Shown: positions 1 through 64,000 of the stretch, one piece after another
How the letters are laid out: the number at the start of each line of letters is the position of its first letter
How positions within the stretch are numbered: position 1 is the stretch's first letter
NCBI GenBank assembly: GCA_963713475.1
Contig: CAVQLY010000007.1
Location: 64,834-128,833 of the forward strand
Direction: 5' to 3'
DNA length: 64,000 nt
Origin: an uncultured Thermoleophilia bacterium
GTDB lineage: Bacteria; Actinomycetota; Thermoleophilia; UBA2241
Position numbers and translations under genes: made by a program
The notes under the pieces: generated by a model
Told to the model about the DNA's origin: nothing
Seen by the model: the letters and a program-made list of their open reading frames with translations, nothing else
The model's database searches: none

Positions 1-480
1 CAGCTGGGCTCCTCCGGCGCGCTCGCCGGGTTCTACGAAGAAGTCGTCGCGGCCGGGGCCGGCGCCAAGCCGGCGGCCAACTGGACGATGGGCGAGTACC
101 TCGCCCATCTCAACGCCGCCGGCCTCGAGGCCGGCCACGGCCACGTCACCGCCGAGCGACTCGCCCGGCTCGTCAAGCTCGTCGAGGACGGCACCGTCTC
201 GACGAGCGCCGCCAAAGAGGTCTTCGCGCGCATGATCGAGGAGCGCGCGGAGCCGGAGGCGACCATCGAGAAGCACGGCCTGGGCCAGATCAGCGACACC
301 TCGGAGCTCGAGGCGATCGTCGCCGAGGTCGTCGCCGCCAATCCCGCCCAGGTGGAGCAGTACCGGGGCGGCAAGCACCAGGTCATCGGGTTCTTCGTCG
401 GCCAGGTGATGAAGGCCAGTGGCGGGCGCGCCAACCCGCAGGTCGTGAACGACCTGCTCCGGCGCGCCCTCGACGCCTGA
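1..480 (+). CDS. gatB: Asp-tRNA(Asn)/Glu-tRNA(Gln) amidotransferase subunit B, C-terminal part (5' end outside window)
   Basis: Frame open from base 1 to TGA 478-480. C-terminal GatB/YqeY-type domain (AANWTMGEY.., QVEQYRGGKHQVIGFFVGQVMKASGGRANPQVV). Confidence 0.85.
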   Translation, partial: QLGSSGALAGFYEEVVAAGAGAKPAANWTMGEYLAHLNAAGLEAGHGHVTAERLARLVKLVEDGTVSTSAAKEVFARMIEERAEPEATIEKHGLGQISDTSELEAIVAEVVAANPAQVEQYRGGKHQVIGFFVGQVMKASGGRANPQVVNDLLRRALDA

Positions 481-518
481 CCAGCGAGCATAGTGTCCAC
501 CCCGTCCCTCTGAGGCAG

Positions 519-1778
519 GTGACCATGACCAGCGATCTCTCCAGCTTCGTCATCGCCCCCCGGGCCAAGCCGGCGGAGCCGGCCGTCCGCATCGACGACA
601 CGACCCTGCGCGACGGCGAGCAGACCGCCGGCGTCGTGTTCAGCAACCATGAGAAGATCCGCATCGCCAAGCTGCTCGACGAGGTGGGTGTCCATCAGAT
701 CGAGGTCGGCATCCCGGCGATGGGCGGCGACGAGAAGAAGACCATCACCGAGATCGTCGAGCTCGGGCTGGACTCCTCGATCCTCGCCTGGAACCGCGCC
801 GTGCTGGACGACATCCGGCACTCGATCGACTGCGGCGTCGACGCCGTGGCCATCAGCATGTCGGCCAGCGACATCCACATCGAGCACAAGCTCGCCAAGT
901 CCCGGCAGTGGGTGCTCGACCAGATCCGCGAGTGCGTCGCCTTCGCCAAGGACAAGAACCTCTACGTCTCGGTGAACGCCGAGGACGCCTCGCGCGCCGA
1001 CCTCGAGTTCCTCCTGCGCTTCGGCCAGGCGGCCAAGGAGGAAGGCGCCGACCGGCTGCGCTTCTGCGACACCCTCGGCATCCTCGATCCGTTCGACACG
1101 TACAACGTCATCACGTTCCTCATCAAAGAGGGCCTCAACATCGAGATGCACACGCACGACGACTTCGGGATGGCGACGGCCAACGCCCTGGCGGGCATCA
1201 AGGCCGGCGCCACCTACGTCAACACCACCGTCAACGGCCTCGGCGAGCGCGCCGGCAACGCGGCGCTCGAAGAGGTCGTGATGGCGCTCAAGTACCTCGG
1301 AAAGGTCGACGTGGGCCTGCACACGAGCCGCTTCCGCGAGCTCAGCGAGTACGTCGCCGCCGCGTCGGCGCGCACGATCCCGGCGTGGAAGAGCATCGTC
1401 GGCACCAACGTGTTCGCCCACGAGAGCGGCATCCACGCCGACGGCGTCATCAAGAACCCGCTCAACTACGAGGCGTTCGCACCCGAGGACGTGGGGCTGG
1501 AGCGCCAGATCGTGGTGGGCAAGCACTCCGGCTCGCGCACGATCTACCGCAAGTTCCAGGAGTTCGGACTGGAGCTCACCCAGGAAGACTGCGACGGCGT
1601 GCTGGCGCTGGTGCGCAAGACCGCCATCGAGCTCAAGCGGGCCCTGTTCGACAAGGAGCTCATGTACATCTACCAGGATTACCTGGGCCACCTCGGTGAC
1701 GCCGTGCCCATGGGCAGCAAGGCCGTCGCGGCCCCGGGTCCGGAGTCCACCGTCCCGGCCCCCGGGGCAGCCTCGTGA
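519..1778 (+). CDS. NifV/AksA-type homocitrate synthase-like enzyme; in this operon context probably Re-citrate synthase
   Basis: DRE-TIM metallolyase motifs (RIDDTTLRDGEQ, HTHDDFGMATANALA, GLGERAGNAALEEV). 419 aa. Stop overlaps next start (GTGA). Confidence 0.8.
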   Translation: MTMTSDLSSFVIAPRAKPAEPAVRIDDTTLRDGEQTAGVVFSNHEKIRIAKLLDEVGVHQIEVGIPAMGGDEKKTITEIVELGLDSSILAWNRAVLDDIRHSIDCGVDAVAISMSASDIHIEHKLAKSRQWVLDQIRECVAFAKDKNLYVSVNAEDASRADLEFLLRFGQAAKEEGADRLRFCDTLGILDPFDTYNVITFLIKEGLNIEMHTHDDFGMATANALAGIKAGATYVNTTVNGLGERAGNAALEEVVMALKYLGKVDVGLHTSRFRELSEYVAAASARTIPAWKSIVGTNVFAHESGIHADGVIKNPLNYEAFAPEDVGLERQIVVGKHSGSRTIYRKFQEFGLELTQEDCDGVLALVRKTAIELKRALFDKELMYIYQDYLGHLGDAVPMGSKAVAAPGPESTVPAPGAAS

Positions 1779-3043
1779 GCGTCCGCGCAGGCGCCGCCAC
1801 CCTCGCCGAGAAGCTGCTGGCGGCTGCGGCCGGGCTCGACGCCGTCGTACCCGGCCAGATCGTCGTCTGCGACGTCGACGTGGCCATCGCCCAGGACGGG
1901 ACCGGGCCGCTGGCGATCCAGCAGATCGAGGAGCTCGGGAGCGGCGAGGTCAAGGCGCCGGAGTGCGTGTTCTTCATCGACCACGCCGCGCCGGCGCCGC
2001 GCAGCGAGCTCGCCAACGCGCAGAAGACGATCAGGGCGTTCTGCGCCGAGTCCGGCGCCACGCTGAGCGACGTCGAGATGGGCGTGTGTCACCAGAGGGT
2101 CGCCGAGAGCTACGCCAAGCCCGGCGACCTGGTGATCGGCGCCGACTCGCACACCTGCATGGCCGGCGCGCTCGGCGCGTTCGCCACCGGCATGGGCAGC
2201 ACCGACGTGGCCGTCGGCATGGCCACCGGCAAGACGTGGCTGCGCGTGCCCGAGACGTTCCGCATCGAGGTCGACGGCGCGTTCGCCGACGGTGTCGAGG
2301 CCAAGGACCTGATGCTCACGCTCATCGGGCAGCTGGGCGCCGACGGCGCCACGTACAAGGCGCTCGAGTTCGGCGGGCCGGGCATCGACGCGATGCCCAT
2401 GCCCGGCCGCCTGACGCTGAGCAACATGAGCGTGGAGGCCGGCGCCAAGTGCGGCCTCATGCCGAGCGACGCGGCCACGCGGGCCTTCCTGGCGGGGCAG
2501 GGCCGCGAGGAGGCCTGGAAGCCGCTCGCGGCCGACCCCGGCGCCGCCTACGAGCGCGTCGTGACCTTCGACCTCGCGACCGTCGTGCCGACGGTGGCGA
2601 AGCCGCACACGGTGGACAACACGGCGCCGGCGGCGGAGCTCAAAGGCACGAAGGTCGACCAGGTCCTCATCGGCACCTGCACCAACGGCCGCCTCGAGGA
2701 CCTGCGCTCGGCGGCGCGGATCCTGCGCGGCCGCCGCCGCGCGCCCGGCACGCGGCTCATCGTGACGCCGGCTTCGCAGGCCACTGCCCGCGCGGCCGCG
2801 GCCGAGGGGCTGTTCGACGTGTTCTGGGACGCCGGCGCCGTGGTCACCAACCCGGGCTGCGGCGCCTGCGTCGGCATCCACGAGGGCATCCTCGCCGACG
2901 GCGAGGTCTGCATCAGCACGGCCAACCGCAACTTCCACGGCCGCATGGGCAATCCTGAGGCCTTCATCTACCTCGCCTCGCCGGCCACCGCGGCCGCTTC
3001 AGCCGTGGCCGGCGAGATCACCGATCCACGCGAGATCCTCTAG
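1775..3043 (+). CDS. Aconitase-family dehydratase large subunit (LeuC/HacA type, about 420 aa)
   Basis: [35 protein letters not shown] and NPGCGACVG Fe-S ligand motifs. Translationally coupled to the upstream gene. Ends in TAG. Confidence 0.85.
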
Positions 3044-3056
3044 AAAGGAGGACGCT

Positions 3057-4100
3057 GTGGCCAAGCAGTACAGCGCACCGCCGGAGATGGTCATCGACCC
3101 GAGCAAGCGCTACACGGCGACCATCAGCACCGACAACGGCGACATCGTCATCGAGCTGTTCGCCGACAAGGCGCCGCGCACCGTCAACAACTTCGTGTTC
3201 CTCGCCCGCGAGGGGTACTACGACGGCGTCACCTTCCACCGCGTCATCAAGGGCTTCATGGCCCAGGGCGGCGACCCGACGGGGAGCGGCAGCGGCGGGC
3301 CCGGCTACAAGTTCGCCGACGAGTTCCATCCCGCGCTGCGGCACGACGGGCCGGGCGTCCTCTCCATGGCCAACGCAGGTCCGGGCACCAACGGCTCGCA
3401 GTTCTTCATCACCTACTCCGCGACGCCGCACCTCAACGACCGCCACACCGTGTTCGGCAAGGTGATCGAGGGCATGGACGTCGTCGAAGCGATCCCCGAG
3501 CGCGATCCCATGCGGGCGCGCGAGCCGGGCATCGCCATGAACTCGGTGGTGATCGCTGAGGAGGAGTGGGTGACGTGTACCGAGGAGCTCCTGCACGGCC
3601 GGGCCTGGCTGTTCGGCGACGACATCAGCACCGACCACATCGCGCCGGGCCGCCTGTTCCACCTGCGCACCAACATGCCCGAGCTCGCCAAGCACGTCCT
3701 TGAGGACGCGCGCCCCGAGTTCGCCGCCGGGATGCGCCCAGGTGACTTCGTCGTGGGCGGGCGCAACTTCGGCCTCGGCTCGAGCCGCGAGCACGCGCCG
3801 CGCATCATCAAGCTGGCCGGCGCCGGCGCCGTGCTGGCGCAGAGCTTTGCGCGGATCTTCTTCCGCAACTCCATCAACGTCGGCCTGCCGGTGCTGCAGT
3901 GCGACACCGGCGCGATCGGCGAGCAAGACGAGCTCGAGGTCGATCTGGAGGCCGGTGAGGTCAGGGACCTGACCACCGGCGCCGTCATCCCGTTCGTCCC
4001 GCTGCCGCCGGTGATGGTGACCATCCTGAACGACGGCGGCCTCGTCGCCCACGTCAAGAAGCACGGCGGCTTCGCGCTGCCGGGAGGACCCGAAGCATGA
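3057..4100 (+). CDS. Cyclophilin-type peptidyl-prolyl isomerase fused in frame to a LeuD/HacB-type dehydratase small subunit
   Basis: N-terminal half is cyclophilin ([33 protein letters not shown]). C-terminal half is LeuD-like ([33 protein letters not shown]). No stop between the halves. Internal GAGGAGGAG followed by in-frame GTG at 3570. Confidence 0.75.
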
Positions 4101-5101
4101 CGTACACCGTGACCCTCATCCCGGGCGACGGCACCGGCCCCGAGCTGGCCGCCGCGCTCGAGACCGTCATCTCCGCCACCGGCGTGCCCATCGTGTGGGA
4201 GGTGCACGACGCCGGCCTCGACGTGATGGAGGAGTACGGCACGCCTCTGCCCGAGCACGTGCTCGAGTCGATCCGCCGCACCAAGGTGGCGATCAAGGGT
4301 CCGATCACGACACCGGTCGGCAAAGGCTTCCGCAGCGTCAACGTGGCGCTGCGCAAGGAACTCGACCTGTACGCCTGCCTGCGTCCGTCCAAGACGATGA
4401 AGGGCGTGAAGACTCGCTTCGACGACATCGACCTCGTCGTCGTGCGCGAGAACACCGAGGACCTCTACGCCGGCATCGAGCACATGGTCACGGACGACGC
4501 CGCGGAGAGCATCAAGATCATCACGCGCCGGGGGACGGAGCGCATCGCGCGCTTCGCCTTCGAGTACGCGCGCCGCCACGACCGGCGCAAGGTCACCGCG
4601 GTGCACAAGGCCAACATCATGAAGTGCACCGACGGGCTCTTCCTGCGCGTCTGCGGGGAGGTCGCGGAGGGCTATCCCGACATCGAGTTCGAGGACCGCA
4701 TCGTCGACAACATGTGCATGCAGCTCGTGCAGAAGCCGGAGCTGTACGACGTCCTCGTGCTGCCCAACCTGTACGGCGACATCGTCAGCGACCTGTGCGC
4801 CGGTCTCATCGGGGGCCTGGGCGTGGCGCCGGGGGCCAACATCGGCGACGATGCCGCCGTGTTCGAGCCCGTGCACGGCAGCGCTCCCAAGTACGCCGGC
4901 CTGGACAAGGTGAACCCCACGGCTCTGCTGCGCTCCGGCGTGCTGCTGCTCGACCACCTTGGCGAGGACGTGGCGGCGCGGCGGATGGAAGACGCGATCG
5001 CCGCCGTGATCGCCGAGGGCAAGGACGTGACCTACGATCTCGGCGGCTCGGCCGGCACGTCCGGCATGGCCGCCGCCATCGCCCGCCGCATCGCCGGCTG
5101 A
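4097..5101 (+). CDS. icd: Isocitrate dehydrogenase (beta-decarboxylating dehydrogenase family, NAD-IDH-like, 334 aa)
   Basis: [31 protein letters not shown] carries the isocitrate-type S-x-N motif. Also [12 protein letters not shown] and [14 protein letters not shown] overlap with the upstream gene. Confidence 0.8.
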
Positions 5102-5117
5102 GGCAAGGAGGCTCGTC

Positions 5118-5426
5118 GTGGACGAGGACGAACGCCACATCAATCTGCACGCCACCCCGGAACAGCTGGCCGGCGTCTACGCCAACTTCGCCAACGTCAG
5201 CCACTCGGACTACGAGTTCTCGCTCACGTTCGTGCGCCTCGACCACGAGAGCGAAGAAGGCGGCGAGCTCAACGGCGTCGTCGTGAGCCGCGTCAACCTC
5301 TCGACGCGGTTCATGAAGGAGCTCGTCGACGCCATGAACGACAACTACAGCAAGTGGCTCCAGGCGGAGAACATCAAGAACCTGCCGGAGGCCCCCGGGC
5401 ACGAACAGCCCGGCGAGCCGACCTGA
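5118..5426 (+). CDS. DUF3467-family protein
   Basis: Pattern ..AGVYANFANVSHSDYEFSLTFVRLD..VSRVNLSTRFMKELVDAMNDNYSKW resembles DUF3467 proteins. GTG start. Confidence 0.55.
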   Translation: MDEDERHINLHATPEQLAGVYANFANVSHSDYEFSLTFVRLDHESEEGGELNGVVVSRVNLSTRFMKELVDAMNDNYSKWLQAENIKNLPEAPGHEQPGEPT

Positions 5427-5599
5427 CGTGAGGGGCGCCGGCGCCGGACGACGCCCCCCGGTAGCCCATCCACAAGGCACGACTCAGGCTGCCGGGCGCG
5501 AACGGATGTTTGGCTTCGCGCCCGTCCCGCTCGCCAGAATGGCCAAGCGGGTCCCGCTTTCGGCTCCTTTTTGCCCTGCATTCCGCGCGTTTCCAGGCG

Positions 5600-5629
5600 T
5601 TGCCGCACCGACCCCCGGTCGGCTAGAAT
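5600..5629 (+). promoter_or_regulatory. Candidate sigma-70-type promoter for the aor operon
   Basis: -35 TTGCCG (5600-5605), 18-nt spacer, -10 TAGAAT (5624-5629). About 100-nt leader before GTG 5736. Confidence 0.4.
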
Positions 5630-5735
5630 GGCTGGGCCTGTACTCCCACGTTCCTCTTGGTCGCACGCCGGAGCCGTGTGCGCACCGCCGGGGGGGAATG
5701 GTGGCGATTCCGTCGCACGTCTTCAGGAGGACGCA

Positions 5736-7538
5736 GTGGACTTCTACCAGGGCAAGGTGCTCAGGCTCGACCTGAGCGCAGGCACCTCGACCGTCGAGCC
5801 GCTCAACATGGAGTGGGCCGAGCGCTACATCGGCGGCAAGGGCCTGCTTCTGCGCTACATGTGGGACGAGGTCCCGCGCGGCGTCGACCCGTGGGCGCCG
5901 GAGAACCCGGTCATCCTCATGACCGGTCCGTTCGCCGGCACCAACGTCAGCACGGCCTCACGACTCGTGGTGGGCTGCAAGAGCCCGCAGACCGGCATCC
6001 TCAACGACAGCTACGTCGGCGGCTCGTTCGCCCCCGAGCTCAAGTTCGCCGGCTACGACGTCGTCATCATCACCGGTGAGTCGCCCGAGCCCGTCGTGGT
6101 CGTCATCAAGGACGACGTCGTCGAGTTCGTACCGGCGAAGCCCAAGTACTGGGGCCTCAACACCGCCGAGATCGAAGCGGCGATGCGCGAGGACGTCGAT
6201 CCCAACGTCAAGACGCTCTCCATCGGCCCCGCCGGCGAGAACCAGCTTCTCTGGGCCTGCCTCTCCACCGACCAGTACCACAAGGCCGGGAGGGGCGGTC
6301 ACGGCGCTCTCTGGGGACGCAAGAACCTCAAGGCGATCGCCGTCCGCGGCACCGGCACCGTCACCGTCGGCGACGCCAAGGCGTTCCTCGCCGACATGTA
6401 CCGCATCCACAGCGACTACGTCCTCACCGAGGACAACCTGTGGGCCAACGAGGAGGGCACGCCCGTTCTCGCGCAGATCATGAGCGACGCCGGCGTGATG
6501 CCGACGCGCAACTGGTCGTCGGGCACCTTCGACGGCGTCGAAGGCATCAACTCCGACTCGTTCCTCAAGATCCGTACCAAGAACCGCGCCTGCTACCAGT
6601 GCGCCATCGGCTGCCGCCAGTTCCACGAGACGGACGGCATCGCCGGCGAGGGTCCCGAGTACGAGACCATCGCCCTCTGCGGCGGCAACTGCGGCATCGG
6701 CGACATCGCCGCGCTCATGAAGTTCAACGAGCTCTGCGACCAGCTGGGCATGGACACCATCAGCACCGGCAGCGTCGTCGGCCTTGCGATGGACCTCACC
6801 GAGAAGGGCATCAAGGACTTCGGCATGCGCTTCGGCGAGACCGAGGGCTACCTCAAGGCGCCCGAGCTCATCTGCGCCAAGGAAGGCATCGGCGCTGAGC
6901 TCGCGCTCGGTTCCCGCGGCCTGGCGACCAAGTACGGCGTGCCCGAGCTCGCGATGGAGGTCAAGAACATGGAGCTGCCGGGGTACGACCCGCGCGGTTC
7001 GTTCGGCATGAGCCTCGGCTACGCCACCTCCGACCGTGGCGGCTGCCACATGCGCGCGTACCCGATCGCCGACGAGATCGTCGGCGGCACCCTGCCGCCG
7101 GACTCGCTCGAGGGCAAGGCGCTGAAGGTCGTCTGGGGCAACCCGGCCGAAGGCATGATCGGCGAGAACTTCAGCGCCGTGAAGTTCACCGGCATCTGGT
7201 GCGACTTCTGGGCGGTCACGCCCGAGCAGATCGCGCAGGTCTTCAAGCATGCCTGGAAGCACGACTTCACCGAGGACGAGGTCTTCCAGATCGGCGAGCG
7301 CGTCTGGAACCTCGGCCGCCTGTTCAACCTGCGCGAAGGCGTCGAGCCCGACGATATCCCGCAGAAGCTGTATGCGGAGGCCGGCGCCCACACGACGGGC
7401 GCTTCGGCCGGCCGTTCGATCGGCACCGAGACGTTCAAGAAGGCCCTGCAGGAGTTCTACCAGATCCGCGGTTGGGACGAGCACGGCGTGCCCAGCGAAG
7501 CCAAACTCGCCGAGATCGGCGTGGACGTGCGCCTCTAA
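5736..7538 (+). CDS. aor: Tungsten-type aldehyde:ferredoxin oxidoreductase (AOR family)
   Basis: About 600 aa from GTG 5736 (AGGAGGA 5 nt upstream). AOR N-terminal domain (GKVLRLDLS..EPLN..RYIGGKGL), cluster Cys region (CYQCAIGC) and C-terminal AOR domains. The track ORF start at 5571 is too far upstream. Confidence 0.85.
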   Translation: MDFYQGKVLRLDLSAGTSTVEPLNMEWAERYIGGKGLLLRYMWDEVPRGVDPWAPENPVILMTGPFAGTNVSTASRLVVGCKSPQTGILNDSYVGGSFAPELKFAGYDVVIITGESPEPVVVVIKDDVVEFVPAKPKYWGLNTAEIEAAMREDVDPNVKTLSIGPAGENQLLWACLSTDQYHKAGRGGHGALWGRKNLKAIAVRGTGTVTVGDAKAFLADMYRIHSDYVLTEDNLWANEEGTPVLAQIMSDAGVMPTRNWSSGTFDGVEGINSDSFLKIRTKNRACYQCAIGCRQFHETDGIAGEGPEYETIALCGGNCGIGDIAALMKFNELCDQLGMDTISTGSVVGLAMDLTEKGIKDFGMRFGETEGYLKAPELICAKEGIGAELALGSRGLATKYGVPELAMEVKNMELPGYDPRGSFGMSLGYATSDRGGCHMRAYPIADEIVGGTLPPDSLEGKALKVVWGNPAEGMIGENFSAVKFTGIWCDFWAVTPEQIAQVFKHAWKHDFTEDEVFQIGERVWNLGRLFNLREGVEPDDIPQKLYAEAGAHTTGASAGRSIGTETFKKALQEFYQIRGWDEHGVPSEAKLAEIGVDVRL

Positions 7539-7566
7539 GGCGCGGCGCCGAGACGAAGGAGAACCG

Positions 7567-8070
7567 ATGCCTCACGTGTTGATCTCGAGCAAGAAGTGCA
7601 CCGGCTGCCATATGTGCGAGCTGGCCTGCTCCGCGCAGCATGAGGGCGCCTATCGCCCGTCCGTTGCGCGACTGTTCAGCGAGTGCAATCCGACCACGGG
7701 TGCGACCAAGGGCCACACCTGCCTGCAGACCGCGTGCCACAAGTGCCAGGACGCCTGCCCCGCGGGCGCCATCGTCACCAAGGAAATCACGGTGAAGGTC
7801 AAGGGCGAGTTCGCCGGCAAGGAGAAGATCGGCGGCGACACCGTCAAGGGCTACGTCCTCGTCGTCGACGAGGACCTCTGCACCAACTGCGGCGACTGCT
7901 ACGAGGCCTGCCCCTACGATGTCATCCACGAGCACCCGGAGCGCGAGGTCGCGTTCAAGTGCGACCTCTGCGACGGCGAGCCCCAGTGCATCGCCTTCTG
8001 CCAGAACCCCCACGTCCTCGCCGTCGATCTCAAGGTCGACAAGATGGACAGGGAGCTGGCGCAGGCCTGA
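7567..8070 (+). CDS. 4Fe-4S dicluster ferredoxin-domain protein (AOR partner)
   Basis: CTGCHMCELAC, CHKCQDACP, CTNCGDCYEACP and CDLCDG..CIAFC motifs. GAAGGAG RBS before ATG 7567. Confidence 0.75.
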   Translation: MPHVLISSKKCTGCHMCELACSAQHEGAYRPSVARLFSECNPTTGATKGHTCLQTACHKCQDACPAGAIVTKEITVKVKGEFAGKEKIGGDTVKGYVLVVDEDLCTNCGDCYEACPYDVIHEHPEREVAFKCDLCDGEPQCIAFCQNPHVLAVDLKVDKMDRELAQA

Positions 8071-8072
8071 TC

Positions 8073-8342
8073 GTGACGCCCGCGTTCGTCAGACTGCCGG
8101 TCGGCATGACCACGCCGGACGGCGGCAAGGAAGTCGAGTGCCACGGGGCCACGGTCCGCGAGGTGATCGACGAGGCCATCGCGGTCGAGCCGCGCATGCG
8201 CGCCCGCATCTTCCGTGAAGACGGGCGCATGTTCGCCGGCGTGTTCCTGAACGGCCGCAACATCAACGCCCTGGGCGGCATGGACACGGCGGTCGCCGAC
8301 GGCGACAAGCTCACCGTCGTCCCGCCCATGTCGGGCGGCTGA
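8073..8342 (+). CDS. MoaD/ThiS-family ubiquitin-like sulfur-carrier protein
   Basis: About 89 aa ending ..GDKLTVVPPMSGG (C-terminal Gly-Gly). Start GTG 8073 or ATG 8106. Confidence 0.6.
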   Translation: MTPAFVRLPVGMTTPDGGKEVECHGATVREVIDEAIAVEPRMRARIFREDGRMFAGVFLNGRNINALGGMDTAVADGDKLTVVPPMSGG

Positions 8343-8365
8343 CGGCCGCAGCGGACGCAAGGTCC

Positions 8366-8404
8366 GGACGGGGCGGGTGCTCGTGAGGAGCGCCCGCCCC
8401 GTCC
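8366..8404 (+). terminator. Stem-loop terminator after the aor-fdx-moaD operon
   Basis: 17-bp stem GGACGGGGCGGGTGCTC / GAGCGCCCGCCCCGTCC (one G-U), 5-nt loop. Confidence 0.55.
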
Positions 8405-8408
8405 TCGT

Positions 8409-8417
8409 TGGTACACT
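8409..8417 (+). promoter_or_regulatory. Extended -10 element (TGgTACACT); predicts leaderless nitroreductase-pylBCD mRNA
   Basis: Hexamer TACACT ends 6 nt before ATG 8424. It follows the terminator at 8366-8404 directly. Confidence 0.45.
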
Positions 8418-8423
8418 GGACGC

Positions 8424-9086
8424 ATGAGCGGCCGCGGCAGCAGATCGAGACTCGAGACCACCGGCTTCGCCGACGCCGTGCACGGGCGGTCGAGCGTGCG
8501 CAAGTACGCGCCGGAGCCGGTTCCCCGCGAGGACGTCGAGGCCATGGTCGGCGTCGCCGTCAGGGCGGCCAACGCCGGCAACGCCCAGACGTGGCGGTTC
8601 GTCGCCGTCGAGCACGCCGATCTGCGAGCCGCCATGAAGCAGGCGGTCGACGACGTGCTCGACGAGATGGGCGCCTGGCCGGAGGCCGCCGGCCTGGAGA
8701 AGGAGCTCAAGGCCTACCGCGCTTACGCGACCTTCTTCGCCGATGCCCCCGTCGTGATCGCCGTCTTCGGCCGGGCGTACCACTCGCTGGCCGACGAGCT
8801 CCACGAGCGCCGGGGTCTGCCGCGGGACGAGCGCGACCGGCTCCGCCAGCGGCCCGACATCCAGAGCCTCGGCGGGGCCATCCAGCTGCTCTGCAATGCA
8901 GCGCACGCCATGGGGTACGGCTCCTGCTGGATGACCGCCCCCGTGCTCGCGGCGCCCGCCATCGAGGAGTTGCTCGGCGTCGAAGCGCCGCTCGAGCTCG
9001 CGGCGCTCGTCCCGGTCGGCAGGCCGCTGACGTCGCCCACGCCCTCGTCGCGGCGGCCCGTCGAGGACGTCCTCGAGTTCCGGTGA
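8424..9086 (+). CDS. Nitroreductase-family FMN oxidoreductase
   Basis: RSSVRKYAPEPVPREDVEAMV..AANAGNAQTWRFV.. and ..GYGSCWM.. nitroreductase-fold signatures. TGA overlaps GTG of pylB (GTGA at 9083-9086). Confidence 0.8.
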   Translation: MSGRGSRSRLETTGFADAVHGRSSVRKYAPEPVPREDVEAMVGVAVRAANAGNAQTWRFVAVEHADLRAAMKQAVDDVLDEMGAWPEAAGLEKELKAYRAYATFFADAPVVIAVFGRAYHSLADELHERRGLPRDERDRLRQRPDIQSLGGAIQLLCNAAHAMGYGSCWMTAPVLAAPAIEELLGVEAPLELAALVPVGRPLTSPTPSSRRPVEDVLEFR

Positions 9087-10156
9087 CCTCCGTGAGCCCC
9101 CAGCGTTCCGTCGCCGGCCTCTGCGCCGACATCCTGCAAGGAGCCGTCCCGAGCGAGGCGGACCTCGAAGCACTGCTGCGCGCCGGCGAAGAGGCACCTC
9201 TGGTGTTCGCCGCCGCGCGCGAGGCGCGCGCCCGCCACTCGGGCGACGCGGTCTTCCTCTACGGCTTCGTCTACTTCTCCACCTACTGCCGTAACGAGTG
9301 CGCCTTCTGCTTCTACGGCGCGGGCAACGACGAGAGTCCGCGCTATCGCAAGACCACGGACGAGGTCGTCGCGATCTGCCGCGACCTCGCGGCGTCCGGG
9401 GTGGTGCTCCTCGACCTGACCATGGGCGAGGACCCCGCCATCCACGACGAACCGGGCCACACGGCGCTGCTCGAGCTCGTCGGCGCCGTCGCGACGGAGA
9501 CGGGCGCGCCGGTCATGGTCTCGCCGGGCGTGCTGCCGGAGGCCTCGCTGCGCGAGCTGAAGGCCGCCGGTGCGGACTGGTACGCGCTGTATCAGGAGAC
9601 GCACACGCAGGAGCTGTACGAGAGCCTTCGCGTGGGCCAGCCGTTCGCGGCGCGCGTCGCCGCGCGCAGCGCGGCCCGGCGCGCCGGCCTGCTCGTGGAG
9701 GACGGCCTTCTCACGGGCATCGGCGACACGGCCGCCGACCGCGCCCGCTCCATCGTGGCCATGCGCGAGGCAGGCTGGGAGCAGGTCCGCGTGATGACCT
9801 TCGTCCCGCAGGCGGGGACGCCGCTCGCCGACGTGAGCCCTGCCGGCGACGCCGACGAACTGCTCACCATCGCCGCCATGCGTCTCGCCATGCCGGACCG
9901 GCTGATCCCGGCCTCGCTCGACGTGGACGGCATCGCCGGTCTCGAGCGCCGGCTCGAGGCGGGCGCCAATGTGGTCACGTCCATCGTGCCGCCCACGGTC
10001 GGCCTCGCCGGGGTCTCGCAGGCCGAGCTCGACATCGACGAGGGTCACCGGACCGTCCACGGTGTGCTGCCGCACCTCGAGCGGCTGGGGCTGCGGCCGG
10101 CCGGCGTGGACGAGTATCGCGAGCGGATGGCGCGCCTGGCGGTCGTCCCGGGGTGA
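9083..10156 (+). CDS. pylB: Methylornithine synthase PylB (radical SAM lysine mutase)
   Basis: Radical SAM motif YCRNECAFCFY. BioB/HydE-like TIM barrel of about 357 aa, immediately followed by pylC and pylD. Start GTG 9083 (or 9092). Confidence 0.85.
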   Translation: MTSVSPQRSVAGLCADILQGAVPSEADLEALLRAGEEAPLVFAAAREARARHSGDAVFLYGFVYFSTYCRNECAFCFYGAGNDESPRYRKTTDEVVAICRDLAASGVVLLDLTMGEDPAIHDEPGHTALLELVGAVATETGAPVMVSPGVLPEASLRELKAAGADWYALYQETHTQELYESLRVGQPFAARVAARSAARRAGLLVEDGLLTGIGDTAADRARSIVAMREAGWEQVRVMTFVPQAGTPLADVSPAGDADELLTIAAMRLAMPDRLIPASLDVDGIAGLERRLEAGANVVTSIVPPTVGLAGVSQAELDIDEGHRTVHGVLPHLERLGLRPAGVDEYRERMARLAVVPG

Positions 10157-10160
10157 GTCC

Positions 10161-11403
10161 ATGCGTCTGTTGATCGTCGGCGGCAAGCTGCAGGGCACCG
10201 AGGCCGCCTATCTCGCCGACAAGGCCGGGTGGGACACGGTGCTCGTGGACCGGCGCGAGGCGCCGCCGGCCGCCGGCATCGCGCACGTGCACGTGCAGGC
10301 CGACGTCACCGCCGACGAAGCCGCGGCCAGGAGCCTCATCACCTCGTGCGACGCCGTCCTGCCGGCGTGCGAGGACGAGTCCACGCTGGCATGGCTGGCG
10401 GAGCGCGTCCCCGCCTGGGATGTGCCGCTGCTGTTCGACCTCGACGCCTACCGCGTCAGTGCGTCCAAGCTCGCGTCGCGGCGCCTGTTCGAGGACCTGG
10501 ACGTGCCGCGGCCGCGCGAGTGGCCGGCGTGCGGGTTTCCCGTCGTGGTCAAGCCCAGCACGGCCAGCGGCAGCGAGGGCGTGGTCGTGGCGCACGACGA
10601 GGCGGAGCTGGACGCCGCGCGGCGCGAACTGGAGCGCGGGGGCCACGAGGTCGTCGTGGAGGAGTACGTGGCCGGCCCGTCGCTCTCGCTCGAGGTGCTC
10701 GCCTGGGGCGGGCGGGCCGTGCCGCTCCAGGTCACGGGTCTCGAGTTCGACGCCGCCTACGACTGCCGGCGCGTGGTGGCGCCGGTGGGCGAAGCGGCCG
10801 GGGAGCCTGCGGCCGCCGGCCCCGGCGGCGCCTGCGCCTGGGACGCCGCCGTCTCCGCCGGCGTCCTGGCCGCCTTCGACGCCGCCTCCGTGCGCGTCGC
10901 AGAGGGCCTCGGCCTGAACGGCCTCATGGACGTCGAGGTGATGGTCGGCCGCGACGGGCCGAAGCTCCTCGAGATCGATGCCCGCCTGCCCAGCCAGACG
11001 CCGACGGCGGTCTACTGGTCGAGCGGGCTCAACATCGTGGAACTGCTGGAGCGGACCGTGCGCGACGCGGCGCCGCCGGCGATCGACCGGACGTCGCGGC
11101 GCGCCTGCGTCTACCAGCACGTGCGCGCGTCGCGAGGTATGCTGGACGTCCTCGGCGAGCACGTGATGGGCGCCGCCGGGCCGCTGCGTCTGGTGCCCGG
11201 CTTCTTCGGCGCCGACGAGGCGCTCACAGACTACGCGCCAGGGTCCTCCGAGTGGGCGGCGACGCTGATCGTCACCGGGTCCGAGCGTGCGCGAGGCGCG
11301 CGAGCGGGCGGCCGGAGTGGTCGCCGAGCTGGCGCGGCACGAGGGTCTGCGGGCCGCGCCCGAAGACGACCTGCAGAGGGCCGACGAGAGAGGTGCCCGA
11401 TGA
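10161..11403 (+). CDS. pylC: PylC, ATP-grasp (3R)-3-methyl-D-ornithine--L-lysine ligase; apparent +1 frame disruption near 11277-11286
   Basis: N-terminus MRLLIVGGKLQGTEAAYLADKAGWDTVLVDR and ..LLFDLDAYRVSASKLASR.., ..LLEIDARLPSQTP.., ..FFGADEALTDY..EWAATLIVTG match PylC. After ..IVTG the plausible tail SVREARERAAGVVAELARHEGL..ERGAR* continues in frame +1 and ends at TGA 11401-11403, overlapping the pylD ATG. Confidence 0.8.
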
Positions 11404-12206
11404 CACGACTCACAGAGACAGACGTCACCGCGCTCACGCGTGACCTCGAGGCCTTCGAGTCCAGATTGCTCGAGGCGACGGGCCTCGGTCTGCGCGACCT
11501 GGCTCTCCGCACCGTCACCGAAGGCGACCGCTGCGTCCAGCTGCACGGCGCCCGCATCGCCGCGGTGCCCATGTCGTCGGGTGCCGGCGTGATCCCCGGC
11601 TTCTCAGCGTGCGTCGTGGCGACGCTGCTGCACCTCGGCTGCGACGCCTGGATGACCACGCAGCCGGACGTCCGCGGCATCCAGGCGGCCGTCGCCCAGG
11701 GCGCCACCGTCCTCTTCCTCGCCGACGATCACCGCTTCGTAGCGCTCAACCTCACCAAGGCCTGCAGCGTGGACGACGACCCGGCCACGGCCGACGGCTA
11801 CGTCACGGCGCTCGAGACGGCCGCCGGCGGCCTCGAGGGGCGCGACGTGCTGCTCCTCGGCCTCGGTCCGGTGGGGCGCGCCGCCGCCCGCCGCCTGGCG
11901 TCCCGTGGCGCCAAGGTGCTCGTCGTCGAGCCGGATCAGCAGCGCGTCGAAGCCGCCCGCGAGGTGGGCCTCGCGTTCGAGACGACGGACCTTGCCGGAG
12001 GGCTCGCGCGCTGCGACCTCATCTTCGACGCGACGCCGGCGGCCGACATCATCGACGTGGCCGACCTGCGCGAGGGGACCATCGCCGCCGTACCCGGCAT
12101 GCCTTCGGCGTTCACCGCGGCGGCGCAGAAGGCCCTCGGCGTGCGCCACATCCACGAGCCGCTCGCCATCGGCGTCGCGGTCATGGCGGCGCGCGCGCTT
12201 CTCTGA
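11400..12206 (+). CDS. pylD: PylD, pyrrolysine synthase (NAD-dependent dehydrogenase)
   Basis: ..ARIAAVPMSSGAGVIPGFSACVVATLLHLG.., ..VLFLADDHRFVALNL.., Rossmann GLGPVGRAAARRL, ..IFDATPAADII.., ..EPLAIGVAVM.. parallel archaeal PylD. 268 aa. Confidence 0.85.
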   Translation: MTRLTETDVTALTRDLEAFESRLLEATGLGLRDLALRTVTEGDRCVQLHGARIAAVPMSSGAGVIPGFSACVVATLLHLGCDAWMTTQPDVRGIQAAVAQGATVLFLADDHRFVALNLTKACSVDDDPATADGYVTALETAAGGLEGRDVLLLGLGPVGRAAARRLASRGAKVLVVEPDQQRVEAAREVGLAFETTDLAGGLARCDLIFDATPAADIIDVADLREGTIAAVPGMPSAFTAAAQKALGVRHIHEPLAIGVAVMAARALL

Positions 12207-12259
12207 CGCCGCTGCGTCACCGCGCTCACGCCGGCGCCCCGCACCGGCGACCCGCGCGT

Positions 12260-12267
12260 TGTACAAT
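12260..12267 (+). promoter_or_regulatory. Candidate -10 element (TACAAT) for pylT
   Basis: TACAAT at 12262-12267, 10 nt upstream of the tRNA 5' end. No convincing -35. Confidence 0.35.
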
Positions 12268-12277
12268 CGCGTCGCGC

Positions 12278-12350
12278 GGGGGGTCGATCGGAAGGATCAG
12301 CGCGGGCTCTAAACCCACGTAGGCGGGTGTGACTCCCGCACTCCCCGCCA
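12278..12350 (+). tRNA. pylT: tRNA-Pyl (anticodon CUA)
   Basis: 73-nt cloverleaf. Acceptor GGGGGGU/ACUCCCC (one G-U). Single nt between acceptor and D stem. D stem GAUC/GAUC with 5-nt loop GGAAG (no GG). 6-bp anticodon stem (one C-A mismatch). Loop CUCUAAA with CUA at 12309-12311. 3-nt variable loop. T arm GCGGG-UGUGACU-CCCGC without GTTC. Discriminator G. CCA encoded. Confidence 0.85.
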
Positions 12351-12397
12351 CAAGCTCCCTCTCCACCGTCTCCGCTGCCGGAGCCTCCGGCTCGCGG

Positions 12398-13330
12398 TCA
12401 GTCCGCCGAGAAGGTGACGGGGATCTTCACCTCGTCCAGGCGGGAGCCGTCCTCCATGTCCTGATCGAAGACGATCAGGCTGCCGCGCTTCGCCGAGGTC
12501 GAGAAGGGGACCTCCTTGGCGAAGCGGCCGCGGCCGGGCGCGCCGACGCTCGCCTGCATGATCACGTTGACGATGCGGCGGCCCGAGGAGTCCACGAGCC
12601 TCGCCTGGAACGACCCCTCGAACACGCTGGCCGTGCCCGTCAGCGAGAACGGGCTGGTAAGCACGGCTCCGACGCCCGGCGACTCGACGAAGATGTTGGG
12701 CTCGAAGTCGCGCCAGTCGCTGCGACGCTGGGCCTCGGCGAGCGGGACACCCTCGCCGCCCAGCGCCTCGACCGGCTTCCCCTCGATGAGGAACTCGACC
12801 GAGCGCACGGTCGGGAACCGGGTCAGCGTGTAGACCACTTCGGCCACGCGGGCGGTCATGGAGAGACTGCCGCCGCCCGAGGCAAAAGCCTCGGACAGGT
12901 CGACCTGGGCCGTGGTCCCGGAGATGGCGAGCCCGAGGAGTCTCGTGCCGGCCGGCACCGTGCTCGTCAGGCCGGCGGACGTCTCCGCGGCTGTGGGGCC
13001 GGCGAGCAGGGCCTCCATGGCCGCCGTCGCCGGCATGGAGGTGTGCGCGACGCGGCGCTCGGCCACGCCGAGCTTCTCGTCGCGCAGGAAGTACAGCCGC
13101 AGCGACGTCTCGGGGGCGGCCCCCGGTGACGAGGATGGAGACGCCGAGCCCGACGGTATGGACGTAGGGTCGACCGTTGCGGAGTCGGTGGCGGTGGGCT
13201 GCGAGGAGGCGCCGCCGGACGAGCCGCCGCAGGCGGCGAGCAGTGCGGCGCCGGCGAGGATGAGGACTGCCGCGGAGATCAGCAGGAGCGGAAGCAGGCG
13301 GCCGAGGCCGGCTGCGGCGCGACGGGTCAT
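12398..13330 (-). CDS. GerM-domain lipoprotein with C-terminal Ig-like (Gmad2-type) domain
   Basis: Signal peptide with lipobox LLAAC. ..LRLYFLRDEKLG..AAMEALLAGP..TAQVDLS.. is GerM-like. 310 aa. Confidence 0.65.
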   Translation of the reverse strand: MTRRAAAGLGRLLPLLLISAAVLILAGAALLAACGGSSGGASSQPTATDSATVDPTSIPSGSASPSSSPGAAPETSLRLYFLRDEKLGVAERRVAHTSMPATAAMEALLAGPTAAETSAGLTSTVPAGTRLLGLAISGTTAQVDLSEAFASGGGSLSMTARVAEVVYTLTRFPTVRSVEFLIEGKPVEALGGEGVPLAEAQRRSDWRDFEPNIFVESPGVGAVLTSPFSLTGTASVFEGSFQARLVDSSGRRIVNVIMQASVGAPGRGRFAKEVPFSTSAKRGSLIVFDQDMEDGSRLDEVKIPVTFSAD

Positions 13331-13400
13331 CGGGCACCTCGGGTCTGGATGGGCCGGGATGGAACCTTCGACGCGCGCTCCGGGCGCTCCTGCCCGCCCG

Positions 13401-13409
13401 TGCTAGACT
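13401..13409 (+). promoter_or_regulatory. Extended -10 element (TGcTAGACT) predicting a (near) leaderless pylSn transcript
   Basis: Hexamer ends 9 nt before ATG 13419. No Shine-Dalgarno in between. Confidence 0.4.
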
Positions 13410-13418
13410 GGCCTCCCG

Positions 13419-13748
13419 ATGCCGACCGACCCCACCAAAGCGCGGTACTACCGCAAGCAGGTCCCGCTCTTCCGCCTGGTCGAGAAGGTCAAGCTGTGGC
13501 CGTCGCGGCGCGGCATCCTGCACGGGATCAGGGAGTTCGAGGAGCGCGGCTCCTACGCCGTCGTGGTGACGCACTGCAACAAGCACATGGTCGTCCACGA
13601 CTCCAAGACGAGCCGCGCCGCCCGCTGGCTGCGCAACAAGTGGTTCGCGGAGGCCTGTCCGCAGTGCCGCATCCCCGAGTGGAAGCTCCAGAAGTACGCC
13701 TCGACGCAGTTCAAGCGGGGCTACGGGTCGCACCTCAAGGACCTGTGA
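13419..13748 (+). CDS. pylSn: PylSn, stand-alone N-terminal tRNA-Pyl-binding domain of pyrrolysyl-tRNA synthetase
   Basis: ..KLWPSRRGILHGIREFEERGSYAVVVTHCNKHMVVHDSKTSRAARWLRNKWFAEACPQCRIPEWKLQKY.. parallels the Methanosarcina PylS N-terminus ([52 protein letters not shown]). 109 aa. Confidence 0.85.
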   Translation: MPTDPTKARYYRKQVPLFRLVEKVKLWPSRRGILHGIREFEERGSYAVVVTHCNKHMVVHDSKTSRAARWLRNKWFAEACPQCRIPEWKLQKYASTQFKRGYGSHLKDL

Positions 13749-13800
13749 GCCGTCGCCGGCGCGACCGCTCTCGCGGGCGATGGCGGCTGGGACGCGCGTC

Positions 13801-14685
13801 CTAGAGCAGCCGCCAGCTCTCCGGCCGCAACTGCGTCGCGGCCGGTGCGTCCAGCACTCTGTCCAGCTGCGCGACGATGGCCGCCTTGTCGCCGGGCAGG
13901 CGGCCTCCGATCGGAAGGTAGTTCGAGGCGTGGTTGCAGCGGAAGAGGCAGTCGCTGACGTCGAGGTTCGCGACGATCTCGCGCAGTTCGCGCAGGATCC
14001 CGATGGAGTCCGGCAGCACGACCTGGCTGGTCGCCACCTTGCGCTCCATGGCCGTCCCGGGGGTCAGCATGAGGGTGAGCAGCCCGATGTACTCCGGGTC
14101 GATGGTCGAGAGGACCTCGCCGGTGGCCACTGCGTGCACCAGCGAGCGCTCGCGCCCGGCGAGCCCGAGGATCGCGGTCACCGAGAGCTGCATGCCGGCT
14201 TCCGACGCTCGCCGGCAGCCCTCGATCTGCTCCGCCACGGTGATGCCCTTGTGGATGTCGGCGAGCGTTTGCTCGTCGCCTGATTCGAGGCCGAGGTAGA
14301 GGAGCTCGACGCCGCGCTCACGCAGCGCCGCGAGCTCGTCCACGGACTTGCCGAGCAGGTTCCGCGCGTTGGCGTAGCTGCTCACGCGCTCCAGGTTCGG
14401 AAGCGCCCGGTGCAGGAGGTCGAGGATCGCGTCGAGCTTGCGCGAGCTGAGCGCCATGGCGTCGCCGTCGGCCAGAAAGACGCGGCGCACCCGCTGGCGG
14501 ACGGTGACCGGGAGGCCGGTGATGTCCTCGACGACCTCGTCGAACGGACGCACGGCGAAGGGCTTCTCCAGGTACGTGCCGCAGAAGTCGCAGGTGTTGT
14601 TGGAGCAGCCGTACGTGACCTGGACGATCAGGCTGTCGGCCTCGCTCGGAGGGCGGATGACGGCACCGTGGTATCGCATGTCCAC
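13801..14685 (-). CDS. Radical SAM protein of unknown function with atypical CX4CX2C cluster motif
   Basis: ..VQVTYGCSNNTCDFCGTY.. plus ..VFLADGDAMAL.., ..LYLGLESGDE.. radical SAM core. 294 aa. GTG start. Ends in TAG. Divergent from the corrinoid protein gene. Confidence 0.7.
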   Translation of the reverse strand: MDMRYHGAVIRPPSEADSLIVQVTYGCSNNTCDFCGTYLEKPFAVRPFDEVVEDITGLPVTVRQRVRRVFLADGDAMALSSRKLDAILDLLHRALPNLERVSSYANARNLLGKSVDELAALRERGVELLYLGLESGDEQTLADIHKGITVAEQIEGCRRASEAGMQLSVTAILGLAGRERSLVHAVATGEVLSTIDPEYIGLLTLMLTPGTAMERKVATSQVVLPDSIGILRELREIVANLDVSDCLFRCNHASNYLPIGGRLPGDKAAIVAQLDRVLDAPAATQLRPESWRLL

Positions 14686-14727
14686 GATGCTAGCATGGGC
14701 GCCCGGCCGGCGCGTCCCGGAGGGGTC

Positions 14728-14851
14728 GGCCGGATGGGCATGTCCGTTTCATGTTCGACCCTGTGCACTTGTGGTCGCGGATTCAAGCGGCTGATATACT
14801 CGCCCGCACGTGCTGAGGGAGGGCGTTCGGGGGAGCGTCCGGCCGGATGGG
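14728..14851. repeat. Direct repeat GGCCGGATGGG (14728-14738 and 14841-14851) in the radical SAM / corrinoid-protein divergent intergenic region
   Basis: Identical 11-mer cores 113 bp apart with similar flanks (..ATGTCCG / ..ATCCGGTCCG). Perfect palindrome ATGCTAGCAT at 14687-14696 next to the radical SAM start. Confidence 0.5.
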
Positions 14852-14963
14852 ATCCGGTCCGTACATTCCTCCGGCTTGCGGTGTCATGCGCCCGAACTCC
14901 GTACCCGCCATACCTAGTTGCGCGGTAAACAGTTGTGAGCAAAGTCGGGAGGAGTCCAGGGTC

Positions 14964-15597
14964 ATGGCAGACATCTACCAGGAAGCAGCCGAGAGCATCG
15001 TGAACGCCGACAGGGCATCGGTCCGAGGAGATCGCGCAGCGCGCGCTCGACTCGGGCATCGCCCCAGCGGACATCATGCAGAACGGCTTCGTCAAGGGCA
15101 TCCAGGAGGTCGGCGACCTCTTCGAGAGCGGTGAGGTCTTCCTCCCCGAGCTGATGATGAGCGCGGACGCCATGGCCGGCGCCACCGAGATCACAAACGC
15201 CGCCCTCGAGGGCGAGGCCGCCGAGGCCAAGGGCATCATGGTCATCGGCACCGTCCAGGGCGACGTGCACGACATCGGCAAGGCGATCGTCATCGCCTAC
15301 CTCAAGGCCAACGGCTACGAGGTCACCGACCTCGGCCGCGACGTCTCTGCCGACACCTTCATCGACAAGGCCAAGGAGCTCAACGCCGACGTCATCGGCA
15401 TGAGCGCCCTGCTCACCACCACCATGGAAGAGCAGAAGAAGGTCATCAAGCGCATCAAGGACGAGGGCCTCTCCTACAAGACGGTCGTCGGCGGCGCCCC
15501 GTGCACGCAGCGCTGGGCCGACCAGATCGGCGCCGACGCCTACGCCGAAGACGCCAACGACGGCGTCAAGAAGATCGACGCGCTGCTCGGCAAGTAA
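14964..15597 (+). CDS. Methyltransferase-cognate corrinoid protein (MtmC/MtbC/MttC-like); apparent +1 frame disruption near 15018-15027
   Basis: N-terminal cap helix MADIYQEAAESIVNADRA.. (frame 0) continues as EEIAQRALDSGIAPADIMQNGFVKGIQEVGDLFESGEVFLPELMMSADAM (frame 1). B12-binding DxHxxG motif (GDVHDIGK). ..SALLTTTM... About 210 aa if repaired. Confidence 0.75.
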
Positions 15598-15626
15598 GAC
15601 CGCCGCACAGCTGTTCAGGGTGACCC

Positions 15627-15663
15627 GAGAGGGGCGGGAGCGCGCAGCGCTCCCGCCCCTCTC
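15627..15663 (+). terminator. Stem-loop terminator after the corrinoid protein gene
   Basis: Perfect 17-bp stem GAGAGGGGCGGGAGCGC / GCGCTCCCGCCCCTCTC with 3-nt loop. Confidence 0.6.
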
Positions 15664-15728
15664 GCATTGAGGCGCGTATCGCCGTGCCGCGTGGGGTAGT
15701 CACTGGGTGTCGACGCGAGGAGGCGATC

Positions 15729-16430
15729 GTGACTGCGGCACCCATCGTGCTGGTACCCGGATTCTGGCTCGGCGCGTGGGCCTGGGATGAGGTCGCGGGC
15801 ATACTGCGCGCCGAGGGGCACGAGGTCACGGCGGTGACTCTGCCCGGCCTCGAATCGACCGATGCCGACCGCTCGGAGGTCACGCTGGCCGACCACGCGG
15901 AGACGATCCGCGACGCGGTCGCGGCGGCCGGACGGCCGGTCGTGCTGGCCGTCCACAGCGGGGCCGGGGCTCCCGGCTACGTCGCCAGCGACCGCATCCC
16001 CGAGCAGATCGCCGCCATGGTCTACGTCGACTCGGGTCCGGCCACCGGAGCGATCGATCCCGAGATGTCGGCGACGGAGTGGGCACTTCCCGCGTGGGAG
16101 GAGCTCGACGAGAACCTCGATGGGCTGACCGAAGCGCACCTCGAGGAGTTCCGCGCCCGGGCGGTGCCCGAGCCGGGCGCGGCGGTTCGAGATGCACCCG
16201 ACCTGAGCAACGAGGCGCGTCGCGACGTGCCGACGGTGGTCATCTGCACGTCGTTCTCGTCCGACGAGATCAAGGCCGCCGTCGCCGAGGGCTATGCGTG
16301 GACCGGCGGCATCGCCGAACTGCGCGACGTCACCTGGGTCGACCTGCCGACGAGCCACTGGCCGATGTGGTCGCGTCCGCGGGAGCTCGCCGATATCATC
16401 GGCGACGTCGCGAAGGCACACGCCTCCTAG
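15729..16430 (+). CDS. Alpha/beta-fold hydrolase
   Basis: ..IVLVPGFWLGAWAWDEV.., ..VLAVHSGAG.. nucleophile elbow. GTG 15729 preceded by GAGGAGG. Ends in TAG. Confidence 0.65.
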   Translation: MTAAPIVLVPGFWLGAWAWDEVAGILRAEGHEVTAVTLPGLESTDADRSEVTLADHAETIRDAVAAAGRPVVLAVHSGAGAPGYVASDRIPEQIAAMVYVDSGPATGAIDPEMSATEWALPAWEELDENLDGLTEAHLEEFRARAVPEPGAAVRDAPDLSNEARRDVPTVVICTSFSSDEIKAAVAEGYAWTGGIAELRDVTWVDLPTSHWPMWSRPRELADIIGDVAKAHAS

Positions 16431-16463
16431 ACGCCTGGCGGCGTGACTCGCGGCGCAGCGGCG

Positions 16464-17324
16464 CTAGAGGTTGAGGCGCACGCCGTCGACGTAGCTGAGG
16501 CTGCGTCCGGCGCGCTCGATATTGGGGTAGCCTTCGCGCGCCATGATGAGCCGCTCGACGCCGAAGCCGAGGCCCACCCACGGGTCGACGATGCCCCAGT
16601 TGCTGTCGAGGGGGTGGGGGCCGAGGCCGGCGGAGCACACCTCGGCGCCGTTCACGAGCACGTCGACCATCTCGCCGTACACCTCGGACTCGGTCACCTC
16701 GAGCTCGTAGTGCGCGATGCCCGCCGCGCGCATGACCAGTGACGCGAGCTCGACGAGCCGTGTGCGCCCCTCGCTCTCGGGCCTGCCGAGCTCGACGAGG
16801 TTGAGCATCGTGAACTCGTTGAGGTGGCTGGCGCCCTTGCTGTCGCGGCGGAAGCAGGGGCCGATCTCGAAGATGCCGAACGGCTTGCTCCAGTTGCGGT
16901 CGAGGCGCCGCAGCAGCGTGTACAGGTTCGGCGCCAGCATGGGCCGCAGGCAGCGGCCGTCCTCGAGCCAGAACACCTGGTCGCGCAGGGGATGGCCGTG
17001 CTCGATGCCCATCTTGCGCAGGGAGTCCGAGGCGATGATCAGCGGCGTGGCGACGCGCACGAAGCCGGCGTCGGTGAGGGCATCGCTGAGAACGCGCTCG
17101 AGCTCGATCAGCTGCGGCGCGCGCCTGCCGGCGCGCAGGTCCTTGAGCCGCTGCCGGCCGTCCTTCACGAGCTCGCCCTCGAGGCGCTTGAAGGCGGCGT
17201 CGCGCAGCTGGACGTCGGCGAACAACTCGTCGAGGACGAGCGGGTCGGCGCCGAGCTCGCGCAGCCGCTGCGACTGCGTCGCCGTGAGGCGAATGCGGAG
17301 GGCTTCGGCTTCGTCGGGCGTCAT
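16464..17324 (-). CDS. pylSc: PylSc, catalytic domain of pyrrolysyl-tRNA synthetase (bacterial split type)
   Basis: ..CLRPMLAPNLYTLLRRLDR..IFEIGPCFRRDSKGASHLNEFTMLNLVELG.., ..IVDPWVGLGFGVERLIMAREG.., C-terminus ..RSLSYVDGVRLNL closely parallel Desulfitobacterium/Methanosarcina PylS. ATG 17324 has a GAGGAGGAGG RBS and overlaps the amidase stop (ATGA). Ends in TAG. Confidence 0.9.
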   Translation of the reverse strand: MTPDEAEALRIRLTATQSQRLRELGADPLVLDELFADVQLRDAAFKRLEGELVKDGRQRLKDLRAGRRAPQLIELERVLSDALTDAGFVRVATPLIIASDSLRKMGIEHGHPLRDQVFWLEDGRCLRPMLAPNLYTLLRRLDRNWSKPFGIFEIGPCFRRDSKGASHLNEFTMLNLVELGRPESEGRTRLVELASLVMRAAGIAHYELEVTESEVYGEMVDVLVNGAEVCSAGLGPHPLDSNWGIVDPWVGLGFGVERLIMAREGYPNIERAGRSLSYVDGVRLNL

Positions 17325-18412
17325 GACGCCTCCTCCTCGTCCGCGAGTGGAGCGCGCGCGAGATAGTCGGCGAAGCCGCCGGCGAGCGCGCGCGCCAGTC
17401 GTTCGACGTGCTCCGGCCGGCGCGCCAGCGCCTCGTCCTCGGAGCTGGTGAGGAACAAGGGCTCGACCACGAGAGCGATGCCGCGGGCCTCGCGGAGCAG
17501 GGCGTAGTTGCGCCCGAACCGGCCCAGCCACGGCACGCCGGCGGCCTCCATGCGGGCGCCGATGGAACCCGCCAGCCGGCGCCCGTGTTCGGAGTAGTAG
17601 TGGCTGCGCTGGAAGTAGTAGCCGGCGGCGCCGCAGGCAGCCGGCGACGGCGCCTGGTTGCAGTGCAGCGAGAGGAAGAAGTCGGACGCGTTGCCGTTGG
17701 CCGCCTCGGCGCGCGCGTAGAGCGGCACGCGCTCGTCCGCGTCGCGCGTGAGCTGCACGCGGCAGCCCTCCGCGCGCAGCAGCTCGGCGAGCCGCAGGCC
17801 GAGCGCCAGCGCCACGTCCTTCTCGGCGAGGCCTCGCGCCGAGACGACGCCGGTGTCGGCGCCGCCGTGGCCCGGGTCGATGGTCACCGACTGGCCGGTG
17901 AGGCCGCGGGCGGCGACGTAGCCGCGGTCGCGCTCGGGGATCTTCTTGCCCTCGCGACCCGACTCGGCCTTGCGCACGGCCTCGAGCTTCGTGAGGGTGC
18001 TCTCGCCGACGATGCCGTCCGCCGGGAGGCCGGCGTTGCGCTGGAAGTCCAGCACGGCGCGCTCGACCTCGTCGTCGTGCACGCCGCGCTCGGGTCCGGC
18101 GTTGAACCCGAGCAGGTTGAGCTTGACCTGGAGCTGGAGGACGTCGTCGCCGCGGAACGGCGGTTCGCGCAGGTAGAGCAGGCGGTCGCCGAGCGCGTAG
18201 CCGGACTCCACCATCTCGCGCCAGGTGTTGGCGCCGACCCGCCCGTCGGCGAGCAGGCCGCGTTCCTGCTGGAACGAGAGGACCGCGGTCTCGGTGTGCG
18301 GGCCGAAGAAGCCGTCCACGCCTTCTCGGCCCAGCTCGAAGCCTTGCCCGCGCAAGCGGGTCTGGACGTCGAGGACTTCTTTGCCGCGGTCGCCGCGTGA
18401 AAGGTCGCGCAC
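17321..18412 (-). CDS. N-acetylmuramoyl-L-alanine amidase (two PG-binding domains plus Amidase_3 domain)
   Basis: Two GxxVxxLQxxLxxLGF-type repeats (KEVLDVQTRLRGQGF, DDVLQLQVKLNLLGF). C-terminal ..VTIDPGHGGADTG..FLSLHCN.. amidase_3 motifs. Confidence 0.8.
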   Translation of the reverse strand: MRDLSRGDRGKEVLDVQTRLRGQGFELGREGVDGFFGPHTETAVLSFQQERGLLADGRVGANTWREMVESGYALGDRLLYLREPPFRGDDVLQLQVKLNLLGFNAGPERGVHDDEVERAVLDFQRNAGLPADGIVGESTLTKLEAVRKAESGREGKKIPERDRGYVAARGLTGQSVTIDPGHGGADTGVVSARGLAEKDVALALGLRLAELLRAEGCRVQLTRDADERVPLYARAEAANGNASDFFLSLHCNQAPSPAACGAAGYYFQRSHYYSEHGRRLAGSIGARMEAAGVPWLGRFGRNYALLREARGIALVVEPLFLTSSEDEALARRPEHVERLARALAGGFADYLARAPLADEEEAS

Positions 18413-18529
18413 CGGTGACTCCTGGTCGCTTCCGGGGGTTCTTGGGCCCCCGATTCTATACGACTGACCCTCGAAGCGGAGTCAGCGGGCGGTGCCGCAG
18501 GAGACCGCAGCGAGCGTGCACCGAGCCAG

Positions 18530-19378
18530 TCAGATGCCCATGCCCGAGCGCACGCCCGCGAGGACCAGGATGATCACGCCGACGCCGATCACGATGCGGT
18601 AGATGACGAAGATGTTGAAGTTGTGCCGCTTGAGGTAGGCGAGTACGAACCAGATGGCCGCGATGCCGCTCAGGGCGGCCGCGACCATCCCGACGGCGAA
18701 CGGCATGGCGGTGCCCGACGGGAGCCCGTCCTTCGCGATCTGCAGCCCCTTGAAGGCGGCGGCTCCGCCGATGACGGGGATGCTCATGAGGAACGAGTAG
18801 CGTGCCGCCGATTCGCGGTCGAGGCGCAGGAGCAGGCCCGTCATCATCGTGATGCCGGAGCGCGAGACGCCGGGCAGGAGCGCCAGGGCCTGCGCGACGC
18901 CGATGAGGACCGCGTCGAACCAGCTGAGAGCCTCGAGGTCGCGGTCGAGCTTCGCGATGTGGTCGATGAGGTACATGAAGCCGGCGAAGACGATCATCGC
19001 CACGCCGATCATCCACGGCTTGCCGAGCGTGTTGGTGATGAAGTCCTCGAACAGGACGCCCACGATCGCCGCCGGGATCGTGCTGACGATGAGGAGCCAC
19101 GCCAGCTTGCTCTCCGGCTCGGCGAGGCTGCGCCTGGAGATGCTCCGCACCCAGGCGCCGATGAGCCGCCCGATCTCCCGCCAGAAGTAGATGACGACGG
19201 CGACGAACGTGCCCAGGTGCAGGGCGACGTCGAACGTCTTGTTCAAGTCCGGGTTCTCGAGCAGGAAGTGCCAGTTGAACAGCCACGGGACGAGGAGCAG
19301 GTGGCCGGAGCTCGAGATGGGCAGGAACTCGGTCAGGCCCTGGACGATACCCAGGATGATCGCCTGGAGGACGGTCAT
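18530..19378 (-). CDS. uppP: Undecaprenyl-diphosphate phosphatase
   Basis: ..GIVQGLTEFLPISSSGHL.. and ..PGVSRSGITM.. BacA/UppP motifs. 282 aa polytopic membrane protein. Confidence 0.9.
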   Translation of the reverse strand: MTVLQAIILGIVQGLTEFLPISSSGHLLLVPWLFNWHFLLENPDLNKTFDVALHLGTFVAVVIYFWREIGRLIGAWVRSISRRSLAEPESKLAWLLIVSTIPAAIVGVLFEDFITNTLGKPWMIGVAMIVFAGFMYLIDHIAKLDRDLEALSWFDAVLIGVAQALALLPGVSRSGITMMTGLLLRLDRESAARYSFLMSIPVIGGAAAFKGLQIAKDGLPSGTAMPFAVGMVAAALSGIAAIWFVLAYLKRHNFNIFVIYRIVIGVGVIILVLAGVRSGMGI

Positions 19379-19496
19379 GGTGCTCCTTCACGTGAGACAG
19401 CCGCCCGGCGCCGGAGCCGGGCGGCGTTTAGAGCACGGTATACCTTGAGGGCACGACAGGCGAGCGCGGCGACGTCCGCGCGGAGAGGTGGGAGCG

Positions 19497-19913
19497 ATGG
19501 CACGCAGCGAACCGGTGAACGTGACCTGGAAGCACGAAGGTCTGCTCTTCGAGGCGACGACGCCGCACGGCCGCGTCGACCTGGCCTCGGGGCTGGACGA
19601 GCCCGGCAACGGCGCGACGCCGATGGAGTTGCTGGCGACGTCGCTCGGCGCCTGCACCGCCATGGACGTCGCCTCGATCCTCGTCAAGATGCGCCAGCCG
19701 CTCGAGGCGTTCAGCGTCGAGGTCGGCGGGGAGCGGGCGGAGGACCACCCCAAGCGGTTCCTCTCGCTCGAGGTGGTCTACCACCTCAAGGGCGACCTCG
19801 ACGAGCGCAAGGTGGAGCGCGCGATCTCGCTGTCGGAAGAGCGCTACTGCTCGGTCGAGGCTACGCTGAGGCCCGCCGTGCCCATCACATCGAGGTACGT
19901 CATCGAGCGCTGA
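19497..19913 (+). CDS. OsmC/Ohr-family protein
   Basis: ..GATPMELLATSLGACTAMDV.. and ..SEERYCSVEATL.. two conserved Cys regions. ATG 19497 preferred over track start 19488. Confidence 0.75.
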   Translation: MARSEPVNVTWKHEGLLFEATTPHGRVDLASGLDEPGNGATPMELLATSLGACTAMDVASILVKMRQPLEAFSVEVGGERAEDHPKRFLSLEVVYHLKGDLDERKVERAISLSEERYCSVEATLRPAVPITSRYVIER

Positions 19914-19999
19914 GCGGTTAGCACTCCACGCACCGTGTTTACAGGAGAAGGGCCTGAAGATAGTATCGGCCCGAAGTATTCCTGCTGAGGGGATGGTGC

Positions 20000-20707
20000 G
20001 TGGACCGCGATCACGAGCTGTCGGCAGTCCTGGCCGACGATACCCGCTACCACATCTACCGCTGGATCGCCGAACAGCCGGGGACGGACGTCACCGTAGC
20101 CGACGTCGCCGCTGAGTTCGGCCTGCATCCCAACGTCGCCCGCATGCATCTCGCCAAGCTCGAGCAGGCGGGGTTCCTGGTCACCGGCTTCCGCCGCGCA
20201 CCCGGGGGCGGCCGGCCGGCGAAGCTGTACCGGCTGAGCGACAAGGTCGTGACCTTCGGGTTCCCCCCTCGCCGCTACGAACTGCTCTCCCGCCTCGCGC
20301 TCGACGCACTCTCGGCCGGCGGCACGCGTGACGACGCGGTGCGCGTCTGCCGGGAGGCCGGCGTCGCGGAAGGTCGTCGCGCCCTGGCCGGAGACTCCGA
20401 GCCGCCGCGCGATCGCGCGGCGGCGAGCGCCCTCGTCGCGCAGATCGCCGAGGAGCAGGGCCTGCTCCCGGAGGTCGCCTGGCAGGACGGCTCGCTGCGC
20501 GTCGTCGTCAACAACTGCAGCTTCCGTGAGCTCTCCGGCGCCGACCCCGACCTGGTGTGCGCCATGCACCGGGCGTTTCTCGAAGGCATCATCCAGGTGG
20601 TCACCGCGGGTCTCGGGAGACTCGCGATCGCTCCGGACGACTGCCGGATCAGCTGCGGCGGCGAGCGCTGCGAGCTGCTGTGCTCCTTCGCGCCGGGCGA
20701 GGAGTGA
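20000..20707 (+). CDS. Winged-helix (ArsR-like) transcriptional regulator with C-terminal Cys-rich sensor domain
   Basis: ..TRYHIYRWIAE..VTVADVAAEFGLHPNVARMHLAKLEQAGFLV..GGGRPAKLYRL.. wHTH. C-terminal CSFRE..VCAMH..CGGERCELLC. Confidence 0.6.
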   Translation: MDRDHELSAVLADDTRYHIYRWIAEQPGTDVTVADVAAEFGLHPNVARMHLAKLEQAGFLVTGFRRAPGGGRPAKLYRLSDKVVTFGFPPRRYELLSRLALDALSAGGTRDDAVRVCREAGVAEGRRALAGDSEPPRDRAAASALVAQIAEEQGLLPEVAWQDGSLRVVVNNCSFRELSGADPDLVCAMHRAFLEGIIQVVTAGLGRLAIAPDDCRISCGGERCELLCSFAPGEE

Positions 20708-20762
20708 GAGAAGCCCGCAGCCGGGTAGTGTACGGGCGCACCCGCAGCACACGGAGGACGCC

Positions 20763-21119
20763 CTGACCATCGAAGAAGCCATCCGCGATCTGCTCGACGT
20801 CTCGACCGACATCGCGTCGGTCGCCGTCGTGAACGCGTCCGGGACTGTGGTCGCCGCCGGGCCCGCCGCCGCAGGCGAGCGGGCCTCGCAGGCGATCGCG
20901 GCGCTCTGGGACGCGGCGAGCAGCCGCACCGGGCACGCCGGCGTGGCCGGCCTCGAGCACGTGGTCGTGCCGCTGGCCGACGGCGTCGTCGCCGCCGTGG
21001 AGGCGTACGGCCACCGTGCCGTCGCCGTCACGGGTCCGCGGCCTGCCGTCGCCCTGCTGCTGTTCGACCTGCGCACCTGCCTCGGCGACGCGTTCGCCGG
21101 CGGGGAGGAGGCGCAGTGA
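20763..21119 (+). CDS. Possible Roadblock/LC7-like small protein (start uncertain, CTG after GGAGGA)
   Basis: Coding-like composition in the 20328 frame. ..DIASVAVVNASGTVVAAG..HVVVPLADGVVAAVEAYGHRAVAVTG..LLLFDLRTCL.. resembles Roadblock-fold proteins. No ATG/GTG start nearby. Confidence 0.35.
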   Translation: MTIEEAIRDLLDVSTDIASVAVVNASGTVVAAGPAAAGERASQAIAALWDAASSRTGHAGVAGLEHVVVPLADGVVAAVEAYGHRAVAVTGPRPAVALLLFDLRTCLGDAFAGGEEAQ

Positions 21120-21331
21120 GGGCGCGCAACGTCGCTTTCGCCGCCGCCGCGGCCGGCGCCGTCGCCGGCCTCGTCTGGTGGCGCCGGCGCTCTTCCCGCA
21201 CTCCGGAGCGCGTCGTGCAGCTCGGCCTGGACGACGGTTCGGTGCAGATGCTGGACCGTTCCGATCCCTTGACCATCGAACTCGAGACGCTGGCCGCAGG
21301 CGTCCGTGACACGCTCACCGGAGGCACCTGA
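21116..21331 (+). CDS. Small hypothetical membrane-anchored protein
   Basis: GTGA overlap with the upstream ORF and TGATG overlap with tldD. N-terminal hydrophobic segment AFAAAAAGAVAGLVWW. Confidence 0.35.
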   Translation: MRARNVAFAAAAAGAVAGLVWWRRRSSRTPERVVQLGLDDGSVQMLDRSDPLTIELETLAAGVRDTLTGGT

Positions 21332-22731
21332 TGGACCTCGCAACGTTCGACACCGGCCTTCTGCAGGCCACGATCCAGCGGGCCCTGCGCCGCGGTGGTG
21401 ATTTCGCCGAGGTCTTCGTGGAAGACCGCGACAGCCTCGGCTTGCGCCTCGAGGACGGGCGCATCGAACAGACCAGCGGCGGCCGTGAGACCGGCGCCGC
21501 CGTCCGGCTCCTCTCGGGCGAGCGCACCTACTACGCCTACAGCGACGCCGTCGACGAGGCCGGGCTCACCGCTGCGGCCGACGCCGTCGCCGCCGCGGTG
21601 AGCGCCGGCGCGCAAGGCCCCGAGATCGTCCATCTCGGGGCCGTCCGCGCCGATCCGGGCAAGAACCCGGTGCTCACGCCGCCCGGTGACGTCGCCATCG
21701 CGCGCAAAGCCCTCCTGGTCCGCGCCGGTGACGAGGCCGCAAGGTCGGTCTCGGACGAGATCGTCCAGGCGATCGCCGGCTACGGCGACACCCGCCAGAA
21801 GGTGCTCATCGCGAACTCCCTCGGCGACCTCGTCTACGACGATCGCACGCGCACGCGGTTCACGGTGCAGGTCGTGGCCCGTCGCGGCGAAGTCATCCAG
21901 ACGGGCCACGAAGCGGTGGGCGGCAGCGCCGGCTTCGAGCTCGTGGACGAAGAGATCGCCCGGACCGTCGCCCGCACCGCGGCCGAGAAGGCGCGCGTCA
22001 TGCTCGACAGCAAGCCCGCGCCGGTCGGCGCCATGCCGGTCGTGCTCGCGAACGGGTTCGGCGGCACTCTCTTCCACGAGGCCTGCGGCCACGGGCTGGA
22101 GGCCGACGCCATCGCCAAGGGCGCCAGCATCTACGACGGCAAGATGGGCGAGATCGTGGCCGCGGACATCGTCAGCGCCTACGACGAGGGCTCGATCACC
22201 AACGGCTGGGGCTCCCAGGCGTTCGACGACGAGGGTGTGCCGACGCAGAAGACGATGGTCATCGAGGACGGCCGGCTGACCGGCTACCTCTACGACCGCC
22301 TGCGCGCCCGCGAGGCGGGCGCCGCCCCCACGGGGAACGGGCGGCGCCAGTCGTTCCGCCACGTGCCCATCCCGCGCATGACCACCACGTACATCGCGCC
22401 CGGGCAGATGGACCCGGACGAGATCATCGCGGCGACGCCGAGAGGCTTCTACGCCAAGAGCCTGGCCGGCGGCCAGGTCGAGCCTGCCAGCGGCAACTTC
22501 GTCTTCGGCGTCGCCGAGGGCTACCTGATCGAGGACGGCAAGCTCACGACGCCGCTGCGCGGGGCCACCCTCGTCGGCAACGGCATCGACATCCTGATGA
22601 AGATCGACATGATCGCCGGCGACTTCGACGTCAAGACCGGCGTCTGCGGCAAGGACGGCCAGGGCGTGCCTGTCGGCACCGGCCAGGCCACCCTGCGCAT
22701 CGCGGAGATGACGGTGGGAGGGACGGGCTGA
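21331..22731 (+). CDS. tldD: Metalloprotease TldD
   Basis: TldD/PmbA fold with HExxxGH motif (FHEACGHGLEAD). 466 aa. Confidence 0.85.
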   Translation: MDLATFDTGLLQATIQRALRRGGDFAEVFVEDRDSLGLRLEDGRIEQTSGGRETGAAVRLLSGERTYYAYSDAVDEAGLTAAADAVAAAVSAGAQGPEIVHLGAVRADPGKNPVLTPPGDVAIARKALLVRAGDEAARSVSDEIVQAIAGYGDTRQKVLIANSLGDLVYDDRTRTRFTVQVVARRGEVIQTGHEAVGGSAGFELVDEEIARTVARTAAEKARVMLDSKPAPVGAMPVVLANGFGGTLFHEACGHGLEADAIAKGASIYDGKMGEIVAADIVSAYDEGSITNGWGSQAFDDEGVPTQKTMVIEDGRLTGYLYDRLRAREAGAAPTGNGRRQSFRHVPIPRMTTTYIAPGQMDPDEIIAATPRGFYAKSLAGGQVEPASGNFVFGVAEGYLIEDGKLTTPLRGATLVGNGIDILMKIDMIAGDFDVKTGVCGKDGQGVPVGTGQATLRIAEMTVGGTG

Positions 22732-24071
22732 TGTTCGAGATCCTCGACGCCGTGCTGGAGCGCGCCCAGGCGCGCGGCGCGGCAGACGTGGAAGTCTACG
22801 GCGAGCGTTCCACCTCGCACCGCATCAAGGTGTACCGCCAGGAGGTCGAGCAGCTCACGGCGGCGCAACGCCGCGGCGTGGGCGTGCGCGTCTTCTCCGG
22901 CGGCGCGGTGGGCCACGCCTACACCTCCGACCTGAGCGACGGCGGGCTCGACGACCTCGTCCAGCGTGCCACGGACAATGCCGCGGTGAGCGACCCGGAC
23001 GAGTTCGCCGCCCTTCCGCAGCCCGCCGGCGAACCCGCCGACGTGCACCCGTTCGATCCCCGGCTCGAGGCGGCGACCGACGAGCAGCGCATCGCCGTGG
23101 CGCTCGAGGTCGAGGCGACCGCCCTGGCCGCCGATCCGCGCGTCAAGACCGTCGAGGACACCATGTACGTCGACGGCGACGGTGAGGTGTTCCTGGCGAG
23201 TACGGCCGGTGTGCGCGGCAGCTTCCGCGCCGGCCAGTGCTACGCCTTCGCGTACGTGCTCGCCGAGCAGGAGGGCCAGGTCGAGACCGGCTACTCCTAC
23301 AGCGTGGGGCGCGCGGTGGAGGACCTGGATCCCGCGGCCGTCGGCAACGAGGCCACCGGGCGCGCCACCCGCCTGCTCGGCGCGAAGAAGTGCCCGTCGA
23401 TGAAGGCGCCGGTGATCCTCGACCCGTTCGTCTCGGCGGCGTTCTTCGGCGTGCTCAGCTCGGCGCTGACCGCCGACGCCGTGCAGAAGGGCCGCTCGCT
23501 GTTCGCCGGGCGCGAGGGCGAGCGCGTCGCCGGCGAACTCCTCGAGCTCGTCGACGACGGCACGCTCGAGGACGGTCTCGACAGCGCGCCGTTCGACGGT
23601 GAGGGCGTGCCCTGCGGGCGCACGCCGCTCATCACCGGCGGTGTGCTCCAGGGCTTCCTCTACGACACCTACACGGGCCGCAAGGCCGGCCGCGCCAGCA
23701 CCGGCAACGGCATGCGCGGCGGCTACTCCGGCCTCCCGGGCGTGCGCCCCAGCAACCTCGTGATCTCCGGTCCGGCGACGCCGCTCGACGAGATCGTCGC
23801 CGGCATGGAGAAAGGCGTCCTCGTCACCGACGCCGTCGGCATCCACTCCGGCGCCAACCCCATCTCCGGCGAGTTCTCCGTGGGTATCAGCGGGGTCCTC
23901 ATCGAGAACGGGAAGTTCACGACGCCGGTGCGGGAGGTCACGCTCGCCGGCGACATCGTGGGGATGCTCACCAGCATCCGCGCACTCGGCGACGACGCGC
24001 GCTGGGTGCCCGGGGGCAGCATCTTCACGCCGTCCGTCGTCATCGACGGGATGGCCATCGGCGGCACCTGA
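22731..24071 (+). CDS. pmbA: TldE/PmbA partner of TldD
   Basis: TldD/PmbA-family sequence without HExxxH. Start overlaps the tldD stop. 446 aa. Confidence 0.8.
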   Translation: MFEILDAVLERAQARGAADVEVYGERSTSHRIKVYRQEVEQLTAAQRRGVGVRVFSGGAVGHAYTSDLSDGGLDDLVQRATDNAAVSDPDEFAALPQPAGEPADVHPFDPRLEAATDEQRIAVALEVEATALAADPRVKTVEDTMYVDGDGEVFLASTAGVRGSFRAGQCYAFAYVLAEQEGQVETGYSYSVGRAVEDLDPAAVGNEATGRATRLLGAKKCPSMKAPVILDPFVSAAFFGVLSSALTADAVQKGRSLFAGREGERVAGELLELVDDGTLEDGLDSAPFDGEGVPCGRTPLITGGVLQGFLYDTYTGRKAGRASTGNGMRGGYSGLPGVRPSNLVISGPATPLDEIVAGMEKGVLVTDAVGIHSGANPISGEFSVGISGVLIENGKFTTPVREVTLAGDIVGMLTSIRALGDDARWVPGGSIFTPSVVIDGMAIGGT

Positions 24072-24186
24072 TCGACCAGCGTAGCCGGGTCGACTGGGGG
24101 TGCGCCGCAGGCTCACCGGCTATAAGGTCTGTCCGACGCGGCGCGCCCGGCGCGCCGGTGACCTGCAGTGGACCGAAAGGGAGCCC

Positions 24187-24717
24187 ATGAGCGATCTCGG
24201 CCAGCGCCTGCTCGACGCCAGTTACCTCGAGGGCGATTTCGTCCTCCGGTCCGGACGTCGCAGCAAGTTCTACCTCGACAAGTACCTCTTCTCGACGCAG
24301 CCTGACCTGCTGCGCGACATCGCCGCCGGCCTCGCGGAGAAGCTGCCGGCCTACGAGCCGTTCGACCTGCTCGCAGGGCCCGAGCTCGGCGCGGTCGCCA
24401 TCGTCGCCGCCGTCTCGCTCGCCAGCGGCAAGCCGTTCGTCATCGTGCGCAAGGGCGCCAAGGGCTACGGCACCGACAAGGCGATGGAAGGCAAGGCCGA
24501 GCCCGGCCAGAAGGTCGTCATGGTCGAGGACGTGGTCACGTCCGGCGGCGCCGCCCTCATGGCTGCCGACAAGCTGCGCGAGGCCGGCCTCGACGTCGGC
24601 GCGCTGCTCTGCGTGGTGGACCGCGAAGAGGGCGGCCGCGAGCAGATCGAGGCCAAGGGTCTCACCTTCGACCCGCTCTTCACGCTGACGTCGCTGGGCG
24701 TCAAGAAGCCGGAGTAG
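24187..24717 (+). CDS. pyrE: Orotate phosphoribosyltransferase
   Basis: ..FVLRSGRRSKFYLD.. and PRPP loop ..VVMVEDVVTSGGA... ATG 24187 preferred over track start 24100. Ends in TAG. Confidence 0.85.
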   Translation: MSDLGQRLLDASYLEGDFVLRSGRRSKFYLDKYLFSTQPDLLRDIAAGLAEKLPAYEPFDLLAGPELGAVAIVAAVSLASGKPFVIVRKGAKGYGTDKAMEGKAEPGQKVVMVEDVVTSGGAALMAADKLREAGLDVGALLCVVDREEGGREQIEAKGLTFDPLFTLTSLGVKKPE

Positions 24718-24754
24718 CCGGTCGGGCGGGACGGATCCGCCCACCCGAACGCAG

Positions 24755-24789
24755 CGAGGGGGCGGGCTGCACGGCAGCCCGCCCCCTCG
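24755..24789. terminator. Bidirectional stem-loop between convergent pyrE and a lipoprotein gene
   Basis: 16-bp perfect stem CGAGGGGGCGGGCTGC / GCAGCCCGCCCCCTCG, 3-nt loop. Confidence 0.55.
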
Positions 24790-24829
24790 GCGTCTCTCGT
24801 CCCGGGCCGGGCTGCGCCCGGCCGGCCCC

Positions 24830-25465
24830 TCATTTCACCGTGAACGACTGCACGGCGGCCTCGAGGTCGCCCTTGATGGCGTCCCACTGGTCGCTCGTCG
24901 CCTGCGCGGTGATCTGGTACTCGTACTTCCCCTTGAACAGGAAGAAGGTGACGGCCGTCAGGTCCTGGCCGTCTTCGGTGTACGTGTACTTGAAGGCGAA
25001 GCCGGGCACGCCGTTGACCTTGACGGGACTCAGCTTCTCGACCACCTTGCTGTCGGGGAGCGAGCCCATGAGCTGGTCGACGATCCCCTGCAGTTCGGTC
25101 TTGACCTGCTTGACCTCGGACGGCTTGAGCTCCCGCGCCAGCTCGTAGACCGACGTCTGGACCGCGTTCACGTAGCGGTCCGACACCACGGGCCCCTTCT
25201 TGTCCGCGAAGATCACGTCGAGCACCGAGCTGCCGCCGGCGCCGGTACCCTCCACCGGCTCACCCTGCGTGAGCTTGTCGGCGTACGTGATCGAGAACCC
25301 GTACTGGTCGTTGGTGTACGTCTTGGTGGACGTGGTCGTCCCGCCGTCGCTGCTGGACGGGCTGCTGCTGTCGCCGGTGCTCACGCTCGCGCTACAGCCC
25401 GCGAGTGCGAGCGCCAGCCCGGCGATGACCAGGCCGGACGCGATGTACCTGCGGATGCGGTGCAC
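24830..25465 (-). CDS. Lipoprotein, PsbP-like/unknown function
   Basis: GTG 25465 after GGGAGGA. Signal peptide with lipobox LALAGC, then an S/T-rich linker and an alpha/beta domain. Confidence 0.55.
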   Translation of the reverse strand: MHRIRRYIASGLVIAGLALALAGCSASVSTGDSSSPSSSDGGTTTSTKTYTNDQYGFSITYADKLTQGEPVEGTGAGGSSVLDVIFADKKGPVVSDRYVNAVQTSVYELARELKPSEVKQVKTELQGIVDQLMGSLPDSKVVEKLSPVKVNGVPGFAFKYTYTEDGQDLTAVTFFLFKGKYEYQITAQATSDQWDAIKGDLEAAVQSFTVK

Positions 25466-25599
25466 GGTGGTTCCTCCCTCGCTCGTGATGTCCCGGGCAG
25501 TCTTCGCGCGCCCCGCGAGGACTCCTCTGGGAGTGATGTCGGCCGGCGAGCCCTCGTTCTTGATGTCCCGCGGCCCCGGAGCGGCCCCGAGGCCGCCTC

Positions 25600-27075
25600 T
25601 CAGGCGACGACCCGCAGCGTGTGGAGTGTGCGGTCTTCGGGGCCGTGCACCTTGAGGCCGGTCGCCGAGGCCTCCTGCAGGTAGGCGACGATCTCGGGCG
25701 AGACCTCCTCGCCGGGGCCGAGGACGGGGATGCCCGGCGGGTACGGCGTCACCATCTCGGCGCTCACTTCGCCGGCGCACTCGGCGAGCGGCCGGGCGAC
25801 GGCGGCGGCGAACGTCGCGTCGCGCGGCGAGAGGACCTGGCGCGTGAAGGGCGGCGTGTGGGAGAGGAGGCCGGAGCAGGCGGCAGAGCCGCCCCCGCCG
25901 GCCTCCGAGCCGTACCGCGCCGCCAGGTCGCGCAGCGCACCGACGAGCAGGTCGATGTCGTCGCGGCTGTCGCCGAAGGTCACGTTGAGCACGATGTTGA
26001 GCGGGTCGGCCGCCTCGACGGCGATGCGGTAGTCGTCGCGCAGCACCGTCTCGAGCTGATGCCCCGTGAGGCCGAGCGCGCAGGCGGAGATGGTGAGGCG
26101 CGTGGGATCGAACTCGGCCACTCCATCCCGTTCGAGCAGCTCACTTCCGAGGCAGCGCAGGCCGGGGAGCTCGCCGATGCGGGTCCGCGCCCACTCCGCG
26201 AGCTCGATGGCGCCGCGCCACAGCTCGGCGCCGTGCACGGCCATCTGCTGGCGGGCTGCGTCGATGCTCACGTACATGAGCACCTGCGGGCTCGTGCTCT
26301 GTGTCATGTGGACCATGCCGTCGAGGCGCGCGAGGTTGATGCGCTCGCCGCGCGCCATGAGCACCGACGACTGCGTGATCCCGCTGATGAGCTTGTGCGT
26401 GCTGACCACGGCCGCGTCGGCGCCGGCCGTCATGGCGTCCACCGGCAGCTCGGGGCAGAAGCGCAGGTGCGGCCCCCACGCCTGGTCGGTGACGAACGGC
26501 ACCCCGGCGCCGTGAGAGAGCGCGCCGATGGCGGCAAGGTCGGCCCCGAGGCCGTTATAGGTGGGCGACGTGACGAAGACGGCGCGGGCGTCGGGCGCCT
26601 GCTCGAGCGCAGCCCGCGCATCCTCGGCCCGCACCTGGAGCGGGATGCCCCAGAGCGGGTCGATGGCCGGCTCCATGTAGAGCGGCATCGCACCCGTGAA
26701 GATGAGCCCCGCAAGCATGGACTTGTGGGCGTTGCGGGGCACGATCACGGTGTCGCCGGGGCCGCACAGGGCGAGCAGCAGGGCGTGGACGCCGCTGGTG
26801 GAACCGTTGACGAGGAACCAGGTGCGATCCGAGCCCCACGCCTCGGCGGCGTAGTCCTCGGCGAGGCGGATGAGGCCCGTGGACTCGCGCGTGTCCTCCA
26901 CAGCGCCGGCCATGGCGAGGTCGGCCTGGAGGCAGGTGTCGCCGAGGTACTCCCGCAGCCCGGCGGGCGCCCCCTTGCCGAGCTTGTGACCCGGCGTGTG
27001 GAACGGCGTGTAGCCGACGGTGCGGTAGCGCATCGCGGCGTCGAGGTAGGGCGTCTCCCGCTGGTCGTGGGGCAC
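25600..27075 (-). CDS. PLP-dependent Orn/Lys/Arg decarboxylase (SpeA/LdcC fold type I family)
   Basis: ..TPFHTPGHKLGKG.., ..VNGSTSGVHA.., ..STHKLISG.. (PLP lysine). GTG 27075 after GGAGGA. Confidence 0.8.
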   Translation of the reverse strand: MPHDQRETPYLDAAMRYRTVGYTPFHTPGHKLGKGAPAGLREYLGDTCLQADLAMAGAVEDTRESTGLIRLAEDYAAEAWGSDRTWFLVNGSTSGVHALLLALCGPGDTVIVPRNAHKSMLAGLIFTGAMPLYMEPAIDPLWGIPLQVRAEDARAALEQAPDARAVFVTSPTYNGLGADLAAIGALSHGAGVPFVTDQAWGPHLRFCPELPVDAMTAGADAAVVSTHKLISGITQSSVLMARGERINLARLDGMVHMTQSTSPQVLMYVSIDAARQQMAVHGAELWRGAIELAEWARTRIGELPGLRCLGSELLERDGVAEFDPTRLTISACALGLTGHQLETVLRDDYRIAVEAADPLNIVLNVTFGDSRDDIDLLVGALRDLAARYGSEAGGGGSAACSGLLSHTPPFTRQVLSPRDATFAAAVARPLAECAGEVSAEMVTPYPPGIPVLGPGEEVSPEIVAYLQEASATGLKVHGPEDRTLHTLRVVA

Positions 27076-27215
27076 TCGGGTCCTCCAGTGGCTCGGGCGG
27101 CCGGGCGACTCGCCGGCCCGTGGCCGCAAGCATACCAAGGAGGGGTGATAGACTCGACCTGTTTGCAGGAGAAAACGGCTCACGGGCAGGAGCAGGAATA
27201 ACCCTCGACCAGACA

Positions 27216-28670
27216 GTGAGAGTACGCTTCGCGCCGAGTCCCACGGGCACGTTGCACATCGGCTCGGCGCGCACCGCGCTCTACAACTTCCTCTTCGCCC
27301 GCCACACCGGCGGCAGCTTCGTCCTGCGCATCGACGACACCGACGCGGCGCGCTCGGATGCGGCGCTGGAAGAGAGCATCATGGCCGACCTGCGCTGGCT
27401 GGGGCTGACGTGGGACGAGGGGACGGACGTCGGAGGTCCCTCCGGCCCGTACCGGCAGAGCGAGCGGCTCGAGCGGCACCGCACCGCGGCCGATGAGCTG
27501 CTGGCGGCCGGGCTCGCCTACCGCTGCTTCTGCCCCGAGGAGCGCCTCGAGGAGCTTCGCCGCGAGGCGCTCGCCGCCGGGCACACGCCGCGCTACGACC
27601 GCCGCTGCCTCGCGCTGCCGGCCGAAGAGGTGAGCCACCGGCTGGACGCCGGCGAGCCGGCGGCCGTGCGCTTCAAGGTACCCGCGGGGGAGGTCGTCGT
27701 CGACGACCTGATCCGCGGGCCGGTCGTCATCGGCGCCGACGCGCTCAGCGACCCCATCATCGTCCGCTCCGACGGCGTGGCCGGCTACAACTTCGCCACG
27801 GTCGTTGACGATCTCGCGATGGGCATCACGCACGTGATCCGCGGCGACGACCACCTCACCAACACCGCGCGCCAGCAGCTGCTCTTCGAGGCCCTCGGCG
27901 GGCCCGTCCCGCGCTGGGCGCACCACTCCATGGTGCTCGGTCCCGACGGCGGCAAGCTCAGCAAGCGCCACGGCGCCACCGCGGTGGGCGACTACCGCGA
28001 GCTCGGCTATCTGCCCGAGGCGATCGTGAACTACCTGGCGCTGCTCGGCTGGTCGCACGGCGAGGACGAGGTGCTCGACCTGGACCGCCTCGTCCGCGAG
28101 TTCGACCTCGGCAGGCTCTCGCCGAGCCCGGCGGTGTTCGACCTCGCCAAGCTCGACTGGCTCGACCACGAGCGCATCATGGCGCTCGCGCCGGAGGAGC
28201 ACGAGCGCCGCTTCGCGGAGCGGCTGCCGGCCGGGACGCCGCCGCAGGCGGCGGCCGCGCTCGCGGCCGCCTTCCAGCCGTCGCTGGTGCGCTACGGCGA
28301 CGCGCCGGCCGCGGCGGCGGAGGTGCTCGCGCCCCCTCCCGCGCCGCCGGAACTCGCCGCCGTTGCGCTCGCCGCCGCGTCGCAGCTGGCCCAGGCGCGC
28401 GCGCTGCGCGCCGAAGCGCCGGAGTGGCTGGCGCCCGCCGGCGCTCGCGACCTCCTCGGCGCCTACCGCGCCTGGGGCAAGGAGCGTTCCATCGGCGCCC
28501 GCGACCTGCTGATGCCGCTGCGCATCGCCCTCACCTCTGCGGAGCACGGCCCGGAGCTGCCCTTCGTCCTCGCCGCGCTCGACCGCGAGACCGCCCTCGC
28601 GCGACTCGACTTCATCCTCGCCGGGAACCCTGCCGGTGAGCCCACGCCTACGCCAGGAGACCAGCCGTGA
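27216..28670 (+). CDS. gltX: Glutamyl-tRNA synthetase
   Basis: RFAPSPTGTLHIGSARTA (HIGH) and KLSKRHG (KMSKS). About 484 aa from GTG 27216. Confidence 0.9.
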   Translation: MRVRFAPSPTGTLHIGSARTALYNFLFARHTGGSFVLRIDDTDAARSDAALEESIMADLRWLGLTWDEGTDVGGPSGPYRQSERLERHRTAADELLAAGLAYRCFCPEERLEELRREALAAGHTPRYDRRCLALPAEEVSHRLDAGEPAAVRFKVPAGEVVVDDLIRGPVVIGADALSDPIIVRSDGVAGYNFATVVDDLAMGITHVIRGDDHLTNTARQQLLFEALGGPVPRWAHHSMVLGPDGGKLSKRHGATAVGDYRELGYLPEAIVNYLALLGWSHGEDEVLDLDRLVREFDLGRLSPSPAVFDLAKLDWLDHERIMALAPEEHERRFAERLPAGTPPQAAAALAAAFQPSLVRYGDAPAAAAEVLAPPPAPPELAAVALAAASQLAQARALRAEAPEWLAPAGARDLLGAYRAWGKERSIGARDLLMPLRIALTSAEHGPELPFVLAALDRETALARLDFILAGNPAGEPTPTPGDQP

Positions 28671-30217
28671 TCCGCCTCTTCAACTCCCTGACCCAGCAGA
28701 AGGAGCAGTTCGAGCCCCGCGACCCCGGCAAGGCCGGCGTCTACTGCTGCGGTCCCACGGTCTACAACCTGGTGCACGTCGGCAACGCGCGGCCCTACGT
28801 GACCTTCGCCGTCCTCCGCTCGTGGCTCACCTATCGCGGCCTCGACGTCACGCTGGTGACCAACATCACCGACGTCGACGACAAGATCATCACCAAGGCC
28901 AACGCCGAGGGTCGGGACGCGACGGCCGTGGCCGAGGAGTACACCGCCGCGTACGTCGCCGACACCGACCGGCTGGGTATCCCCCGGCCGGACGTCGAGC
29001 CCAAGGCCACCGAGACCATCGCCGAGATCATCGATCTCGTCTGCCAGCTCATCAGCTCCGATCACGCCTACCCGGCCAACGGCAGCGTCTACTTCCGCGT
29101 GCGCAGCTTCGACGAGTACGGCAAGCTCAGCAAGCAGCGCATCGACGAGCTTGCGGAGGGTGTGCGCGTCGACACTGAGCCGGGCAAGGCCGACCCGCTC
29201 GACTTCGCCGTCTGGAAGGCCGCCAAGCCGGGCGAGCCGGCCTGGGAGAGCCCCTGGGGCATGGGCCGGCCCGGCTGGCACATCGAGTGCTCCGCCATGG
29301 GCCTGCGCTACCTGGGCGCCGGGTTCGACGTGCACGGCGGCGGCCGCGACCTCATCTTCCCGCACCACGAGAACGAGATCGCCCAGAGCGAGGCTGCCGG
29401 CCTGCCGTTCGCCAAGGTCTGGATGCACAACGGGATGATCCGCAGCGACGGCGAGAAGATGGCCAAGAGCGTCGGCAACATCTTCCTGCTGCGCGAGGTG
29501 CTCGACCGCTACGACCCCGCGGTCGTGCTCACCTACTTCCTCACGACCCACTATCGCAGCCCGCTCGAGTTCAGCACCGACAAGCTGGACGAGGCGAAGA
29601 CCGCCTACGCTCGCTTCGCGAGCGCCCTCGCCGACATCGACTTCCGCGTCGCCAATGCGGGCAAGGCGGCGACGCGCGGCGAGTGGCCGGAGCTCGCGCT
29701 GCGCGCGGAGGCGACGCGCGTGGCCTTCTCGGAGCGGATGGACGACGACCTCAACACCGCCGGCGCCATCGGCGAGCTGTTCGGGCTGGTCGGCGAGATG
29801 TACCGCTACCTGACTGCGGTGGACGGGGGGGAGGCACCGCTCGACGCCGCTGCGCTCACCACCGTGGGCGACGTGGTGCGCGAATCACTCGGCGTGCTGC
29901 TCATCCCCGTGCCGGGCGCCGGCGCCGGCCTCACCGGTGTGGGCACCGTCGCCGGCGGGGACGCCACGGCCTGCGTCACCGGCGGCGTCGCGCTGCTGCC
30001 GGCGGCCCGCCTCGCGGAGGAGGGCCGCTGGGACGACGTCGCGCTGGTCTACGCCGACCGGCTCGGGTGCGACGACGCCACCTACGCCTGCGTCCTGCGC
30101 GACCACTATCGTGCCGAGAAGCAGTGGGCCGATGCGGACCGGCTGCGTGACGAACTGCAGGTCGCGGGCTTCGAGGTGCGCGACACGCCGCAGGGCACGC
30201 AGGTCGTCAAGAAGTGA
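28667..30217 (+). CDS. cysS: Cysteinyl-tRNA synthetase
   Basis: ..YCCGPTVYNLVHVGNARP.. (HIGH-like), ..GWHIECSAM.., KMAKSVGN (KMSKS). GTGA overlap with gltX. Confidence 0.9.
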   Translation: MIRLFNSLTQQKEQFEPRDPGKAGVYCCGPTVYNLVHVGNARPYVTFAVLRSWLTYRGLDVTLVTNITDVDDKIITKANAEGRDATAVAEEYTAAYVADTDRLGIPRPDVEPKATETIAEIIDLVCQLISSDHAYPANGSVYFRVRSFDEYGKLSKQRIDELAEGVRVDTEPGKADPLDFAVWKAAKPGEPAWESPWGMGRPGWHIECSAMGLRYLGAGFDVHGGGRDLIFPHHENEIAQSEAAGLPFAKVWMHNGMIRSDGEKMAKSVGNIFLLREVLDRYDPAVVLTYFLTTHYRSPLEFSTDKLDEAKTAYARFASALADIDFRVANAGKAATRGEWPELALRAEATRVAFSERMDDDLNTAGAIGELFGLVGEMYRYLTAVDGGEAPLDAAALTTVGDVVRESLGVLLIPVPGAGAGLTGVGTVAGGDATACVTGGVALLPAARLAEEGRWDDVALVYADRLGCDDATYACVLRDHYRAEKQWADADRLRDELQVAGFEVRDTPQGTQVVKK

Positions 30218-30245
30218 CCACCATGGGCCGGCGCCCGGCGGCGGA

Positions 30246-30638
30246 TCAGCCGAACAGGAGCGCGCCGACGAGCGCGAACGAACCGACCATGCCGCCGGCC
30301 ACTCCGGCGACGAACGCGGAAGTGGCGTATCGCTCCGCGCGCCCGGGATCGACGCCCGCCCTGATCAGGCTCATCAGGGCGATGACGATCGCGCCGCCGG
30401 CGAGCAGGACGGCCGCCGCCGCGGCGGCGGCTTCCGCGCCGCCGTGCATGACGCCCACCGGCAGCAGCGTCACGATCGGCGGCACGAGCACGGCGATGGT
30501 GAGCGCGGCGCTGAGGCGCGGCCTGCGGCCGCACAGCGCCGCGACGGCGAGCAGGGCGACCGGCGAGAGCACGGTCCACCAGAACAGCGCCGAGATGACC
30601 ACGGCGGCGAACGAGCCGGGGGAGAGGTCGATGGGCAT
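30246..30638 (-). CDS. Small hypothetical integral membrane protein
   Basis: Four hydrophobic segments from MPIDLSPGSFAAVVISALFWW... The track ORF extends to 30725, but its N-terminal part is Arg-rich and non-coding-like. Confidence 0.4.
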   Translation of the reverse strand: MPIDLSPGSFAAVVISALFWWTVLSPVALLAVAALCGRRPRLSAALTIAVLVPPIVTLLPVGVMHGGAEAAAAAAAVLLAGGAIVIALMSLIRAGVDPGRAERYATSAFVAGVAGGMVGSFALVGALLFG

Positions 30639-30702
30639 GCCGCCAGTGTACAGGCGGCCCCGACCCCTCGCCGCATCCTCGCAGCGGCGGTGAGGTGACG
30701 CC

Positions 30703-31413
30703 GTGGAGTGGCTGTACGGCCGCAACGTGGTGAAAGCCGCTCTTGGGCCCGGCGCCCGGCGGCGAGCCTACCGGCTCGCCGCGACCTCGCCGGGCCTGGA
30801 CGCCGTCGCCACGCTCGTCCCGGAGGATCTTCCGGTCGACACGGTCGGCGCGCATCAGCTCGACGAACTGGTCGGGACGCGCGAGCACCAGGGCGTGGCG
30901 CTGCAGGTCGACGGGTACCCCTACGCGGATCCCGACAGGCTTCTCAAGGCCGACGTGCTCGTGGTGCTCGACGAAGTCACCGACCCGCACAACCTCGGCG
31001 CCGTGGCGCGCAGCGCGCTGGCCGCCGGCGCCGGCGGACTTGTGGTCCCCAGGCACCGCTCAGCGCACGTGACGCCGGCGGCGGTCAAGGCGTCCGCCGG
31101 CACGCTCGAGTATCTTCCCGTCGCCCAGGTGACCAACGTGGTCACGTTCCTGCTGCGGGCCCGTGACGCCGGCTTCTGGATCTACGGCGCCGCCGGCGAG
31201 GCTGCCGCCTCGTATCTCCGCACGGACCTCACGGGCCGGATCGTCATCGTCGCCGGCGCAGAGGGCCGCGGTCTGCGGCCGCTCGTGGCGCGCACCTGCG
31301 ACGCCCTGGTGTCGATCCCCATGGACCCGTCCGTCGAGAGCCTCAACGTGAGCGTGGCCGCCGCGCTCCTCCTCTATGAGGCGCGGCGGCAGCGAGAGGC
31401 CGCCGGGTCGTGA
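30703..31413 (+). CDS. rlmB: 23S rRNA (guanosine-2'-O)-methyltransferase, SpoU/TrmH family (YacO/RlmB-like)
   Basis: ..VLDEVTDPHNLGAVARSA.., ..IVAGAEGRGLRP.., ..IPM...ESLNVSVAAALLLYE.. SPOUT motifs. Position after cysS as in Bacillus. Confidence 0.8.
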   Translation: MEWLYGRNVVKAALGPGARRRAYRLAATSPGLDAVATLVPEDLPVDTVGAHQLDELVGTREHQGVALQVDGYPYADPDRLLKADVLVVLDEVTDPHNLGAVARSALAAGAGGLVVPRHRSAHVTPAAVKASAGTLEYLPVAQVTNVVTFLLRARDAGFWIYGAAGEAAASYLRTDLTGRIVIVAGAEGRGLRPLVARTCDALVSIPMDPSVESLNVSVAAALLLYEARRQREAAGS

Positions 31414-31925
31414 ACGGCACGCTGTACATCGTCGACGGCTACAACGTGCTGCACGCCCTGTTCCACGGCGCTGAGAAGGAAGAGATCTTCGCGCGCCGCG
31501 ACTGGCTCGCCGACCGTCTCGCGAGCTTCGCCGCGCTGCGCGGCGCGCGGGTCGTCCTCGTGTTCGACGGCAGCGGCTCGCGCAGCACCAGCAGCGAGCC
31601 CATCAAGGGCGCGCCGGTGGAGGTCGTGTTCGCCGGCGGACGCTTCACCGCCGACACGCTCATCGCCCGCCGGATCGCCGACAAGCCGGCCGACGTGGAT
31701 GTGGTGGTCGTCTCCGCCGACCAGGAAGTCCAGCGCACTGCCTCCAGGGCCGGCGTGAGCCGCATGACCCCTCCAGAACTGGCCTCGGAGCTCAGCGGTG
31801 ACGACCGAAACGGGCAGGCTCTTGACTCTGCCTCAGACTCTACTAGAATGCCCTCACGGCTTGAGGATAAAGTTGACCCTGAGACTTTGCGACGTCTCGA
31901 GGAGTTGCGCCACAAGCCGCAGTAG
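31410..31925 (+). CDS. yacP: NYN-domain ribonuclease YacP/Rae1-like
   Basis: LYIVDGYNVLHA.., ..VVLVFDG.., ..VVFAGGRFTADTLI... GTGA overlap with rlmB. Ends in TAG. Confidence 0.75.
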   Translation: MNGTLYIVDGYNVLHALFHGAEKEEIFARRDWLADRLASFAALRGARVVLVFDGSGSRSTSSEPIKGAPVEVVFAGGRFTADTLIARRIADKPADVDVVVVSADQEVQRTASRAGVSRMTPPELASELSGDDRNGQALDSASDSTRMPSRLEDKVDPETLRRLEELRHKPQ

Positions 31926-31988
31926 ACGTTCCGGAGGGGCGTTTAACCGGGATGTGCAGGGGCAAACGAGCGGAGGTGGGGATCACGT

Positions 31989-32666
31989 ATGGCTCGCACG
32001 GCCGACCACAGCCGCGGCTCGGGATCGTCTCACAACCCTCAAGTCTTCACCGAGAGTTCTGACTTCGCCCTCGTGCAGGCGTACCGGCGGGGCAACCAGG
32101 TGGCGCTCGACGCCCTCATGGTCCGCTATCACCAGTTCGTGCGTCTCAAGGCGAGTTCGTACTTCCTGGCCGGCGGTGACGCCGAGGATCTCATCCAGGA
32201 GGGCATGCTCGGCCTGTACAAGGCGGTCCGCGACTACCGCGACGACCGCCTGGCGAGCTTCCGCAGCTTCGCCGAGCTCTGCATCACCCGGCAGATCATC
32301 ACCGCCATCAAGACGGCCACGCGCCAGAAGCACGTGCCGCTCAACGGCTACCTCTCGTTCAGCCAGTCACCCAGCGACTCGTCGGACGACGGCGACTGCT
32401 CCTTGGCCGACGTGCTGCCAGGGCCCACCACGCACGACCCGGTCAACCAGGTGATCAGTTCAGAAGAGGTCGACAGCCTCACGAGTTGCCTCACGAACCA
32501 TCTCTCGGAGCTCGAGGGCAAGGTGCTGCGGCTCTATCTGCAGGGCCTGAGCTACGAGCGCATCGCCGGCGAACTCGGCTGCGACTGCAAGACCGTGGAC
32601 AACGCGCTGCAGCGCATCAAGCGCAAGGTCGACCTGCATCTCGAGGGGCGGCGCGTCCCCACCTGA
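31989..32666 (+). CDS. sigH: RNA polymerase sigma factor SigH-like
   Basis: ..YHQFVRLKASSYFLAGGDAEDLIQEGMLGLYKAVRDYRDDRLASFRSFAELCITRQIITAIKTATRQKHVPLN.. is near-collinear with Bacillus SigH region 2. Confidence 0.85.
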   Translation: MARTADHSRGSGSSHNPQVFTESSDFALVQAYRRGNQVALDALMVRYHQFVRLKASSYFLAGGDAEDLIQEGMLGLYKAVRDYRDDRLASFRSFAELCITRQIITAIKTATRQKHVPLNGYLSFSQSPSDSSDDGDCSLADVLPGPTTHDPVNQVISSEEVDSLTSCLTNHLSELEGKVLRLYLQGLSYERIAGELGCDCKTVDNALQRIKRKVDLHLEGRRVPT

Positions 32667-32718
32667 CGCGCGCCGCCGCCTGCGGCTTCCGCGCGGCGCG
32701 CTCCCGCAACAAGACGCA

Positions 32719-32757
32719 GAACGGGCGGGGCGGCCCTGGAGGCCGCCCCGCCCGTTC
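32719..32757. terminator. Bidirectional terminator between convergent sigH and pilT
   Basis: Perfect 17-bp stem GAACGGGCGGGGCGGCC / GGCCGCCCCGCCCGTTC, 5-nt loop. Confidence 0.65.
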
Positions 32758-32781
32758 GTTCTTCGTCCCTGCGGGCTTGCC

Positions 32782-33873
32782 TCAGAACGTCATGAGGCTC
32801 ACGTCATGGCCCTGCGACTGCACGAGAAGCTTGAAGTCGTGCGGGTTGCTCGCCACCTGCGCCGCGTCGGCCAGAGTGATGAGTCCCTCCTCGTAGAGGC
32901 TGAGCAGCGCCTGATCGAACGTCTGCATGCCGTAGAAGTCGCCCTCTTTGATGGCGTCGCCGATGAGGCTCGCCTGGTCCGGGTCGAGGATGAAGTCCCT
33001 GATGCGGTTGGTGCACACCATGATCTCGATGGCCGGCACTCTGCCCTGGCCGTCGGCGCGCACGAGCAGGCGCTGGCTGATGATCCCCTTGAGCGTACCG
33101 GCAAGCATGATGCGGATCTGCTTCTGCTGGTGGATCGGGAAGAAGTCGATGATGCGGTTGATCGTCTCGGTCGCATCGATGGTGTGGAGCGTGCTCATCA
33201 CGAAGTGGCCGGTCTGCGCGGCGGTGAGCGCCGCCGCCACGGTCTCCGGGTCGCGCATCTCGCCGATGAGGATGTCGTCCGGGTCCTGGCGCAGCACGTA
33301 CTTGAGCGCCGTGGCGTAGGTGTCGGTGTCGAGGCCGATCTCGCGCTGGTTGATGATCGACTTCTTGTCCTTGTGGAGCACCTCGATGGGGTCCTCGACC
33401 GTGACGATGTGGCGGCGCATGGTGTTGTTGATGTGGTCGATCATCGCCGCCAGCGTGGTGGTCTTGCCCGAGCCGGTCGTGCCGGTGACGAGGACCAGGC
33501 CGCGGGGCTCGAGCGCCAGGCGCTTGATGATCTCGGGCAGGTGCAGCTCCTCGAACGACGGGATGCGCGTCGTGACCTGGCGCATGGCGACGCTGATGCT
33601 GCCGCGCTGGCGGAAGACGTTGACGCGGAAACGGCCCAGATTGGGCGCCGAGTAGGCGAAGTCGATCTCGTTGTGTTCGCTGAAGCGGCGGATCTGCTTG
33701 TCGGTCATGATGGACGCCGCCACGTCCTTGGTGTCCTCGGGAGTGAGCGGCGGCTCGTCCAGGAGCGCCAGCTCACCGTCCACGCGGATCACCGGCGGGC
33801 TCCCCGCCTTGATGTGCAGGTCCGACGCGTTGCGCGCCATCATCTCGCTCAGCAGGTCATCGATCGGTTTCAT
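32782..33873 (-). CDS. pilT: Type IV pilus retraction ATPase PilT
   Basis: ..SDLHIKAGSPPVIRVDG.., Walker A GTTGSGKTTT, ..GEMRD.ET.., ..TGHFVMSTLHT... 363 aa. Confidence 0.9.
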   Translation of the reverse strand: MKPIDDLLSEMMARNASDLHIKAGSPPVIRVDGELALLDEPPLTPEDTKDVAASIMTDKQIRRFSEHNEIDFAYSAPNLGRFRVNVFRQRGSISVAMRQVTTRIPSFEELHLPEIIKRLALEPRGLVLVTGTTGSGKTTTLAAMIDHINNTMRRHIVTVEDPIEVLHKDKKSIINQREIGLDTDTYATALKYVLRQDPDDILIGEMRDPETVAAALTAAQTGHFVMSTLHTIDATETINRIIDFFPIHQQKQIRIMLAGTLKGIISQRLLVRADGQGRVPAIEIMVCTNRIRDFILDPDQASLIGDAIKEGDFYGMQTFDQALLSLYEEGLITLADAAQVASNPHDFKLLVQSQGHDVSLMTF

Positions 33874-33974
33874 CGCGCAGCCCCAGTCGCTCGGGTTCTC
33901 TCTCCGTGTCCTTGTTCGGCAGAACCACGGAAAAGCTTACCTCCGCGGGCAACATCTGCCTACGGCGGCGGTTT

Positions 33975-35015
33975 CTAGAACCGGCCGCCGATCCAGGCGT
34001 CACGGCCGGTGAAGGTACCGTACCGCACCACGTCGCCCGTGTGTGGCGCCTCGATGCACGTGGTGCCCTCGACGAAGATGGCCACGTGGTGGCTGAAGCT
34101 CGCGTTGCCGAAGAAGATGAGGTCGCCCGGGCGCAGGTCGGTCAGCGCGACCGGGATGCTCGAGCGCTGTTGGTCGGTGGCGCCGTGCGACATGCCGATG
34201 CCGATCTGCGCGTAGCAGTACATGGTGAGGCCGGAGCAGTCGAAGCCGCTCGTGCTCGCGCCGCCCCAGACGTAGGGGACGCCGAAGTAGCGTTGCGCGA
34301 TCGAGACGATCTCGGGGTGTCCGGGGCTGTTGGGGTCGACGGGACCGGGGATGGGTCCGGAGTACCCCGTGAGCGCCAGCTGTGCGCGGAGCTTGGCCTG
34401 GTACTTGAGTTTCTTGATCTGCTTCTGGATCGTGCCGGTGAGGTCCTGAAGGTCCGCCTGCAGCGAGACGAGCTCGTTCTTGTGCTGCTCGCGTGCCGCG
34501 ACGAGCTTCGCGGCGACCTTCTGGTCCGTCTCGAGGGTGAGCCGGCGGTCCTTGATGTCGCGCTTGTACGCGGTGATGGCGTGGACGGTGTCGACATCGC
34601 TGTTGCCGAGCCGTTCCATCAGGTCCAGCTGTGTGATCAGCTCGTCGAAGCTGTCGGCCTCGAAGATGACGTCGACGACGCCGACGTCGCGCGACTTGTA
34701 GATGTTCAGGGCGCGCTGCATGAGCTGATCGTTGGCGCGCTCGAGGTTCTTGCGCGCGGTCTCGAGCTGGTTCTGGTTCTCTTCGATCTGCGCCTGGATG
34801 GTCTCGAGCTGGCTCGTCGCCTGGTTGTACTTCTCGACGGCGATCTCGGACTGGGTGGAGACGACGCCGAGGCGCGCCTCGACGGACTTGAGGCGGGCCT
34901 TGGCCTTGGCGACGGAGCCGGCCGCAGGCGCCACGGGGGCGGTGACGAGCATGACCGCCACGACGCCGAAGACGACGAGGGTGGCGGCCTTGATGAGGTT
35001 GCTGCTTCGGTTCAC
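33975..35015 (-). CDS. Secreted coiled-coil NlpC/P60 peptidoglycan endopeptidase (CwlO/RipA-like), paralogue 1
   Basis: GTG 35015 after GGAGGA. Signal peptide, long coiled coil, C-terminal ..YVWGGASTSGFDCSGLTMYCY..HHVAIFV..IEAPHTG... Ends in TAG. Confidence 0.8.
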   Translation of the reverse strand: MNRSSNLIKAATLVVFGVVAVMLVTAPVAPAAGSVAKAKARLKSVEARLGVVSTQSEIAVEKYNQATSQLETIQAQIEENQNQLETARKNLERANDQLMQRALNIYKSRDVGVVDVIFEADSFDELITQLDLMERLGNSDVDTVHAITAYKRDIKDRRLTLETDQKVAAKLVAAREQHKNELVSLQADLQDLTGTIQKQIKKLKYQAKLRAQLALTGYSGPIPGPVDPNSPGHPEIVSIAQRYFGVPYVWGGASTSGFDCSGLTMYCYAQIGIGMSHGATDQQRSSIPVALTDLRPGDLIFFGNASFSHHVAIFVEGTTCIEAPHTGDVVRYGTFTGRDAWIGGRF

Positions 35016-35090
35016 TCGGTGCTGTCCTCCGGCGTCACGCCTGTGGAGTGACGCGCGGTCGCGTACCACGGTTCGGGGTGAGAACGTATT

Positions 35091-35143
35091 CGTGCCTGAG
35101 GCCGCGTTCCCTACGCGAGCGGGGGAACGCGGCCTCAGGCACG
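35091..35143 (-). terminator. Terminator hairpin between the two NlpC/P60 paralogues
   Basis: Perfect 21-bp stem CGTGCCTGAGGCCGCGTTCCC / GGGAACGCGGCCTCAGGCACG. Confidence 0.6.
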
Positions 35144-35150
35144 CGGTAGA

Positions 35151-36206
35151 TCAGGGCCGGCCGCCGATCCAGGCGCCGCCGATGGAGCCGTAGCTCACCA
35201 CGGCGCCCGTGTGCGGGGCGTGGATCATGCTGCCGCCGCCGACGTAGATGCCGACGTGGTAGCTGTAGCTGGCGCTGCCGAAGAAGACGAGGTCGCCCGG
35301 CTGGAGAGCGCTGAGCGGCACCGGGGTGCTGGCGTGCTGCTGGTCGGTCGCGCCGTGCGAGAGGCCGACGCCGACCTGCGCGTAGCAGTACATGGTGAGG
35401 CCGGAGCAGTCGAAGCCGCTCGGGCTGGCGCCGCCGTACACGTAGGGGACGCCGAGATAGCGCTGGGCGATGCCGACGACGCCCGAGTTGCCGGTGCCGC
35501 CGGGGTCGACGACGGTGCCGCCGCCTCCGCCCGTGCTGGTCCCACCGTTCTGCGCCGCCGCCGCCGCGTCTGCGGCGGCCTTGGCTGCGGCAGCCTGCTG
35601 CGCCTGAAGGCGGTTGATCTCCGACTTGAGGCCGGCGGTCATGTTCTCGAGCTTGCCCTGCAGGCCCTCGACCTCGGCCTTGTGGCTTGCGGCCGCGGCG
35701 ACCAGCTTGGCGGCCGCCTGCTTGTCGGCGGCGAGCTTGACCCGGCGATCCTTGATGTCCTGCTGGTAGGAAGCGATGCTCTTGACGGTGTCGACGTCGC
35801 TGTTGCCCAGCCGCTCCATGAGGTTCAGCTGGGTCACGAGGTCGTCGAAGCTGTTGGCGGCGAACAGGACATCGACGACGCCGACGTCACGGGCTCTGTA
35901 CATGTCCTCGGCGCGGGCGGAGAGCTGCTCGTTGGCGACGCCGAGGTTGTACTCGGCGACCTTGAGGAGCCGCTCGTTCTCCTTGATCTGCGTCGTGACC
36001 GTGTCGAGCTGGCTGGAGGCCTGGTTGTACTTCTCCACGGCCATGTCGACCTGGTGGTACACGGTCTGCAGCTTGGCCTGCACCTCGCGCAGCTGTGCTT
36101 TCTTGCTGCTGACGGGGGAGGCGAGTGCGGAGGATGCGAACGCGAAGCTGAGAAGGAGGGTGCCGAGAATGACAGACAGGGTGACGAACCGTCGTGTGCC
36201 GTTCAC
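35151..36206 (-). CDS. Secreted coiled-coil NlpC/P60 peptidoglycan endopeptidase (CwlO/RipA-like), paralogue 2
   Basis: GTG 36206 after AAGGAGG. Same architecture as paralogue 1. ..YVYGGASPSGFDCSGLTMYCY..YHVGIYV..IHAPHTG... Confidence 0.8.
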   Translation of the reverse strand: MNGTRRFVTLSVILGTLLLSFAFASSALASPVSSKKAQLREVQAKLQTVYHQVDMAVEKYNQASSQLDTVTTQIKENERLLKVAEYNLGVANEQLSARAEDMYRARDVGVVDVLFAANSFDDLVTQLNLMERLGNSDVDTVKSIASYQQDIKDRRVKLAADKQAAAKLVAAAASHKAEVEGLQGKLENMTAGLKSEINRLQAQQAAAAKAAADAAAAAQNGGTSTGGGGGTVVDPGGTGNSGVVGIAQRYLGVPYVYGGASPSGFDCSGLTMYCYAQVGVGLSHGATDQQHASTPVPLSALQPGDLVFFGSASYSYHVGIYVGGGSMIHAPHTGAVVSYGSIGGAWIGGRP

Positions 36207-36411
36207 TGCATCGCCTCCTTTTGGACGTCTCGCAGGTGCGAGCGCCCTCGTTGAGGTGAGCCCGTTGCGCGCGTTGCACTCACCAAACTCAAGTATGAGA
36301 CCTTAACATCCGGCAGGTGGCCTGACAACCGCGCGGCCCGCCGGACGGAACCGTTTGGAGCGGGCCAGGACGCGCATCCGGCGGCGGTCGCCAGACGGCC
36401 TGCGGCGCGGC

Positions 36412-37824
36412 TCAATCGCTCCGCGCCTGGCGCACCGTGCCGCGCGGGGTCGGGCGCGGCCACATCTGCTTGAGCGACGCGATGAACGCCTTGTTGCGCT
36501 CGTCCCGGCGCCAGTTGCGGATGATCGCCATGCCCCACCAGTGGAAGAGCAGCTGCTTGGTGAACTGCAGCGTGAAGATGTAGCCCAGCCAGGTGCGGAG
36601 GGAGTAGAAGCGCATGTAGCCGCGCAGCACCTCGATCTGGAGCTCGTAGGGCGTCATGCGCGCCGGTTCGAACACGACGTGGTGGGCGTCGTAGAGCTCC
36701 CAGCGCTTGTCGAAGATGCGACCCGCCTCGTCGAACTCCCGGTACTGCTGCGTCCCGGGGAGCGGCGTGAGGATGTTGAGCATCACGGTGTCGATCTTGT
36801 TCTTGATCGCGAAGGCGACCGTGTCGCGCACGGTCTGGACGTCGTCGTCGTCGGCGCCGAGCACGAACATGCCGTGGCTCTTGATGCCGTAGTCGTGCAG
36901 CACCTTGATGGCCGTCTCGATGTCGGCCACCGTCTGTGACTTCTCGAACCGGTCCAGCGTCCGCTGGTTGACGGACTCGAGGCCGAGGTAGACGAGGTTG
37001 CAGCCGGACCGGCGCATCAGGTCGAGCAGCTCGGGGTCGCGCACGACGTCGGTGCGCACCTGCGCTGACCACGGGATGACGAGGTCCTCGTCGATCATCA
37101 TCTGCAGCAGCCGCTTGAGGCGCTTGCGGTTGGCGGCCATGTTGTCGTCGTAGAAGAAGATACGCTCCGGGCGCTTGTCCTTGAGCTCCGCGACGACGCT
37201 CTCGGCGCTGCGGAAGCGGTACTTCTTGCCGAACATGGCGGTGACCGAGCAGAAGGTGCAGTCGAACGGGCAGCCCCAGCTGGTCATGATCGGCACCGTG
37301 TTGATCTTGTCGCTGCCGACCAGCAGGCGCAGGTCCGGGAACGGCAGCTCGTCGAGATCGGCGAGCGCCGCACGCGGCGGGTTGTGCACCGCGACCCCGT
37401 CGCGCTTGAACGAGAGGCCGGCGATGCTGTCGAGCCGGCGGTCGCCGGCCAGCGCCTCGATGAGCTCGAGCATGAGCTGCTCGCCGCCCTCGCCGCGGGC
37501 GACGTAGTCCACGTGCTCCAGCGCCTCGTCGGCCATGAAGGTGACGTGCGACCCGCCGATGACGACGGGGATGCCGCGCCCGTGCAGGTCTTCGGCGAAC
37601 CCGTACGCGGTCGTGGCGGTCGAGGTGGTGCTCGAGAGCCCGACGAGGTCGGACGAGTTCACGTCCTCCCAGTCGATGGGCGCCATCGTGGGGTTGTACA
37701 CGAGCACGTCGTGGCCGTGCTCCTTGAGCTTGGCGGCGATGATGGGCAGCCCGAGGCGGGGGAGCAGGACCTTGGCCCAGACGTGCATCCCGGGCGGTTC
37801 TGGCTCGATGAGGCGGATCTTCAT
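36412..37824 (-). CDS. B12-binding-domain (class B) radical SAM protein, function unknown
   Basis: N-terminal Rossmann-like B12-binding domain (..GLPIIAAKLKEHGHDVLVYN..). Radical SAM CPFDCTFC. ATG 37824 preferred over track start 37866. Confidence 0.75.
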   Translation of the reverse strand: MKIRLIEPEPPGMHVWAKVLLPRLGLPIIAAKLKEHGHDVLVYNPTMAPIDWEDVNSSDLVGLSSTTSTATTAYGFAEDLHGRGIPVVIGGSHVTFMADEALEHVDYVARGEGGEQLMLELIEALAGDRRLDSIAGLSFKRDGVAVHNPPRAALADLDELPFPDLRLLVGSDKINTVPIMTSWGCPFDCTFCSVTAMFGKKYRFRSAESVVAELKDKRPERIFFYDDNMAANRKRLKRLLQMMIDEDLVIPWSAQVRTDVVRDPELLDLMRRSGCNLVYLGLESVNQRTLDRFEKSQTVADIETAIKVLHDYGIKSHGMFVLGADDDDVQTVRDTVAFAIKNKIDTVMLNILTPLPGTQQYREFDEAGRIFDKRWELYDAHHVVFEPARMTPYELQIEVLRGYMRFYSLRTWLGYIFTLQFTKQLLFHWWGMAIIRNWRRDERNKAFIASLKQMWPRPTPRGTVRQARSD

Positions 37825-37975
37825 GGTGCTCCTTGAACCAGGGAGTGCGCCTGGGCCCGCGGACACGCGTGCGGGCCGGCGACGATCCCGTCAGTCATTC
37901 GACCGGACGGTGACCGCCGCGGGTCCTCCCAGTGGACAGTCGACGTATGGCCGGCGTGCCGGCGTGGTGTACATG

Positions 37976-38004
37976 ACGATAACGTAATACTTACGTTCAC
38001 TCAA
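37976..38004 (-). promoter_or_regulatory. Promoter plus palindromic operator upstream of the class B radical SAM gene (copy 1 of a duplicated module)
   Basis: Minus strand reads TTGAGT-N17-TATCGT. The spacer contains the perfect inverted repeat AACGTAA-N3-TTACGTT (37981-37997). AT-rich island in GC-rich DNA. Confidence 0.55.
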
Positions 38005-38300
38005 CCGCTGCGCGGAGGCTGCTCGCGCTCGCGCTGCCGGCGCTCCTTCTCCTCGCGCTCGAGGAGGATGTCCTCGGGGCTGCGGAGCACGAAGGCGAAC
38101 GCGGCGTGGGCGACGACGACGATGCCCCACGCACCCACGGCGATCACGAACCAGGGGAAGCCGCCGCCGGCGAGCACCCAGATGATGAACAGGAAGACGC
38201 TGATGGCCGCCCAGACGATGAGATCCATCCAGAACCACTGGCGCCGCGCGATGCGCACCGCCTCACGCTCGCGCAGGGCGGCCTTCCCGAACTCATCCAT
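38001..38300 (-). CDS. 2TM-domain small membrane protein
   Basis: MDEFGKAALREREAVRIARRQWFWMDLIVWAAISVFLFIIWVL..PWFVIAVGAWGIVVVAH.. with a charged tail. Overlaps the padR stop. Confidence 0.55.
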   Translation of the reverse strand: MDEFGKAALREREAVRIARRQWFWMDLIVWAAISVFLFIIWVLAGGGFPWFVIAVGAWGIVVVAHAAFAFVLRSPEDILLEREEKERRQREREQPPRSG

Positions 38301-38757
38301 GCTCCGCTCCTTCCTGGAGGATCGCTGCGATATCGCTGCGCGTACGCGTGAGCGCCGCGTCGATGCTCTCGGCCTGTTCGGGGCTGAGGTCCACACGGCG
38401 CGGCAGGCCGAGCTCGAAGCGGTCGAGGAGTCTGCCCAGCGTCACCCGCGGGCGCCGCGCGTTGGCGCGGCGGGAGATGTCTCGCCAGCTCGGCTCCGGA
38501 TCGTGGCCGTCGAGCTCGGCCGTCCCGGCCGCCGTGAGCTCGTAGACGCGCAGGCCCTCGCGCTCGTCGGCGGTGATGAGGCCGGACTCCTCGAGGGCGA
38601 CGAGTGCCGGGTAGATGGCCCCCGGACTGGGTCGCCACTGGCTGCCGACCCGGCGCTGCAACTCCTGCATGATGGCGTACCCGTGCCCCTCGCCGAGCGA
38701 GGCGATCACGGAGAGGAGAGCCAGCTTGAGCTCACCGCGGTTGAAGACGCGCGCCAT
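38293..38757 (-). CDS. padR: PadR-family transcriptional regulator
   Basis: ..LKLALLSVIASLGEGHGYAIMQEL..RPSPGAIYPALVALEESGLI..RVYELT.. winged-helix PadR signature. Confidence 0.8.
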   Translation of the reverse strand: MARVFNRGELKLALLSVIASLGEGHGYAIMQELQRRVGSQWRPSPGAIYPALVALEESGLITADEREGLRVYELTAAGTAELDGHDPEPSWRDISRRANARRPRVTLGRLLDRFELGLPRRVDLSPEQAESIDAALTRTRSDIAAILQEGAEHG

Positions 38758-38829
38758 GAGGTGTCCGAGGTCGGGGATGGGCGACGGCCGTGCGCGGCAA
38801 GCGCCTGCGGCCGGCCGCAGCGTGAAGCG

Positions 38830-38858
38830 AACATAACGTAATAGTTACGTTCAGTCAA
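38830..38858 (-). promoter_or_regulatory. Promoter plus palindromic operator upstream of padR (copy 2 of the duplicated module)
   Basis: Minus strand reads TTGACT-N17-TATGTT. The spacer contains AACGTAA-N3-TTACGTT (38835-38851). 24 of 26 nt identical to the copy at 37979-38004. Confidence 0.55.
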
Positions 38859-38892
38859 TCGGCAGGCGCCGCGGCGCGGCGCCGACCGGCGC

Positions 38893-39886
38893 TCAGAACA
38901 GCGAGCGGATCGCCTGGCCGGCGAGGTAGACCGCGGCGCCGACGAGGCCGGCCGCCGGCAGCGTGAGGACCCACGCGGTGACGATGTTGCCCGCGACTCC
39001 CCAGCGCACCGCGGACAGCCGCTGCGTCGAGCCCACACCCATGATCGCCGCCGTGATGGTGTGGGTCGTGGAGACCGGGACGCCGAAGTGCGTCGCCAGC
39101 TGGATGACGGAGGCGGCGGCGGTCTCGGCGGCGAAGCCGTGGATGGGGTCGAGCTTGATGACCTTGGAGCCGAGCGTGTGGATGATGCGCCAGCCGCCGG
39201 AGTAGGTGCCGAACGCCATCGCGAGGGCGCAGGCGATCTTGACCCACAGCGGGATGGTGAACGTGTCGATCTGCCCGCTGGCGAAGAGCGCCAAGCGCGA
39301 TGATGCCCATGGTCTTCTGAGCGTCGTTGGCGCCGTGCGAGAAGGCCATGAACCCCGCGGAGATGGGCTGGAGACGGCGGAACCACGTGTTGACCGGCCC
39401 CTGCTGCCGCTTGCGCACCAGCCAGATGAGGCCGGTCATGAGCACCCAGGCGCCCACGAAGCCGAGGAGCGGCGAGCCCACCATGGGAAGGATGATCTTC
39501 TCGAAGACTCCGCTCCAGATGACGCCGCTGATGCCCGCACTGGCGATCATCGCGCCGATGAGGCCGCCGAACAGTGCATGGGACGAACTCGACGGGATGC
39601 CGAAACGCCACGTGATGAGATTCCACACCACCGCGCCGACGAGGGCGGACATGACGACCTGCAACGTGACGAGGTCCGTGTTGACGATGCCTTCGCCGAC
39701 GGTCTTGGCCACGCTCGTGGAGACCAGGGCGCCGAGGAGGTTGAGGCCGGCCGCCATGAGCACAGCGACGCGCGGCGAGAGGGCTCGCGTCGAGACCGAG
39801 GTCGCGATCGCATTGGCGGTGTCGTGGAAGCCGTTGGTGTAATCGAAGACGAGCGCCAGTACGACGATCGCGATGAGGAGGGCCAC
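38893..39886 (-). CDS. pitA: Inorganic phosphate transporter PitA family; apparent +1 frame disruption near 39288-39297
   Basis: N-terminal part ..VFDYTNGFHDTANAIATSV..FSHGANDAQKTMGIIAL (track ORF 38855-39886). C-terminal part ALFASGQID..GFAAETAAA..GVPVSTTHTITAAIMGVG.. (track ORF 38893-39294) is in the next frame. One extra G in ..CGCTTGGCGCTC.. would explain the break. Confidence 0.8.
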
Positions 39887-39900
39887 GGCCTGTGCTCAGG

Positions 39901-40515
39901 TCAGTTGTGCTTGAGGACGATGCTCTCGATGACGTTCGCCACGTGTTCGCACTCGTCGATGGCCGCCTCGAGGATCTCGTAGATGTCTTTCCACTTGATG
40001 ATGTCGGTGCATTTCATGTCGCCGTCGAACAGGCTGGCAATGGCCTCGCGCAAGATTCGGTCGCCGTCGTTCTCGAGGCTGTTGATGGCGATGATGCGCT
40101 CGTCAAGGCCCTTGGGTTTCGCGAGGTTGTCCATGCACTCCTTGAGGAGCGGCGTGGCCTTGGCGATGACCTCTGACTGGCGGCGCGCCTGCTCGGTGAT
40201 CTCGCCGACGCGGTACAGCATCACCATGTCGGCGGCGGCCTCGATGTTGTCGAGGATCTCGTCCGTGGTGGCCACGAGGTCGTAGATGTCCTCACGGTCG
40301 ATGGGCGTGATGAACGACTTGTTGAGCTTGCGGATGATGTCGTGGACGATCTTGTCGCCGACGTGCTCATGCTCGAGGATGGCCGCGGCCACGCCCTTGC
40401 GGTCGCCGTCGTTCATGAACTTGACGAGCAGCTGAGCCGCCGCGTCGAGGTTGGCCGCCAGCTCTGAGAACAGCCTGAAGTAGTCGTGTTCCTTCGGAAC
40501 GAGGCTGAGTTTCAC
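39901..40515 (-). CDS. DUF47/PhoU-like protein paired with Pit transporter
   Basis: ..EHDYFRLFSELA.., ..HEHVGDKIVHDIIRKLNKSFITPIDREDI.., ..ENDGDRILREAI... 204 aa, directly upstream of pitA. Confidence 0.75.
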   Translation of the reverse strand: MKLSLVPKEHDYFRLFSELAANLDAAAQLLVKFMNDGDRKGVAAAILEHEHVGDKIVHDIIRKLNKSFITPIDREDIYDLVATTDEILDNIEAAADMVMLYRVGEITEQARRQSEVIAKATPLLKECMDNLAKPKGLDERIIAINSLENDGDRILREAIASLFDGDMKCTDIIKWKDIYEILEAAIDECEHVANVIESIVLKHN

Positions 40516-40791
40516 ACGGGCTCCTTTCCCCTACCTGCCCTGTGCCGCGCGTAATGCTATACGGATTGAGGCCGGGCGCAACCCCTGCCCGGCCCCCGTC
40601 GGATGGTCCCCGGCGAGCGCCTCGCGGCAATCGTGCGCAGAGGCGGTCCCGGCGACGCCCGGCGACGTAGCCAGCCGGGGCGACGGCCACAGGGTCCGTG
40701 CGGCGGAAGGTTCGGCCCCGGCGGCCCGTTATAAGGGATGCAAGGCCTGACTGCGCTCATTACGACCCACAGGACCAAGGAGGTCGTGGAA

Positions 40792-41212
40792 GTGAAGAAG
40801 TTGCTCCTCATCGCCGTCGTCGCCGCCCTCGCGCTGACGCTCGTGCCGCTGGCCGTCGCCGGCGGATCGGGTCATGGAGGGTGGAAGCACGGCAAGGCCA
40901 AGTTCGAACTGGTCGGCAAGGTGACGGTGGTCGACGCGACCGCCCGCACGGTGACCATCATGGTCAAGTCCGGCACGAAGACCGTGCGCGCGTTCCGCGG
41001 CCATGAGGCCACCATGGGCTTCACGCCGACGGCGAAGATCTGGCTGCTCACCGATCCTGAGGCCACCGCCATCGACGTGGGCGACGTGCCCTTGGGCGCC
41101 AAGGTGAAGGTGCGCGGCGTCATCGATCGTAGTCAAGGACCCGGCCGTGTTCACCATCAAGAACCTCAAGGTGCATCCGCTGCCGGTCGAGGAGCCCGTG
41201 CCGACGCCCTAA
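40792..41212 (+). CDS. Small secreted hypothetical protein; apparent +1 frame disruption near 41120-41137
   Basis: GTG 40792 after AGGAGG. Signal peptide KKLLLIAVVAALALTLVPLAVAGG. After ..AKVKVRGVI.. the plausible tail ..VVKDPAVFTIKNLKVHPLPVEEPVPTP* is in the next frame and ends at TAA 41210-41212, just upstream of a strong terminator. Confidence 0.55.
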
Positions 41213-41256
41213 GGGGCCGCATGCGCGGCGGGCGGACTGCCCGCATGGCGAACGAC

Positions 41257-41304
41257 AGAACGCCGGAGGGGCGGCCCGCCCGCGGGCCGCCCCTCCGGCG
41301 TTCT
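41257..41304 (+). terminator. Strong stem-loop terminator
   Basis: Perfect 21-bp stem AGAACGCCGGAGGGGCGGCCC / GGGCCGCCCCTCCGGCGTTCT, 6-nt loop. Confidence 0.65.
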
Positions 41305-41372
41305 GTCACCCGGGAGGCGGTCGCGCCCCCGGCGAGTGTGAAGCTCGCGTGGTTTCGGTAGAGTGCTCCTCG

Positions 41373-42563
41373 ATGGGAGCCGACCACGACGCATACTTCG
41401 ACGAGGTCGAGGCGCGGTTCGAGAACGCGCACGACCTCGACCTCGGTCTCGAAGAGGAGTTCCAGGTCCTCGACCGGGAGACGCTCGCGCTGACCGGCGC
41501 CTTCGAGGTGCTGCGCGACTCGGCGCCGCAGCGCCTGCGCGAGCGGATCGCCGGCGAGCTGCTCACCTCGGAGATCGAGGTCAGCACGCCGCGCACCCTG
41601 CACTTCGGGCAGGCGGCGAAGCAGCTCCTGCTCAACCGCGCCGAGCTGTTCGCGCACGCCGACGCCCAGGGCTATGCCCTCGGCGCCACCGGCACGCACC
41701 CCTTCTCGGGCTGGAAGGACCAGCAGATCATCGACACGCCGCACTACCGGCTGGTCGAGGACCGGCTCAAGTACGTGGCCTGGCGCAACAACACCTGGGC
41801 GGCGCACGTACACGTCGGGGTACGCGGCTGCGATCGTGCGGTGGCCGTGTGTGACGCGCTGCGCACCTATCTGCCGCACCTGCTCGCCCTCTCGGCCAAC
41901 TCGCCGTTCATCGAGGACGTGTGGACCCGCCTGCACTCGGTGCGCACCCAGACCTTCGTGCGCATGTTCCCACGCTGCGGCATCCCCGACGTCTTCGGCA
42001 CGTGGGCCGCGCACCGGAGCTTCTACGAGGAACTCGTCGACACCAACTGCATCCAGGAGTTCACGCAGATCTGGTGGTCGGTGCGCCCGCATCATCGCTT
42101 CGGCACGGTCGAGGTCCGCATCTGCGACGCGCAGACCGAGGCGTGGGAGAGCCTGGCCATCTCGTCGCTGACGGTCGGGCTCATCGCGCACCTGTCGCGC
42201 ATCTACGACGAGGGCCTGCCGCTGCCGATCCTCGAGACGCGGTACGTCGAGGAGAACCTCTGGCGGGCGATCCGCTACGGGCTCGACGGCAAGCTGGTGG
42301 ACTGGGCGATGGGGGAGGAACTGCCGGCTGCCGACGCCGTGCGCCATCTGGTTGAGCTGGCGGCGCCCTACGCCGACGCCATCGGCCTCAGTCCGCACCT
42401 GGCCGACGTCGAGCGCATGCTGCGCGACGGCAACGGGGCCCAGCAGCAGTCTCGAGCTCACGTCGAGGGTAAGAGTCTGCGGGAGGTGTTCGCCGGCACG
42501 GTCGCCCAGGCGCATCGCAGCTCGGTGGCGCCCACCGCCGCTACGCAGGGAGAAGAGAGATGA
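41373..42563 (+). CDS. ybdK: Carboxylate-amine ligase, YbdK / glutamate-cysteine ligase family 2
   Basis: ..LGLEEEFQVLD.., ..ELLTSEIEVSTP.., ..GTHPFS.., ..AHVHVGV.., ..ALSANSPF.., ..WWSVRPH..FGTVEVRICD... TAGAGT -10 at 41359-41364, 8 nt before ATG 41373. Confidence 0.8.
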   Translation: MGADHDAYFDEVEARFENAHDLDLGLEEEFQVLDRETLALTGAFEVLRDSAPQRLRERIAGELLTSEIEVSTPRTLHFGQAAKQLLLNRAELFAHADAQGYALGATGTHPFSGWKDQQIIDTPHYRLVEDRLKYVAWRNNTWAAHVHVGVRGCDRAVAVCDALRTYLPHLLALSANSPFIEDVWTRLHSVRTQTFVRMFPRCGIPDVFGTWAAHRSFYEELVDTNCIQEFTQIWWSVRPHHRFGTVEVRICDAQTEAWESLAISSLTVGLIAHLSRIYDEGLPLPILETRYVEENLWRAIRYGLDGKLVDWAMGEELPAADAVRHLVELAAPYADAIGLSPHLADVERMLRDGNGAQQQSRAHVEGKSLREVFAGTVAQAHRSSVAPTAATQGEER

Positions 42564-43138
42564 GCGAGCCGAACGATCGCCGGCGAGTGGTGTCGGACGA
42601 GGAGCGGGCCAAGGCGATGCTGGAGCAGCTCAAGGGCGTGCACGCGGTCGACATCGGCCGCGACATGGTCATCGCCACGGTCAACTTCAGCTACCCCAAG
42701 CTCGGCCTCTCGGACGAGACGCGCCCGGTGCGCGACCTGGACGACGTGCGCGTCTCCATCGAACTGGTCCGGGCGATCCTGGAGGTGCTGGAGCGGGAGC
42801 ACGCCGGGGAGAAGACGAGCGACCTGCACGACACGCTGGCGCAGATGCAGCTGGCGTACGCGCACGCGGTGCAGCTGGCCAACGCCGAGCGCGCGGCGAG
42901 CGCGGCGCCCGAGCCTCAGAGCGAGCCGGCGCCCGCAGAGGAGCCGGCCGCCGAGGAGGAGCCGGTGGCCGCAGAGGAGCCGGTGGCCGCAGAGGAGCCG
43001 GTGGCCGACAAGGAGCCGGCCGCCGCGAAGAAGCCGGCGGGCGGCAAGAAGACGCCGGCGACGAAGAAGCCCGCAGCGAAGAAGCCCGCGGCCAAGCGAA
43101 AGCCGGCCGCGAAGAAGAAGCCGGCCGGCGACAGCTGA
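42560..43138 (+). CDS. Hypothetical protein with acidic repeat and histone-H1-like K/A/P-rich C-terminal tail
   Basis: ATGA overlap with ybdK. Globular N-terminal half, then EEPVAAEEPVAAEEPVA repeats and ..KKPAGGKKTPATKKPAAKKPAAKRKPAAKKKPAG... Confidence 0.5.
   Translation: MSEPNDRRRVVSDEERAKAMLEQLKGVHAVDIGRDMVIATVNFSYPKLGLSDETRPVRDLDDVRVSIELVRAILEVLEREHAGEKTSDLHDTLAQMQLAYAHAVQLANAERAASAAPEPQSEPAPAEEPAAEEEPVAAEEPVAAEEPVADKEPAAAKKPAGGKKTPATKKPAAKKPAAKRKPAAKKKPAGDS
42956..43009 (+). repeat. Tandem 18-bp repeat (GAGGAGCCGGTGGCCGCA, three copies) inside the 42560-43138 CDS
   Basis: Direct reading of 42956-42973, 42974-42991 and 42992-43009 (last copy diverges at its 3' end). Encodes EEPVAA units. 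Confidence 0.8.
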
Positions 43139-43199
43139 TCAGCCTCCGAAGGCGAGCTGACGAGGGGGGCGCCGTAGGCGCACCGCTCATCGTCCGGCG

Positions 43200-43880
43200 T
43201 CAGGTCCCGGAGAGCGCCCAGAAGCGGGACTCGTCGAGCTGGTCTCCCGGCTCGACGCAGATGAACTCCTCGTCGTGCGGTCCCGCCACCAGCTTCTCGA
43301 GGAAGCGCAGCGAACCCGTGAGGTCCTCGAGCGGCAGGTCGTAGAAGCGGCTCACCGTCTCCAGGTACTCCCGCTTGTCCCCGAGTCCCGCGACGCCGGG
43401 CGTCTCGATGATCGCCAGACGCGTGTAGTGCTCCATGATGAGCCGCGCCACGTAGGCCGCCTTCTCCTCGCCGTACTTGGGGACGATGGCGAGGTACTCC
43501 TTGTACGGATCGTCGATGAAGTCGACCCACCCGCGCGTGTAGTAGTACGTCCCGGGCTGGGCGCCGTGCTCTTCGAGGTAGCGCGCCCGCGAGCCCAGCA
43601 GCAGGGAGATGCAGTCGTCCGCGGCCGGAAGCACCAGGCGATGCTCGCCGCCCTGCAGACCGACGGTGCCGTTGCTGCAGCGGGCGCACGAGAGGTAGAT
43701 GTCGCAGTCGCCCGGCGTGCCGTCGATGCGCTCCTGGAGCGCGGCGCGCAACCTGTCCGGGTAGTCGTGGAGGGCGCCGTCGACGAACTCGACCTCGAGG
43801 CCGCGGCCGTCGCGCTCGAGCACGGCCTCGATCTCGTTGCGGAGGACCTCACAGCTGACGATCTTGGGCGGCGCTGACAT
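43200..43880 (-). CDS. DUF1638-domain protein
   Basis: MSAPPKIVSCEVLRNEIE..EFVDGALHDYPDRLR..DIYLSCARCSNG..LPAADDCISLLLGS..YYYTRGW.. matches the DUF1638 pattern, a domain commonly found beside corrinoid methyltransferase genes. ATG 43880 preferred over track start 44051. Confidence 0.65.
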   Translation of the reverse strand: MSAPPKIVSCEVLRNEIEAVLERDGRGLEVEFVDGALHDYPDRLRAALQERIDGTPGDCDIYLSCARCSNGTVGLQGGEHRLVLPAADDCISLLLGSRARYLEEHGAQPGTYYYTRGWVDFIDDPYKEYLAIVPKYGEEKAAYVARLIMEHYTRLAIIETPGVAGLGDKREYLETVSRFYDLPLEDLTGSLRFLEKLVAGPHDEEFICVEPGDQLDESRFWALSGT

Positions 43881-43892
43881 GAGTCCATGGTA

Positions 43893-43913
43893 ACAGGACC
43901 ATACTGGTCCTGT
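43893..43913. promoter_or_regulatory. Perfect 9-bp inverted repeat (ACAGGACCA-TAC-TGGTCCTGT), candidate operator between DUF1638 gene and hbd
   Basis: Read directly. Lies 13 nt from the DUF1638 start codon in a 212-bp divergent intergenic region. Confidence 0.5.
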
Positions 43914-44092
43914 CGCGCGGCCGACCCGGCGCGAGTGCCGTGGTCGCTCGCGGCAAGGCGCGCGCAGACGGCCGGGACGTGTACGTCGCGAGGCGCCCTG
44001 CGGTAGCATTGGCCTCTCGCATCCCGAGCAGACATCGTCGTGCGCGACCACCTGACAGGCTCGCGCGCGCTGTGACCACGAGGAGGACCAAC

Positions 44093-44947
44093 GTGAGCGT
44101 CAACAAGATCCTTGTCGCCGGCGCCGGCCAGATGGGCGCCGGCATCGCGCAGGTGTCCGCCGTCGCCGGCCTCGACGTCGTCATGATCGACGTCGCCGAC
44201 GAGTTCATCGCCCGCGGCATGGCCGGCATCGAGAAGGGCCTCGGCCGGCTGGTCGAGAAGGGCCGCATGGAGGCCGGCGCCCGCGACGCAGCGCTTGCCC
44301 GCATCACGACGAGCACCGACATGGCCGCCGGCGCCGACGCCGACCTGTTCATCGAGGCCGCACCCGAGTCGATGGACATCAAGCAGGGTCTGTTCGAGCG
44401 CGCCGCCGCGACGCTGCGGCCGGCCGCCATCATCGCGACCAACACGTCGAGCCTCTCGGTCAGCAAACTGGCCGCTTTCGTGACCGGCCCCGAGCGCTTC
44501 GTCGGCATCCATTTCTTCAACCCCGTGCCCATGATGGCGCTGGTGGAGGTCGTGCGCGGTGACCAGACGAGCGACGAGACGCTCGCCGCCGCCAGGGCCT
44601 TCGCCGAGGCCACGGGCAAGACGGCCATCACCGTCACGGATTCGCCCGGCTTCGTCGTCAACCGCATCCTGTTCCCGATGATCAACGAAGCCGCCAACGC
44701 CTACGACGAGGGTGTGGCGAGCGCCGCGGACATCGATACCGGCCTGAAGCTCGGCGCCAACTGGCCGATGGGACCGCTGGCGCTCGCCGACCTGGTCGGT
44801 CTCGACACCACGAAGGCCATCCTGGAGACGCTCGAGCGCGAGCTGGGCGACGGCAAGTACTCGCCGAGCTCGGCGCTGGTCAAGCTGGTCGAGGCCGGCA
44901 AGCTCGGGCGCAAGACCGGCTCGGGTTTCTACGACTACGGGAAGTGA
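44093..44947 (+). CDS. hbd: 3-hydroxyacyl/3-hydroxybutyryl-CoA dehydrogenase
   Basis: GTG 44093 after GAGGAGG. ..ILVAGAGQMGAGIAQV.. Rossmann fold, ..NTSSLS.., ..HFFNPVPMM.LVEV.., ..PGFVVNRIL... Confidence 0.85.
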   Translation: MSVNKILVAGAGQMGAGIAQVSAVAGLDVVMIDVADEFIARGMAGIEKGLGRLVEKGRMEAGARDAALARITTSTDMAAGADADLFIEAAPESMDIKQGLFERAAATLRPAAIIATNTSSLSVSKLAAFVTGPERFVGIHFFNPVPMMALVEVVRGDQTSDETLAAARAFAEATGKTAITVTDSPGFVVNRILFPMINEAANAYDEGVASAADIDTGLKLGANWPMGPLALADLVGLDTTKAILETLERELGDGKYSPSSALVKLVEAGKLGRKTGSGFYDYGK

Positions 44948-44954
44948 CGCCGAC

Positions 44955-45482
44955 GTGAGTCCCCTCGAGCACGGCTACGTCCAGCTGTATACGGGCGACG
45001 GCAAGGGCAAGACCACCGCAGCCCTCGGTCTCGTGCTGCGTGCGCTCGGCCAGGGCCTGCGGCCGGCCGTGCTCCAGTTCATGAAGGCCGACCCGAACTG
45101 GGGCGAGATCGTCACGCTCAAGAGGTTCGGTGTGCCGGTGCAGCAGTGCGGGCTCGACCACTGGGTGCGCGCCGGCAAGATCTCGGCCGAGGACCGGGCG
45201 GCGGCGGTCGAGGGCTTCGATCGCGCCCGGGCGCTGGTGGAGAGCGAGGACTACGACGTGGTGGTGCTGGACGAGCTCGTGACCGCCGTGTTCTTCGAGC
45301 TCGTCCCGCTCAGCTCCGTGCTCGAGCTCATCGCCGCCAAGCCGGCGGCCGTGGAACTGGTGATCACCGGCCGCCGCGCGCCCGACGAGCTCGTCGCGGC
45401 AGTCGACCTCGCCACCGAGATGCGGCCGCTCAAGCACTACTACGACGCCGGCGTCCAGGCGCGGCCGGGCATCGAGTTCTGA
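44955..45482 (+). CDS. cobO: ATP:cob(I)alamin adenosyltransferase, CobA/CobO/BtuR type
   Basis: ..GYVQLYTGDGKGKTTAALG.. P-loop, ..LQFMK.., ..DVVVLDEL.., ..ELVITGR... 175 aa. Confidence 0.8.
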   Translation: MSPLEHGYVQLYTGDGKGKTTAALGLVLRALGQGLRPAVLQFMKADPNWGEIVTLKRFGVPVQQCGLDHWVRAGKISAEDRAAAVEGFDRARALVESEDYDVVVLDELVTAVFFELVPLSSVLELIAAKPAAVELVITGRRAPDELVAAVDLATEMRPLKHYYDAGVQARPGIEF

Positions 45483-45495
45483 CGGAGACCGCACC

Positions 45496-46815
45496 GTGAC
45501 GCACACGCTCATCTACCCGCACACGACGGTCCACAACGCCGCCGGGCACCTCGAGATCGGCGGCTGCGACGTCGTCGACCTCGCGCACGAGTTCGGCACG
45601 CCGCTGTTCATCTACGACGAGCAGACGTTGCGCGACCAGTGCCGCGCCTATCACGCCGCCTTCGGCGCCCGCACCGACCTCTACGAGATCGTGTACGCGA
45701 GCAAGGCGTTCAGCTGCCGCGCGATGGCGGAGCTGGTCGCGCAGGAGGACCTCTCGCTGGACGTGGCCACCGGCGGCGAGCTGGCCGCCGCGCGCGCCGC
45801 CGGCTTCCCCGCCGCGCGCATCTACTTCCACGGCAACAACAAGTCGCCGGCGGAGATCGAGGCCGGCCTCGCCGCCGGCATCGGCCACTTCGTCGTCGAC
45901 TCGTTCGAGGAGATCGAGCGGCTGGAGGCGGCCGCGGCGGCCCGGAATCGCAGCCAGGAAGTGCTCGTGCGCGTCACGCCGGGCGTGCGCCCCAACACGC
46001 ACGACTTCATCCAGACCGGCCAGCAGGACAGCAAGTTCGGCTTCGGGCTGGCCGACGGGCGCGCGCACGAGGCGGTCCGCCGCCTCAAGGACGCGCCTCA
46101 TCTGGAGCTCGTCGGGGTGCACGCGCACATCGGCTCACAGATCTTCGAGCTCGACTCGTACCAGCGCGAGGTCGAGGTGCTCTTCGTCGCCATCGACGAC
46201 TGGCGCCGGGACTTCGGCTTCGAGTGCCGCATCTTCAACATCGGCGGCGGCCTGGGCATCCGCTACATCTCCACGGACCAGCCCAGCTCCATCGCGGAGT
46301 TCGCGGAGATCGCCGTCACCGCGGTGCGCGCCGGGGCGGAGAAGCACGGCATGCCCATGCCGAGGCTCTTCGTCGAGCCGGGCCGCAGCATCGCCGGCAA
46401 GGCGGCCGTGACCGCGTACACGGTGGGAACGGTGAAGGTCATCCCCGGCGTACGCACCTACGTGGCCGTGGACGGCGGCATGAGCGACAACCTGCGGCCG
46501 ATGCTCTACGACTCCAAGTACGAGGCGATGCTGGCGAACAAGGCCGAGGAGCCGGCGACGGACGTGGTCACCATCGCCGGCAAGCACTGCGAGTCCGGCG
46601 ACGTCCTGGTGCGCGACGTGCACGTCGCGCCGCCGGAGCCGGGCGATATCCTCGTCACGCCCGGCACCGGCGCGTACGGCTACGCGATGGCCAACAACTA
46701 CAATGCGCAGCCGCGCCCGGCCGTGGTCATGGTCGGCGGCGGCCGGGCGCGCGTCATCATCGAACGAGAAACCTGGGACGACGTGCTGCGCCTGCAGCGG
46801 CCGCTCGCCCCGTGA
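45496..46815 (+). CDS. lysA: Diaminopimelate decarboxylase
   Basis: ..YASKAFSC.. (PLP Lys), ..HAHIGSQI.., ..EPGRSI.., ..CESGD.., ..GAYGY... 439 aa. Confidence 0.9.
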   Translation: MTHTLIYPHTTVHNAAGHLEIGGCDVVDLAHEFGTPLFIYDEQTLRDQCRAYHAAFGARTDLYEIVYASKAFSCRAMAELVAQEDLSLDVATGGELAAARAAGFPAARIYFHGNNKSPAEIEAGLAAGIGHFVVDSFEEIERLEAAAAARNRSQEVLVRVTPGVRPNTHDFIQTGQQDSKFGFGLADGRAHEAVRRLKDAPHLELVGVHAHIGSQIFELDSYQREVEVLFVAIDDWRRDFGFECRIFNIGGGLGIRYISTDQPSSIAEFAEIAVTAVRAGAEKHGMPMPRLFVEPGRSIAGKAAVTAYTVGTVKVIPGVRTYVAVDGGMSDNLRPMLYDSKYEAMLANKAEEPATDVVTIAGKHCESGDVLVRDVHVAPPEPGDILVTPGTGAYGYAMANNYNAQPRPAVVMVGGGRARVIIERETWDDVLRLQRPLAP

Positions 46816-46840
46816 CCCTGCGGATGCGGAGGGGACCACA

Positions 46841-48151
46841 GTGGACAACGTAGGCATCGGGCTCCTCGGGTACGGCACCGTCGGGTCCGGCGTGGGCAAG
46901 CTGCTGAAGAAGAACGCCGACGACATCACGCTCGCCACCGGAAAGCAGGTGACGCTGAAGCGGGTGCTCGAGAAGGACCCGGGCTTCACGCATCCCGACC
47001 TCGATCCCGGCCTCGTCACGACCAGGATCGAGGACATCCTCGAGGACCCGGAGATCCAGGTCGTCGTCGAGCTCATCGGCGGGACGGGCGCGGCGCTCGA
47101 CTTCCAGCTCCGCGCCCTCAAAGCCGGCAAGAACGTGGTGACCGCCAACAAGCAGCTGCTGGCGCAGCACGGCGCCGAGCTGTTCGCGGCGGCGGAGGAG
47201 AGCGGCGTGCACCTCCGCTTCGAGGCCAGCGCCGTCGGCGCCGTCCCGGTGATCAAGGTCCTGCGCGAGTCCCTGGTCGCGGCCGAGGTCAAGACCGTGT
47301 TCGGCATCGTCAACGGCACGACCAACTACATGCTCAGCGAGATGGCCGCGACCGGGGCCGACTACGACGACGTGCTCGCGGAGGCCCAGCGGCTCGGCTA
47401 CGCGGAGGCCGACCCGACGGAGGACGTCGGCGGCAAGGACGCCGCGGCCAAGATGGCGATCCTCAGCTCGATCGCCTTCCACAGCCGCACCGGCCTCGAC
47501 GACGTCCCCTACGAGGGCATCACGAAGATCTCGTCCACCGACATCGCCCACGGCGGGCGGCTCGGTCTCGTCGCCAAGCTGCTCGGCGTCGCGAAGCTCA
47601 TCGACGGCCGGATGAACGTGCGCGTCTATCCGGCCTTCCTGCCGAAGGCCCACCCGCTGGCCGGCGTGGCCGGCGCCTACAACGCCGTGTTCCTGACCAG
47701 CGACGCCTTCGACGAGATCATGCTCTTCGGCCCGGGCGCCGGCAGCGTCCCCACGGCCTCCGCCGTCATCGGCGACGTCATCTCGGTGGTCAACACCGTG
47801 AAGGGCAGCTTCGTGCAGAACTGCCTCTGCTACAAGGACGTGCCGTTCTTCCCCGACGCCGAGATGGTCTCGAGGTTCTACCTCAGGTTGAGGGTGAACG
47901 ACCAGCCGGGCGTGCTCGCCAAGGTGAGCGCGCTGTTCGGCGACCACGGCGTCAGCATCCACTCCATGGTCCAGGAGGGCGGCGGCCAGGAGGCCGAGCT
48001 CGTCCTGCTCCTGCACCCGGTGCGCGAGGCGCAGTTCTTCGGCGCCCTCGATCAGATCAGTGCCCTGCCGGACGTGCACGGCGAGCCGGCGGTCATCCGC
48101 GTCGAAGGCGACGCCAGCCGGCGCCCAGAGGAGAGGAGACAGCATGACTGA
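46841..48151 (+). CDS. hom: Homoserine dehydrogenase with C-terminal ACT domain
   Basis: GTG 46841. ..IGLLGYGTVGSGV.., ..VVTANKQLLA.., ..FEASVAGGIP-like FEASAVGAVPVI.., ..GIVNGTTNYML.., ACT ..RFYLRLRVNDQPGVLAKV... Confidence 0.85.
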   Translation: MDNVGIGLLGYGTVGSGVGKLLKKNADDITLATGKQVTLKRVLEKDPGFTHPDLDPGLVTTRIEDILEDPEIQVVVELIGGTGAALDFQLRALKAGKNVVTANKQLLAQHGAELFAAAEESGVHLRFEASAVGAVPVIKVLRESLVAAEVKTVFGIVNGTTNYMLSEMAATGADYDDVLAEAQRLGYAEADPTEDVGGKDAAAKMAILSSIAFHSRTGLDDVPYEGITKISSTDIAHGGRLGLVAKLLGVAKLIDGRMNVRVYPAFLPKAHPLAGVAGAYNAVFLTSDAFDEIMLFGPGAGSVPTASAVIGDVISVVNTVKGSFVQNCLCYKDVPFFPDAEMVSRFYLRLRVNDQPGVLAKVSALFGDHGVSIHSMVQEGGGQEAELVLLLHPVREAQFFGALDQISALPDVHGEPAVIRVEGDASRRPEERRQHD

Positions 48152-49340
48152 CACGAAGGGCCGGATCGGCATCCTCACCGGCGGCGGCGACATCCCCGGG
48201 CTCAACCAGGCGATCCGCGGCGTCACGCTGCGCGCGCTCAGCGAAGGGTTCGAGGTCGTCGGCATCCGCCGCGGCTGGGCGGGCCTGGTCGAGCTCAAGC
48301 GCGACGCGGCCGCCGACAACAGCGAGTGGGTGCTGCCGATCACGAAGGAGCTCGTCGAGCGCTACGCCTACGCCGGCGGCACGTTCCTGCACTCGTCGCG
48401 CACGCGCCCGAGCGCCGTGCCGGCGAAGGACGTCCCGGCGCACCTCAAGGACAAGTACACCGCCGAGAAGAACGACCTCACGGACGAGGTGATCGCCAAC
48501 CTGGAGTTCCTCGGCATCGACTACCTGGTGCCGGCCGGCGGCGACGACACGCTCAGCTACGGCGTCGAGCTCGGCCGCCGCGGAGTCCCCGTGGTCGCCA
48601 TCCCCAAGACGATGGACAACGACGTCCCCGGCACCGACTACTGCATGGGCTTCGGCACCTGCGTGAACCGCACCATCGCGATGGCCCGTCAGGTCACCAG
48701 TTCGGCCACGTCGCACGAGCGCATCGTCGTGCTCGAGGTCTTCGGCCGCTACGCCGGCTTCACGGCGCTGCTGCCGACCTTCGCCGGCGCCGCCGACCGC
48801 TGCGTCATCCCGGAGGCCGAGTTCGACATGGAGAAGCTGACCGAGCTCCTGGTCGCCGACCGCAACGGCCGGCCCGAGGGCTACTCGGTGTGCATCGTCA
48901 GCGAGGGCGCCATGCCGTCCGGCGGCGAGATGGTCTTCATGGCCGGCGAGAAGGACATGTTCGGCCACGCCAAGCTCGGCGGGATCGGCCAGAACGTGAG
49001 CAACAAGATCAAGGAGCTCGCGCCCAAGTACAACGGCGGCAAGAAGATCGACATGATCAGCATGAACCTCAGCTACCTGGTGCGCAGCGGCGCGCCGGAC
49101 GCGATCGACTGCATCGTGCCGACCGCCTACGGCAACCTGGCGGTGGACCTGATCCTCAAGGGCGAGACCGGGCGCATGGTCGCGCTGGCGGACGGCCGCT
49201 ATGGATCGGTGCCGATCGACGAGGTCGTCTCGACCAAGAAGGTCGTCGACGTCGCGCGCTGCTACGACACGGAGCGGTACCGGCCCAAGTACGACGGCCT
49301 CGCCGGCCTGCCGCTCATGGTGCTGGGCGGCTCCGTGTGA
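48144..49340 (+). CDS. pfkA: 6-phosphofructokinase (PfkA family; ATP- versus PPi-dependence not resolved)
   Basis: ..IGILTGGGDIPGLNQAIRGV.., ..GGDDTL.., ..IPKTMDNDV.., ..LEVFGR... ATG 48144 overlaps the hom end. Confidence 0.85.
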   Translation: MTDTKGRIGILTGGGDIPGLNQAIRGVTLRALSEGFEVVGIRRGWAGLVELKRDAAADNSEWVLPITKELVERYAYAGGTFLHSSRTRPSAVPAKDVPAHLKDKYTAEKNDLTDEVIANLEFLGIDYLVPAGGDDTLSYGVELGRRGVPVVAIPKTMDNDVPGTDYCMGFGTCVNRTIAMARQVTSSATSHERIVVLEVFGRYAGFTALLPTFAGAADRCVIPEAEFDMEKLTELLVADRNGRPEGYSVCIVSEGAMPSGGEMVFMAGEKDMFGHAKLGGIGQNVSNKIKELAPKYNGGKKIDMISMNLSYLVRSGAPDAIDCIVPTAYGNLAVDLILKGETGRMVALADGRYGSVPIDEVVSTKKVVDVARCYDTERYRPKYDGLAGLPLMVLGGSV

Positions 49341-49389
49341 CTGACGCCGGCCGAATGACCGGGCCGTGCCGGGCGGGGAGGAGGGGCTG

Positions 49390-50568
49390 ATGCGCAAGCG
49401 CGTGCTCCTCGTCCCCGACGGCATGGCCGACGAGCCACAGGCGGCGCTGGGCGGCCGGACGCCGCTGGAGGCCGCCGCGACGCCCGTCATGGACGCGCTC
49501 GCACGCGGCGGCATCTGCGGCCTGGCCCAGACGGTCCCCGACGGCATGCCGCCGGGCAGCGACGTCGCCAACCTGGCCGTGCTCGGGTACGACCCGGCCG
49601 CCGTCTTCAGCGGGCGCAGCCCGCTCGAGGCGGCCAGCCTCGGCGTCGAGCTCGGACCCGACGACGTCGCCTACCGGCTCAACCTCGTGACGGTGGCCGG
49701 CGGTCTCCTGAAGGACAACACCGCCGGCCACATCGCGAACGACGACGCTCGCCGCTGCGTCGAGGCCGTGCAGGCCGAGCTGGGCAGCGACGCCTACGAG
49801 TTCCACGTCGGCGTGAGCTACCGGCACCTGTTCGTGTGGCGCGGCGGGGCGGTGGTGCCCTGCACCCCGCCGCACGACATCCTCGACCAGCCGGTGGCCG
49901 GGCATCTGCCCGGCGAGGCTGCCGGCGTGGCCGGCGCAGGCTCGCCGGCGGCCGAGCTGACGGCTCTTCAGAGCCGCGCGAGCGAGGTGCTCGAGCGCGT
50001 CCGCCCCGGCACCAGCGCGTGGTTCTGGGGCGAGGGCACGGCGCCGACGATCTCGCCGTTCCGCGACCACTTCGGCCTGAGCGGCGCCGTCGTCGGCGCC
50101 GTCGATCTCGTGCGCGGCATCGGACGGCTCGCCGGGCTCGACGTCATCGACGTGCCCGGCGCGACGGGAGGCCTCGACACGGACTACGGCGCCAAGGCGC
50201 GCGCCGCCATCGAGGCCCTGGCCGACCATGACCTGGTCTGGGTGCACGTGGAGTCGCCGGACGAGGCCGGCCACATGGGAGACCTGCGCGAGAAGGTCCG
50301 CGCCATCGAGCGCGTGGACGCGGAGGTGCTCGCTCCGATCATGGCCTGCGATGCGCGCCCCGGCGTGCTCGTGGTCCCGGACCACCTCACGCCGGTGCGC
50401 ACGCGCACCCACGCTGTGGGCCCCGTGCCGTTCGCGATCAGCGACTCGCTGCCGGGGATCGGCGGGGGCGGCGCGATGGACTACGGCGAAGCGCAGGCGG
50501 CGATGACCGGCCTCTTCGTGGAGAACGGCACCGCGCTGATGCGGCTGTTCCTCGAAGCGACGGGGTAA
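49390..50568 (+). CDS. apgM: Cofactor-independent phosphoglycerate mutase, archaeal ApgM type
   Basis: ..VLLVPDGMADEP.., ..LVWVHVESPDEAGHMGD.., ..VVPDHLTP... ATG 49390 after GGAGGAGGGG. Confidence 0.8.
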   Translation: MRKRVLLVPDGMADEPQAALGGRTPLEAAATPVMDALARGGICGLAQTVPDGMPPGSDVANLAVLGYDPAAVFSGRSPLEAASLGVELGPDDVAYRLNLVTVAGGLLKDNTAGHIANDDARRCVEAVQAELGSDAYEFHVGVSYRHLFVWRGGAVVPCTPPHDILDQPVAGHLPGEAAGVAGAGSPAAELTALQSRASEVLERVRPGTSAWFWGEGTAPTISPFRDHFGLSGAVVGAVDLVRGIGRLAGLDVIDVPGATGGLDTDYGAKARAAIEALADHDLVWVHVESPDEAGHMGDLREKVRAIERVDAEVLAPIMACDARPGVLVVPDHLTPVRTRTHAVGPVPFAISDSLPGIGGGGAMDYGEAQAAMTGLFVENGTALMRLFLEATG

Positions 50569-50719
50569 GAACCCGCCGGCGGCGTCACTTCCGGCGGCCG
50601 CCGGCCAGCACGAGCCCGACAGGCGGTGGCCGCGGCGATGAGCCCGTCCCAGGAACAACCAGAACGGCAGCCCTCCGGGCGGCAGCCCGCCGCGCAGCGA
50701 TCGCGCGGCCGACGAACCC

Positions 50720-52867
50720 GTGGTCACCACGACGAGCGCGGAGCGCTACGTGATGAGCGGCGGGCGCGCGTCGCGGCTCGCCATCAAGGAAGGCGACCTC
50801 TTCCTCTACACGAACGAGCTGGGCCAGGTGCCGGGGACGGAGAACTCCGCGCTGGGGCTGTACTACCGGGACACCCGCTACCTGAGCCGGTTCGAACTCA
50901 CCATCGCCGGCCGCCAGCCGGTGCTGCTCAGCGCCAGCGCCGACCGCGGCTACGCGGCGACCGTGGAGCTCACGAACCTCGAGGCGCGCACGACCGACGG
51001 GCACACCCTGCCGCAGGCCAGCGTGCACGTGCGCCGCACGCGCTTCGTCTCCGACCGGATGTACGAACTGCTCCGCGTGTACAACTACGACCAGCGCGAG
51101 GTGGATCTCGTCATCGACCTCCACTTCGACGCGGACTTCGCCGACCTGTTCGAGGTCCGCGGCAGCCGTCGCCGGCGGCGCGGCTCGCGGCTCGCGCCGC
51201 GGACCGCCGACGGGGCCCTGACGCTCTCCTATCTCGGCCTGGACGAGGTGACTCGCCAGACGATCATCCGCTTCCACGACCGCCCGGAGTCCATCAAGCA
51301 GGGGCGGGCGCGGTACCGGCTGCATCTGGCGCCCGGCGAACGCGCGACCATCCGCTATGACGTCCAGGTCGTCGGGCCGGGGGCGCCGGGCGAGGCCGGC
51401 GGCGAGTTCAACGCGCGGATCGGCGCCCTCCGGCATGAGCACGAGCGCTGGGAGTCCGAAGCCACCGGCATCTTCACCGACAACGACGCGCTGAACCGGG
51501 CGCTGCGCCGCGGGCAGGACGACCTGCGCATGCTGTCGACGGTCATCGACGGCGACCGCGTGCCGCTCGCCGGGCTGCCGTGGTTCGCGGCGCCCTTCGG
51601 TCGCGAGATGGCGTTCGTGGGTCTCGAGACCCTGCTCCTCGACCTCCGCTGGGCGCGGTCGGCGGCCTCGTTCCTCGGCCGCCGGCAAGGCACCGTCGAC
51701 AACGCCTTCCGCGAGGAGCAGCCCGGCAAGATCATGCACGAGTTGCGGCGCGGCGAGCTCGCGGCCGTGCGCGCCGTGCCGCACACGCCGTACTACGGCT
51801 CGGTGGACGCGACGGCGCTCTGGCTGCTGCTGGTCGCCGAGCTCGCCGTGTGGACCGGGGACCTCGACGGTTTCGAGATGCGCGGGGCCGCGGTGGACGC
51901 CGCGCTCGGCTGGATCGACGGCCCGGGCGACCCCGACGGCGACGGCTTCGTGGAGTACGAGCGCCGTTCGCGCGTGGGTCTCCGCAACCAGGGCTGGCGC
52001 GACTCCTACGACGCCGTGGCGCACGTCGACGGCACCGCGGCCCAGGGCCGCATCGCGCTCGCCGAGACGCAGGGCTACGTCTACTACGCGAAGCGCCGCC
52101 TGGCGGCGGTGTACGGTCAGCTCGGCGACGTGGAGCGCGCCGAGCGGTTGTCCCTCGCCGCGGCCAGGCTGAAGCGCTCCTTCAACGAGCGCTTCTGGAT
52201 GGAGGACGAGGGCTTCTACGCGATGGCGCTCGACGGGCAGAAGCGCCAGGTCCGCGCGGTCTCGTCGACGATCGGCCACGCGCTGTGGTCGCGGATCGTG
52301 GCCGAGGAGCACATCCCGGAGGTGGTGCACCGCCTCATGGCCCCGGACATGTTCACCGGGTGGGGCATCCGCACGCTCAGCAAGGACACCCGCTACTACA
52401 ACCCGGTGAGCTTCTACAACGGCAGCGTCTGGCCGTTCGACACCGCACTCATCGCGAACGGCCTCAAGAAGCACGGCTACGTCCAGGAGGCGGGCCGCCT
52501 CGCCTGGGGCCTGGTGGAGGCGGCCGCCGCACACGAGTACGCGCGCCTGCCGGAGATGTTCTGCGGCTTCGCGCGGCAGGCGGTCGACCGGCCGGTCTCG
52601 TTCCCCATGGCCTGCTCCCCGGACGCCAACTCGGCGGCCGCCCTGTTCCTCGTCCTGCAGTCGATGCTCGGCATCTACGCGCAGGCCGAGGAGAACATCG
52701 TCTACGTGCACAATCCGGTGCTGCCGCGCTGGCTGGGCGAGGTCACGCTCAGCAACCTGCGCGTCGGCCGCACCACGATGCGCCTGCGCTTCCGCCGTGA
52801 GGGGGCCCAGACCAGCTTCTCGGTGCTCGACAAGCAGGGTCCGGGGCGTATCGTGGTGGTAGAGTGA
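50720..52867 (+). CDS. Amylo-alpha-1,6-glucosidase / glycogen debranching enzyme-like (GDE_N_bis plus GDE_C domains)
   Basis: ..LFLYTNELG..GLYYRDTRYLS.. N-terminal domain. ..AGLPWFAAPFGRE.., ..GKIMHE.., ..YYGSVDATALWL.., ..NQGWRDS.. (alpha/alpha)6 barrel. Start 50720 (GTG) or 50751 (ATG). Confidence 0.75.
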   Translation: MVTTTSAERYVMSGGRASRLAIKEGDLFLYTNELGQVPGTENSALGLYYRDTRYLSRFELTIAGRQPVLLSASADRGYAATVELTNLEARTTDGHTLPQASVHVRRTRFVSDRMYELLRVYNYDQREVDLVIDLHFDADFADLFEVRGSRRRRRGSRLAPRTADGALTLSYLGLDEVTRQTIIRFHDRPESIKQGRARYRLHLAPGERATIRYDVQVVGPGAPGEAGGEFNARIGALRHEHERWESEATGIFTDNDALNRALRRGQDDLRMLSTVIDGDRVPLAGLPWFAAPFGREMAFVGLETLLLDLRWARSAASFLGRRQGTVDNAFREEQPGKIMHELRRGELAAVRAVPHTPYYGSVDATALWLLLVAELAVWTGDLDGFEMRGAAVDAALGWIDGPGDPDGDGFVEYERRSRVGLRNQGWRDSYDAVAHVDGTAAQGRIALAETQGYVYYAKRRLAAVYGQLGDVERAERLSLAAARLKRSFNERFWMEDEGFYAMALDGQKRQVRAVSSTIGHALWSRIVAEEHIPEVVHRLMAPDMFTGWGIRTLSKDTRYYNPVSFYNGSVWPFDTALIANGLKKHGYVQEAGRLAWGLVEAAAAHEYARLPEMFCGFARQAVDRPVSFPMACSPDANSAAALFLVLQSMLGIYAQAEENIVYVHNPVLPRWLGEVTLSNLRVGRTTMRLRFRREGAQTSFSVLDKQGPGRIVVVE

Positions 52868-52898
52868 CGCCTCACGGAGCGTCGGGGGGACGAGCGCA

Positions 52899-53684
52899 GT
52901 GACCGAGCTCACCATCGCCCACATCAGCGACATCCACGCCGGGTCGCCGTACTTCGTGCCGAGCCTCATGGACCGGGTGGTCATCGAGCTCAACGAGCTC
53001 AATCCGGACATCGTCCTGTGCGCCGGCGACCTCACCGAGATGGGCTTCCGCCAGGACTACATGACCGCGCTCGAGTACCTCAAGCGCATCGAGGCGCCGC
53101 TCGTCGTGGTGCCCGGCAACCACGACTCGCGCAACGTCGGCTACGTCCACTTCGAGGAGCTCATCGGGCCGCGCGGCAACTCGCTGATGATGGACGAGGT
53201 CGCCATCGTCGCCCTCGACTCGAGCGAGCCGGACCTCGACTACGGGCAGATCGGCCGGGCCCGCTACGGCTGGCTGCGCGAGCAGTACGCCCAGCCGGCC
53301 GCCTTCCGCATCTTCATGCTGCATCATCACCTGCTGCCGATCCCCGGTACGGGGCGCGAGCGCAGCATGGTCCTCGACGCCGGCGACCTGCTCGAGGTGC
53401 TGCAGGAGTGCGGCGTGAACCTGGTGCTCTCCGGGCACAAGCACGTGCCCTACGCGTGGCGCCTCGAGCACCTCTTCGTCGTCAACGCCGGGACCTGCTC
53501 GTCCCTGCGTCTCAGGGGCAACACCAAGGCGTGCTACAACCTCATCCGCATCCGGGGCGACCGGGTGCAGGTGGCGCGCAAGTACCCGTTCCACGGCGAG
53601 GAGACGCTGATCGACTTCGTCCCGTCCACGGGGTCGTTCGACAAGTACATCTGCCCGGTGCCGCAGGAGGAGGAGAGCAGATAA
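52899..53684 (+). CDS. Calcineurin-like metallophosphoesterase
   Basis: ..IAHISDIHAG.., ..CAGDLTE.., ..VPGNHD.., ..LHHH.., ..SGHKH.. motif series. 261 aa. Confidence 0.8.
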   Translation: MTELTIAHISDIHAGSPYFVPSLMDRVVIELNELNPDIVLCAGDLTEMGFRQDYMTALEYLKRIEAPLVVVPGNHDSRNVGYVHFEELIGPRGNSLMMDEVAIVALDSSEPDLDYGQIGRARYGWLREQYAQPAAFRIFMLHHHLLPIPGTGRERSMVLDAGDLLEVLQECGVNLVLSGHKHVPYAWRLEHLFVVNAGTCSSLRLRGNTKACYNLIRIRGDRVQVARKYPFHGEETLIDFVPSTGSFDKYICPVPQEEESR

Positions 53685-53692
53685 GCGCTCGC

Positions 53693-55158
53693 CTGCCGCG
53701 CGCCGTCGTGCTCGTCGACGGCGAACATTACCCACCCGTGGTCGCGGCCGCCGTCGCGCGGCTGCGCGACACGTACTCCGTGGAGGCCGGCATCTTCGCC
53801 GGCGGCCGCGAGAAGCTGCGCGGCGACTCCGGGGAGGGAGGCGCGGAATGCGGGGGGCCCCGCCGGGGCCTCCGGCGACGGCCTCGCCGCCCTCGCGGCG
53901 GAGATCGGCGTGCCGCGGCTGGACGCAGTCGAGCCGCGGTCCGCGTCCGCTCACGAGGTGCTCGAGGGCGTGCGCGCCGCGCTGCGCGCGGCCGGCGCCG
54001 ACGCGCTCGTCGACCTCTCGGACGAGCCGGTCGTCGGCTACCGCGAGCGCTTCCTGCTCATGAGCGCCGCTCTCGCGGAGGGCGCGGTCTACGTGGCCGC
54101 CGACACCGAGGTGCGGCCGCAGGCGTTCGCCCGTCTCACGGCCACCCCGTCTCTGGCCGTGATCGGCACCGGCAAGCGTGTCGGCAAGACGGCCGTGAGC
54201 GGCTGGCTGGCGCGGCGGATCGACGCCGCCCGGCGGGCGGACGGCGGCGTCGTCGTGCTCGCCATGGGCCGCGGCGGCCCGCCGGAGCCGGAGCTCATCC
54301 GCGGCGGCGACGGGCTCGGCCCCGCCGAGCTGCTCGCCGCCTCCCGCGCCGGCCGCCACGCCGCCAGCGACTGCTACGAGGACGCGGTGCTGGCCGGAGT
54401 CACCGCCGTCGGGTGCCGGCGCTGCGGCGGCGGCCTCGCCGGCATGACCTTCGACGACAACGTGCGCGAGGCGCTGCCGCTGCTGGACGGGCGCGGCGCC
54501 GCGCTCGCCGTGATCGAGGGCAGCGGCGCCGTGGTGCCGCCGATCCTTGCGGACGCGACGCTGTGCGTCGCGGGCGCAAGCCAGCCGGCCGACTACGTCG
54601 CCGGCTTTCTCGGCACCTACCGCCTGCTGCTCAGCGACGCCCTGATGCTGACCCAGTGCGAGCCGCCGTTCGCGACGCCGGGCGAGGTGCGCGCCGTCAC
54701 CGCGGCCGCGAAGGCGGTCAAGCCCGGCCTCGAGGTCGTGCCGACGGTGTTCCGTCCGCGGCCGGCGCAGTCCGTCCGCGGCCGGCGCGTCGCGTTCTTC
54801 ACCACGGCGCCCGACGGCCGCCGCGCCGCAGCTGGCCGCTTCCCTCGCCGCGGACCACGGCGCCGAAGTGGTGCTCGTCTCGTGCGACCTCGCCGACCGC
54901 CGCCGGCTGCCGGATGCGGTGAAGCGGGCGGCCGCCGAGGCCGACGTGTTCCTCACCGAGATCAAGGCGGCGGCCGTGGACGTCGTCGCCGAGGGCGCCG
55001 CCGCCGCCGGCCGCGAGCTCGTGTTCTGCGACAACGAGCCCCTGTCGCTCGCCGGGGACCTGGGTGCCACCGTCGACCGGCTGGCGGCGCTCGCCGGCGA
55101 GCGCTTCGCCGCCCGCGTCGCGGATGCGCGGTCCGGTACCCGTGGCGTGGGAGCGTGA
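53693..55158 (+). CDS. Cyclic 2,3-diphosphoglycerate synthetase-like protein; two apparent +1 frame disruptions (about 53845-53862 and 54813-54822)
   Basis: Three collinear pieces in successive frames: ..AVVLVDGEHYPPVVAAAVARL..; ..LAALAAEIGVPRL..LAVIGTGKRVGKTAVSGWLAR..LAMGRGGPPEPE..VIEGSGAVVPP..VAFFTTAPDG; ..AAPQLAASLAADHGAEVVLVSCDLADRR..DVFLTEIKAAAVDVV... Start (CTG 53693 or GTG 53708) is uncertain. Confidence 0.65.
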
Positions 55159-56120
55159 CCGTGGCGGAGCACCGCGACATCCCGCTCATCGACGAGGGCG
55201 ACTCCCAGGCGCCGTTCAGCAAGGGCCTCATGGCGCAGACGCTCATGTCGACCGGGCTGGCGCCCGAGCGTGCCTACAACGTGGCGGCCGCCGTGGAGCG
55301 GCGCCTGCGGCGCCGCGGACCGGCGGCCCTCACCCTCGCCGACCTGCAGGAGATCGCGCGCGACCAGCTCGGGCCAGAGCAGGGCGACATCCTGATCGAG
55401 CGCTTCCGCCAGTGGCAGAAGCTGCGCCGCCTCGAGACGCCGCTGATCATCCTCATCGGCGGCGCCACCGGCGTGGGCAAGAGCACGCTCGCGACCCAGC
55501 TGGCGCACCGCCTCGGCATCACCCGGCTGATCGGCACCGACATGGTGCGACAGACGATGCGCGCGTTCTTCGCCCCGGAGCTCATGCCCGCCATCCACAC
55601 CTCGTCGTTCGACGCCGCCTCGGCCGTGCGCGTGCCGGTGCCGCGGGAGACCGACCTGAGCAAGATGGGCTTCATCGAGCAGACCAAGGCCGTCTCGGTG
55701 GGCATCGAGGCGCTCATCCAGCGGGGCGTCGACGAAGCGCAGCGGATGGTCGTGGAGGGCGTGCATCTCGTGCCCGGATACCTCGACAAGTCGAGGTGGG
55801 GGGAGGCGATCGTGCTCGAGTTCATGCTCGCGATCGCCGACAAGGAGCGGCACCGCAGCAACTTCACGGTGCGCGAGTGGGAGACCGGCGGCATCCGGCC
55901 GCTGCGGCGCTACCTCGAGCACTTCGCCGAGATCCGCCGCATCCAGAAGTACATGGTCGGGCGGGCGCAGGCGCTCGGCGTGCCGGTCATCGACGGGCCC
56001 ACCCTCGACGACAACCTGAACGAGGTGCTCGGCATGATCCTGCGCCGCGTGGAGGAAGAGGGCGGCGCGGACGCGCCCGCACGTGAGCCGCCGGCTGGGG
56101 GGGACGAGGCGACGGCTTGA
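55155..56120 (+). CDS. 2-phosphoglycerate kinase
   Basis: ..PFSKGLMAQTLMSTGL..AYNVAAAVERRL.. N-terminal domain. P-loop ILIGGATGVGKSTLATQLA. ..GIT..IGTDMVRQ.., ..VVEGVHLVPG... GTGA overlap with the upstream gene. Confidence 0.75.
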   Translation: MTVAEHRDIPLIDEGDSQAPFSKGLMAQTLMSTGLAPERAYNVAAAVERRLRRRGPAALTLADLQEIARDQLGPEQGDILIERFRQWQKLRRLETPLIILIGGATGVGKSTLATQLAHRLGITRLIGTDMVRQTMRAFFAPELMPAIHTSSFDAASAVRVPVPRETDLSKMGFIEQTKAVSVGIEALIQRGVDEAQRMVVEGVHLVPGYLDKSRWGEAIVLEFMLAIADKERHRSNFTVREWETGGIRPLRRYLEHFAEIRRIQKYMVGRAQALGVPVIDGPTLDDNLNEVLGMILRRVEEEGGADAPAREPPAGGDEATA

Positions 56121-56386
56121 CGCTGGACTTCAGTTTCGCCGCCACCGTCCGATAGACTAGGCGCACCCCCGGTCCACCGCTGCCGTCCCAGGCATGCAGC
56201 AGGGCCGCGTCCCACATCCGAGCGGGTACGAGGTTACTGGGAATCTCTTGCGCGGTATGACATACTTGGCACTGGAGCCCGCACGGACTCCCTCTTCCAT
56301 CGCACGTCCACCTTTACTCGTACGGCATCTCCCCATCGCGACCGCGTACCGCGTCGCACACAGGATGCCAGGAGTCCCGGGAGCCC

Positions 56387-58072
<1,686 letters not shown>

Positions 58073-58185
58073 TTTCGCGGCGGGAACGATTCGAAGGGGT
58101 ACCGGCGTTCGTGGTATCATCCCGCTTCGGCCTCGCGCCGACCTCACGTGACCACCGGGTTTGCTCCCAGAAGGGATCCGTTCAG

Positions 58186-58506
58186 ATGAAGAAAGACATC
58201 CATCCGCAGTACGAAGAAGCCACCGTGCACTGCAGCTGCGGCAACACCTTCACGACGCGCAGCACCAAGAAAGAGCTGCACGTGGAACTCTGCTCGCAGT
58301 GCCACCCGTTCTACACGGGCAAGCAGAAGCTCGTGGACTCGGGCGGCCGCGTCGACCGCTTCAAGAAGCGCCTCGAGAAGAAGTCGGACGAGCCGGTGAA
58401 GCCGAAGGCTCCCAAGCCCAAGGCTCCCAAGGCGGAGGCTCCCAAGCCCGAGCCGGTGGCCGTCGCCGCCGAGGCCGCACCCGAGGCCGAGACGACCGAG
58501 TCCTGA
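58186..58506 (+). CDS. rpmE: 50S ribosomal protein L31 (Zn-binding type) with K/P/A-rich C-terminal extension
   Basis: [39 protein letters not shown], then about 35 extra residues ..[19 protein letters not shown]... Confidence 0.9.
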
Positions 58507-58516
58507 CGGGCCTGAC

Positions 58517-59254
58517 ATGAGCGCCGAGCTCCGCGTCAGCCTCCTTCAGCACACACCCGACCCGGATCGCGCCGTCGCGATCGCGGGTCGGCTCTGTTAT
58601 GCGCCCGTGTCCGCCGCCGATCTCAAGCAGGAGATGAGCGACGAGGACGTCGGCAAGCTCGTCCGCATCCTCGTCCGCAGCGGCCATCACTCGGCGCTCG
58701 AACACGCCAGCTTCAGCTTCGCGGTCGACGGCGTGAGCCGCGCCTGCACGCACCAGCTGGTGCGGCACCGCGTGGCGAGCTACAACCAGCAGTCGCAGCG
58801 CTACGTGAACTTCGGCGAGGGCGACAGCTTCATCGTGCCGCCGAGCGTCTCCGCCAACGCGGAGGCCGAGGCGATCTTCCTCCAGGCGATGGAGGACGCG
58901 CGCGTCGCCTACGACAAGCTGGTCGAGCTCGGCCTTGCAGAGGGCCGCAAGCGGGAGAGCGTCCAGGAGGACGCCCGCTTCGTGCTTCCCAACGCGGCCG
59001 AGACCAAGATCGTGGTCACCATGAACGCGCGCGAGTTGCGCCACTTCTTCCAGGTCCGCTGCTGCAACCGTGCGCAGTGGGAGATCCGCGACCTCGCATG
59101 GCGCATGCGCGCCATGGTCATCGCGCTGGCCCCGAACCTCTTCGACGGCAGCGGTCCCGGCTGTCTCTACGGCTCCTGCCCCGAGGGCAAGATGACGTGC
59201 GGGAGCCCATTCAAACCCGAGGACGTCGACGGGCCGGCCGCTGCGCGCGGCTGA
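58517..59254 (+). CDS. thyX: FAD-dependent thymidylate synthase
   Basis: ..HSALEH.., ThyX motif RHRVASYNQQSQRY, ..REL.HF...R... 245 aa. Confidence 0.9.
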   Translation: MSAELRVSLLQHTPDPDRAVAIAGRLCYAPVSAADLKQEMSDEDVGKLVRILVRSGHHSALEHASFSFAVDGVSRACTHQLVRHRVASYNQQSQRYVNFGEGDSFIVPPSVSANAEAEAIFLQAMEDARVAYDKLVELGLAEGRKRESVQEDARFVLPNAAETKIVVTMNARELRHFFQVRCCNRAQWEIRDLAWRMRAMVIALAPNLFDGSGPGCLYGSCPEGKMTCGSPFKPEDVDGPAAARG

Positions 59255-59292
59255 AGCCCACGGCCGCACGACGGCCGCTCCGCTCCCCTGAC

Positions 59293-60246
59293 ATGACCCG
59301 ACGCCTCGCCCTCATCGCGCTCCTCCTTCCCGCCCTGGCCGCGCGTCGCGCGCAGGTCGGCGGGCAGGCCGTCATCGAGGGCGTCATGATGCGCGGCGTG
59401 GACTGGTGGTCGCTCGCCGTGCGCCGCCCGGACGAGACCATCGGCCTTCATCACTGGCCCCTGGTGAGCTGGATGAAGCGCTACCCGATCCTCAAGCTGC
59501 CGATCCTGCGCGGCGTCGTCGCCCTGGTCGAGTCGCTCGCCATCGGTGTCCGCGCGCTCACGATCTCGGCCAACGAGTCGCTGGGGGAGGAGGAGCAGGA
59601 GCTGGGCAAGAAGGAGATCGGCGTCACGCTCGTCATCGCCTTCGCCTTCGCCGTCGGGCTGTTCTTCATCGCGCCGCTGTTCCTCACCGGCCTCATGGAG
59701 CGCTGGCTCGGCGAGGGCTTCCTGTTCTGGATGGTCGAGGGCTTCGTGCGCGTCGGCATCTTCCTCGCCTATCTCGCCATCGTCACCCAGATCAAGGACC
59801 TGCGTCGCGTGTTCGAGTACCACGGCGCCGAGCACATGAGCATCCACGCACTGGAACACGGCGAAGAGCTCACGGTGGCCAACGTCGAGAAGTACAAGAC
59901 CCTGCACCTGCGCTGCGGGACGTCCTTCCTGCTCATCGTGCTGGTGGTCTCGATCTTCGTGTTCGCGGCCGTGGGGAGGCCCGTCTGGTACCTGCTCATC
60001 CTGAGCCGCGTGATCCTCGTCCCGCTCATCGCCGGCATCAGCTACGAGATCATCCGCTTCGCCGGCCGTCACGAGACCAACAGGTTCATCCGCGTGGTCA
60101 TGGCGCCCGGCCTGGCGCTCCAGTGGATGACCACGAAGCACCCCGACAGCTCGCAGGTCGAGGTCGCCATCGCCGCCCTCGAGAAGATCATCGAGCTCGA
60201 GCCGCAGGACCGACCCCCCGTGAAGGGCGTGGAGGTCATGGCGTAA
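59293..60246 (+). CDS. DUF1385-family membrane protein (YqhQ-like, typically next to prfA/prmC)
   Basis: ..VGGQAVIEGVMMRG.., ..YHGAEHM.., ..RCGTSF... ATG 59293 preferred over track start 59077. Confidence 0.75.
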   Translation: MTRRLALIALLLPALAARRAQVGGQAVIEGVMMRGVDWWSLAVRRPDETIGLHHWPLVSWMKRYPILKLPILRGVVALVESLAIGVRALTISANESLGEEEQELGKKEIGVTLVIAFAFAVGLFFIAPLFLTGLMERWLGEGFLFWMVEGFVRVGIFLAYLAIVTQIKDLRRVFEYHGAEHMSIHALEHGEELTVANVEKYKTLHLRCGTSFLLIVLVVSIFVFAAVGRPVWYLLILSRVILVPLIAGISYEIIRFAGRHETNRFIRVVMAPGLALQWMTTKHPDSSQVEVAIAALEKIIELEPQDRPPVKGVEVMA

Positions 60247-60255
60247 GCTGGGTCC

Positions 60256-61342
60256 ATGGCCACGATCGACGACCTCATCACCGAGATAGAACGCTCCTAC
60301 GACGAGCTCACCGCGCAGCTCGCCGACCCTGAGGTGCACGGCGACCGCGCGCGGTACGCAGACGCCGCGCGCGCCCACGCCGAACTCCAGCCGGTCCACG
60401 AGCTCACGCAGCTGTATCGCGAGGCGGAGCAGACGGTCGCCGACGCCGAGGGCCTCCTCGGCGACGACTCCAGCCGACGCCGAGATGCGCGAGTTCGCGC
60501 AGGAGGAGCTCAGCCTCGGGCGCCGGCGCGTCGACGAACTCAGCGAGGAGATCCGCGTGCGCATGCTCACGCGGGACCCCAACGACGGCAAGGACGTGAT
60601 CATCGAGATCCGCGCCGGCACCGGCGGCAACGAGGCCTGCATCTTCGCCGGCGAGCTCGCGCGGATGTACACGCGCTACGCCCAGGCCAAGGGGTTCGAG
60701 GTCGAGATCCTCTCCGCCAACGAGAACGACGACGGCGGCTACAAGGAGGTCACGCTCGGGGTCAAGGGCCAGGGCGCCTTCTCGATGCTCAAGTACGAGG
60801 GCGGCGTGCACCGCGTGCAGCGCGTCCCGGTCACCGAGGCCGCCGGCCGCATCCACACCTCCACGGCCACCGTGGTCGTGCTGCCCGAGGCCGAGGACAT
60901 CGAGGTCGACATCCACGCGGGCGATCTGCGCGTCGAGATCTTCCGCGCCCGCGGCCCCGGCGGTCAGAGCGTCAACACCACCGACTCCGCCGTGCGCATC
61001 ACGCACGTGCCCACGGGCGTGAACGTCAGCTGCCAGGACGAGAAGAGCCAGCTCCAGAACAAGGAGAAGGCGATGCGGATCCTGCGCGCGCGGCTGTTCG
61101 AGCTCGAGCAGGCGAAGCAGGACCAGGAGCGTGGGGCCGCACGCCGCAGCATGGTCGGCAGCGGCGACCGCTCGCAGAAGATCCGCACCTACAACTTCCA
61201 GCAGAACCGCGTCAGCGACCACCGCATCGGGCTCACCAGCCATCGCCTCACCGAAGTCATGGAAGGCGACCTCGACGAGTTCACCGAGGCTCTGGCCGCC
61301 GAGGACCGGCGCAAGCAACTGGCGGCCGCCGGCGGCGAGTGA
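60256..61342 (+). CDS. prfA: Peptide chain release factor 1; apparent +1 frame disruption near 60466-60476
   Basis: N-terminal part [35 protein letters not shown] (frame of 60256) continues as [14 protein letters not shown].. (frame of 60485). PxT-type tripeptide (VPVTE), GGQ motif (RGPGGQSVN), ..[14 protein letters not shown]... Confidence 0.85.
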
Positions 61343-61361
61343 CGCCGCCCGCTCGACCGGG

Positions 61362-61388
61362 TATACTCAGACCAGTCGTAGACCAGTC
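61362..61388 (+). promoter_or_regulatory. Candidate promoter/operator of the toxin-antitoxin module
   Basis: -10 TATACT (61362-61367) followed by direct repeat AGACCAGTC (61369-61377 and 61380-61388). GGGAG RBS and GTG 61403 downstream. Confidence 0.45.
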
Positions 61389-61402
61389 TGAAGGGAGCGG
61401 CC

Positions 61403-61645
61403 GTGGCGACCATCGGCGCCTATGAGGCGAAGACCCATCTGCCCGAGCTGCTCAAGCGCGTCGAGAGTGGGGAGCACATCACCATCGCGCGGCACGGGAC
61501 GCCTGTCGCGGTGCTCATCCCGGTCGGAGACTACCCTCGGCGTGATCCCGTGGCGGCGGCGCGCGGGCTTCTGGAGTTCGCCAGGACGCACAGCCGTGGA
61601 GACACCACCGTTCGCGAGATGATCGAGGAGGGCAGGCGGCGGTGA
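61403..61645 (+). CDS. Phd/YefM-type antitoxin
   Basis: ..IGAYEAKTHLPELLKRVESGEHITIARHGTPVAVLIPV.. typical Phd/YefM N-terminus. GTGA overlap with the toxin gene. Confidence 0.8.
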   Translation: MATIGAYEAKTHLPELLKRVESGEHITIARHGTPVAVLIPVGDYPRRDPVAAARGLLEFARTHSRGDTTVREMIEEGRRR

Positions 61646-62055
61646 CCGCGTTCGTCATGGACGCCTCCGTCACGATGGCGTGGGCGTTCCGGGAGGAACT
61701 GACGCCGTTCGCCGAGCGCCTTCTGGCGGACCTGGCGGCGGGAGAGGCGCTCGTGCCGGCGATATGGCCGCTCGAGGTGGCCAACGTGCTCCTGGTGTCG
61801 GAGCGCCGCGGCCGCATCACCCGGGTGGACGCGGCGCGATTCACCGAGCTCCTCCTCGGCATGCCCATCCGTGTACACGCCGCCACGGAGAGCTTCGCCT
61901 TCGACGAGGCGCTGCCACTGGCCCGCGACACGGGGCTCTCGGTGTACGACGCCAGCTACCTCGAGCTGGCCGGACGTCTCGGGCTGCCGCTGGCCACACT
62001 CGACGCCGCCATCGTGCGTGCAGCCCGCAAGGTCGGCGTCGCCATCCTCTCGTGA
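61642..62055 (+). CDS. vapC: PIN-domain ribonuclease toxin VapC
   Basis: ..FVMDASV.. (Asp 1), ..PAIWPLEVANVL.. (Glu), ..SVYDASYLELA.. (Asp), ..LATLD.. (Asp). 137 aa. Confidence 0.8.
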   Translation: MTAFVMDASVTMAWAFREELTPFAERLLADLAAGEALVPAIWPLEVANVLLVSERRGRITRVDAARFTELLLGMPIRVHAATESFAFDEALPLARDTGLSVYDASYLELAGRLGLPLATLDAAIVRAARKVGVAILS

Positions 62056-62086
62056 GCTCTCATCTCCGCACGCCCGGCTCGCGCCC

Positions 62087-62989
62087 ATGACGACCCCGCC
62101 GACCGTCGGCGATGCGCTTCGGACTGCCGCGGCGCGGCTGCGCGCCGGCGGGTCGCGCTCGCCGCGCCTCGACGCCGAGCTGCTGCTGGCGAGCGCGCTC
62201 GGCGTGTCTCGCGCCGAGCTCTTCCGCGAGCCGGGCCGCACGCTGCTGCCGGACGAGGTCGCGCGGTTCGAGGAGCTCATGGGCCGGAGGGTCGCCCGGG
62301 AGCCGGTCGCGTACATCCTCGGCAGCCGCGCGTTCCGCACCATCGACCTCGAGGTCACGCCCGACGTGCTGATCCCGCGCCCGGAGACGGAGACGCTGGT
62401 CGAGGTCGCGCTCGAGGCGCTCGCGGCGATGCCCATCGCCGGGCCGGACCCCGAAGACGAGCCGCTCGCGCTCGACGTCGGCACCGGCTCCGGCTGCGTG
62501 GCGCTGGCGCTCGCCGCCGAGGATCCCTTCGTGCGCCTCGTCGCCGCGGACGTGGACCCCGGCGCGCTCGCAGTCGCGCGCCGCAACGGGCAGCGCCTCG
62601 GCCTGGCGCGCCGCGTGGAGTTCGTGCTCTCCGACCTGTTCGCCGACGTCGGTGAGCGGCCGTTCGACCTCATCGTCTCCAACCCGCCGTACATCCCCGC
62701 CGACGAGTACGTCGCGCTCGAGCCGAACGTGCGCGACTACGAACCGCGACGCGCGCTCTACGGCGGCGTCGACGGCCTCGACTTCTACCGCCGCCTGATC
62801 CCCGGCGCCGCGCTCCTGCTGCGCCCGGGCGGGACGCTGGCGCTGGAGGTCGGCGCCGGGCAGGCGGACGACGTGGCGGGCATCATCGACGCCTCCGGCG
62901 CGTACGAGACGCCGGAGCGACGCAGCGACCTCTCCGGCGTGGCTCGGGTGGTCTTCGCCCGCCGTCGCGGCGCCCGGGCCGGCGACTGA
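62087..62989 (+). CDS. prmC: Release factor glutamine N5-methyltransferase
   Basis: ..EPVAYILG...F..L.L.V...VLIPRPETE.., ..LDVGTGSGCVALALA.., NPPY motif (IVSNPPYIP). ATG 62087. Confidence 0.85.
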   Translation: MTTPPTVGDALRTAAARLRAGGSRSPRLDAELLLASALGVSRAELFREPGRTLLPDEVARFEELMGRRVAREPVAYILGSRAFRTIDLEVTPDVLIPRPETETLVEVALEALAAMPIAGPDPEDEPLALDVGTGSGCVALALAAEDPFVRLVAADVDPGALAVARRNGQRLGLARRVEFVLSDLFADVGERPFDLIVSNPPYIPADEYVALEPNVRDYEPRRALYGGVDGLDFYRRLIPGAALLLRPGGTLALEVGAGQADDVAGIIDASGAYETPERRSDLSGVARVVFARRRGARAGD

Positions 62990-63723
62990 TGGCCCGCGCC
63001 GAGAAGGCCCGCGCGGTCGTCCTGAGCTCGCGTCCGCTGGGAGAGGCCGACCGCATCGTCCGGCTGTTCACGCGCGAGCTCGGCCGCGTGGACGCCGTCG
63101 TCAAGGGGGTGCGCAAGACGACCTCCCGCTGGGGCGGGCGCCTCGAGCCGTTCAACGTCTGCGACCTCGTGCTGCACCCGGGCAGATCGCTCTACACGGT
63201 GACGCAGGCGCAGCTCGTCGACGTCTTCCTGCGCCTGCGCGCCGACCGCGAAGGGCTGACTGCGGCGGCGATCGTCTGCGAGGTCGCCGCCGGCCTCACG
63301 CCGGAGCACGAGCCGGAGGAGCGCGTGTTCGCGCTGCTGCGCAACACGCTGCGCGAACTGGACGCCGGCATCTCCGGCCGCGCCGTTCAGTCGCCGCTCG
63401 TACTGGGCGCGCTGCTCAAGCTCCTGTACGAGGCCGGCTACCTGCCGGTGCTCGACCACTGCGCGGCCTGCGGGTCGGGCGGCCGCGCGCTGGGCTTCTC
63501 GGCGGCCCGCGGCGGGCTGGTCTGCGGCGACTGCGTCGGGGAGGCGGTGCCGATCACGCCGGACGCCATCGAGGCGCTGGCGGACGCGCTGGCGCGGCCG
63601 CTCGCCGAGCTCCGGCAGCAGCCTGCCTCCGACGCGACCGGCGAGGCGCTGCGCGACCTGCACCAGCTCTACGCCTACCACACGGGCTCGCGCCTGCGTG
63701 CGCTCCGCATCGCCGGCGGTTGA
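62989..63723 (+). CDS. recO: DNA repair protein RecO
   Basis: ..AVVLSSRPLGEADRIVRLFTRELGRV.AVVKGVRK..SR.GGRLEPF.. OB fold. C-terminal CAACG..GGLVCGDC zinc motif. ATGA-type overlap with prmC. Confidence 0.85.
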   Translation: MARAEKARAVVLSSRPLGEADRIVRLFTRELGRVDAVVKGVRKTTSRWGGRLEPFNVCDLVLHPGRSLYTVTQAQLVDVFLRLRADREGLTAAAIVCEVAAGLTPEHEPEERVFALLRNTLRELDAGISGRAVQSPLVLGALLKLLYEAGYLPVLDHCAACGSGGRALGFSAARGGLVCGDCVGEAVPITPDAIEALADALARPLAELRQQPASDATGEALRDLHQLYAYHTGSRLRALRIAGG

Positions 63724-63775
63724 GGGGACCGCAGAGGGGGCCGGAACACCCGTCCGCGCGCGGAATGCCGGCTGA

Positions 63776-63805
63776 TTGTTCGCTTCTGCGTGAGACTGGT
63801 AGAAT
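63776..63805 (+). promoter_or_regulatory. Candidate sigma-70-type promoter for glyQ
   Basis: -35 TTGTTC (63776-63781), 18-nt spacer, -10 TAGAAT (63800-63805), about 24 nt before GTG 63830. Confidence 0.4.
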
Positions 63806-63829
63806 CGCGCTTCCGACCCGAAAGGACAC

Positions 63830-64000
63830 GTGACCGACCACGCCCAGACCGCAGCCTCTGCGACCCCCACGTTCCAGCAGATCATCGGCCGCCTGCAGGC
63901 CTTCTGGGAGGGTCAGGGTTGCGTCGTCGTCCAGCCGTATCACACCGAGGTCGGCGCCGGCACCTTCAACCCCGCCACGTTCCTGCGCTGCCTGGACGCC
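63830..64000 (+). CDS. glyQ: Glycyl-tRNA synthetase alpha subunit, N-terminal part (3' end outside window)
   Basis: ..[42 protein letters not shown].. is collinear with the GlyQ N-terminus. Frame open to the window end. Confidence 0.85.

Follow-up and report, generated by a model that had tools for sequence, protein, structure and literature searches.

A bacterial-type pyrrolysine system with a conserved, scattered gene layout in uncultured Thermoleophilia

Pyrrolysine (Pyl) is the 22nd amino acid. The closest described bacterial system is that of Desulfitobacterium hafniense, a single compact pylT-pylSc-pylBCD-pylSn cassette adjoining mttB-family and corrinoid genes. Acetohalobium arabaticum, studied by Prat and colleagues in 2012, reportedly makes facultative use of UAG. 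Actinobacteria are also on record: two of them were counted among PylRS genomes by Guo et al. 2022 (PMC9630628), and Ellenbogen et al. 2023 (PMC10805028) described Pyl-encoding mtbB and mttB expressed by Actinobacteriota MAGs from Stordalen Mire, naming the genus RBG-16-64-13 among the most active methylotrophs and leaving pylS, pylB, and pylT unmentioned. RBG-16-64-13 stands as a Thermoleophilia order in a taxonomy listing, and the NCBI protein name 'pyrrolysine--tRNA(Pyl) ligase large subunit [Thermoleophilia bacterium]' is already in use. The initial annotation of the DNA described here knew of no characterised Pyl system in such a background; the NCBI names and the two papers precede it.

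We describe the Pyl locus in a window of 64,000 nt (the whole stretch of DNA analysed) from an uncultured Thermoleophilia (Actinomycetota) bacterium, a soil host with a GC content of about 70%. The locus is a genuine and ordinary, though little-described, member of the known bacterial Pyl system. Proteins 67-96% identical to the window's PylSc occur in 47 bacterial GTDB species genomes, almost all of which bear the label Thermoleophilia; judged by these relatives, the host is an uncultured lineage of Thermoleophilia and no Firmicute, although its synteny had been read as Firmicutes-like. L032, one of the loci compared, is from a 'fen' MAG, a name that suggests Stordalen Mire. The features of the window that enter the argument are as follows.

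8424..9086, plus strand: nitroreductase-family gene, first of the nitroreductase-pylB-pylC-pylD-pylT unit (Pfam Nitroreductase, 1e-31)
9083..10156, plus strand: pylB, methylornithine synthase, radical SAM (TIGR03910, 442 bits versus a cut-off of 348)
10161..11403, plus strand: pylC, 3-methylornithine--L-lysine ligase, ATP-grasp (TIGR03909, 340 bits versus 248)
11400..12206, plus strand: pylD, 3-methylornithyl-N6-L-lysine dehydrogenase (TIGR03911, 200 bits versus 150)
12278..12350, plus strand: pylT, tRNA-Pyl, anticodon CUA (ARAGORN)
12398..13330, minus strand: GerM-like lipoprotein (Pfam Germane and Gmad2)
13400..13409, plus strand: extended -10-like box GTGCTAGACT (TGnTAGACT), from conservation among relatives
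13419..13748, plus strand: pylSn, stand-alone tRNA-binding N-terminal PylRS subunit (TIGR03912, 127 bits versus 51)
13801..14685, minus strand: small radical SAM enzyme, 294 aa (Pfam Radical_SAM only)
14964..15597, plus strand: methylamine-type corrinoid protein, MtbC/MttC-like (TIGR02370, 226 bits versus 215, repaired)
15684..16430, plus strand: alpha/beta hydrolase; its slot, flanked by the corrinoid gene and pylSc, varies among loci (Pfam Abhydrolase_6)
16464..17324, minus strand: pylSc, catalytic subunit of pyrrolysyl-tRNA synthetase (TIGR02367, 321 bits versus 178)
17321..18412, minus strand: cell-wall amidase, PG_binding_1 and Amidase_3 (NCBIfam and Pfam)
18530..19378, minus strand: bacA/uppP, upstream of the amidase on the same strand (Pfam BacA, 2e-87)
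60290..61342, plus strand: RF1-type class-I release factor (stop-to-stop ORF), followed by prmC (Pfam PCRF and RF-1)

The identity of the Pyl proteins was judged by NCBIfam equivalog models with curated cut-offs. All five proteins (PylB, PylC, PylD, PylSn, and PylSc) score above cut-off, and the next-best families, HydE, BioB, generic ATP-grasp, and PheS, score far lower; for PylB, whose cluster motif is CRNECAFC, HydE reaches 100 bits and BioB 81 bits. The best PDB matches of PylSc are the D. hafniense PylSc structures 3dsq and 2zni (E 1e-90, 53% identity), and PylSn matches the PylRS N-terminal domain structures 5ud5 and 5v6x (E 1e-12). The sixth locus, pylT, is the only tRNA that ARAGORN calls in the window. 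It has a 6-bp anticodon stem, a 3-nt variable loop, and a 5-nt D loop; 1 nt separates the acceptor and D stems, and CCA is encoded. A pylT lies at the matching position in 29 relatives, and L027, added by blastn, makes this 30 of 30. Cloverleaf pairing across relatives is 98.8%, versus 39-58% in slid controls, and 4 pairs in 3 helices are altered on both sides; the predicted cloverleaf is backed by this covariation. The six pyl loci proposed in the initial annotation are thus all real, at the positions it gave, and so is its Desulfitobacterium-type arrangement of split PylSn/PylSc with pylBCD and pylT.

The gene order is nitroreductase-pylB-pylC-pylD-pylT, GerM (minus strand), pylSn, radical SAM (minus), corrinoid, hydrolase, pylSc (minus), and amidase (minus), and Pfam and NCBIfam bear out all six non-pyl neighbours as first named. 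The cassette had been described as dispersed. The layout is indeed non-canonical; however, pylB, pylC, pylD, and pylT are contiguous, and only pylSn and pylSc stand apart. Nor is dispersal a peculiarity of this genome, since the same order recurs in 30 of 30 related loci that extend as far as pylBCD: the scattered layout is clade-wide, common to about 30 related species. pylB starts with GTG and overlaps the nitroreductase stop by 4 nt. The nitroreductase gene precedes pylB in 25 of 29 related loci, and its product has only weak, sub-threshold NCBIfam similarity to BluB and to the FbiB C-terminal domain. The GerM gene lies between pylT and pylSn in every related locus covering that position. 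The amidase is directly upstream of pylSc, its stop overlapping the pylSc start by 4 nt, and keeps this place in 47 of 47 bacterial loci; bacA, kept in most related loci, may head a bacA-amidase-pylSc unit, the spacing being compatible with co-transcription. Among related loci the alpha/beta hydrolase is restricted to the window, L051, and L006; elsewhere its slot holds, as judged from translations, a methyltransferase-like ORF or an aminotransferase-like ORF, or is empty. In more divergent clade members, pylSc directly adjoins pylSn, which suggests that the corrinoid, radical SAM, and hydrolase genes were inserted later.

Comparison with strain L051, an independent assembly 97.4% identical to the window, indicates how these genes evolve. 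The Pyl genes are under purifying selection, with dN/dS of 0.10 (pylB), 0.12 (pylC), 0.17 (pylD), 0.17 (pylSn), and 0.02 (pylSc); this range of 0.02-0.17 is similar to the 0.06-0.3 of their neighbours. The nitroreductase gene has a dN/dS of 0.14, the GerM gene 0.42, and the radical SAM gene 0.02.

Upstream of pylSn, GTGCTAGACT ends 9 nt before the ATG (9-11 nt across relatives). TANNNT occurs at that spacing in 28 of 33 sequences, and GTG(C/G)TA(G/C)ACT is nearly invariant. A sigma-70 consensus scan found no promoter, and there is no Shine-Dalgarno sequence between the box and the ATG. The short distance and the missing Shine-Dalgarno sequence fit a leaderless or near-leaderless pylSn transcript, and the conserved box fits the role of a putative pylSn promoter, in keeping with the leaderless-type promoter that had been attributed to this gene.

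Taken together, we consider it likely that the locus belongs to a functional, canonical Pyl system in Thermoleophilia, with clients elsewhere in the genome and with frameshifts that are errors. PylB, PylC, and PylD would make pyrrolysine from two lysines; PylSc, aided by the separate tRNA-binding PylSn, would charge tRNA-Pyl(CUA), and the charged tRNA would compete with RF1 at UAG codons. The clients would most likely include MtbB for dimethylamine, and possibly MttB for trimethylamine, and would pass methyl groups to the MtbC/MttC-type corrinoid protein of the block. Expression is predicted from at least 3 transcription units: nitroreductase-pylBCD-pylT, pylSn alone, and (bacA)-amidase-pylSc. 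The RF1-type factor has PVT (PxT) and GGQ motifs, and TAG closes 8 of 50 crudely called ORFs (about 16%); UAG would therefore have two readings, stop and Pyl. Such dual reading makes regulated pyl expression plausible, and the division into at least 3 separate units, one of them joined to a cell-wall operon of housekeeping type, speaks against one inducible cassette.

The frameshifts, both missed in the initial annotation, bear on this reading. The assembly has one extra base in pylC near 11284 and one in the corrinoid gene near 15020, so that pylC at 10161-11403 (1243 nt, no multiple of 3) changes frame, and the true corrinoid start is the ATG at 14964, not 15076. Repaired, pylC has 1242 nt (413 aa) and a TGA overlapping the pylD ATG (ATGA), and its product aligns with most relatives in one HSP over residues 1-413; the repaired corrinoid gene has 633 nt (210 aa), with an N-terminus identical to that in L001. 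In the assembly, a single unbroken ORF of 681 aa runs through 10161-12206 and carries both the PylC and PylD domains, and the same rare 8-mer, GGTCCGAG, marks both frame changes. A natural PylC-PylD fusion, or a programmed ribosomal frameshift at GGTCCGAG, would account for this, yet is highly improbable: the linker is an Arg/Gly-rich out-of-frame translation in place of the conserved PylC C-terminus, the GGTCCGAG site lacks the conservation expected of a programmed site, and the idea is largely refuted by the relatives, L051 included, none of which has the extra base and in which pylC and pylD are separate, overlapping genes. Decay of the system is unlikely but has more in its favor. It would make the frameshifts of the window, and those of L051 in its own pylC, pylD, and corrinoid gene, real and independent inactivating mutations after loss of the methylamine methyltransferase client. 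Window and L051 differ by 5 frameshifting coding indels, all of them in these three genes (about 2.7 kb); the remaining coding sequence, about 11 kb, has none, a clustering beyond that expected of uniform random error; the 64 kb hold no client gene, and the anticodon stem of the window's tRNA-Pyl has a C26.A40 mismatch. However, the dN/dS values of pylB, pylC, and pylD match those of housekeeping neighbours, no frameshift is common to window and L051, which has neither of the window's extra bases, and the window's pylB, pylSn, pylSc, and pylT are intact. Both window sites lie in GGTCCGAG, an 8-mer that the window contains only 3 times, pointing to a systematic consensus error. The MFD MAGs are Nanopore-only assemblies with one round of Medaka polishing (PMC12313526), and in many of them split HSPs that look like frameshifts also hit housekeeping genes, AOR, BacA, and the amidase being examples from other Nanopore MAGs; in the short-read MAGs L001 and L005 the genes are intact, and dropping one base from each window gene restores the proteins orthologous to those of L001. 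Given relatives without the extra bases, the shared rare 8-mer, and low dN/dS, the two frameshifts are most likely long-read assembly errors.

The choice of client can be weighed in the same manner. That the 64 kb lack an mtmB, mtbB, or mttB with in-frame TAG was correctly noted at the outset: six-frame tblastn (E<=10, three Pyl-type queries) and Pfam scans of called ORFs found no MtbB, MttB, or MtmB homolog there, and a Pyl-dependent gene is absent from the window and from 46 of 47 related loci. Some 8 kb from its pylSc, L014 carries a full-length mtbB whose Pyl codon is TAG (TIGR02368, 424 versus 369 bits). On contigs L049-L061, one of which is part of an NCBI 'Actinomycetota bacterium' MAG, 15 of 15 mtbB copies and 2 Pyl-type mttB copies have TAG at the Pyl site; a comparison of accession prefixes found no link between these islands and a Pyl-bearing MAG. 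It is conceivable, at similarly low probability to decay, that Pyl is active with a client other than or beyond methylamine methyltransferases, the radical SAM and corrinoid proteins forming a new Pyl- or corrinoid-linked pathway such as corrinoid activation or a split B12-radical SAM methylase. Of the 30 full-length related loci, 27 have the two genes as a divergent pair. The radical SAM gene is very strongly constrained; its product, with a CX4CX2C motif read from the sequence, lacks a B12-binding domain, although its weak NCBIfam matches are to B12-dependent radical SAM methylases. Moreover, neither a RamA-type activase nor an MT2 methyltransferase turned up in the window or the mtbB/mttB islands. 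Conversely, a conserved in-frame TAG is missing from every ORF of the block in all relatives, the corrinoid protein scores above the cut-off of the model for corrinoid proteins of methylamine methyltransferases (with MtbC as its best equivalog, at 217 bits under a cut-off of 350), and L031, L036, and L038 keep Pyl genes without the radical SAM gene. The AlphaFold model of the enzyme is poor (pLDDT 60) and the fold search gave generic matches only (TM<=0.46); adjacency by itself says little.

A canonical Pyl system thus remains the preferred reading, and it can be set beside those already described. Like D. hafniense, the window has split PylSn/PylSc, a PylSc 53% identical to that in 3dsq and 2zni, contiguous pylB-pylC-pylD, and a tRNA-Pyl with a bacterial-type cloverleaf; unlike D. 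hafniense, its pylT follows pylD, its pylSn is on its own after a GerM gene of the opposite strand, its pylSc is on the other strand and overlapped by an amidase, and its host is actinobacterial, with about 70% GC. As in Acetohalobium arabaticum, the host keeps RF1 and uses TAG as a common stop (8/50 ORFs), whereas the pyl genes lie in at least 3 units, one fused to a cell-wall operon. Methanosarcina mtbB/mtbC find counterparts in the L014 mtbB, which passes the MtbB equivalog with TAG at the Pyl codon, and in the window's corrinoid protein, which passes TIGR02370 and is nearest MtbC; in contrast to Methanosarcina, mtbB and the corrinoid gene are not neighbours, neither mtbA/MT2 nor ramA was seen, the score of the corrinoid protein is under the MtbC cut-off, and the host is no methanogen. 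The Stordalen Mire Actinobacteriota MAGs (PMC10805028) share the phylum and probably the class, and their clients are TAG-truncated mtbB and mttB. What the present analysis adds to that study is the Pyl machinery itself, the conservation of its layout, and its occurrence in about 47 species.

The six pyrrolysine (Pyl) loci proposed in the initial annotation are all present, as judged by NCBIfam equivalog models for the proteins and by ARAGORN for the tRNA. The loci, with scores against the cut-off of each model, are as follows.

9083-10156, pylB: TIGR03910, 442 bits (cut-off 348)
pylC: TIGR03909, 340 bits (cut-off 248)
pylD: TIGR03911, 200 bits (cut-off 150)
12278-12350, plus strand, tRNA-Pyl (pylT) with a CUA anticodon: ARAGORN, the sole tRNA called in the 64 kb
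13419-13748, pylSn: TIGR03912, 127 bits (cut-off 51)
16464-17324, minus strand, pylSc: TIGR02367, 321 bits (cut-off 178)

Rival families (HydE, BioB, generic ATP-grasp, and PheS) all score far below the Pyl equivalogs. PylSc aligns over its full length to the Desulfitobacterium hafniense protein (PDB 3dsq and 2zni; 53% identity, E 1e-90), and PylSn, encoded by a separate gene in the bacterial arrangement of the PylRS N-terminal tRNA-binding domain, matches the solved structures of that domain (PDB 5ud5 and 5v6x; E 1e-12). The neighbors are likewise those originally described: a nitroreductase-family gene that overlaps pylB, a GerM-type lipoprotein (Germane and Gmad2 domains), a radical SAM protein, a corrinoid protein, an alpha/beta hydrolase, and, beside pylSc, an Amidase_3 protein with peptidoglycan-binding domains.

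The RNA at 12278-12350, which ARAGORN calls as tRNA-Pyl in agreement with the initial annotation, folds into a cloverleaf whose acceptor, D, anticodon, and T stems measure 7, 4, 6, and 5 bp; one nucleotide separates the acceptor and D stems, the D loop has 5 nt, and the variable loop has 3 nt. Across 11 distinct sequences, pairing is kept in 98.8% of cells, and sliding the partners lowers this to 39-58%. Four pairs, spread over three helices, carry compensatory changes in which both sides are altered. The window tRNA has a C26.A40 mismatch at a position that is U-A in most relatives and C-G in one locus (L032). The generic Rfam tRNA model does not report this tRNA at E<=1, which fits its atypical form, and Rfam finds no riboswitch or other structured RNA within 8000-18600.

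Two gene models required correction. As first delimited, pylC measures 1243 nt, a length not divisible by 3, and frameshifts in pylC and in the corrinoid gene had been overlooked. The assembled ORF 10161-12206 reads from pylC through into pylD; near 11284 the PylC frame '...ATLIVTG' gives way to the +1 frame, read as 'VREARERAAGVVAELARHEGL...*' and closed by the TGA at 11401-11403. The corrinoid gene begins as 'MADIYQEAAESIVNADRA' from the ATG at 14964, and near 15020 another frame takes over as 'SEEIAQRALDSGIAPADIMQNGF...'. Deleting one base at each site yields proteins that match the intact orthologs of a short-read metagenome-assembled genome (MAG; L001): the repaired corrinoid N-terminus is identical, the repaired PylC C-terminus differs at a few residues, and the repaired PylC aligns to most relatives in a single HSP (1-413).

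We conclude that both frameshifts are assembly errors and that pylC is intact only once the extra base is removed. Neither extra base occurs in the independently assembled sister strain L051 (ENA ERZ25039477; 97.4% identity over 15.7 kb), and this absence, together with the intact L001 ortholog, leads us to reject both a PylC-PylD fusion and a programmed frameshift in pylC. The two sites share a rare 8-mer, GGTCCGAG, which has three occurrences over both strands of the window (11278-11285, 15020-15027, and, in minus orientation, 49651-49658), two of them exactly at the frameshifts. This recurrence suggests a systematic error of the Nanopore consensus that is specific to the motif; the sites are possibly methylated. 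Many 'MFD' MAGs, which are Nanopore-only assemblies with one round of Medaka polishing (PMC12313526), show similar split HSPs, scattered across AOR, BacA, amidase, and further genes; L001 and L005, a second short-read MAG, have none.

Genuine gene decay would also produce frameshifts, and one observation speaks for it: three further frameshifting insertions, private to the sister strain, lie in its pylC, pylD, and corrinoid genes, so that all five coding indels between the two assemblies fall in these three genes, a clustering that assembly error does not fully explain. Decay is, however, at odds with the low dN/dS values between window and sister strain (pylB 0.10, pylC 0.12, pylD 0.17, pylSn 0.17, pylSc 0.02), which are close to those of neighboring genes (TldD 0.08, amidase 0.10, HTH 0.11), and with the rare 8-mer shared by the window-specific sites. 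Assembly error thus remains our reading, and it carries a general caution: single-base frameshifts in Nanopore-only MAGs can mimic gene fusions or pseudogenes, as with pylC here.

The host, previously thought Firmicutes-like, is a deep-branching actinobacterium. A conservation scan that took a single genome from each GTDB species gave 47 bacterial loci whose PylSc is 67-96% identical to that of the window, and since nearly all are labeled uncultured Thermoleophilia or Actinomycetota MAGs, the host is placed with them; the sole outgroup is an archaeon at 47% identity. The Firmicutes impression probably arose from the gltX-cysS-rlmB-yacP-sigH order in the window. The loci come from Danish soils and sediments and, as isolate names indicate, from lakes, digesters, a fen, and permafrost. 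Two records depart from these labels despite Thermoleophilia-type synteny, L007 ('Deltaproteobacteria bacterium') and L038 ('candidate division Zixibacteria'); both are probably mis-binned or mislabeled MAG contigs.

When 16 window proteins are mapped onto the related loci, gene order is identical in all 30 that reach pylBCD. It runs AOR, 4Fe-4S protein, ThiS-like protein, nitroreductase, pylB, pylC, pylD, and pylT; then GerM (opposite strand), pylSn, radical SAM (opposite strand), the corrinoid gene, and a variable slot; and finally pylSc, preceded by an amidase and BacA, then OsmC. The broken-up cassette is laid out as first described, but it is the rule rather than an oddity in this clade. 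The amidase directly precedes pylSc in 47 of 47 loci, and tRNA-Pyl follows pylD in 29 loci by ARAGORN and in one more (L027) by blastn. What fills the variable slot before pylSc differs: the window, the sister strain, and L006 have the hydrolase there, between the corrinoid gene and pylSc, L015 and L048 have a methyltransferase-like ORF, and L034 has an aminotransferase-like ORF; in others it is empty. Insertions in L019, L027, L032, L034, and L048, checked for methyltransferases, contain unrelated genes only.

Divergent loci are more compact: in L038, pylSc lies directly beside pylSn, while L031 and L036 keep the corrinoid gene and have no radical SAM gene. Comparison of the loci suggests stepwise insertions into an originally tighter Pyl cluster, with a proposed order that leads from an L038-like state through gain of the corrinoid gene, then the radical SAM gene, and then the hydrolase.

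Upstream of pylSn, the motif GTG(C/G)TA(G/C)ACT is nearly invariant among the compared loci. A scan with the sigma-70 consensus returned no promoter; it was the comparison of loci that revealed this -10-like box, which ends 9-11 nt 5' of the ATG with no Shine-Dalgarno sequence between in 28 of 33 sequences. The leaderless-type start first proposed for pylSn agrees with this spacing, which supports a transcript that is leaderless or has at least a very short leader.

The corrinoid protein belongs with the methylamine methyltransferase cognate corrinoid proteins (MtmC/MtbC/MttC) described by TIGR02370: the repaired 210-aa protein scores 226 bits against a cut-off of 215 and has the B12-binding cap and Rossmann domains, while the truncated ORF as assembled, at 197.5 bits, falls below the cut-off. 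A narrower assignment to MtbC is not supported, and substrate specificity is left unassigned; NF041607 is the best equivalog match at 217 bits, against a cut-off of 350, and MtgC follows at 205 bits. The radical SAM protein (294 aa, 13801-14685) has PF04055 only. It does not classify as a class B (B12-dependent) methylase, as the N-terminal B12-binding domain is missing, and its weak matches to B12-radical SAM methylase models of the HpnJ and MJ0865 types cover the radical SAM part alone and lie far under the cut-offs. A Foldseek search with an AlphaFold model of poor quality (pLDDT 60) returned generic radical SAM folds only (TM<=0.46).

In 27 of 30 loci the corrinoid and radical SAM genes form a divergent pair flanked by pylSn and pylSc; the radical SAM gene is under strong constraint (dN/dS 0.02). 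It is conceivable, though we think it very improbable, that the pair forms a new two-component module linked to Pyl-dependent methyl transfer, be it a split B12-radical SAM enzyme or a route that replaces RamA in loading or reactivating the corrinoid; if so, it would tie Pyl decoding to undescribed methyl-transfer chemistry in a widespread actinobacterial lineage of soils and sediments. Elsewhere in the window, 36412-37890 (minus) encodes a distinct, full-length enzyme with B12-binding and Radical_SAM domains. About 26 kb from the Pyl block lie a DUF1638 protein (43200-44099, minus), a family commonly found alongside genes for corrinoid methyltransferases, and a CobA/BtuR ATP:corrinoid adenosyltransferase (44748-45482, plus).

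Which genes use Pyl? A scan for TAG-spanning ORFs on GC3 only gave mostly antisense shadow frames and was replaced by a GC1/2/3 caller and homology searches. When archaeal MtbB, MttB, and MtmB of the Pyl type (from locus L045, each with an in-frame TAG) are searched for in all six frames, the 64-kb window gives no match at E<=10, in keeping with the initial annotation, and 46 of the 47 related loci give none either. No ortholog of any Pyl-block gene shows a recurrent in-frame TAG.

L014 is the one related locus with a methyltransferase match: at a distance of about 8 kb from pylSc it carries mtbB in full length. Its TAG stands exactly at the Pyl codon ('...ILKVDGY[TAG]AGAGDAMGM...'), coding continues for about 110 codons, and the protein passes the MtbB equivalog (424 against 369 bits). 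In this gene (690-2054, minus) TAG serves as the internal Pyl codon and apparently also as the terminal stop ('...ERVGLSG*'). Its GC1 is 0.59, against 0.72-0.77 in neighboring genes, which hints at a foreign origin. The ABC transporter that accompanies mtbB on the contigs described next is lacking beside this gene, as it is from the window and the other loci.

Relatives 77-97% identical to this MtbB are abundant in public data, and almost all are about 344 aa long, a length that implies that gene callers cut mtbB at the TAG. Contigs with such genes (L049-L061; 65-70% GC) carry one to five mtbB each, and TAG occupies the Pyl site in 15 of 15 copies; two add a Pyl-type mttB, non-Pyl MttB paralogs, a corrinoid protein, a TetR regulator, and an ABC transporter. 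L059 (ERZ25039603 contig_6229) and L060 (ERZ25039462 contig_37520) are dense islands, each with four or five TAG-bearing mtbB and one Pyl-type mttB; their non-Pyl MttB-family paralogs have Gly at the Pyl position, and neither RamA nor MT2 Pfam domains occur within 21 kb. In L049, L050, L052-L055, and L061, a TAG-bearing mtbB precedes genes for an ABC substrate-binding protein, permease, and ATPase; this conserved module, which may be a methylamine uptake-plus-demethylation unit, sits downstream of surE-HAD-ligA, and the short contig L061 shows only the mtbB-ABC part. The L014 mtbB is an ortholog of the ABC-module copy ('DGY*' signature). One island contig is part of an NCBI 'Actinomycetota bacterium' MAG; compared by accession prefixes and source names, the islands and the Pyl-bearing MAGs share nothing beyond the phylum label 'Actinomycetota'. 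Because the islands cannot be placed in a genome with a Pyl cluster, L014 is the sole physical link between pyl genes and mtbB.

On this sequence evidence, UAG is probably read both as stop and as Pyl, since an RF1-type release factor with PVT and GGQ motifs is encoded beside prmC in the window and TAG terminates 8 of 50 crudely called ORFs. A Phd/YefM-type antitoxin ORF (61382-61645, plus) lies between the RF1 gene (60290-61342) and prmC (61703-62989).

Several further features of the window lie outside the Pyl block. At 3057-4088 (plus), a cyclophilin-type PPIase and a LeuD/HacB-like aconitase small subunit share one frame with no stop between them; they are separate genes in L038, and the single frame could stem from a true fusion, from loss of a stop codon, or from a further assembly error. 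At 33975-36302 (minus) lie two tandem paralogs for peptidoglycan hydrolases of the NlpC/P60 type that have a PcsB-like coiled coil; TAG ends the second paralog. ORF-like stretches with a coding-type GC pattern and no Pfam match occupy 53685-56120, 37837-38841, and 42473-43138 (all plus) and 62785-63912 (minus); one of them spans 811 codons.

Bacterial Pyl use is usually described for anaerobic Firmicutes and Deltaproteobacteria. NCBI already names several of the proteins found here 'pyrrolysine--tRNA(Pyl) ligase large subunit [Thermoleophilia bacterium]', and our literature search found no paper linking pyrrolysine with Thermoleophilia in substance. Guo et al. 2022 count two Actinobacteria among 81 bacterial PylRS genomes (PMC9630628). 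Ellenbogen et al. 2023 report Actinobacteriota MAGs that express Pyl-encoding mtbB and mttB, and they count the genus RBG-16-64-13 with the most active methylotrophs; pylS, pylB, and pylT are not described there (PMC10805028). In taxonomy, RBG-16-64-13 is listed as an order of Thermoleophilia. Our analysis adds a view of the system across the clade, the conservation of its rearranged layout, the corrinoid and radical SAM pair embedded in it, and the physical pyl-mtbB link of L014.

A whole lineage of uncultured GC-rich Thermoleophilia has complete Pyl machinery in one conserved, rearranged layout; its 47 species-level genomes derive from soil, sediment, lake, peat, and digester samples. Taken with the islands of TAG-containing mtbB and mttB and the published transcripts, this machinery suggests that Actinomycetota contribute to di- and trimethylamine demethylation in terrestrial habitats; in wetlands, methylotrophic methanogens would then meet a competitor for substrate. 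In practice, standard gene callers break mtbB and mttB genes of this kind in two at the TAG. The actinobacterial PylSn, PylSc, and tRNA-Pyl set could provide a further candidate orthogonal pair for genetic-code expansion. As for mechanism, the system is of the D. hafniense type: PylRS is split into PylSn and PylSc as in that organism, UAG would have the same dual reading as in other Pyl bacteria, and nothing found suggests a new mechanism.

Follow-up and report, generated by a model that had tools for sequence, protein, structure and literature searches.

The window, as we call the whole 64-kb stretch of DNA analysed here, comes from an uncultured soil bacterium of the Thermoleophilia (Actinomycetota) and contains a tRNA-Pyl gene, pylT, inside a complete pyl cluster (Table 1). 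The pyl genes were named by the curated cut-offs of NCBIfam equivalog HMMs; pylB, pylC, pylD, pylSn and pylSc, five genes within 8.2 kb, all scored above these cut-offs. The stop codon of pylD at 12206 leaves a spacer of 71 nt before pylT, and pylSn and pylSc lie 1.1 and 4.1 kb from it, respectively. The tRNA gene thus stands apart from both synthetase halves, as a first-pass annotation of this DNA had noted.

Between pylT and pylSn is a lipoprotein gene on the opposite strand, convergent with pylT and kept in that place across the Thermoleophilia clade; the radical SAM gene between pylSn and the corrinoid protein gene is likewise a conserved member of the clade's cluster. The corrinoid gene adjoins pylSc, both within the clade and in non-clade clusters of the arrangement pylSc–corrinoid–pylBCD–pylT–pylSn. 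The best solved relative of the window PylSc is that of D. hafniense (3DSQ/2ZNI; 307 bits), and the window protein keeps R140 and R144, the residues reported to contact position 8 of the tRNA in D. hafniense. Open reading frames that overlap pylT in other frames are by-products of the 70% GC content; the one at 12309–13733 (−) was tested and matched no family.

Table 1. Features of the pyl cluster, in window coordinates
Feature	Position	Strand	Support and remarks
pylB (methylornithine synthase)	9119–10156	+	TIGR03910, 440 bits (cut-off 348); exact start uncertain
pylC (ligase)	10161–11403	+	TIGR03909, 340 bits (cut-off 248); 1-nt insertion near 11284
pylD (dehydrogenase, 268 aa)	11400–12206	+	TIGR03911, 200 bits (cut-off 150)
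Putative -10 promoter hexamer TACAAT	12262–12267	+	Ends 10 nt before the mature 5' end; phylogenetic footprint
Conserved GCGC leader	12274–12277	+	G-4 in 27/33, C-3 in 29/33, G-2 in 33/33, C-1 in 33/33
pylT, tRNA-Pyl(CUA)	12278–12350	+	73 nt, CCA encoded; ARAGORN and out-of-clade covariance model
Pyrimidine-rich tract CTCCCTCTCC, just 3' of CCA	12355–12364	+	Candidate trailer, termination or processing signal
Germane/Gmad2-type lipoprotein gene	12398–13333	−	Pfam annotations of syntenic genes in L001–L004; tblastn synteny map
pylSn (tRNA-binding small subunit of PylRS)	13419–13748	+	TIGR03912, 127 bits (cut-off 51)
Radical SAM gene (~292 aa)	13801–14685	−	PF04055; position conserved in the clade
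MtbC-like methylamine-type corrinoid protein	15076–15597	+	NF041607, 206 bits, and TIGR02370, 197.5 bits, both below curated cut-offs
pylSc (catalytic subunit of PylRS)	16464–17324	−	TIGR02367, 321.5 bits (cut-off 178)

Relatives of the locus were collected by scanning a reference set, in which each species is represented by a single genome, for PylSc; 556 were found, and the best 80 were examined. An M. mazei sequence was included in the PylSc alignment used for the scan, only for picking conserved motifs. These 80 loci were dominated by MAGs of uncultured Thermoleophilia and other Actinomycetota, with PylSc identities of at most 96%; more than 50 of them carry one or the other label. PylD has many close standalone homologues of 268 aa (67–88% identity). 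The loci were mapped with tblastn and ARAGORN, and a covariance model filled one gap (L027).

Identity and fold of pylT

ARAGORN called one tRNA in the whole window, a tRNA-Pyl at 12278–12350. The same interval was the sole match (88.3 bits, E ~1e-19) in 128 kb of searched strand for a covariance model built from 11 distinct tRNA-Pyl genes, all from bacteria other than Thermoleophilia. When 24 distinct sequences were aligned, the cloverleaf reached 98.7% pairing, and at 10 pairs both partners had changed; none of 500 column shuffles did as well, and register-shifted controls collapsed. Five of the six anticodon-stem pairs show compensatory change among relatives, and an unconstrained RNAalifold consensus recovers the cloverleaf. 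Together with the HMM-identified pylB, pylC, pylD, pylSn and pylSc, these results confirm that 12278–12350 is a bona fide pylT, encoding a tRNA-Pyl with anticodon CUA, as the first-pass annotation had proposed from its fold.

In contrast to the purpose-built covariance model, Rfam gave no tRNA match, either across the window at gathering thresholds or in 12150–12450 at E ≤ 10. This silence is uninformative, and the sub-threshold result with the general tRNA model, an outcome that the first-pass annotation had named as a refutation, is not diagnostic, because the textbook pylT that lies just upstream of pylSc in Candidatus Formimonas warabiya (L082, 9750–10050) is equally missed at E ≤ 10. The folding-energy z-score of pylT on its own was unremarkable (-1.1). 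As a separate observation, Rfam 15 contains no model able to detect tRNA-Pyl, and annotation pipelines based on it will miss such genes silently.

[quoted passage not shown] The window sequence, GGGGGGUCGAUCGGAAGGAUCAGCGCGGGCUCUAAACCCACGUAGGCGGGUGUGACUCCCGCACUCCCCGCCA, has GGGGGGU/ACUCCCC as its acceptor stem, in which G5.U65 is a wobble, C8 as the only nucleotide between acceptor and D stems, the D stem GAUC/GAUC, the 7-nt anticodon loop CUCUAAA, the T stem GCGGG/CCCGC, a discriminator G (G73) and a CCA encoded in the DNA. Its acceptor stem, single linker nucleotide, anticodon loop, discriminator and CCA had all been read correctly, as had the positions of the tRNA, of CUA (12309–12311), of the C–A mismatch (12303/12317) and of the upstream TACAAT. 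The T loop, UGUGACU, carries U54 G55 U56 and does lack the T-psi-C consensus, as claimed. The D loop is 5 nt long, again as claimed; it had also been described as lacking GG, which is incorrect, since it reads GGAAG with a GG dinucleotide at its 5' edge. The canonical G18–psi55 and G19–C56 partners are absent, and U54/A58 and purine 57 are kept; what is missing is a D loop of canonical size with its G18G19/T-psi-C partnership, not a literal GG.

The region between the D stem and the anticodon loop required more extensive correction. The parts listed in the first-pass annotation for a 73-nt tRNA sum to only 72 nt, and two nucleotides, A22 and G23, lie between the D stem and the 6-bp anticodon stem. 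That stem, CGCGGG/CCCACG (24–29/37–42), does have the six positions described, five of them paired and one the C26.A40 mismatch. G23 pairs with U43 in the minimum free energy fold of the single sequence, so that a stem of 7 bp and a variable region of 2 nt describe the molecule better than the 6 bp and 3 nt first given, and this is the best predicted fold of the 73-nt form. The variable region, U43-A44-G45, keeps its 3 nt if 23:43 is a tertiary pair (class I tRNAs have 4–5 nt). In the unconstrained RNAalifold consensus 23:43 pairs in 15 of 15 distinct 73-nt relatives (GU in six, GC in six, AU in three). The covariation support for a seventh pair is weak, because G pairs with either pyrimidine and A23–U43 occurs in only three sequences. 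On sequence grounds 23:43 may be either a true seventh pair of the stem or the equivalent of the tertiary pair 26:44.

At 26:40 most sequences have U–A and several have C–G, including one clade member (L036). C26.A40 occurs in three distinct sequences representing five species-level genomes (the window, L005 and L012 with one sequence; L048; L050). Because it recurs in five species-level genomes, the mismatch is a tolerated natural variant rather than a sequencing error of one assembly, and it is plausibly an intermediate between U–A and C–G.

In D. hafniense, G73 and G1:C72 are major identity elements, G8, G10:C25 and A11:U24 are moderate ones, and the tRNA has a G5.U68 wobble (PMC1851642); work on the archaeal enzyme added U33, A37 and G51:C63 (Krahn et al., 2020; PMC7609411). 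G73, G1:C72, G10:C25 and A11:U24 are present in the window gene and invariant across the 24 distinct sequences, and U33, A37, G51:C63, U54/A58, purine 57 and the G5.U68 wobble (published numbering) are also present in it. G8 is absent and replaced by C8, which is found in every Thermoleophilia clade sequence aligned. Because position 8 varies (U, A, G or C) among the other bacterial tRNA-Pyl genes, G8 does not define the family.

Tested by alignment, the window tRNA is 79–84% identical to the 72-nt bacterial tRNA-Pyl of the D. hafniense type, represented by Paradesulfitobacterium (L080), Candidatus Formimonas (L082) and Desulfosporosinus (L076 and L083). It shares with this type the GGGGGGU acceptor with its G5.U wobble, the GAUC/GAUC D stem, the 5-nt D loop, CUCUAAA, the invariant A–G that ends the variable region, a G/C-rich T stem of 5 bp, U54/A58, G73 and the encoded CCA, and in both cases the synthetase is split into PylSn and PylSc, the window PylSc being nearest to the solved D. 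hafniense enzyme. The differences are the extra A22 of the window tRNA, which brings it to 73 nt, could extend the anticodon stem to 7 bp and would leave 2 nt in the variable region, its C26.A40 mismatch, and C8 in place of G8 (PMC1851642). The clade and, outside it, L063 and L065 have this additional nucleotide, at column 22 of the alignment, over the 72-nt form.

The archaeal tRNA-Pyl of Methanosarcina, considered only as a lead, shares the overall architecture, with the single acceptor/D linker, the GAUC D stem, the 5-nt D loop, CUCUAAA, the short variable region and G73; it differs in its acceptor and T-arm sequences, its length of 72 nt and its U8. Its partner is a fused PylSn–PylSc enzyme, and the tRNA gene heads the pylTSBCD operon.

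A separate observation concerns the anticodon loop elsewhere in the sample. Three tRNA-Pyl genes, in two Eubacteriales MAGs and one Aminicenantes MAG (L072, 14731–14802; L075, 14735–14806; L077, 14732–14803), have the loop CCCUAAA, with C33 replacing U33, a nucleotide that is nearly universal and a reported identity or efficiency element in archaeal PylRS systems.

Gene order and promoter of pylT

The Thermoleophilia clade has a single invariant gene order: nitroreductase, pylB, pylC, pylD, pylT, lipoprotein gene (−), pylSn, radical SAM gene (−), corrinoid gene, pylSc (−). pylT was mapped in 34 clade loci and is downstream of pylD in 33. In 31 of them no more than ~350 nt separate it from where the pylD match ends; two loci have an insertion between the two genes and one has no pylD match. 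The exact tRNA sequence of the window recurs in two other species-level genomes, L005 and L012, where pylC and pylD are intact. One further observation is that L002 and L030 lie on the same contig (contig_19728) of a Thermoleophilia genome, with pylSc ~17 kb from pylD instead of ~4 kb, the catalytic gene having moved further away from the other pyl genes.

Outside the clade, MAGs of Dehalococcoidales, Aminicenantes, Syntrophobacterales and Eubacteriales, and one unclassified bacterium, have the order pylSc, corrinoid, pylB, pylC, pylD, pylT, pylSn (L055, L063–L065, L071, L072, L075, L077, L079), with pylT ~25–60 nt after pylD in all but L063. These clusters resemble that of the window in having pylT after pylD on the same strand and before pylSn, and in including a corrinoid-protein gene; in two of them (L063 and L065) the tRNA is also 73 nt long, with an extra junction nucleotide. 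In the Thermoleophilia, unlike these clusters, pylSc and the corrinoid gene lie beyond pylSn, pylSc is inverted, and the inserted lipoprotein and radical SAM genes set pylT apart from both synthetase genes. Paradesulfitobacterium has the order pylSc, pylD, pylT, and in L081 pylT precedes pylB. The textbook pylT–pylSc order, in which pylT stands before pylSc and not after pylD as in the window, was found among the mapped loci only in Desulfosporosinus and Formimonas (L076, L082, L083). The sample is biased towards relatives of the window PylSc, and these counts give no global frequency of gene orders.

From this comparison, pylD–pylT–pylSn looks like a shared bacterial core, from which the Thermoleophilia order would differ by relocation of the pylSc and corrinoid genes, inversion of pylSc and insertion of two opposite-strand genes. 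The first-pass annotation had implied that the position of pylT 71 nt after pylD is out of the ordinary. The distance is correct, and the comparison indicates that the position is normal for the lineage, because pylD–pylT is the standard order in the clade and in several other bacterial lineages.

The first-pass annotation had also assigned pylT a -10 element of its own, TACAAT. Actinobacterial promoters have a -10 element of the form TAnnnT and a weak -35 element. Of 33 distinct clade upstream sequences, 28 have a TAnnnT hexamer that ends 9–11 nt upstream of pylT (TACAAT in 15, TAGAAT in five, TAGGAT in three, with other variants in the rest), a strong footprint that supports the assignment. 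The gene itself averages 96.4% identity to the window across relatives, as against 30–36%, essentially random, for its flanks. Several non-clade pylD–pylT loci, among them L064, L065 and L071 of the clusters described above, also have a TAnAAT-like or -10-like hexamer ~10–12 nt upstream of the tRNA.

This conservation bears on a rival account, in which pylT has no promoter of its own, the tRNA being the 3' end of a pylBCD–pylT transcript freed by RNase P and nucleases, and TACAAT being incidental. The same-strand position of pylT 71 nt past pylD and the wide conservation of the pylD–pylT order are consistent with such an arrangement, as is the outcome of an E. coli-type scan of 12100–12480, which found neither a two-hexamer -35/-10 promoter nor an intrinsic terminator, and thus no terminator-like site between the two genes. 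We nevertheless consider this account unlikely. At 70% GC the background frequency of TAnnnT is 0.00075 per position, far from the 28 of 33 observed at a nearly constant distance, and G-4 is conserved as well, whereas the pylD–pylT spacer ranges from 26 to ~1,580 nt and is otherwise unalignable. Moreover, other DNA separates pylD and pylT in L039, L042 and L063, and in L039 and L042 a -10-like hexamer stays with the tRNA. Because TAnnnT and G-4 are kept at a fixed distance from the tRNA while the spacer is unalignable, we infer that pylT carries a dedicated promoter consisting of a -10 element only. G-4 would then be the transcription start, with a leader of ~4 nt, and read-through co-transcription from pylD may operate alongside this dedicated promoter.

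The sequence 3' of the gene also shows a conserved bias. Over +1 to +15 the clade averages 74.5% pyrimidine (background 49%) and 29% T (background 14%), and +7 to +9 are pyrimidine in 33 of 34 clade loci. We note in passing that CTCCCTCTCC resembles an anti-Shine–Dalgarno-like CCUCC string. Further downstream, in the gap where pylT and the lipoprotein gene converge, the near-palindrome GCCGGAG-C-CTCCGGC (12377–12391) may form a bidirectional stem-loop without a U tract. At the other end of the tRNA, base pairs in the precursor between C-1 and G73 and between G-2 and C74 are conceivable, which would lengthen the acceptor helix and could bear on the choice of the RNase P site.

The pylC frameshift and the state of the pyl system

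In the window, pylC contains an extra base near 11284 that is absent from seven of seven aligned relatives. The frame is lost ~40 codons before the natural ATGA stop/start overlap, and the shifted ORF (10161–12206) reads 39 codons rich in Arg, Gly and Ala before it enters pylD, so that PylC and PylD appear fused. In relatives pylC and pylD are separate, with a 4-nt overlap. A second insertion of one base, at ~3573–3580 (ORF 3057–4100), gives GTGTAC where relatives have GTGAC; it removes an overlapping stop/start and fuses a cyclophilin PPIase gene in frame to a LeuD-like gene. A genuine PylC–PylD fusion protein was therefore rejected in favour of a 1-nt indel, as the relatives' genes are all separate and the window holds a second indel of the same kind. 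The occurrence of two such indels at gene junctions within 64 kb, the second fusing PPIase and LeuD at ~3578, suggests that they are errors of the assembly. If real, the pylC frameshift could abolish pyrrolysine synthesis in the strain.

No pyrrolysine-dependent gene was detected in the window. A scan for in-frame TAG genes by GC3 only was too noisy at 70% GC, and a three-position coding filter gave no in-frame TAG candidate in the window. No methylamine methyltransferase (mttB, mtbB or mtmB with in-frame TAG) was present among the ORFs of the 64 kb, nor was a cognate methyltransferase found near the corrinoid gene at 15076–15597. TAG is the stop codon of three of 24 well-supported window genes. 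The multi-kb insertions in the clusters of relatives also lacked a Pyl-dependent methyltransferase or any other candidate for read-through; they hold only housekeeping genes or unrelated cargo (aminotransferase, YceI, sulfate permease, ATPase subunit, porin).

Taken at face value, the ruin of the last ~40 codons of pylC with its fusion to pylD, the C26.A40 mismatch in place of the U–A of most relatives and the lack of a Pyl-dependent gene in the window would fit a decaying relic, a tRNA no longer used in a pyl system that is being lost. This we regard as very unlikely. The insertion at ~3578 argues for indel errors in assembly and against a biological cause, and beyond the pylC indel the DNA still matches L005 at 93% identity in the original frame. 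C26.A40 is found also in L005 and L012, which have the same tRNA, and in L048 and L050, and the clusters of all four are intact; the remaining pyl genes of the window are full-length HMM matches above cut-off. That the locus is a chance tRNA-like fold, or an amber suppressor derived from an ordinary tRNA and unrelated to pyrrolysine, has a negligible probability in our view, since the missing Rfam match at E ≤ 10 and the folding-energy z-score of -1.1 are set against an 88-bit match to the out-of-clade tRNA-Pyl model, the full tRNA-Pyl-specific architecture, the position of the gene inside a complete pyl cluster and the failure of Rfam on the Candidatus Formimonas warabiya pylT also.

Pyrrolysine decoding in the Thermoleophilia

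The reading that we prefer, and hold to be highly probable from the sequence comparisons, is that 12278–12350 encodes a functional amber-suppressor tRNA-Pyl of this uncultured Thermoleophilia bacterium. pylT would be transcribed from its own -10-only promoter, with a start ~4 nt ahead of the mature tRNA; the 5' leader would be trimmed by RNase P, and addition of CCA would be unnecessary. The transcript is predicted to fold into the compact tRNA-Pyl cloverleaf, which the split PylSc and PylSn would charge with pyrrolysine made by PylB, PylC and PylD from the adjacent genes. The charged tRNA would then decode UAG in pyrrolysine-dependent genes that lie outside the window.

Guo et al. (2022; PMC9630628) counted 81 bacterial genomes with PylRS, just two of them from Actinobacteria, and the literature searched gave no meaningful link between pyrrolysine and the Thermoleophilia. 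A broader proposal, possible but in our estimate doubtful, is that the Thermoleophilia-type tRNA-Pyl is a distinct structural subclass, characterized by 73 nt, A22, a 7-bp anticodon stem, two variable nucleotides, C8 and tolerance of C.A, with a core perhaps recognized differently by its PylSn and PylSc, and that it is the mark of a large clade of Actinomycetota from soils and wetlands that decode Pyl and are absent from the literature searched. If this were true, the tRNA could be orthogonal by nature to the PylRS/tRNA classes that genetic code expansion now employs.

The window pylT leaves the understanding of pyrrolysine decoding unchanged. It adds a member to a well-known family, in a 73-nt variant specific to its lineage, and its position and promoter are typical of that lineage. 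At the level of genes, an abundant uncultured lineage of Thermoleophilia is confirmed to have the complete apparatus for encoding pyrrolysine. In the loci surveyed pylD–pylT(–pylSn), rather than pylT–pylS, is a common bacterial order, with pylT there probably served by a dedicated promoter. With the 73-nt variant, nature provides a small experiment on the core of tRNA-Pyl that is read by PylSn, and it could interest engineers of orthogonal PylRS/tRNA pairs.

Follow-up and report, generated by a model that had tools for sequence, protein, structure and literature searches.

The frame break in the release factor 1 gene of a pyrrolysine-encoding Thermoleophilia bacterium is very probably a consensus error

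Has an uncultured Thermoleophilia bacterium that carries a pyrrolysine (Pyl) system lost its release factor 1 (RF1), or is the gene broken in the deposited sequence only? The question is raised by a 64,000-nucleotide stretch of its draft genome, from here on referred to as the window, in which prfA (60256-61342, plus strand) encodes RF1 across two reading frames, first 0 and then +1. Were the break real, a bacterium with a Pyl system but no working RF1 would be a major finding, as an instance of natural UAG reassignment; the evidence says otherwise. An initial annotation, made from the sequence alone, had described a prfA split between adjacent frames after about 70 codons in an organism with a UAG-decoding system, had explained it by one extra base near 60466-60476 and had preferred an assembly indel over loss of RF1. 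The split is confirmed by Pfam, by the NCBIfam model TIGR00019 and by a DNA alignment with 11 relatives, and the extra base is a surplus C within 60472-60475. The decoding system is borne out by the Pyl cluster, its tRNA-Pyl and in-frame TAG codons in mtbB and mttB genes, and the preference for an assembly indel is upheld by the privacy of the base, the density of similar breaks, the commonness of TAG stops and a bridging public contig that lacks the base.

Both pieces of prfA are recognizable as parts of an ordinary RF1. Read from the ATG at 60256, codons 1-72 of the first frame match the beginning of the PCRF domain, and the +1 frame, over 60461-61339, continues this domain and then holds the whole RF-1 domain (Table 1). 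The prfA model TIGR00019 is divided in the same way and resumes in the second frame at profile positions 74-357. Alone, the 3' part scores above the TIGR00019 cut-off of 423.25 bits and lower, at 281.6 bits, with the prfB model TIGR00020, so that it shows both the PCRF to RF-1 order and the equivalog score expected of RF1. The P-x-T tripeptide recognizes stop codons and the GGQ motif serves peptidyl-tRNA hydrolysis; both, the former as PVT, are present in the translation of 60461-61342. The downstream sequence had been called intact and conserved, and this holds: the two motifs are kept, and comparison with the closest relative, L061, gives 27 synonymous and 6 non-synonymous codon differences in 289. 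No stop codon was found in these 289 codons, and the 5' part differs from L061 by 10 synonymous and 5 non-synonymous codons in 72. Judged by stops and by non-synonymous excess over L061, relaxed selection on prfA is not seen, although such a test has little power against a very recent lesion. What the deposited gene lacks is one uninterrupted frame, a property of 35 of 39 related loci, and we read this failure as a consensus error.

At the break, the window reads GAC GAC TCC AGC C GAC GCC GAG ATG. The genus relatives (11 prfA loci aligned over the 5' 400 nt) read either TCC TCC GAC GCC GAG ATG or ACC AGC GAC GCC at this place, and L061 reads GAC GAC GCG TCC GAC GCC GAG ATG. The surplus C falls in the CC at 60474-60475, its exact place being ambiguous within 60472-60475. 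In other respects the locus is like the usual bacterial prfA-prmC arrangement, with the same domains in the same order, both motifs and prmC downstream, and its prfA is 82-98% identical to that of genus relatives. It differs from the usual arrangement by the extra base after codon 72, with the resulting two frames, and by a phd-family antitoxin and PIN-domain toxin pair (61388-62052) between prfA and prmC that is not present in all relatives. Blocks of blastn similarity suggest that this stretch of about 750 nt is present in the relatives G001 and G003 and missing in G006, G002 and G007, where prmC directly follows prfA.

Table 1 Features of the pyrrolysine system, of prfA and of the frame breaks. 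Positions are those of the window unless preceded by a contig handle (C).
Feature	Position	Strand	Evidence or remark
pylB	9083-10153		NCBIfam equivalog
pylC	10155-11276		NCBIfam equivalog
pylD	11421-12203		NCBIfam equivalog
tRNA-Pyl, anticodon CTA	12278-12350	+	ARAGORN
pylSn	13410-13745		NCBIfam equivalog
pylSc	16467-17327	-	NCBIfam equivalog
mtbB (four genes)	C19:165-1484; C15:50864-52219; C14:15120-16476; C24:102913-104271		One in-frame TAG each
mttB (three genes)	C14:18538-19959; C15:47585-48994; C13:55708-57105		One in-frame TAG each
prfA 5' part, codons 1-72, RF1 domain 1 / start of PCRF	60256-60472	+	Pfam PCRF profile 2-58; TIGR00019 profile 10-71; 93% identity to L061
Extra-base site, surplus C in AGC-C-GAC	60472-60475	+	Relatives' alignments; codon-usage model switch at 60472/60473; public contig of run X3
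prfA 3' part, +1 frame: rest of PCRF, RF-1 with PVT and GGQ, stop TGA	60473-61342	+	Pfam PCRF 61-194 and RF-1 1-116; TIGR00019 446.1 bits
prmC, release factor glutamine-N5 methyltransferase, intact, usual partner 3' of prfA	62126-62986	+	TIGR03534 270.8 bits (cut-off 199.1)
Insertion in pylC tail (about 11279), shifts last ~40 codons	11276-11293	+	Five-genome alignment; tblastn frame switch against G003 ORF
Insertion at 15018 in corrinoid protein gene (14928-15594)	15017-15022	+	Alignments; TIGR02370 profile 16-196 in downstream part only
Insertion at 39293 in PitA-like phosphate transporter gene (38896-39892)	39289-39294	-	Seen against five of five relatives; model junction; NF033774
Two insertions (about 53847, and 54815) in ORF 53690-55128	53827-54817	+	Alignments; model; public contigs omit one letter at 53847 and 54814
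Drawn junction, DAO			Pfam profile 1-50 / 82-208
Drawn junction, Peptidase_M20			Pfam profile 17-104 / 112-200
Drawn junction, Aminotran_3			Pfam profile 10-273 / 275-398
Drawn junction, THF_DHG_CYH_C (FolD)			Pfam profile 2-74 / 78-159
Drawn junction, Peripla_BP_6			Pfam profile 1-109 / 125-341
Drawn junction, class-I Glu/Gln-tRNA ligase			Pfam, tRNA-synt_1c / anticodon-binding domains
Drawn junction, NuoF			Pfam, FMN domain / 4Fe-4S domain

The Pyl system itself is genuine. The cluster at 9083-17327 is complete (pylBCD, tRNA-Pyl, pylSn and pylSc), and over its length the DNA is 75-82% identical to that of four genus relatives; genus relatives that align over this stretch keep an intact prfA. 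Methyltransferase corrinoid protein and alpha/beta hydrolase genes also lie in the cluster. The candidate clients are dimethylamine and trimethylamine methyltransferase genes: a single in-frame TAG is found in each of four mtbB and three mttB genes. At least about 13 further genes of the MttB superfamily are without TAG, and mtmB was not found in the assembly. The organism resembles other Pyl-using bacteria, in which split pylSn and pylSc, pylBCD and tRNA-Pyl occur together with a retained RF1, in having the full cluster, clients with in-frame TAG and TAG as a frequent stop; UAG is both stop and Pyl codon here, as is usual for such bacteria, and the code is not a reassigned one. It differs from them in that the host is a Thermoleophilia-type actinobacterium. 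In a survey of 81 bacterial PylRS genomes, only two are from Actinobacteria (PMC9630628). One publication was found that mentions pyrrolysine and Thermoleophilia together, and it appears, by its title, to do so only incidentally.

A complete Pyl system with UAG-containing mtbB and mttB genes is also what would be seen if RF1 had been lost and UAG reassigned to pyrrolysine throughout the genome. The use of stop codons argues against this reading. Among 2188 modelled genes with an end within 30 nt of a stop, 1667 terminate with TGA, 455 (20.8%) with TAG and 66 with TAA. The next in-frame stop follows at a median of 56 codons after TAG and 61 after TGA, and another stop lies within 10 codons in 8.4% versus 11.3% of cases, respectively. 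Neither depletion of TAG nor an excess of back-up stops is seen in this gene set. RF1 is thus needed, TAG being a common stop that is not backed up by others. Such a genome-wide count had been proposed in the initial annotation, and its outcome contradicts reassignment. That annotation had also counted eight TAG-ended genes in the window, rho among them, which is roughly right: seven modelled genes end in TAG (at most 45 nt from the modelled end), including rho and pylSc, and two more are doubtful. Together with the intact prfA of the genus relatives that align over the Pyl cluster and with the retention of prmC, these figures make a genome-wide reassignment vanishingly unlikely. As a separate observation on rho (56405-58066), its TIGR00767 match begins at residue 187 of a 554-aa modelled segment, leaving a putative N-terminal extension of about 185 aa that has no profile match.

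Among 39 related loci, none shares the extra C of this assembly. Two overlapping sets of relatives, both drawn from the same genome collection, were compared. In the first, a whole-genome search of 30 relatives, a prfA-level match was obtained in 16 of 18 genus genomes; the other two are incomplete (64% and 83%), G016 giving no match and G017 a prfB-level match only. The N- and C-terminal parts lie in one frame in 17 of 19 loci, and in 14 of 16 within the genus, the exceptions being L002 and L006, with breaks close to codon 22 and some 20 codons past the break of the window. The second set, from a species-representative collection, comprises 41 Thermoleophilia-type prfA loci, 39 of them with both parts, and here the parts share one frame in 35. 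The four broken loci (L062, L072, L097 and L133) are broken at four different places, none of which is that of the window, and the nearest relative, L061, is intact, with 98% identity in the 3' part and 93% in the 5' part of prfA. The 27 records whose contigs bear plain 'contig_N' names include all four broken copies, versus none among 12 with names in the style of short-read assemblers; plain names of this kind probably go with long-read assemblers. Sporadic breaks, each at its own place, look like the behaviour of errors and unlike that of a conserved recoding site.

This pattern also bears on the idea that prfA is read by programmed +1 frameshifting, in the manner of prfB, and that the level of RF1 is thereby tuned against Pyl-tRNA at UAG. 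A +1 shift is indeed what the deposited sequence would require, both frames are open at the site, and the organism does possess the classical device in its own prfB, where a canonical programmed site (GGAG-N3-CTT TGA C) lies at C22:99281-99287 on the minus strand. As in the prfB system, in which RF2 regulates itself through CUU UGA C, the parts of a release factor lie here in the 0 and +1 frames. The likeness ends there, however. A prfB site is conserved and combines a slippery CUU with an in-frame UGA and, upstream of them, a Shine-Dalgarno-like element; the prfB of this organism has all of these features and its prfA break has none. The sequence at the prfA break, GAC TCC AGC CGA C, contains no slippery motif of the CTT-TGA type, no in-frame stop and no Shine-Dalgarno-like stimulator. 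No stop codon marks the site, and the first frame remains open until 61425, giving a 389-aa ORF that is off-frame past the break. None of the relatives shares the two-frame arrangement at this place. In addition, 318 breaks occur genome-wide, and inspection by eye shows no motif common to the six window sites that were aligned. Programmed frameshifting in prfA is accordingly an extremely improbable account of the break.

The number of 318 comes from a codon-usage model, for which 796 long, high-GC3 ORFs from the same genome served as training set, run as a seven-state Viterbi procedure (non-coding and six frames). A junction was counted where a coding segment has another one in a different frame within 45 nt on the same strand, each being at least 150 nt long and both frames being open for more than 45 nt across. 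Over the whole 3.27-Mb draft, the 318 same-strand frame switches correspond to 9.7 per 100 kb, a density at which a gene of 1.09 kb is struck about one time in ten. Applied to the syntenic 66-67 kb of relatives, the same model yields no junction in G006, G003 and G007, one in G001 and four in G002, and within the window it recovers junctions at 39289, 54816 and 60472. Per 100 kb, individual contigs carry between 0 junctions (C2 and C16) and 21, with 19-21 on C3, C14 and C24. This unevenness would fit uneven read depth or a mixed origin of the contigs in the bin.

To judge from Pfam, most of these junctions are real breaks in the sequence. In a random draw of 20 junctions, at least seven interrupt a single Pfam domain or enzyme, the two pieces matching consecutive profile positions (Table 1); three fit a standard two-domain architecture (ABC_tran/TOBE_2, TetR_N/TetR_C and EamA/EamA), nine are undecided and one resembles two genes. 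The direction is skewed: the +1-base type accounts for 242 of the 318 and the -1-base type for 76, and all six window sites checked by alignment are insertions. Natural indels in bacteria are usually reported to be biased towards deletion, and the excess of insertions thus fits a technical origin better. Homopolymers are not enriched at the 318 junctions (a run of at least 4 nt lies within 20 nt of 19.8%, versus 23.6% for random places). A homopolymer origin of the breaks was rejected on these grounds, runs near junctions being no longer than at random places, and the commonest error mode of long reads is consequently no explanation for them.

Several of the struck genes are indispensable or belong to the Pyl system. 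The isoleucyl-tRNA ligase gene ileS (C9:176086-178627, minus strand) changes frame at profile position 684/685, likely another consensus error, and pylC and two of the four mtbB genes are broken as well. Loss of ileS, a Glx-tRNA ligase, folD and prfA together would be impossible for a free-living cell with a coding density of 85%, so the breaks are not all real. A spot check of long essential genes found secA, gyrA and dnaE intact and only ileS split (three of the four genes found being intact); rpoB and rpoC were not found anywhere in the assembly, and this spot check alone would not convince. Dense breaks, damage to indispensable genes and near absence of such breaks from four of five relatives are thus all found here. 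The assembly, with 26 contigs, a completeness of 87.6% and 318 breaks, resembles other indel-rich drafts, in which consensus errors split genes and lower completeness, and the prfA copies of relatives are likewise broken each at its own place. It differs from such drafts in that its breaks are insertion-biased and not tied to homopolymers.

Within the window, six genes other than prfA had been proposed to carry the same +1 break. Alignment with four relatives verifies five further one-base insertions private to the window, distributed over four other genes (Table 1), and a possible further one near 41126, in poorly conserved sequence. In the PitA-like transporter, profile NF033774 is divided between the two pieces at positions 15-239 and 381-492. 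The doubly broken ORF, of about 480 aa, has no Pfam or NCBIfam match and is kept in four of four genus relatives; immediately downstream of it lies the gene for 2-phosphoglycerate kinase (55131-56075). A tblastn screen with the ORFs of relatives gave additional candidates at 19978, 27178, 30675, 31965, 33880, 35042, 46814, 58073 and 62965, all of which were discarded as intergenic or variable stretches; at a GC content of 70%, off-frame and antisense ORFs are long, which makes the screen noisy. Also discarded were the private indels of G002 in the five-way alignment, largely alignment noise in the most divergent of the sequences. Opposite 41424-42818 of the window, G002 has about ten private one-base insertions in 1.4 kb, and three of its four model junctions lie there; this stretch is either locally error-rich or a misaligned divergent gene.

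The other way to take the extra C at face value is as a real and very recent mutation that has turned prfA into a young pseudogene, or that belongs to a minority variant taken up in the consensus, with RF1 missing or truncated from an in-frame ATG four codons past the break (ORF 60485-61342, 285 aa). The presence of this ATG is in favour of such a mutation. A second intact prfA elsewhere had been named as an observation that would refute a real loss of RF1, and tblastn finds only the single copy in the whole assembly, which is 87.6% complete; the remaining release factor matches are prfB on contig C22 and two short genes with an RF-1 domain on C23 and C24. The absence of another copy likewise leaves room for a real lesion, but loss of RF1 should be strongly harmful where TAG stands without close back-up at a fifth of modelled gene ends. 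Also against a real mutation, the 3' sequence has not decayed, all near relatives lack the base, and about one gene in ten is similarly broken, including ileS and another tRNA ligase, which cannot all be real. A recent real mutation is, on balance, very unlikely. A variant of it is less likely still, namely that the C is real and RF1 is kept low, whether by a non-standard +1 shift at AGC-CGA or by initiation at ATG 60485, which would give a form without domain 1. If this were true, termination at UAG would be weakened and Pyl insertion favoured in the seven UAG-containing methylamine methyltransferase genes.

Public sequence data allow a limited comparison at the site. A run search returned 21 runs with part of the window, the best sharing 0.47 of sampled words; contigs of X1, X2 and X3 (threshold 93% alike) and the raw reads of X21 were compared with 53501-61500. 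No read of X21 was placed on this stretch, so that this run provides no test. The contigs differ from the 8-kb stretch by five indels in total: two in-frame three-base events, at 55202 and 58480, and three one-base omissions, such that all frame-changing differences sit at suspected error sites and the window is always one base longer. At 60472 the base is omitted in X3 (30.5 of 30.5 depth, in a single contig, the sole one to bridge the site), at 53847 in X3 (6.74 of 6.74) and at 54814 in X1 (7.23 of 17.5), where the rest of the depth agrees with the window, so that public data do not contradict all insertions of this kind. Given a threshold of only 93%, the contigs, that of X3 included, may be from related strains, like the relatives compared above. 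Reads one base shorter, which had been named as refuting a real break, are thus seen only indirectly, through one contig of another metagenome. No contig of X1 or X2, the runs most like the window, extends over 60472, which leaves some room for a real mutation; certain X2 pieces nevertheless match the window exactly (0 differences over 60234-60425, for instance).

Taken together, the break in prfA is very probably an assembly or consensus error of an indel-rich draft and not a feature of the organism, and we infer that the extra C is absent from the real DNA. The prfA of the organism would then be an ordinary intact RF1 gene, to which the deposited consensus adds a spurious C at 60472-60475, one of some 300 single-base indel errors, mostly insertions, across the draft metagenome-assembled genome. 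The shift of the last 289 codons to the +1 frame would exist in the deposited record alone. A full-length RF1 of about 361 aa is most likely made by the cell and would terminate translation at the many UAG and UAA stops, and UAG would be read by Pyl-tRNA in a few genes for methylamine methyltransferases, as it is in other Pyl-using bacteria. For work on this genome, the finding means that the assembly has about one frame-breaking indel per 10 kb, that gene calls and completeness estimates are degraded by the same indels, and that its split genes, including pylC, mtbB and ileS, are to be treated as errors until reads show otherwise.
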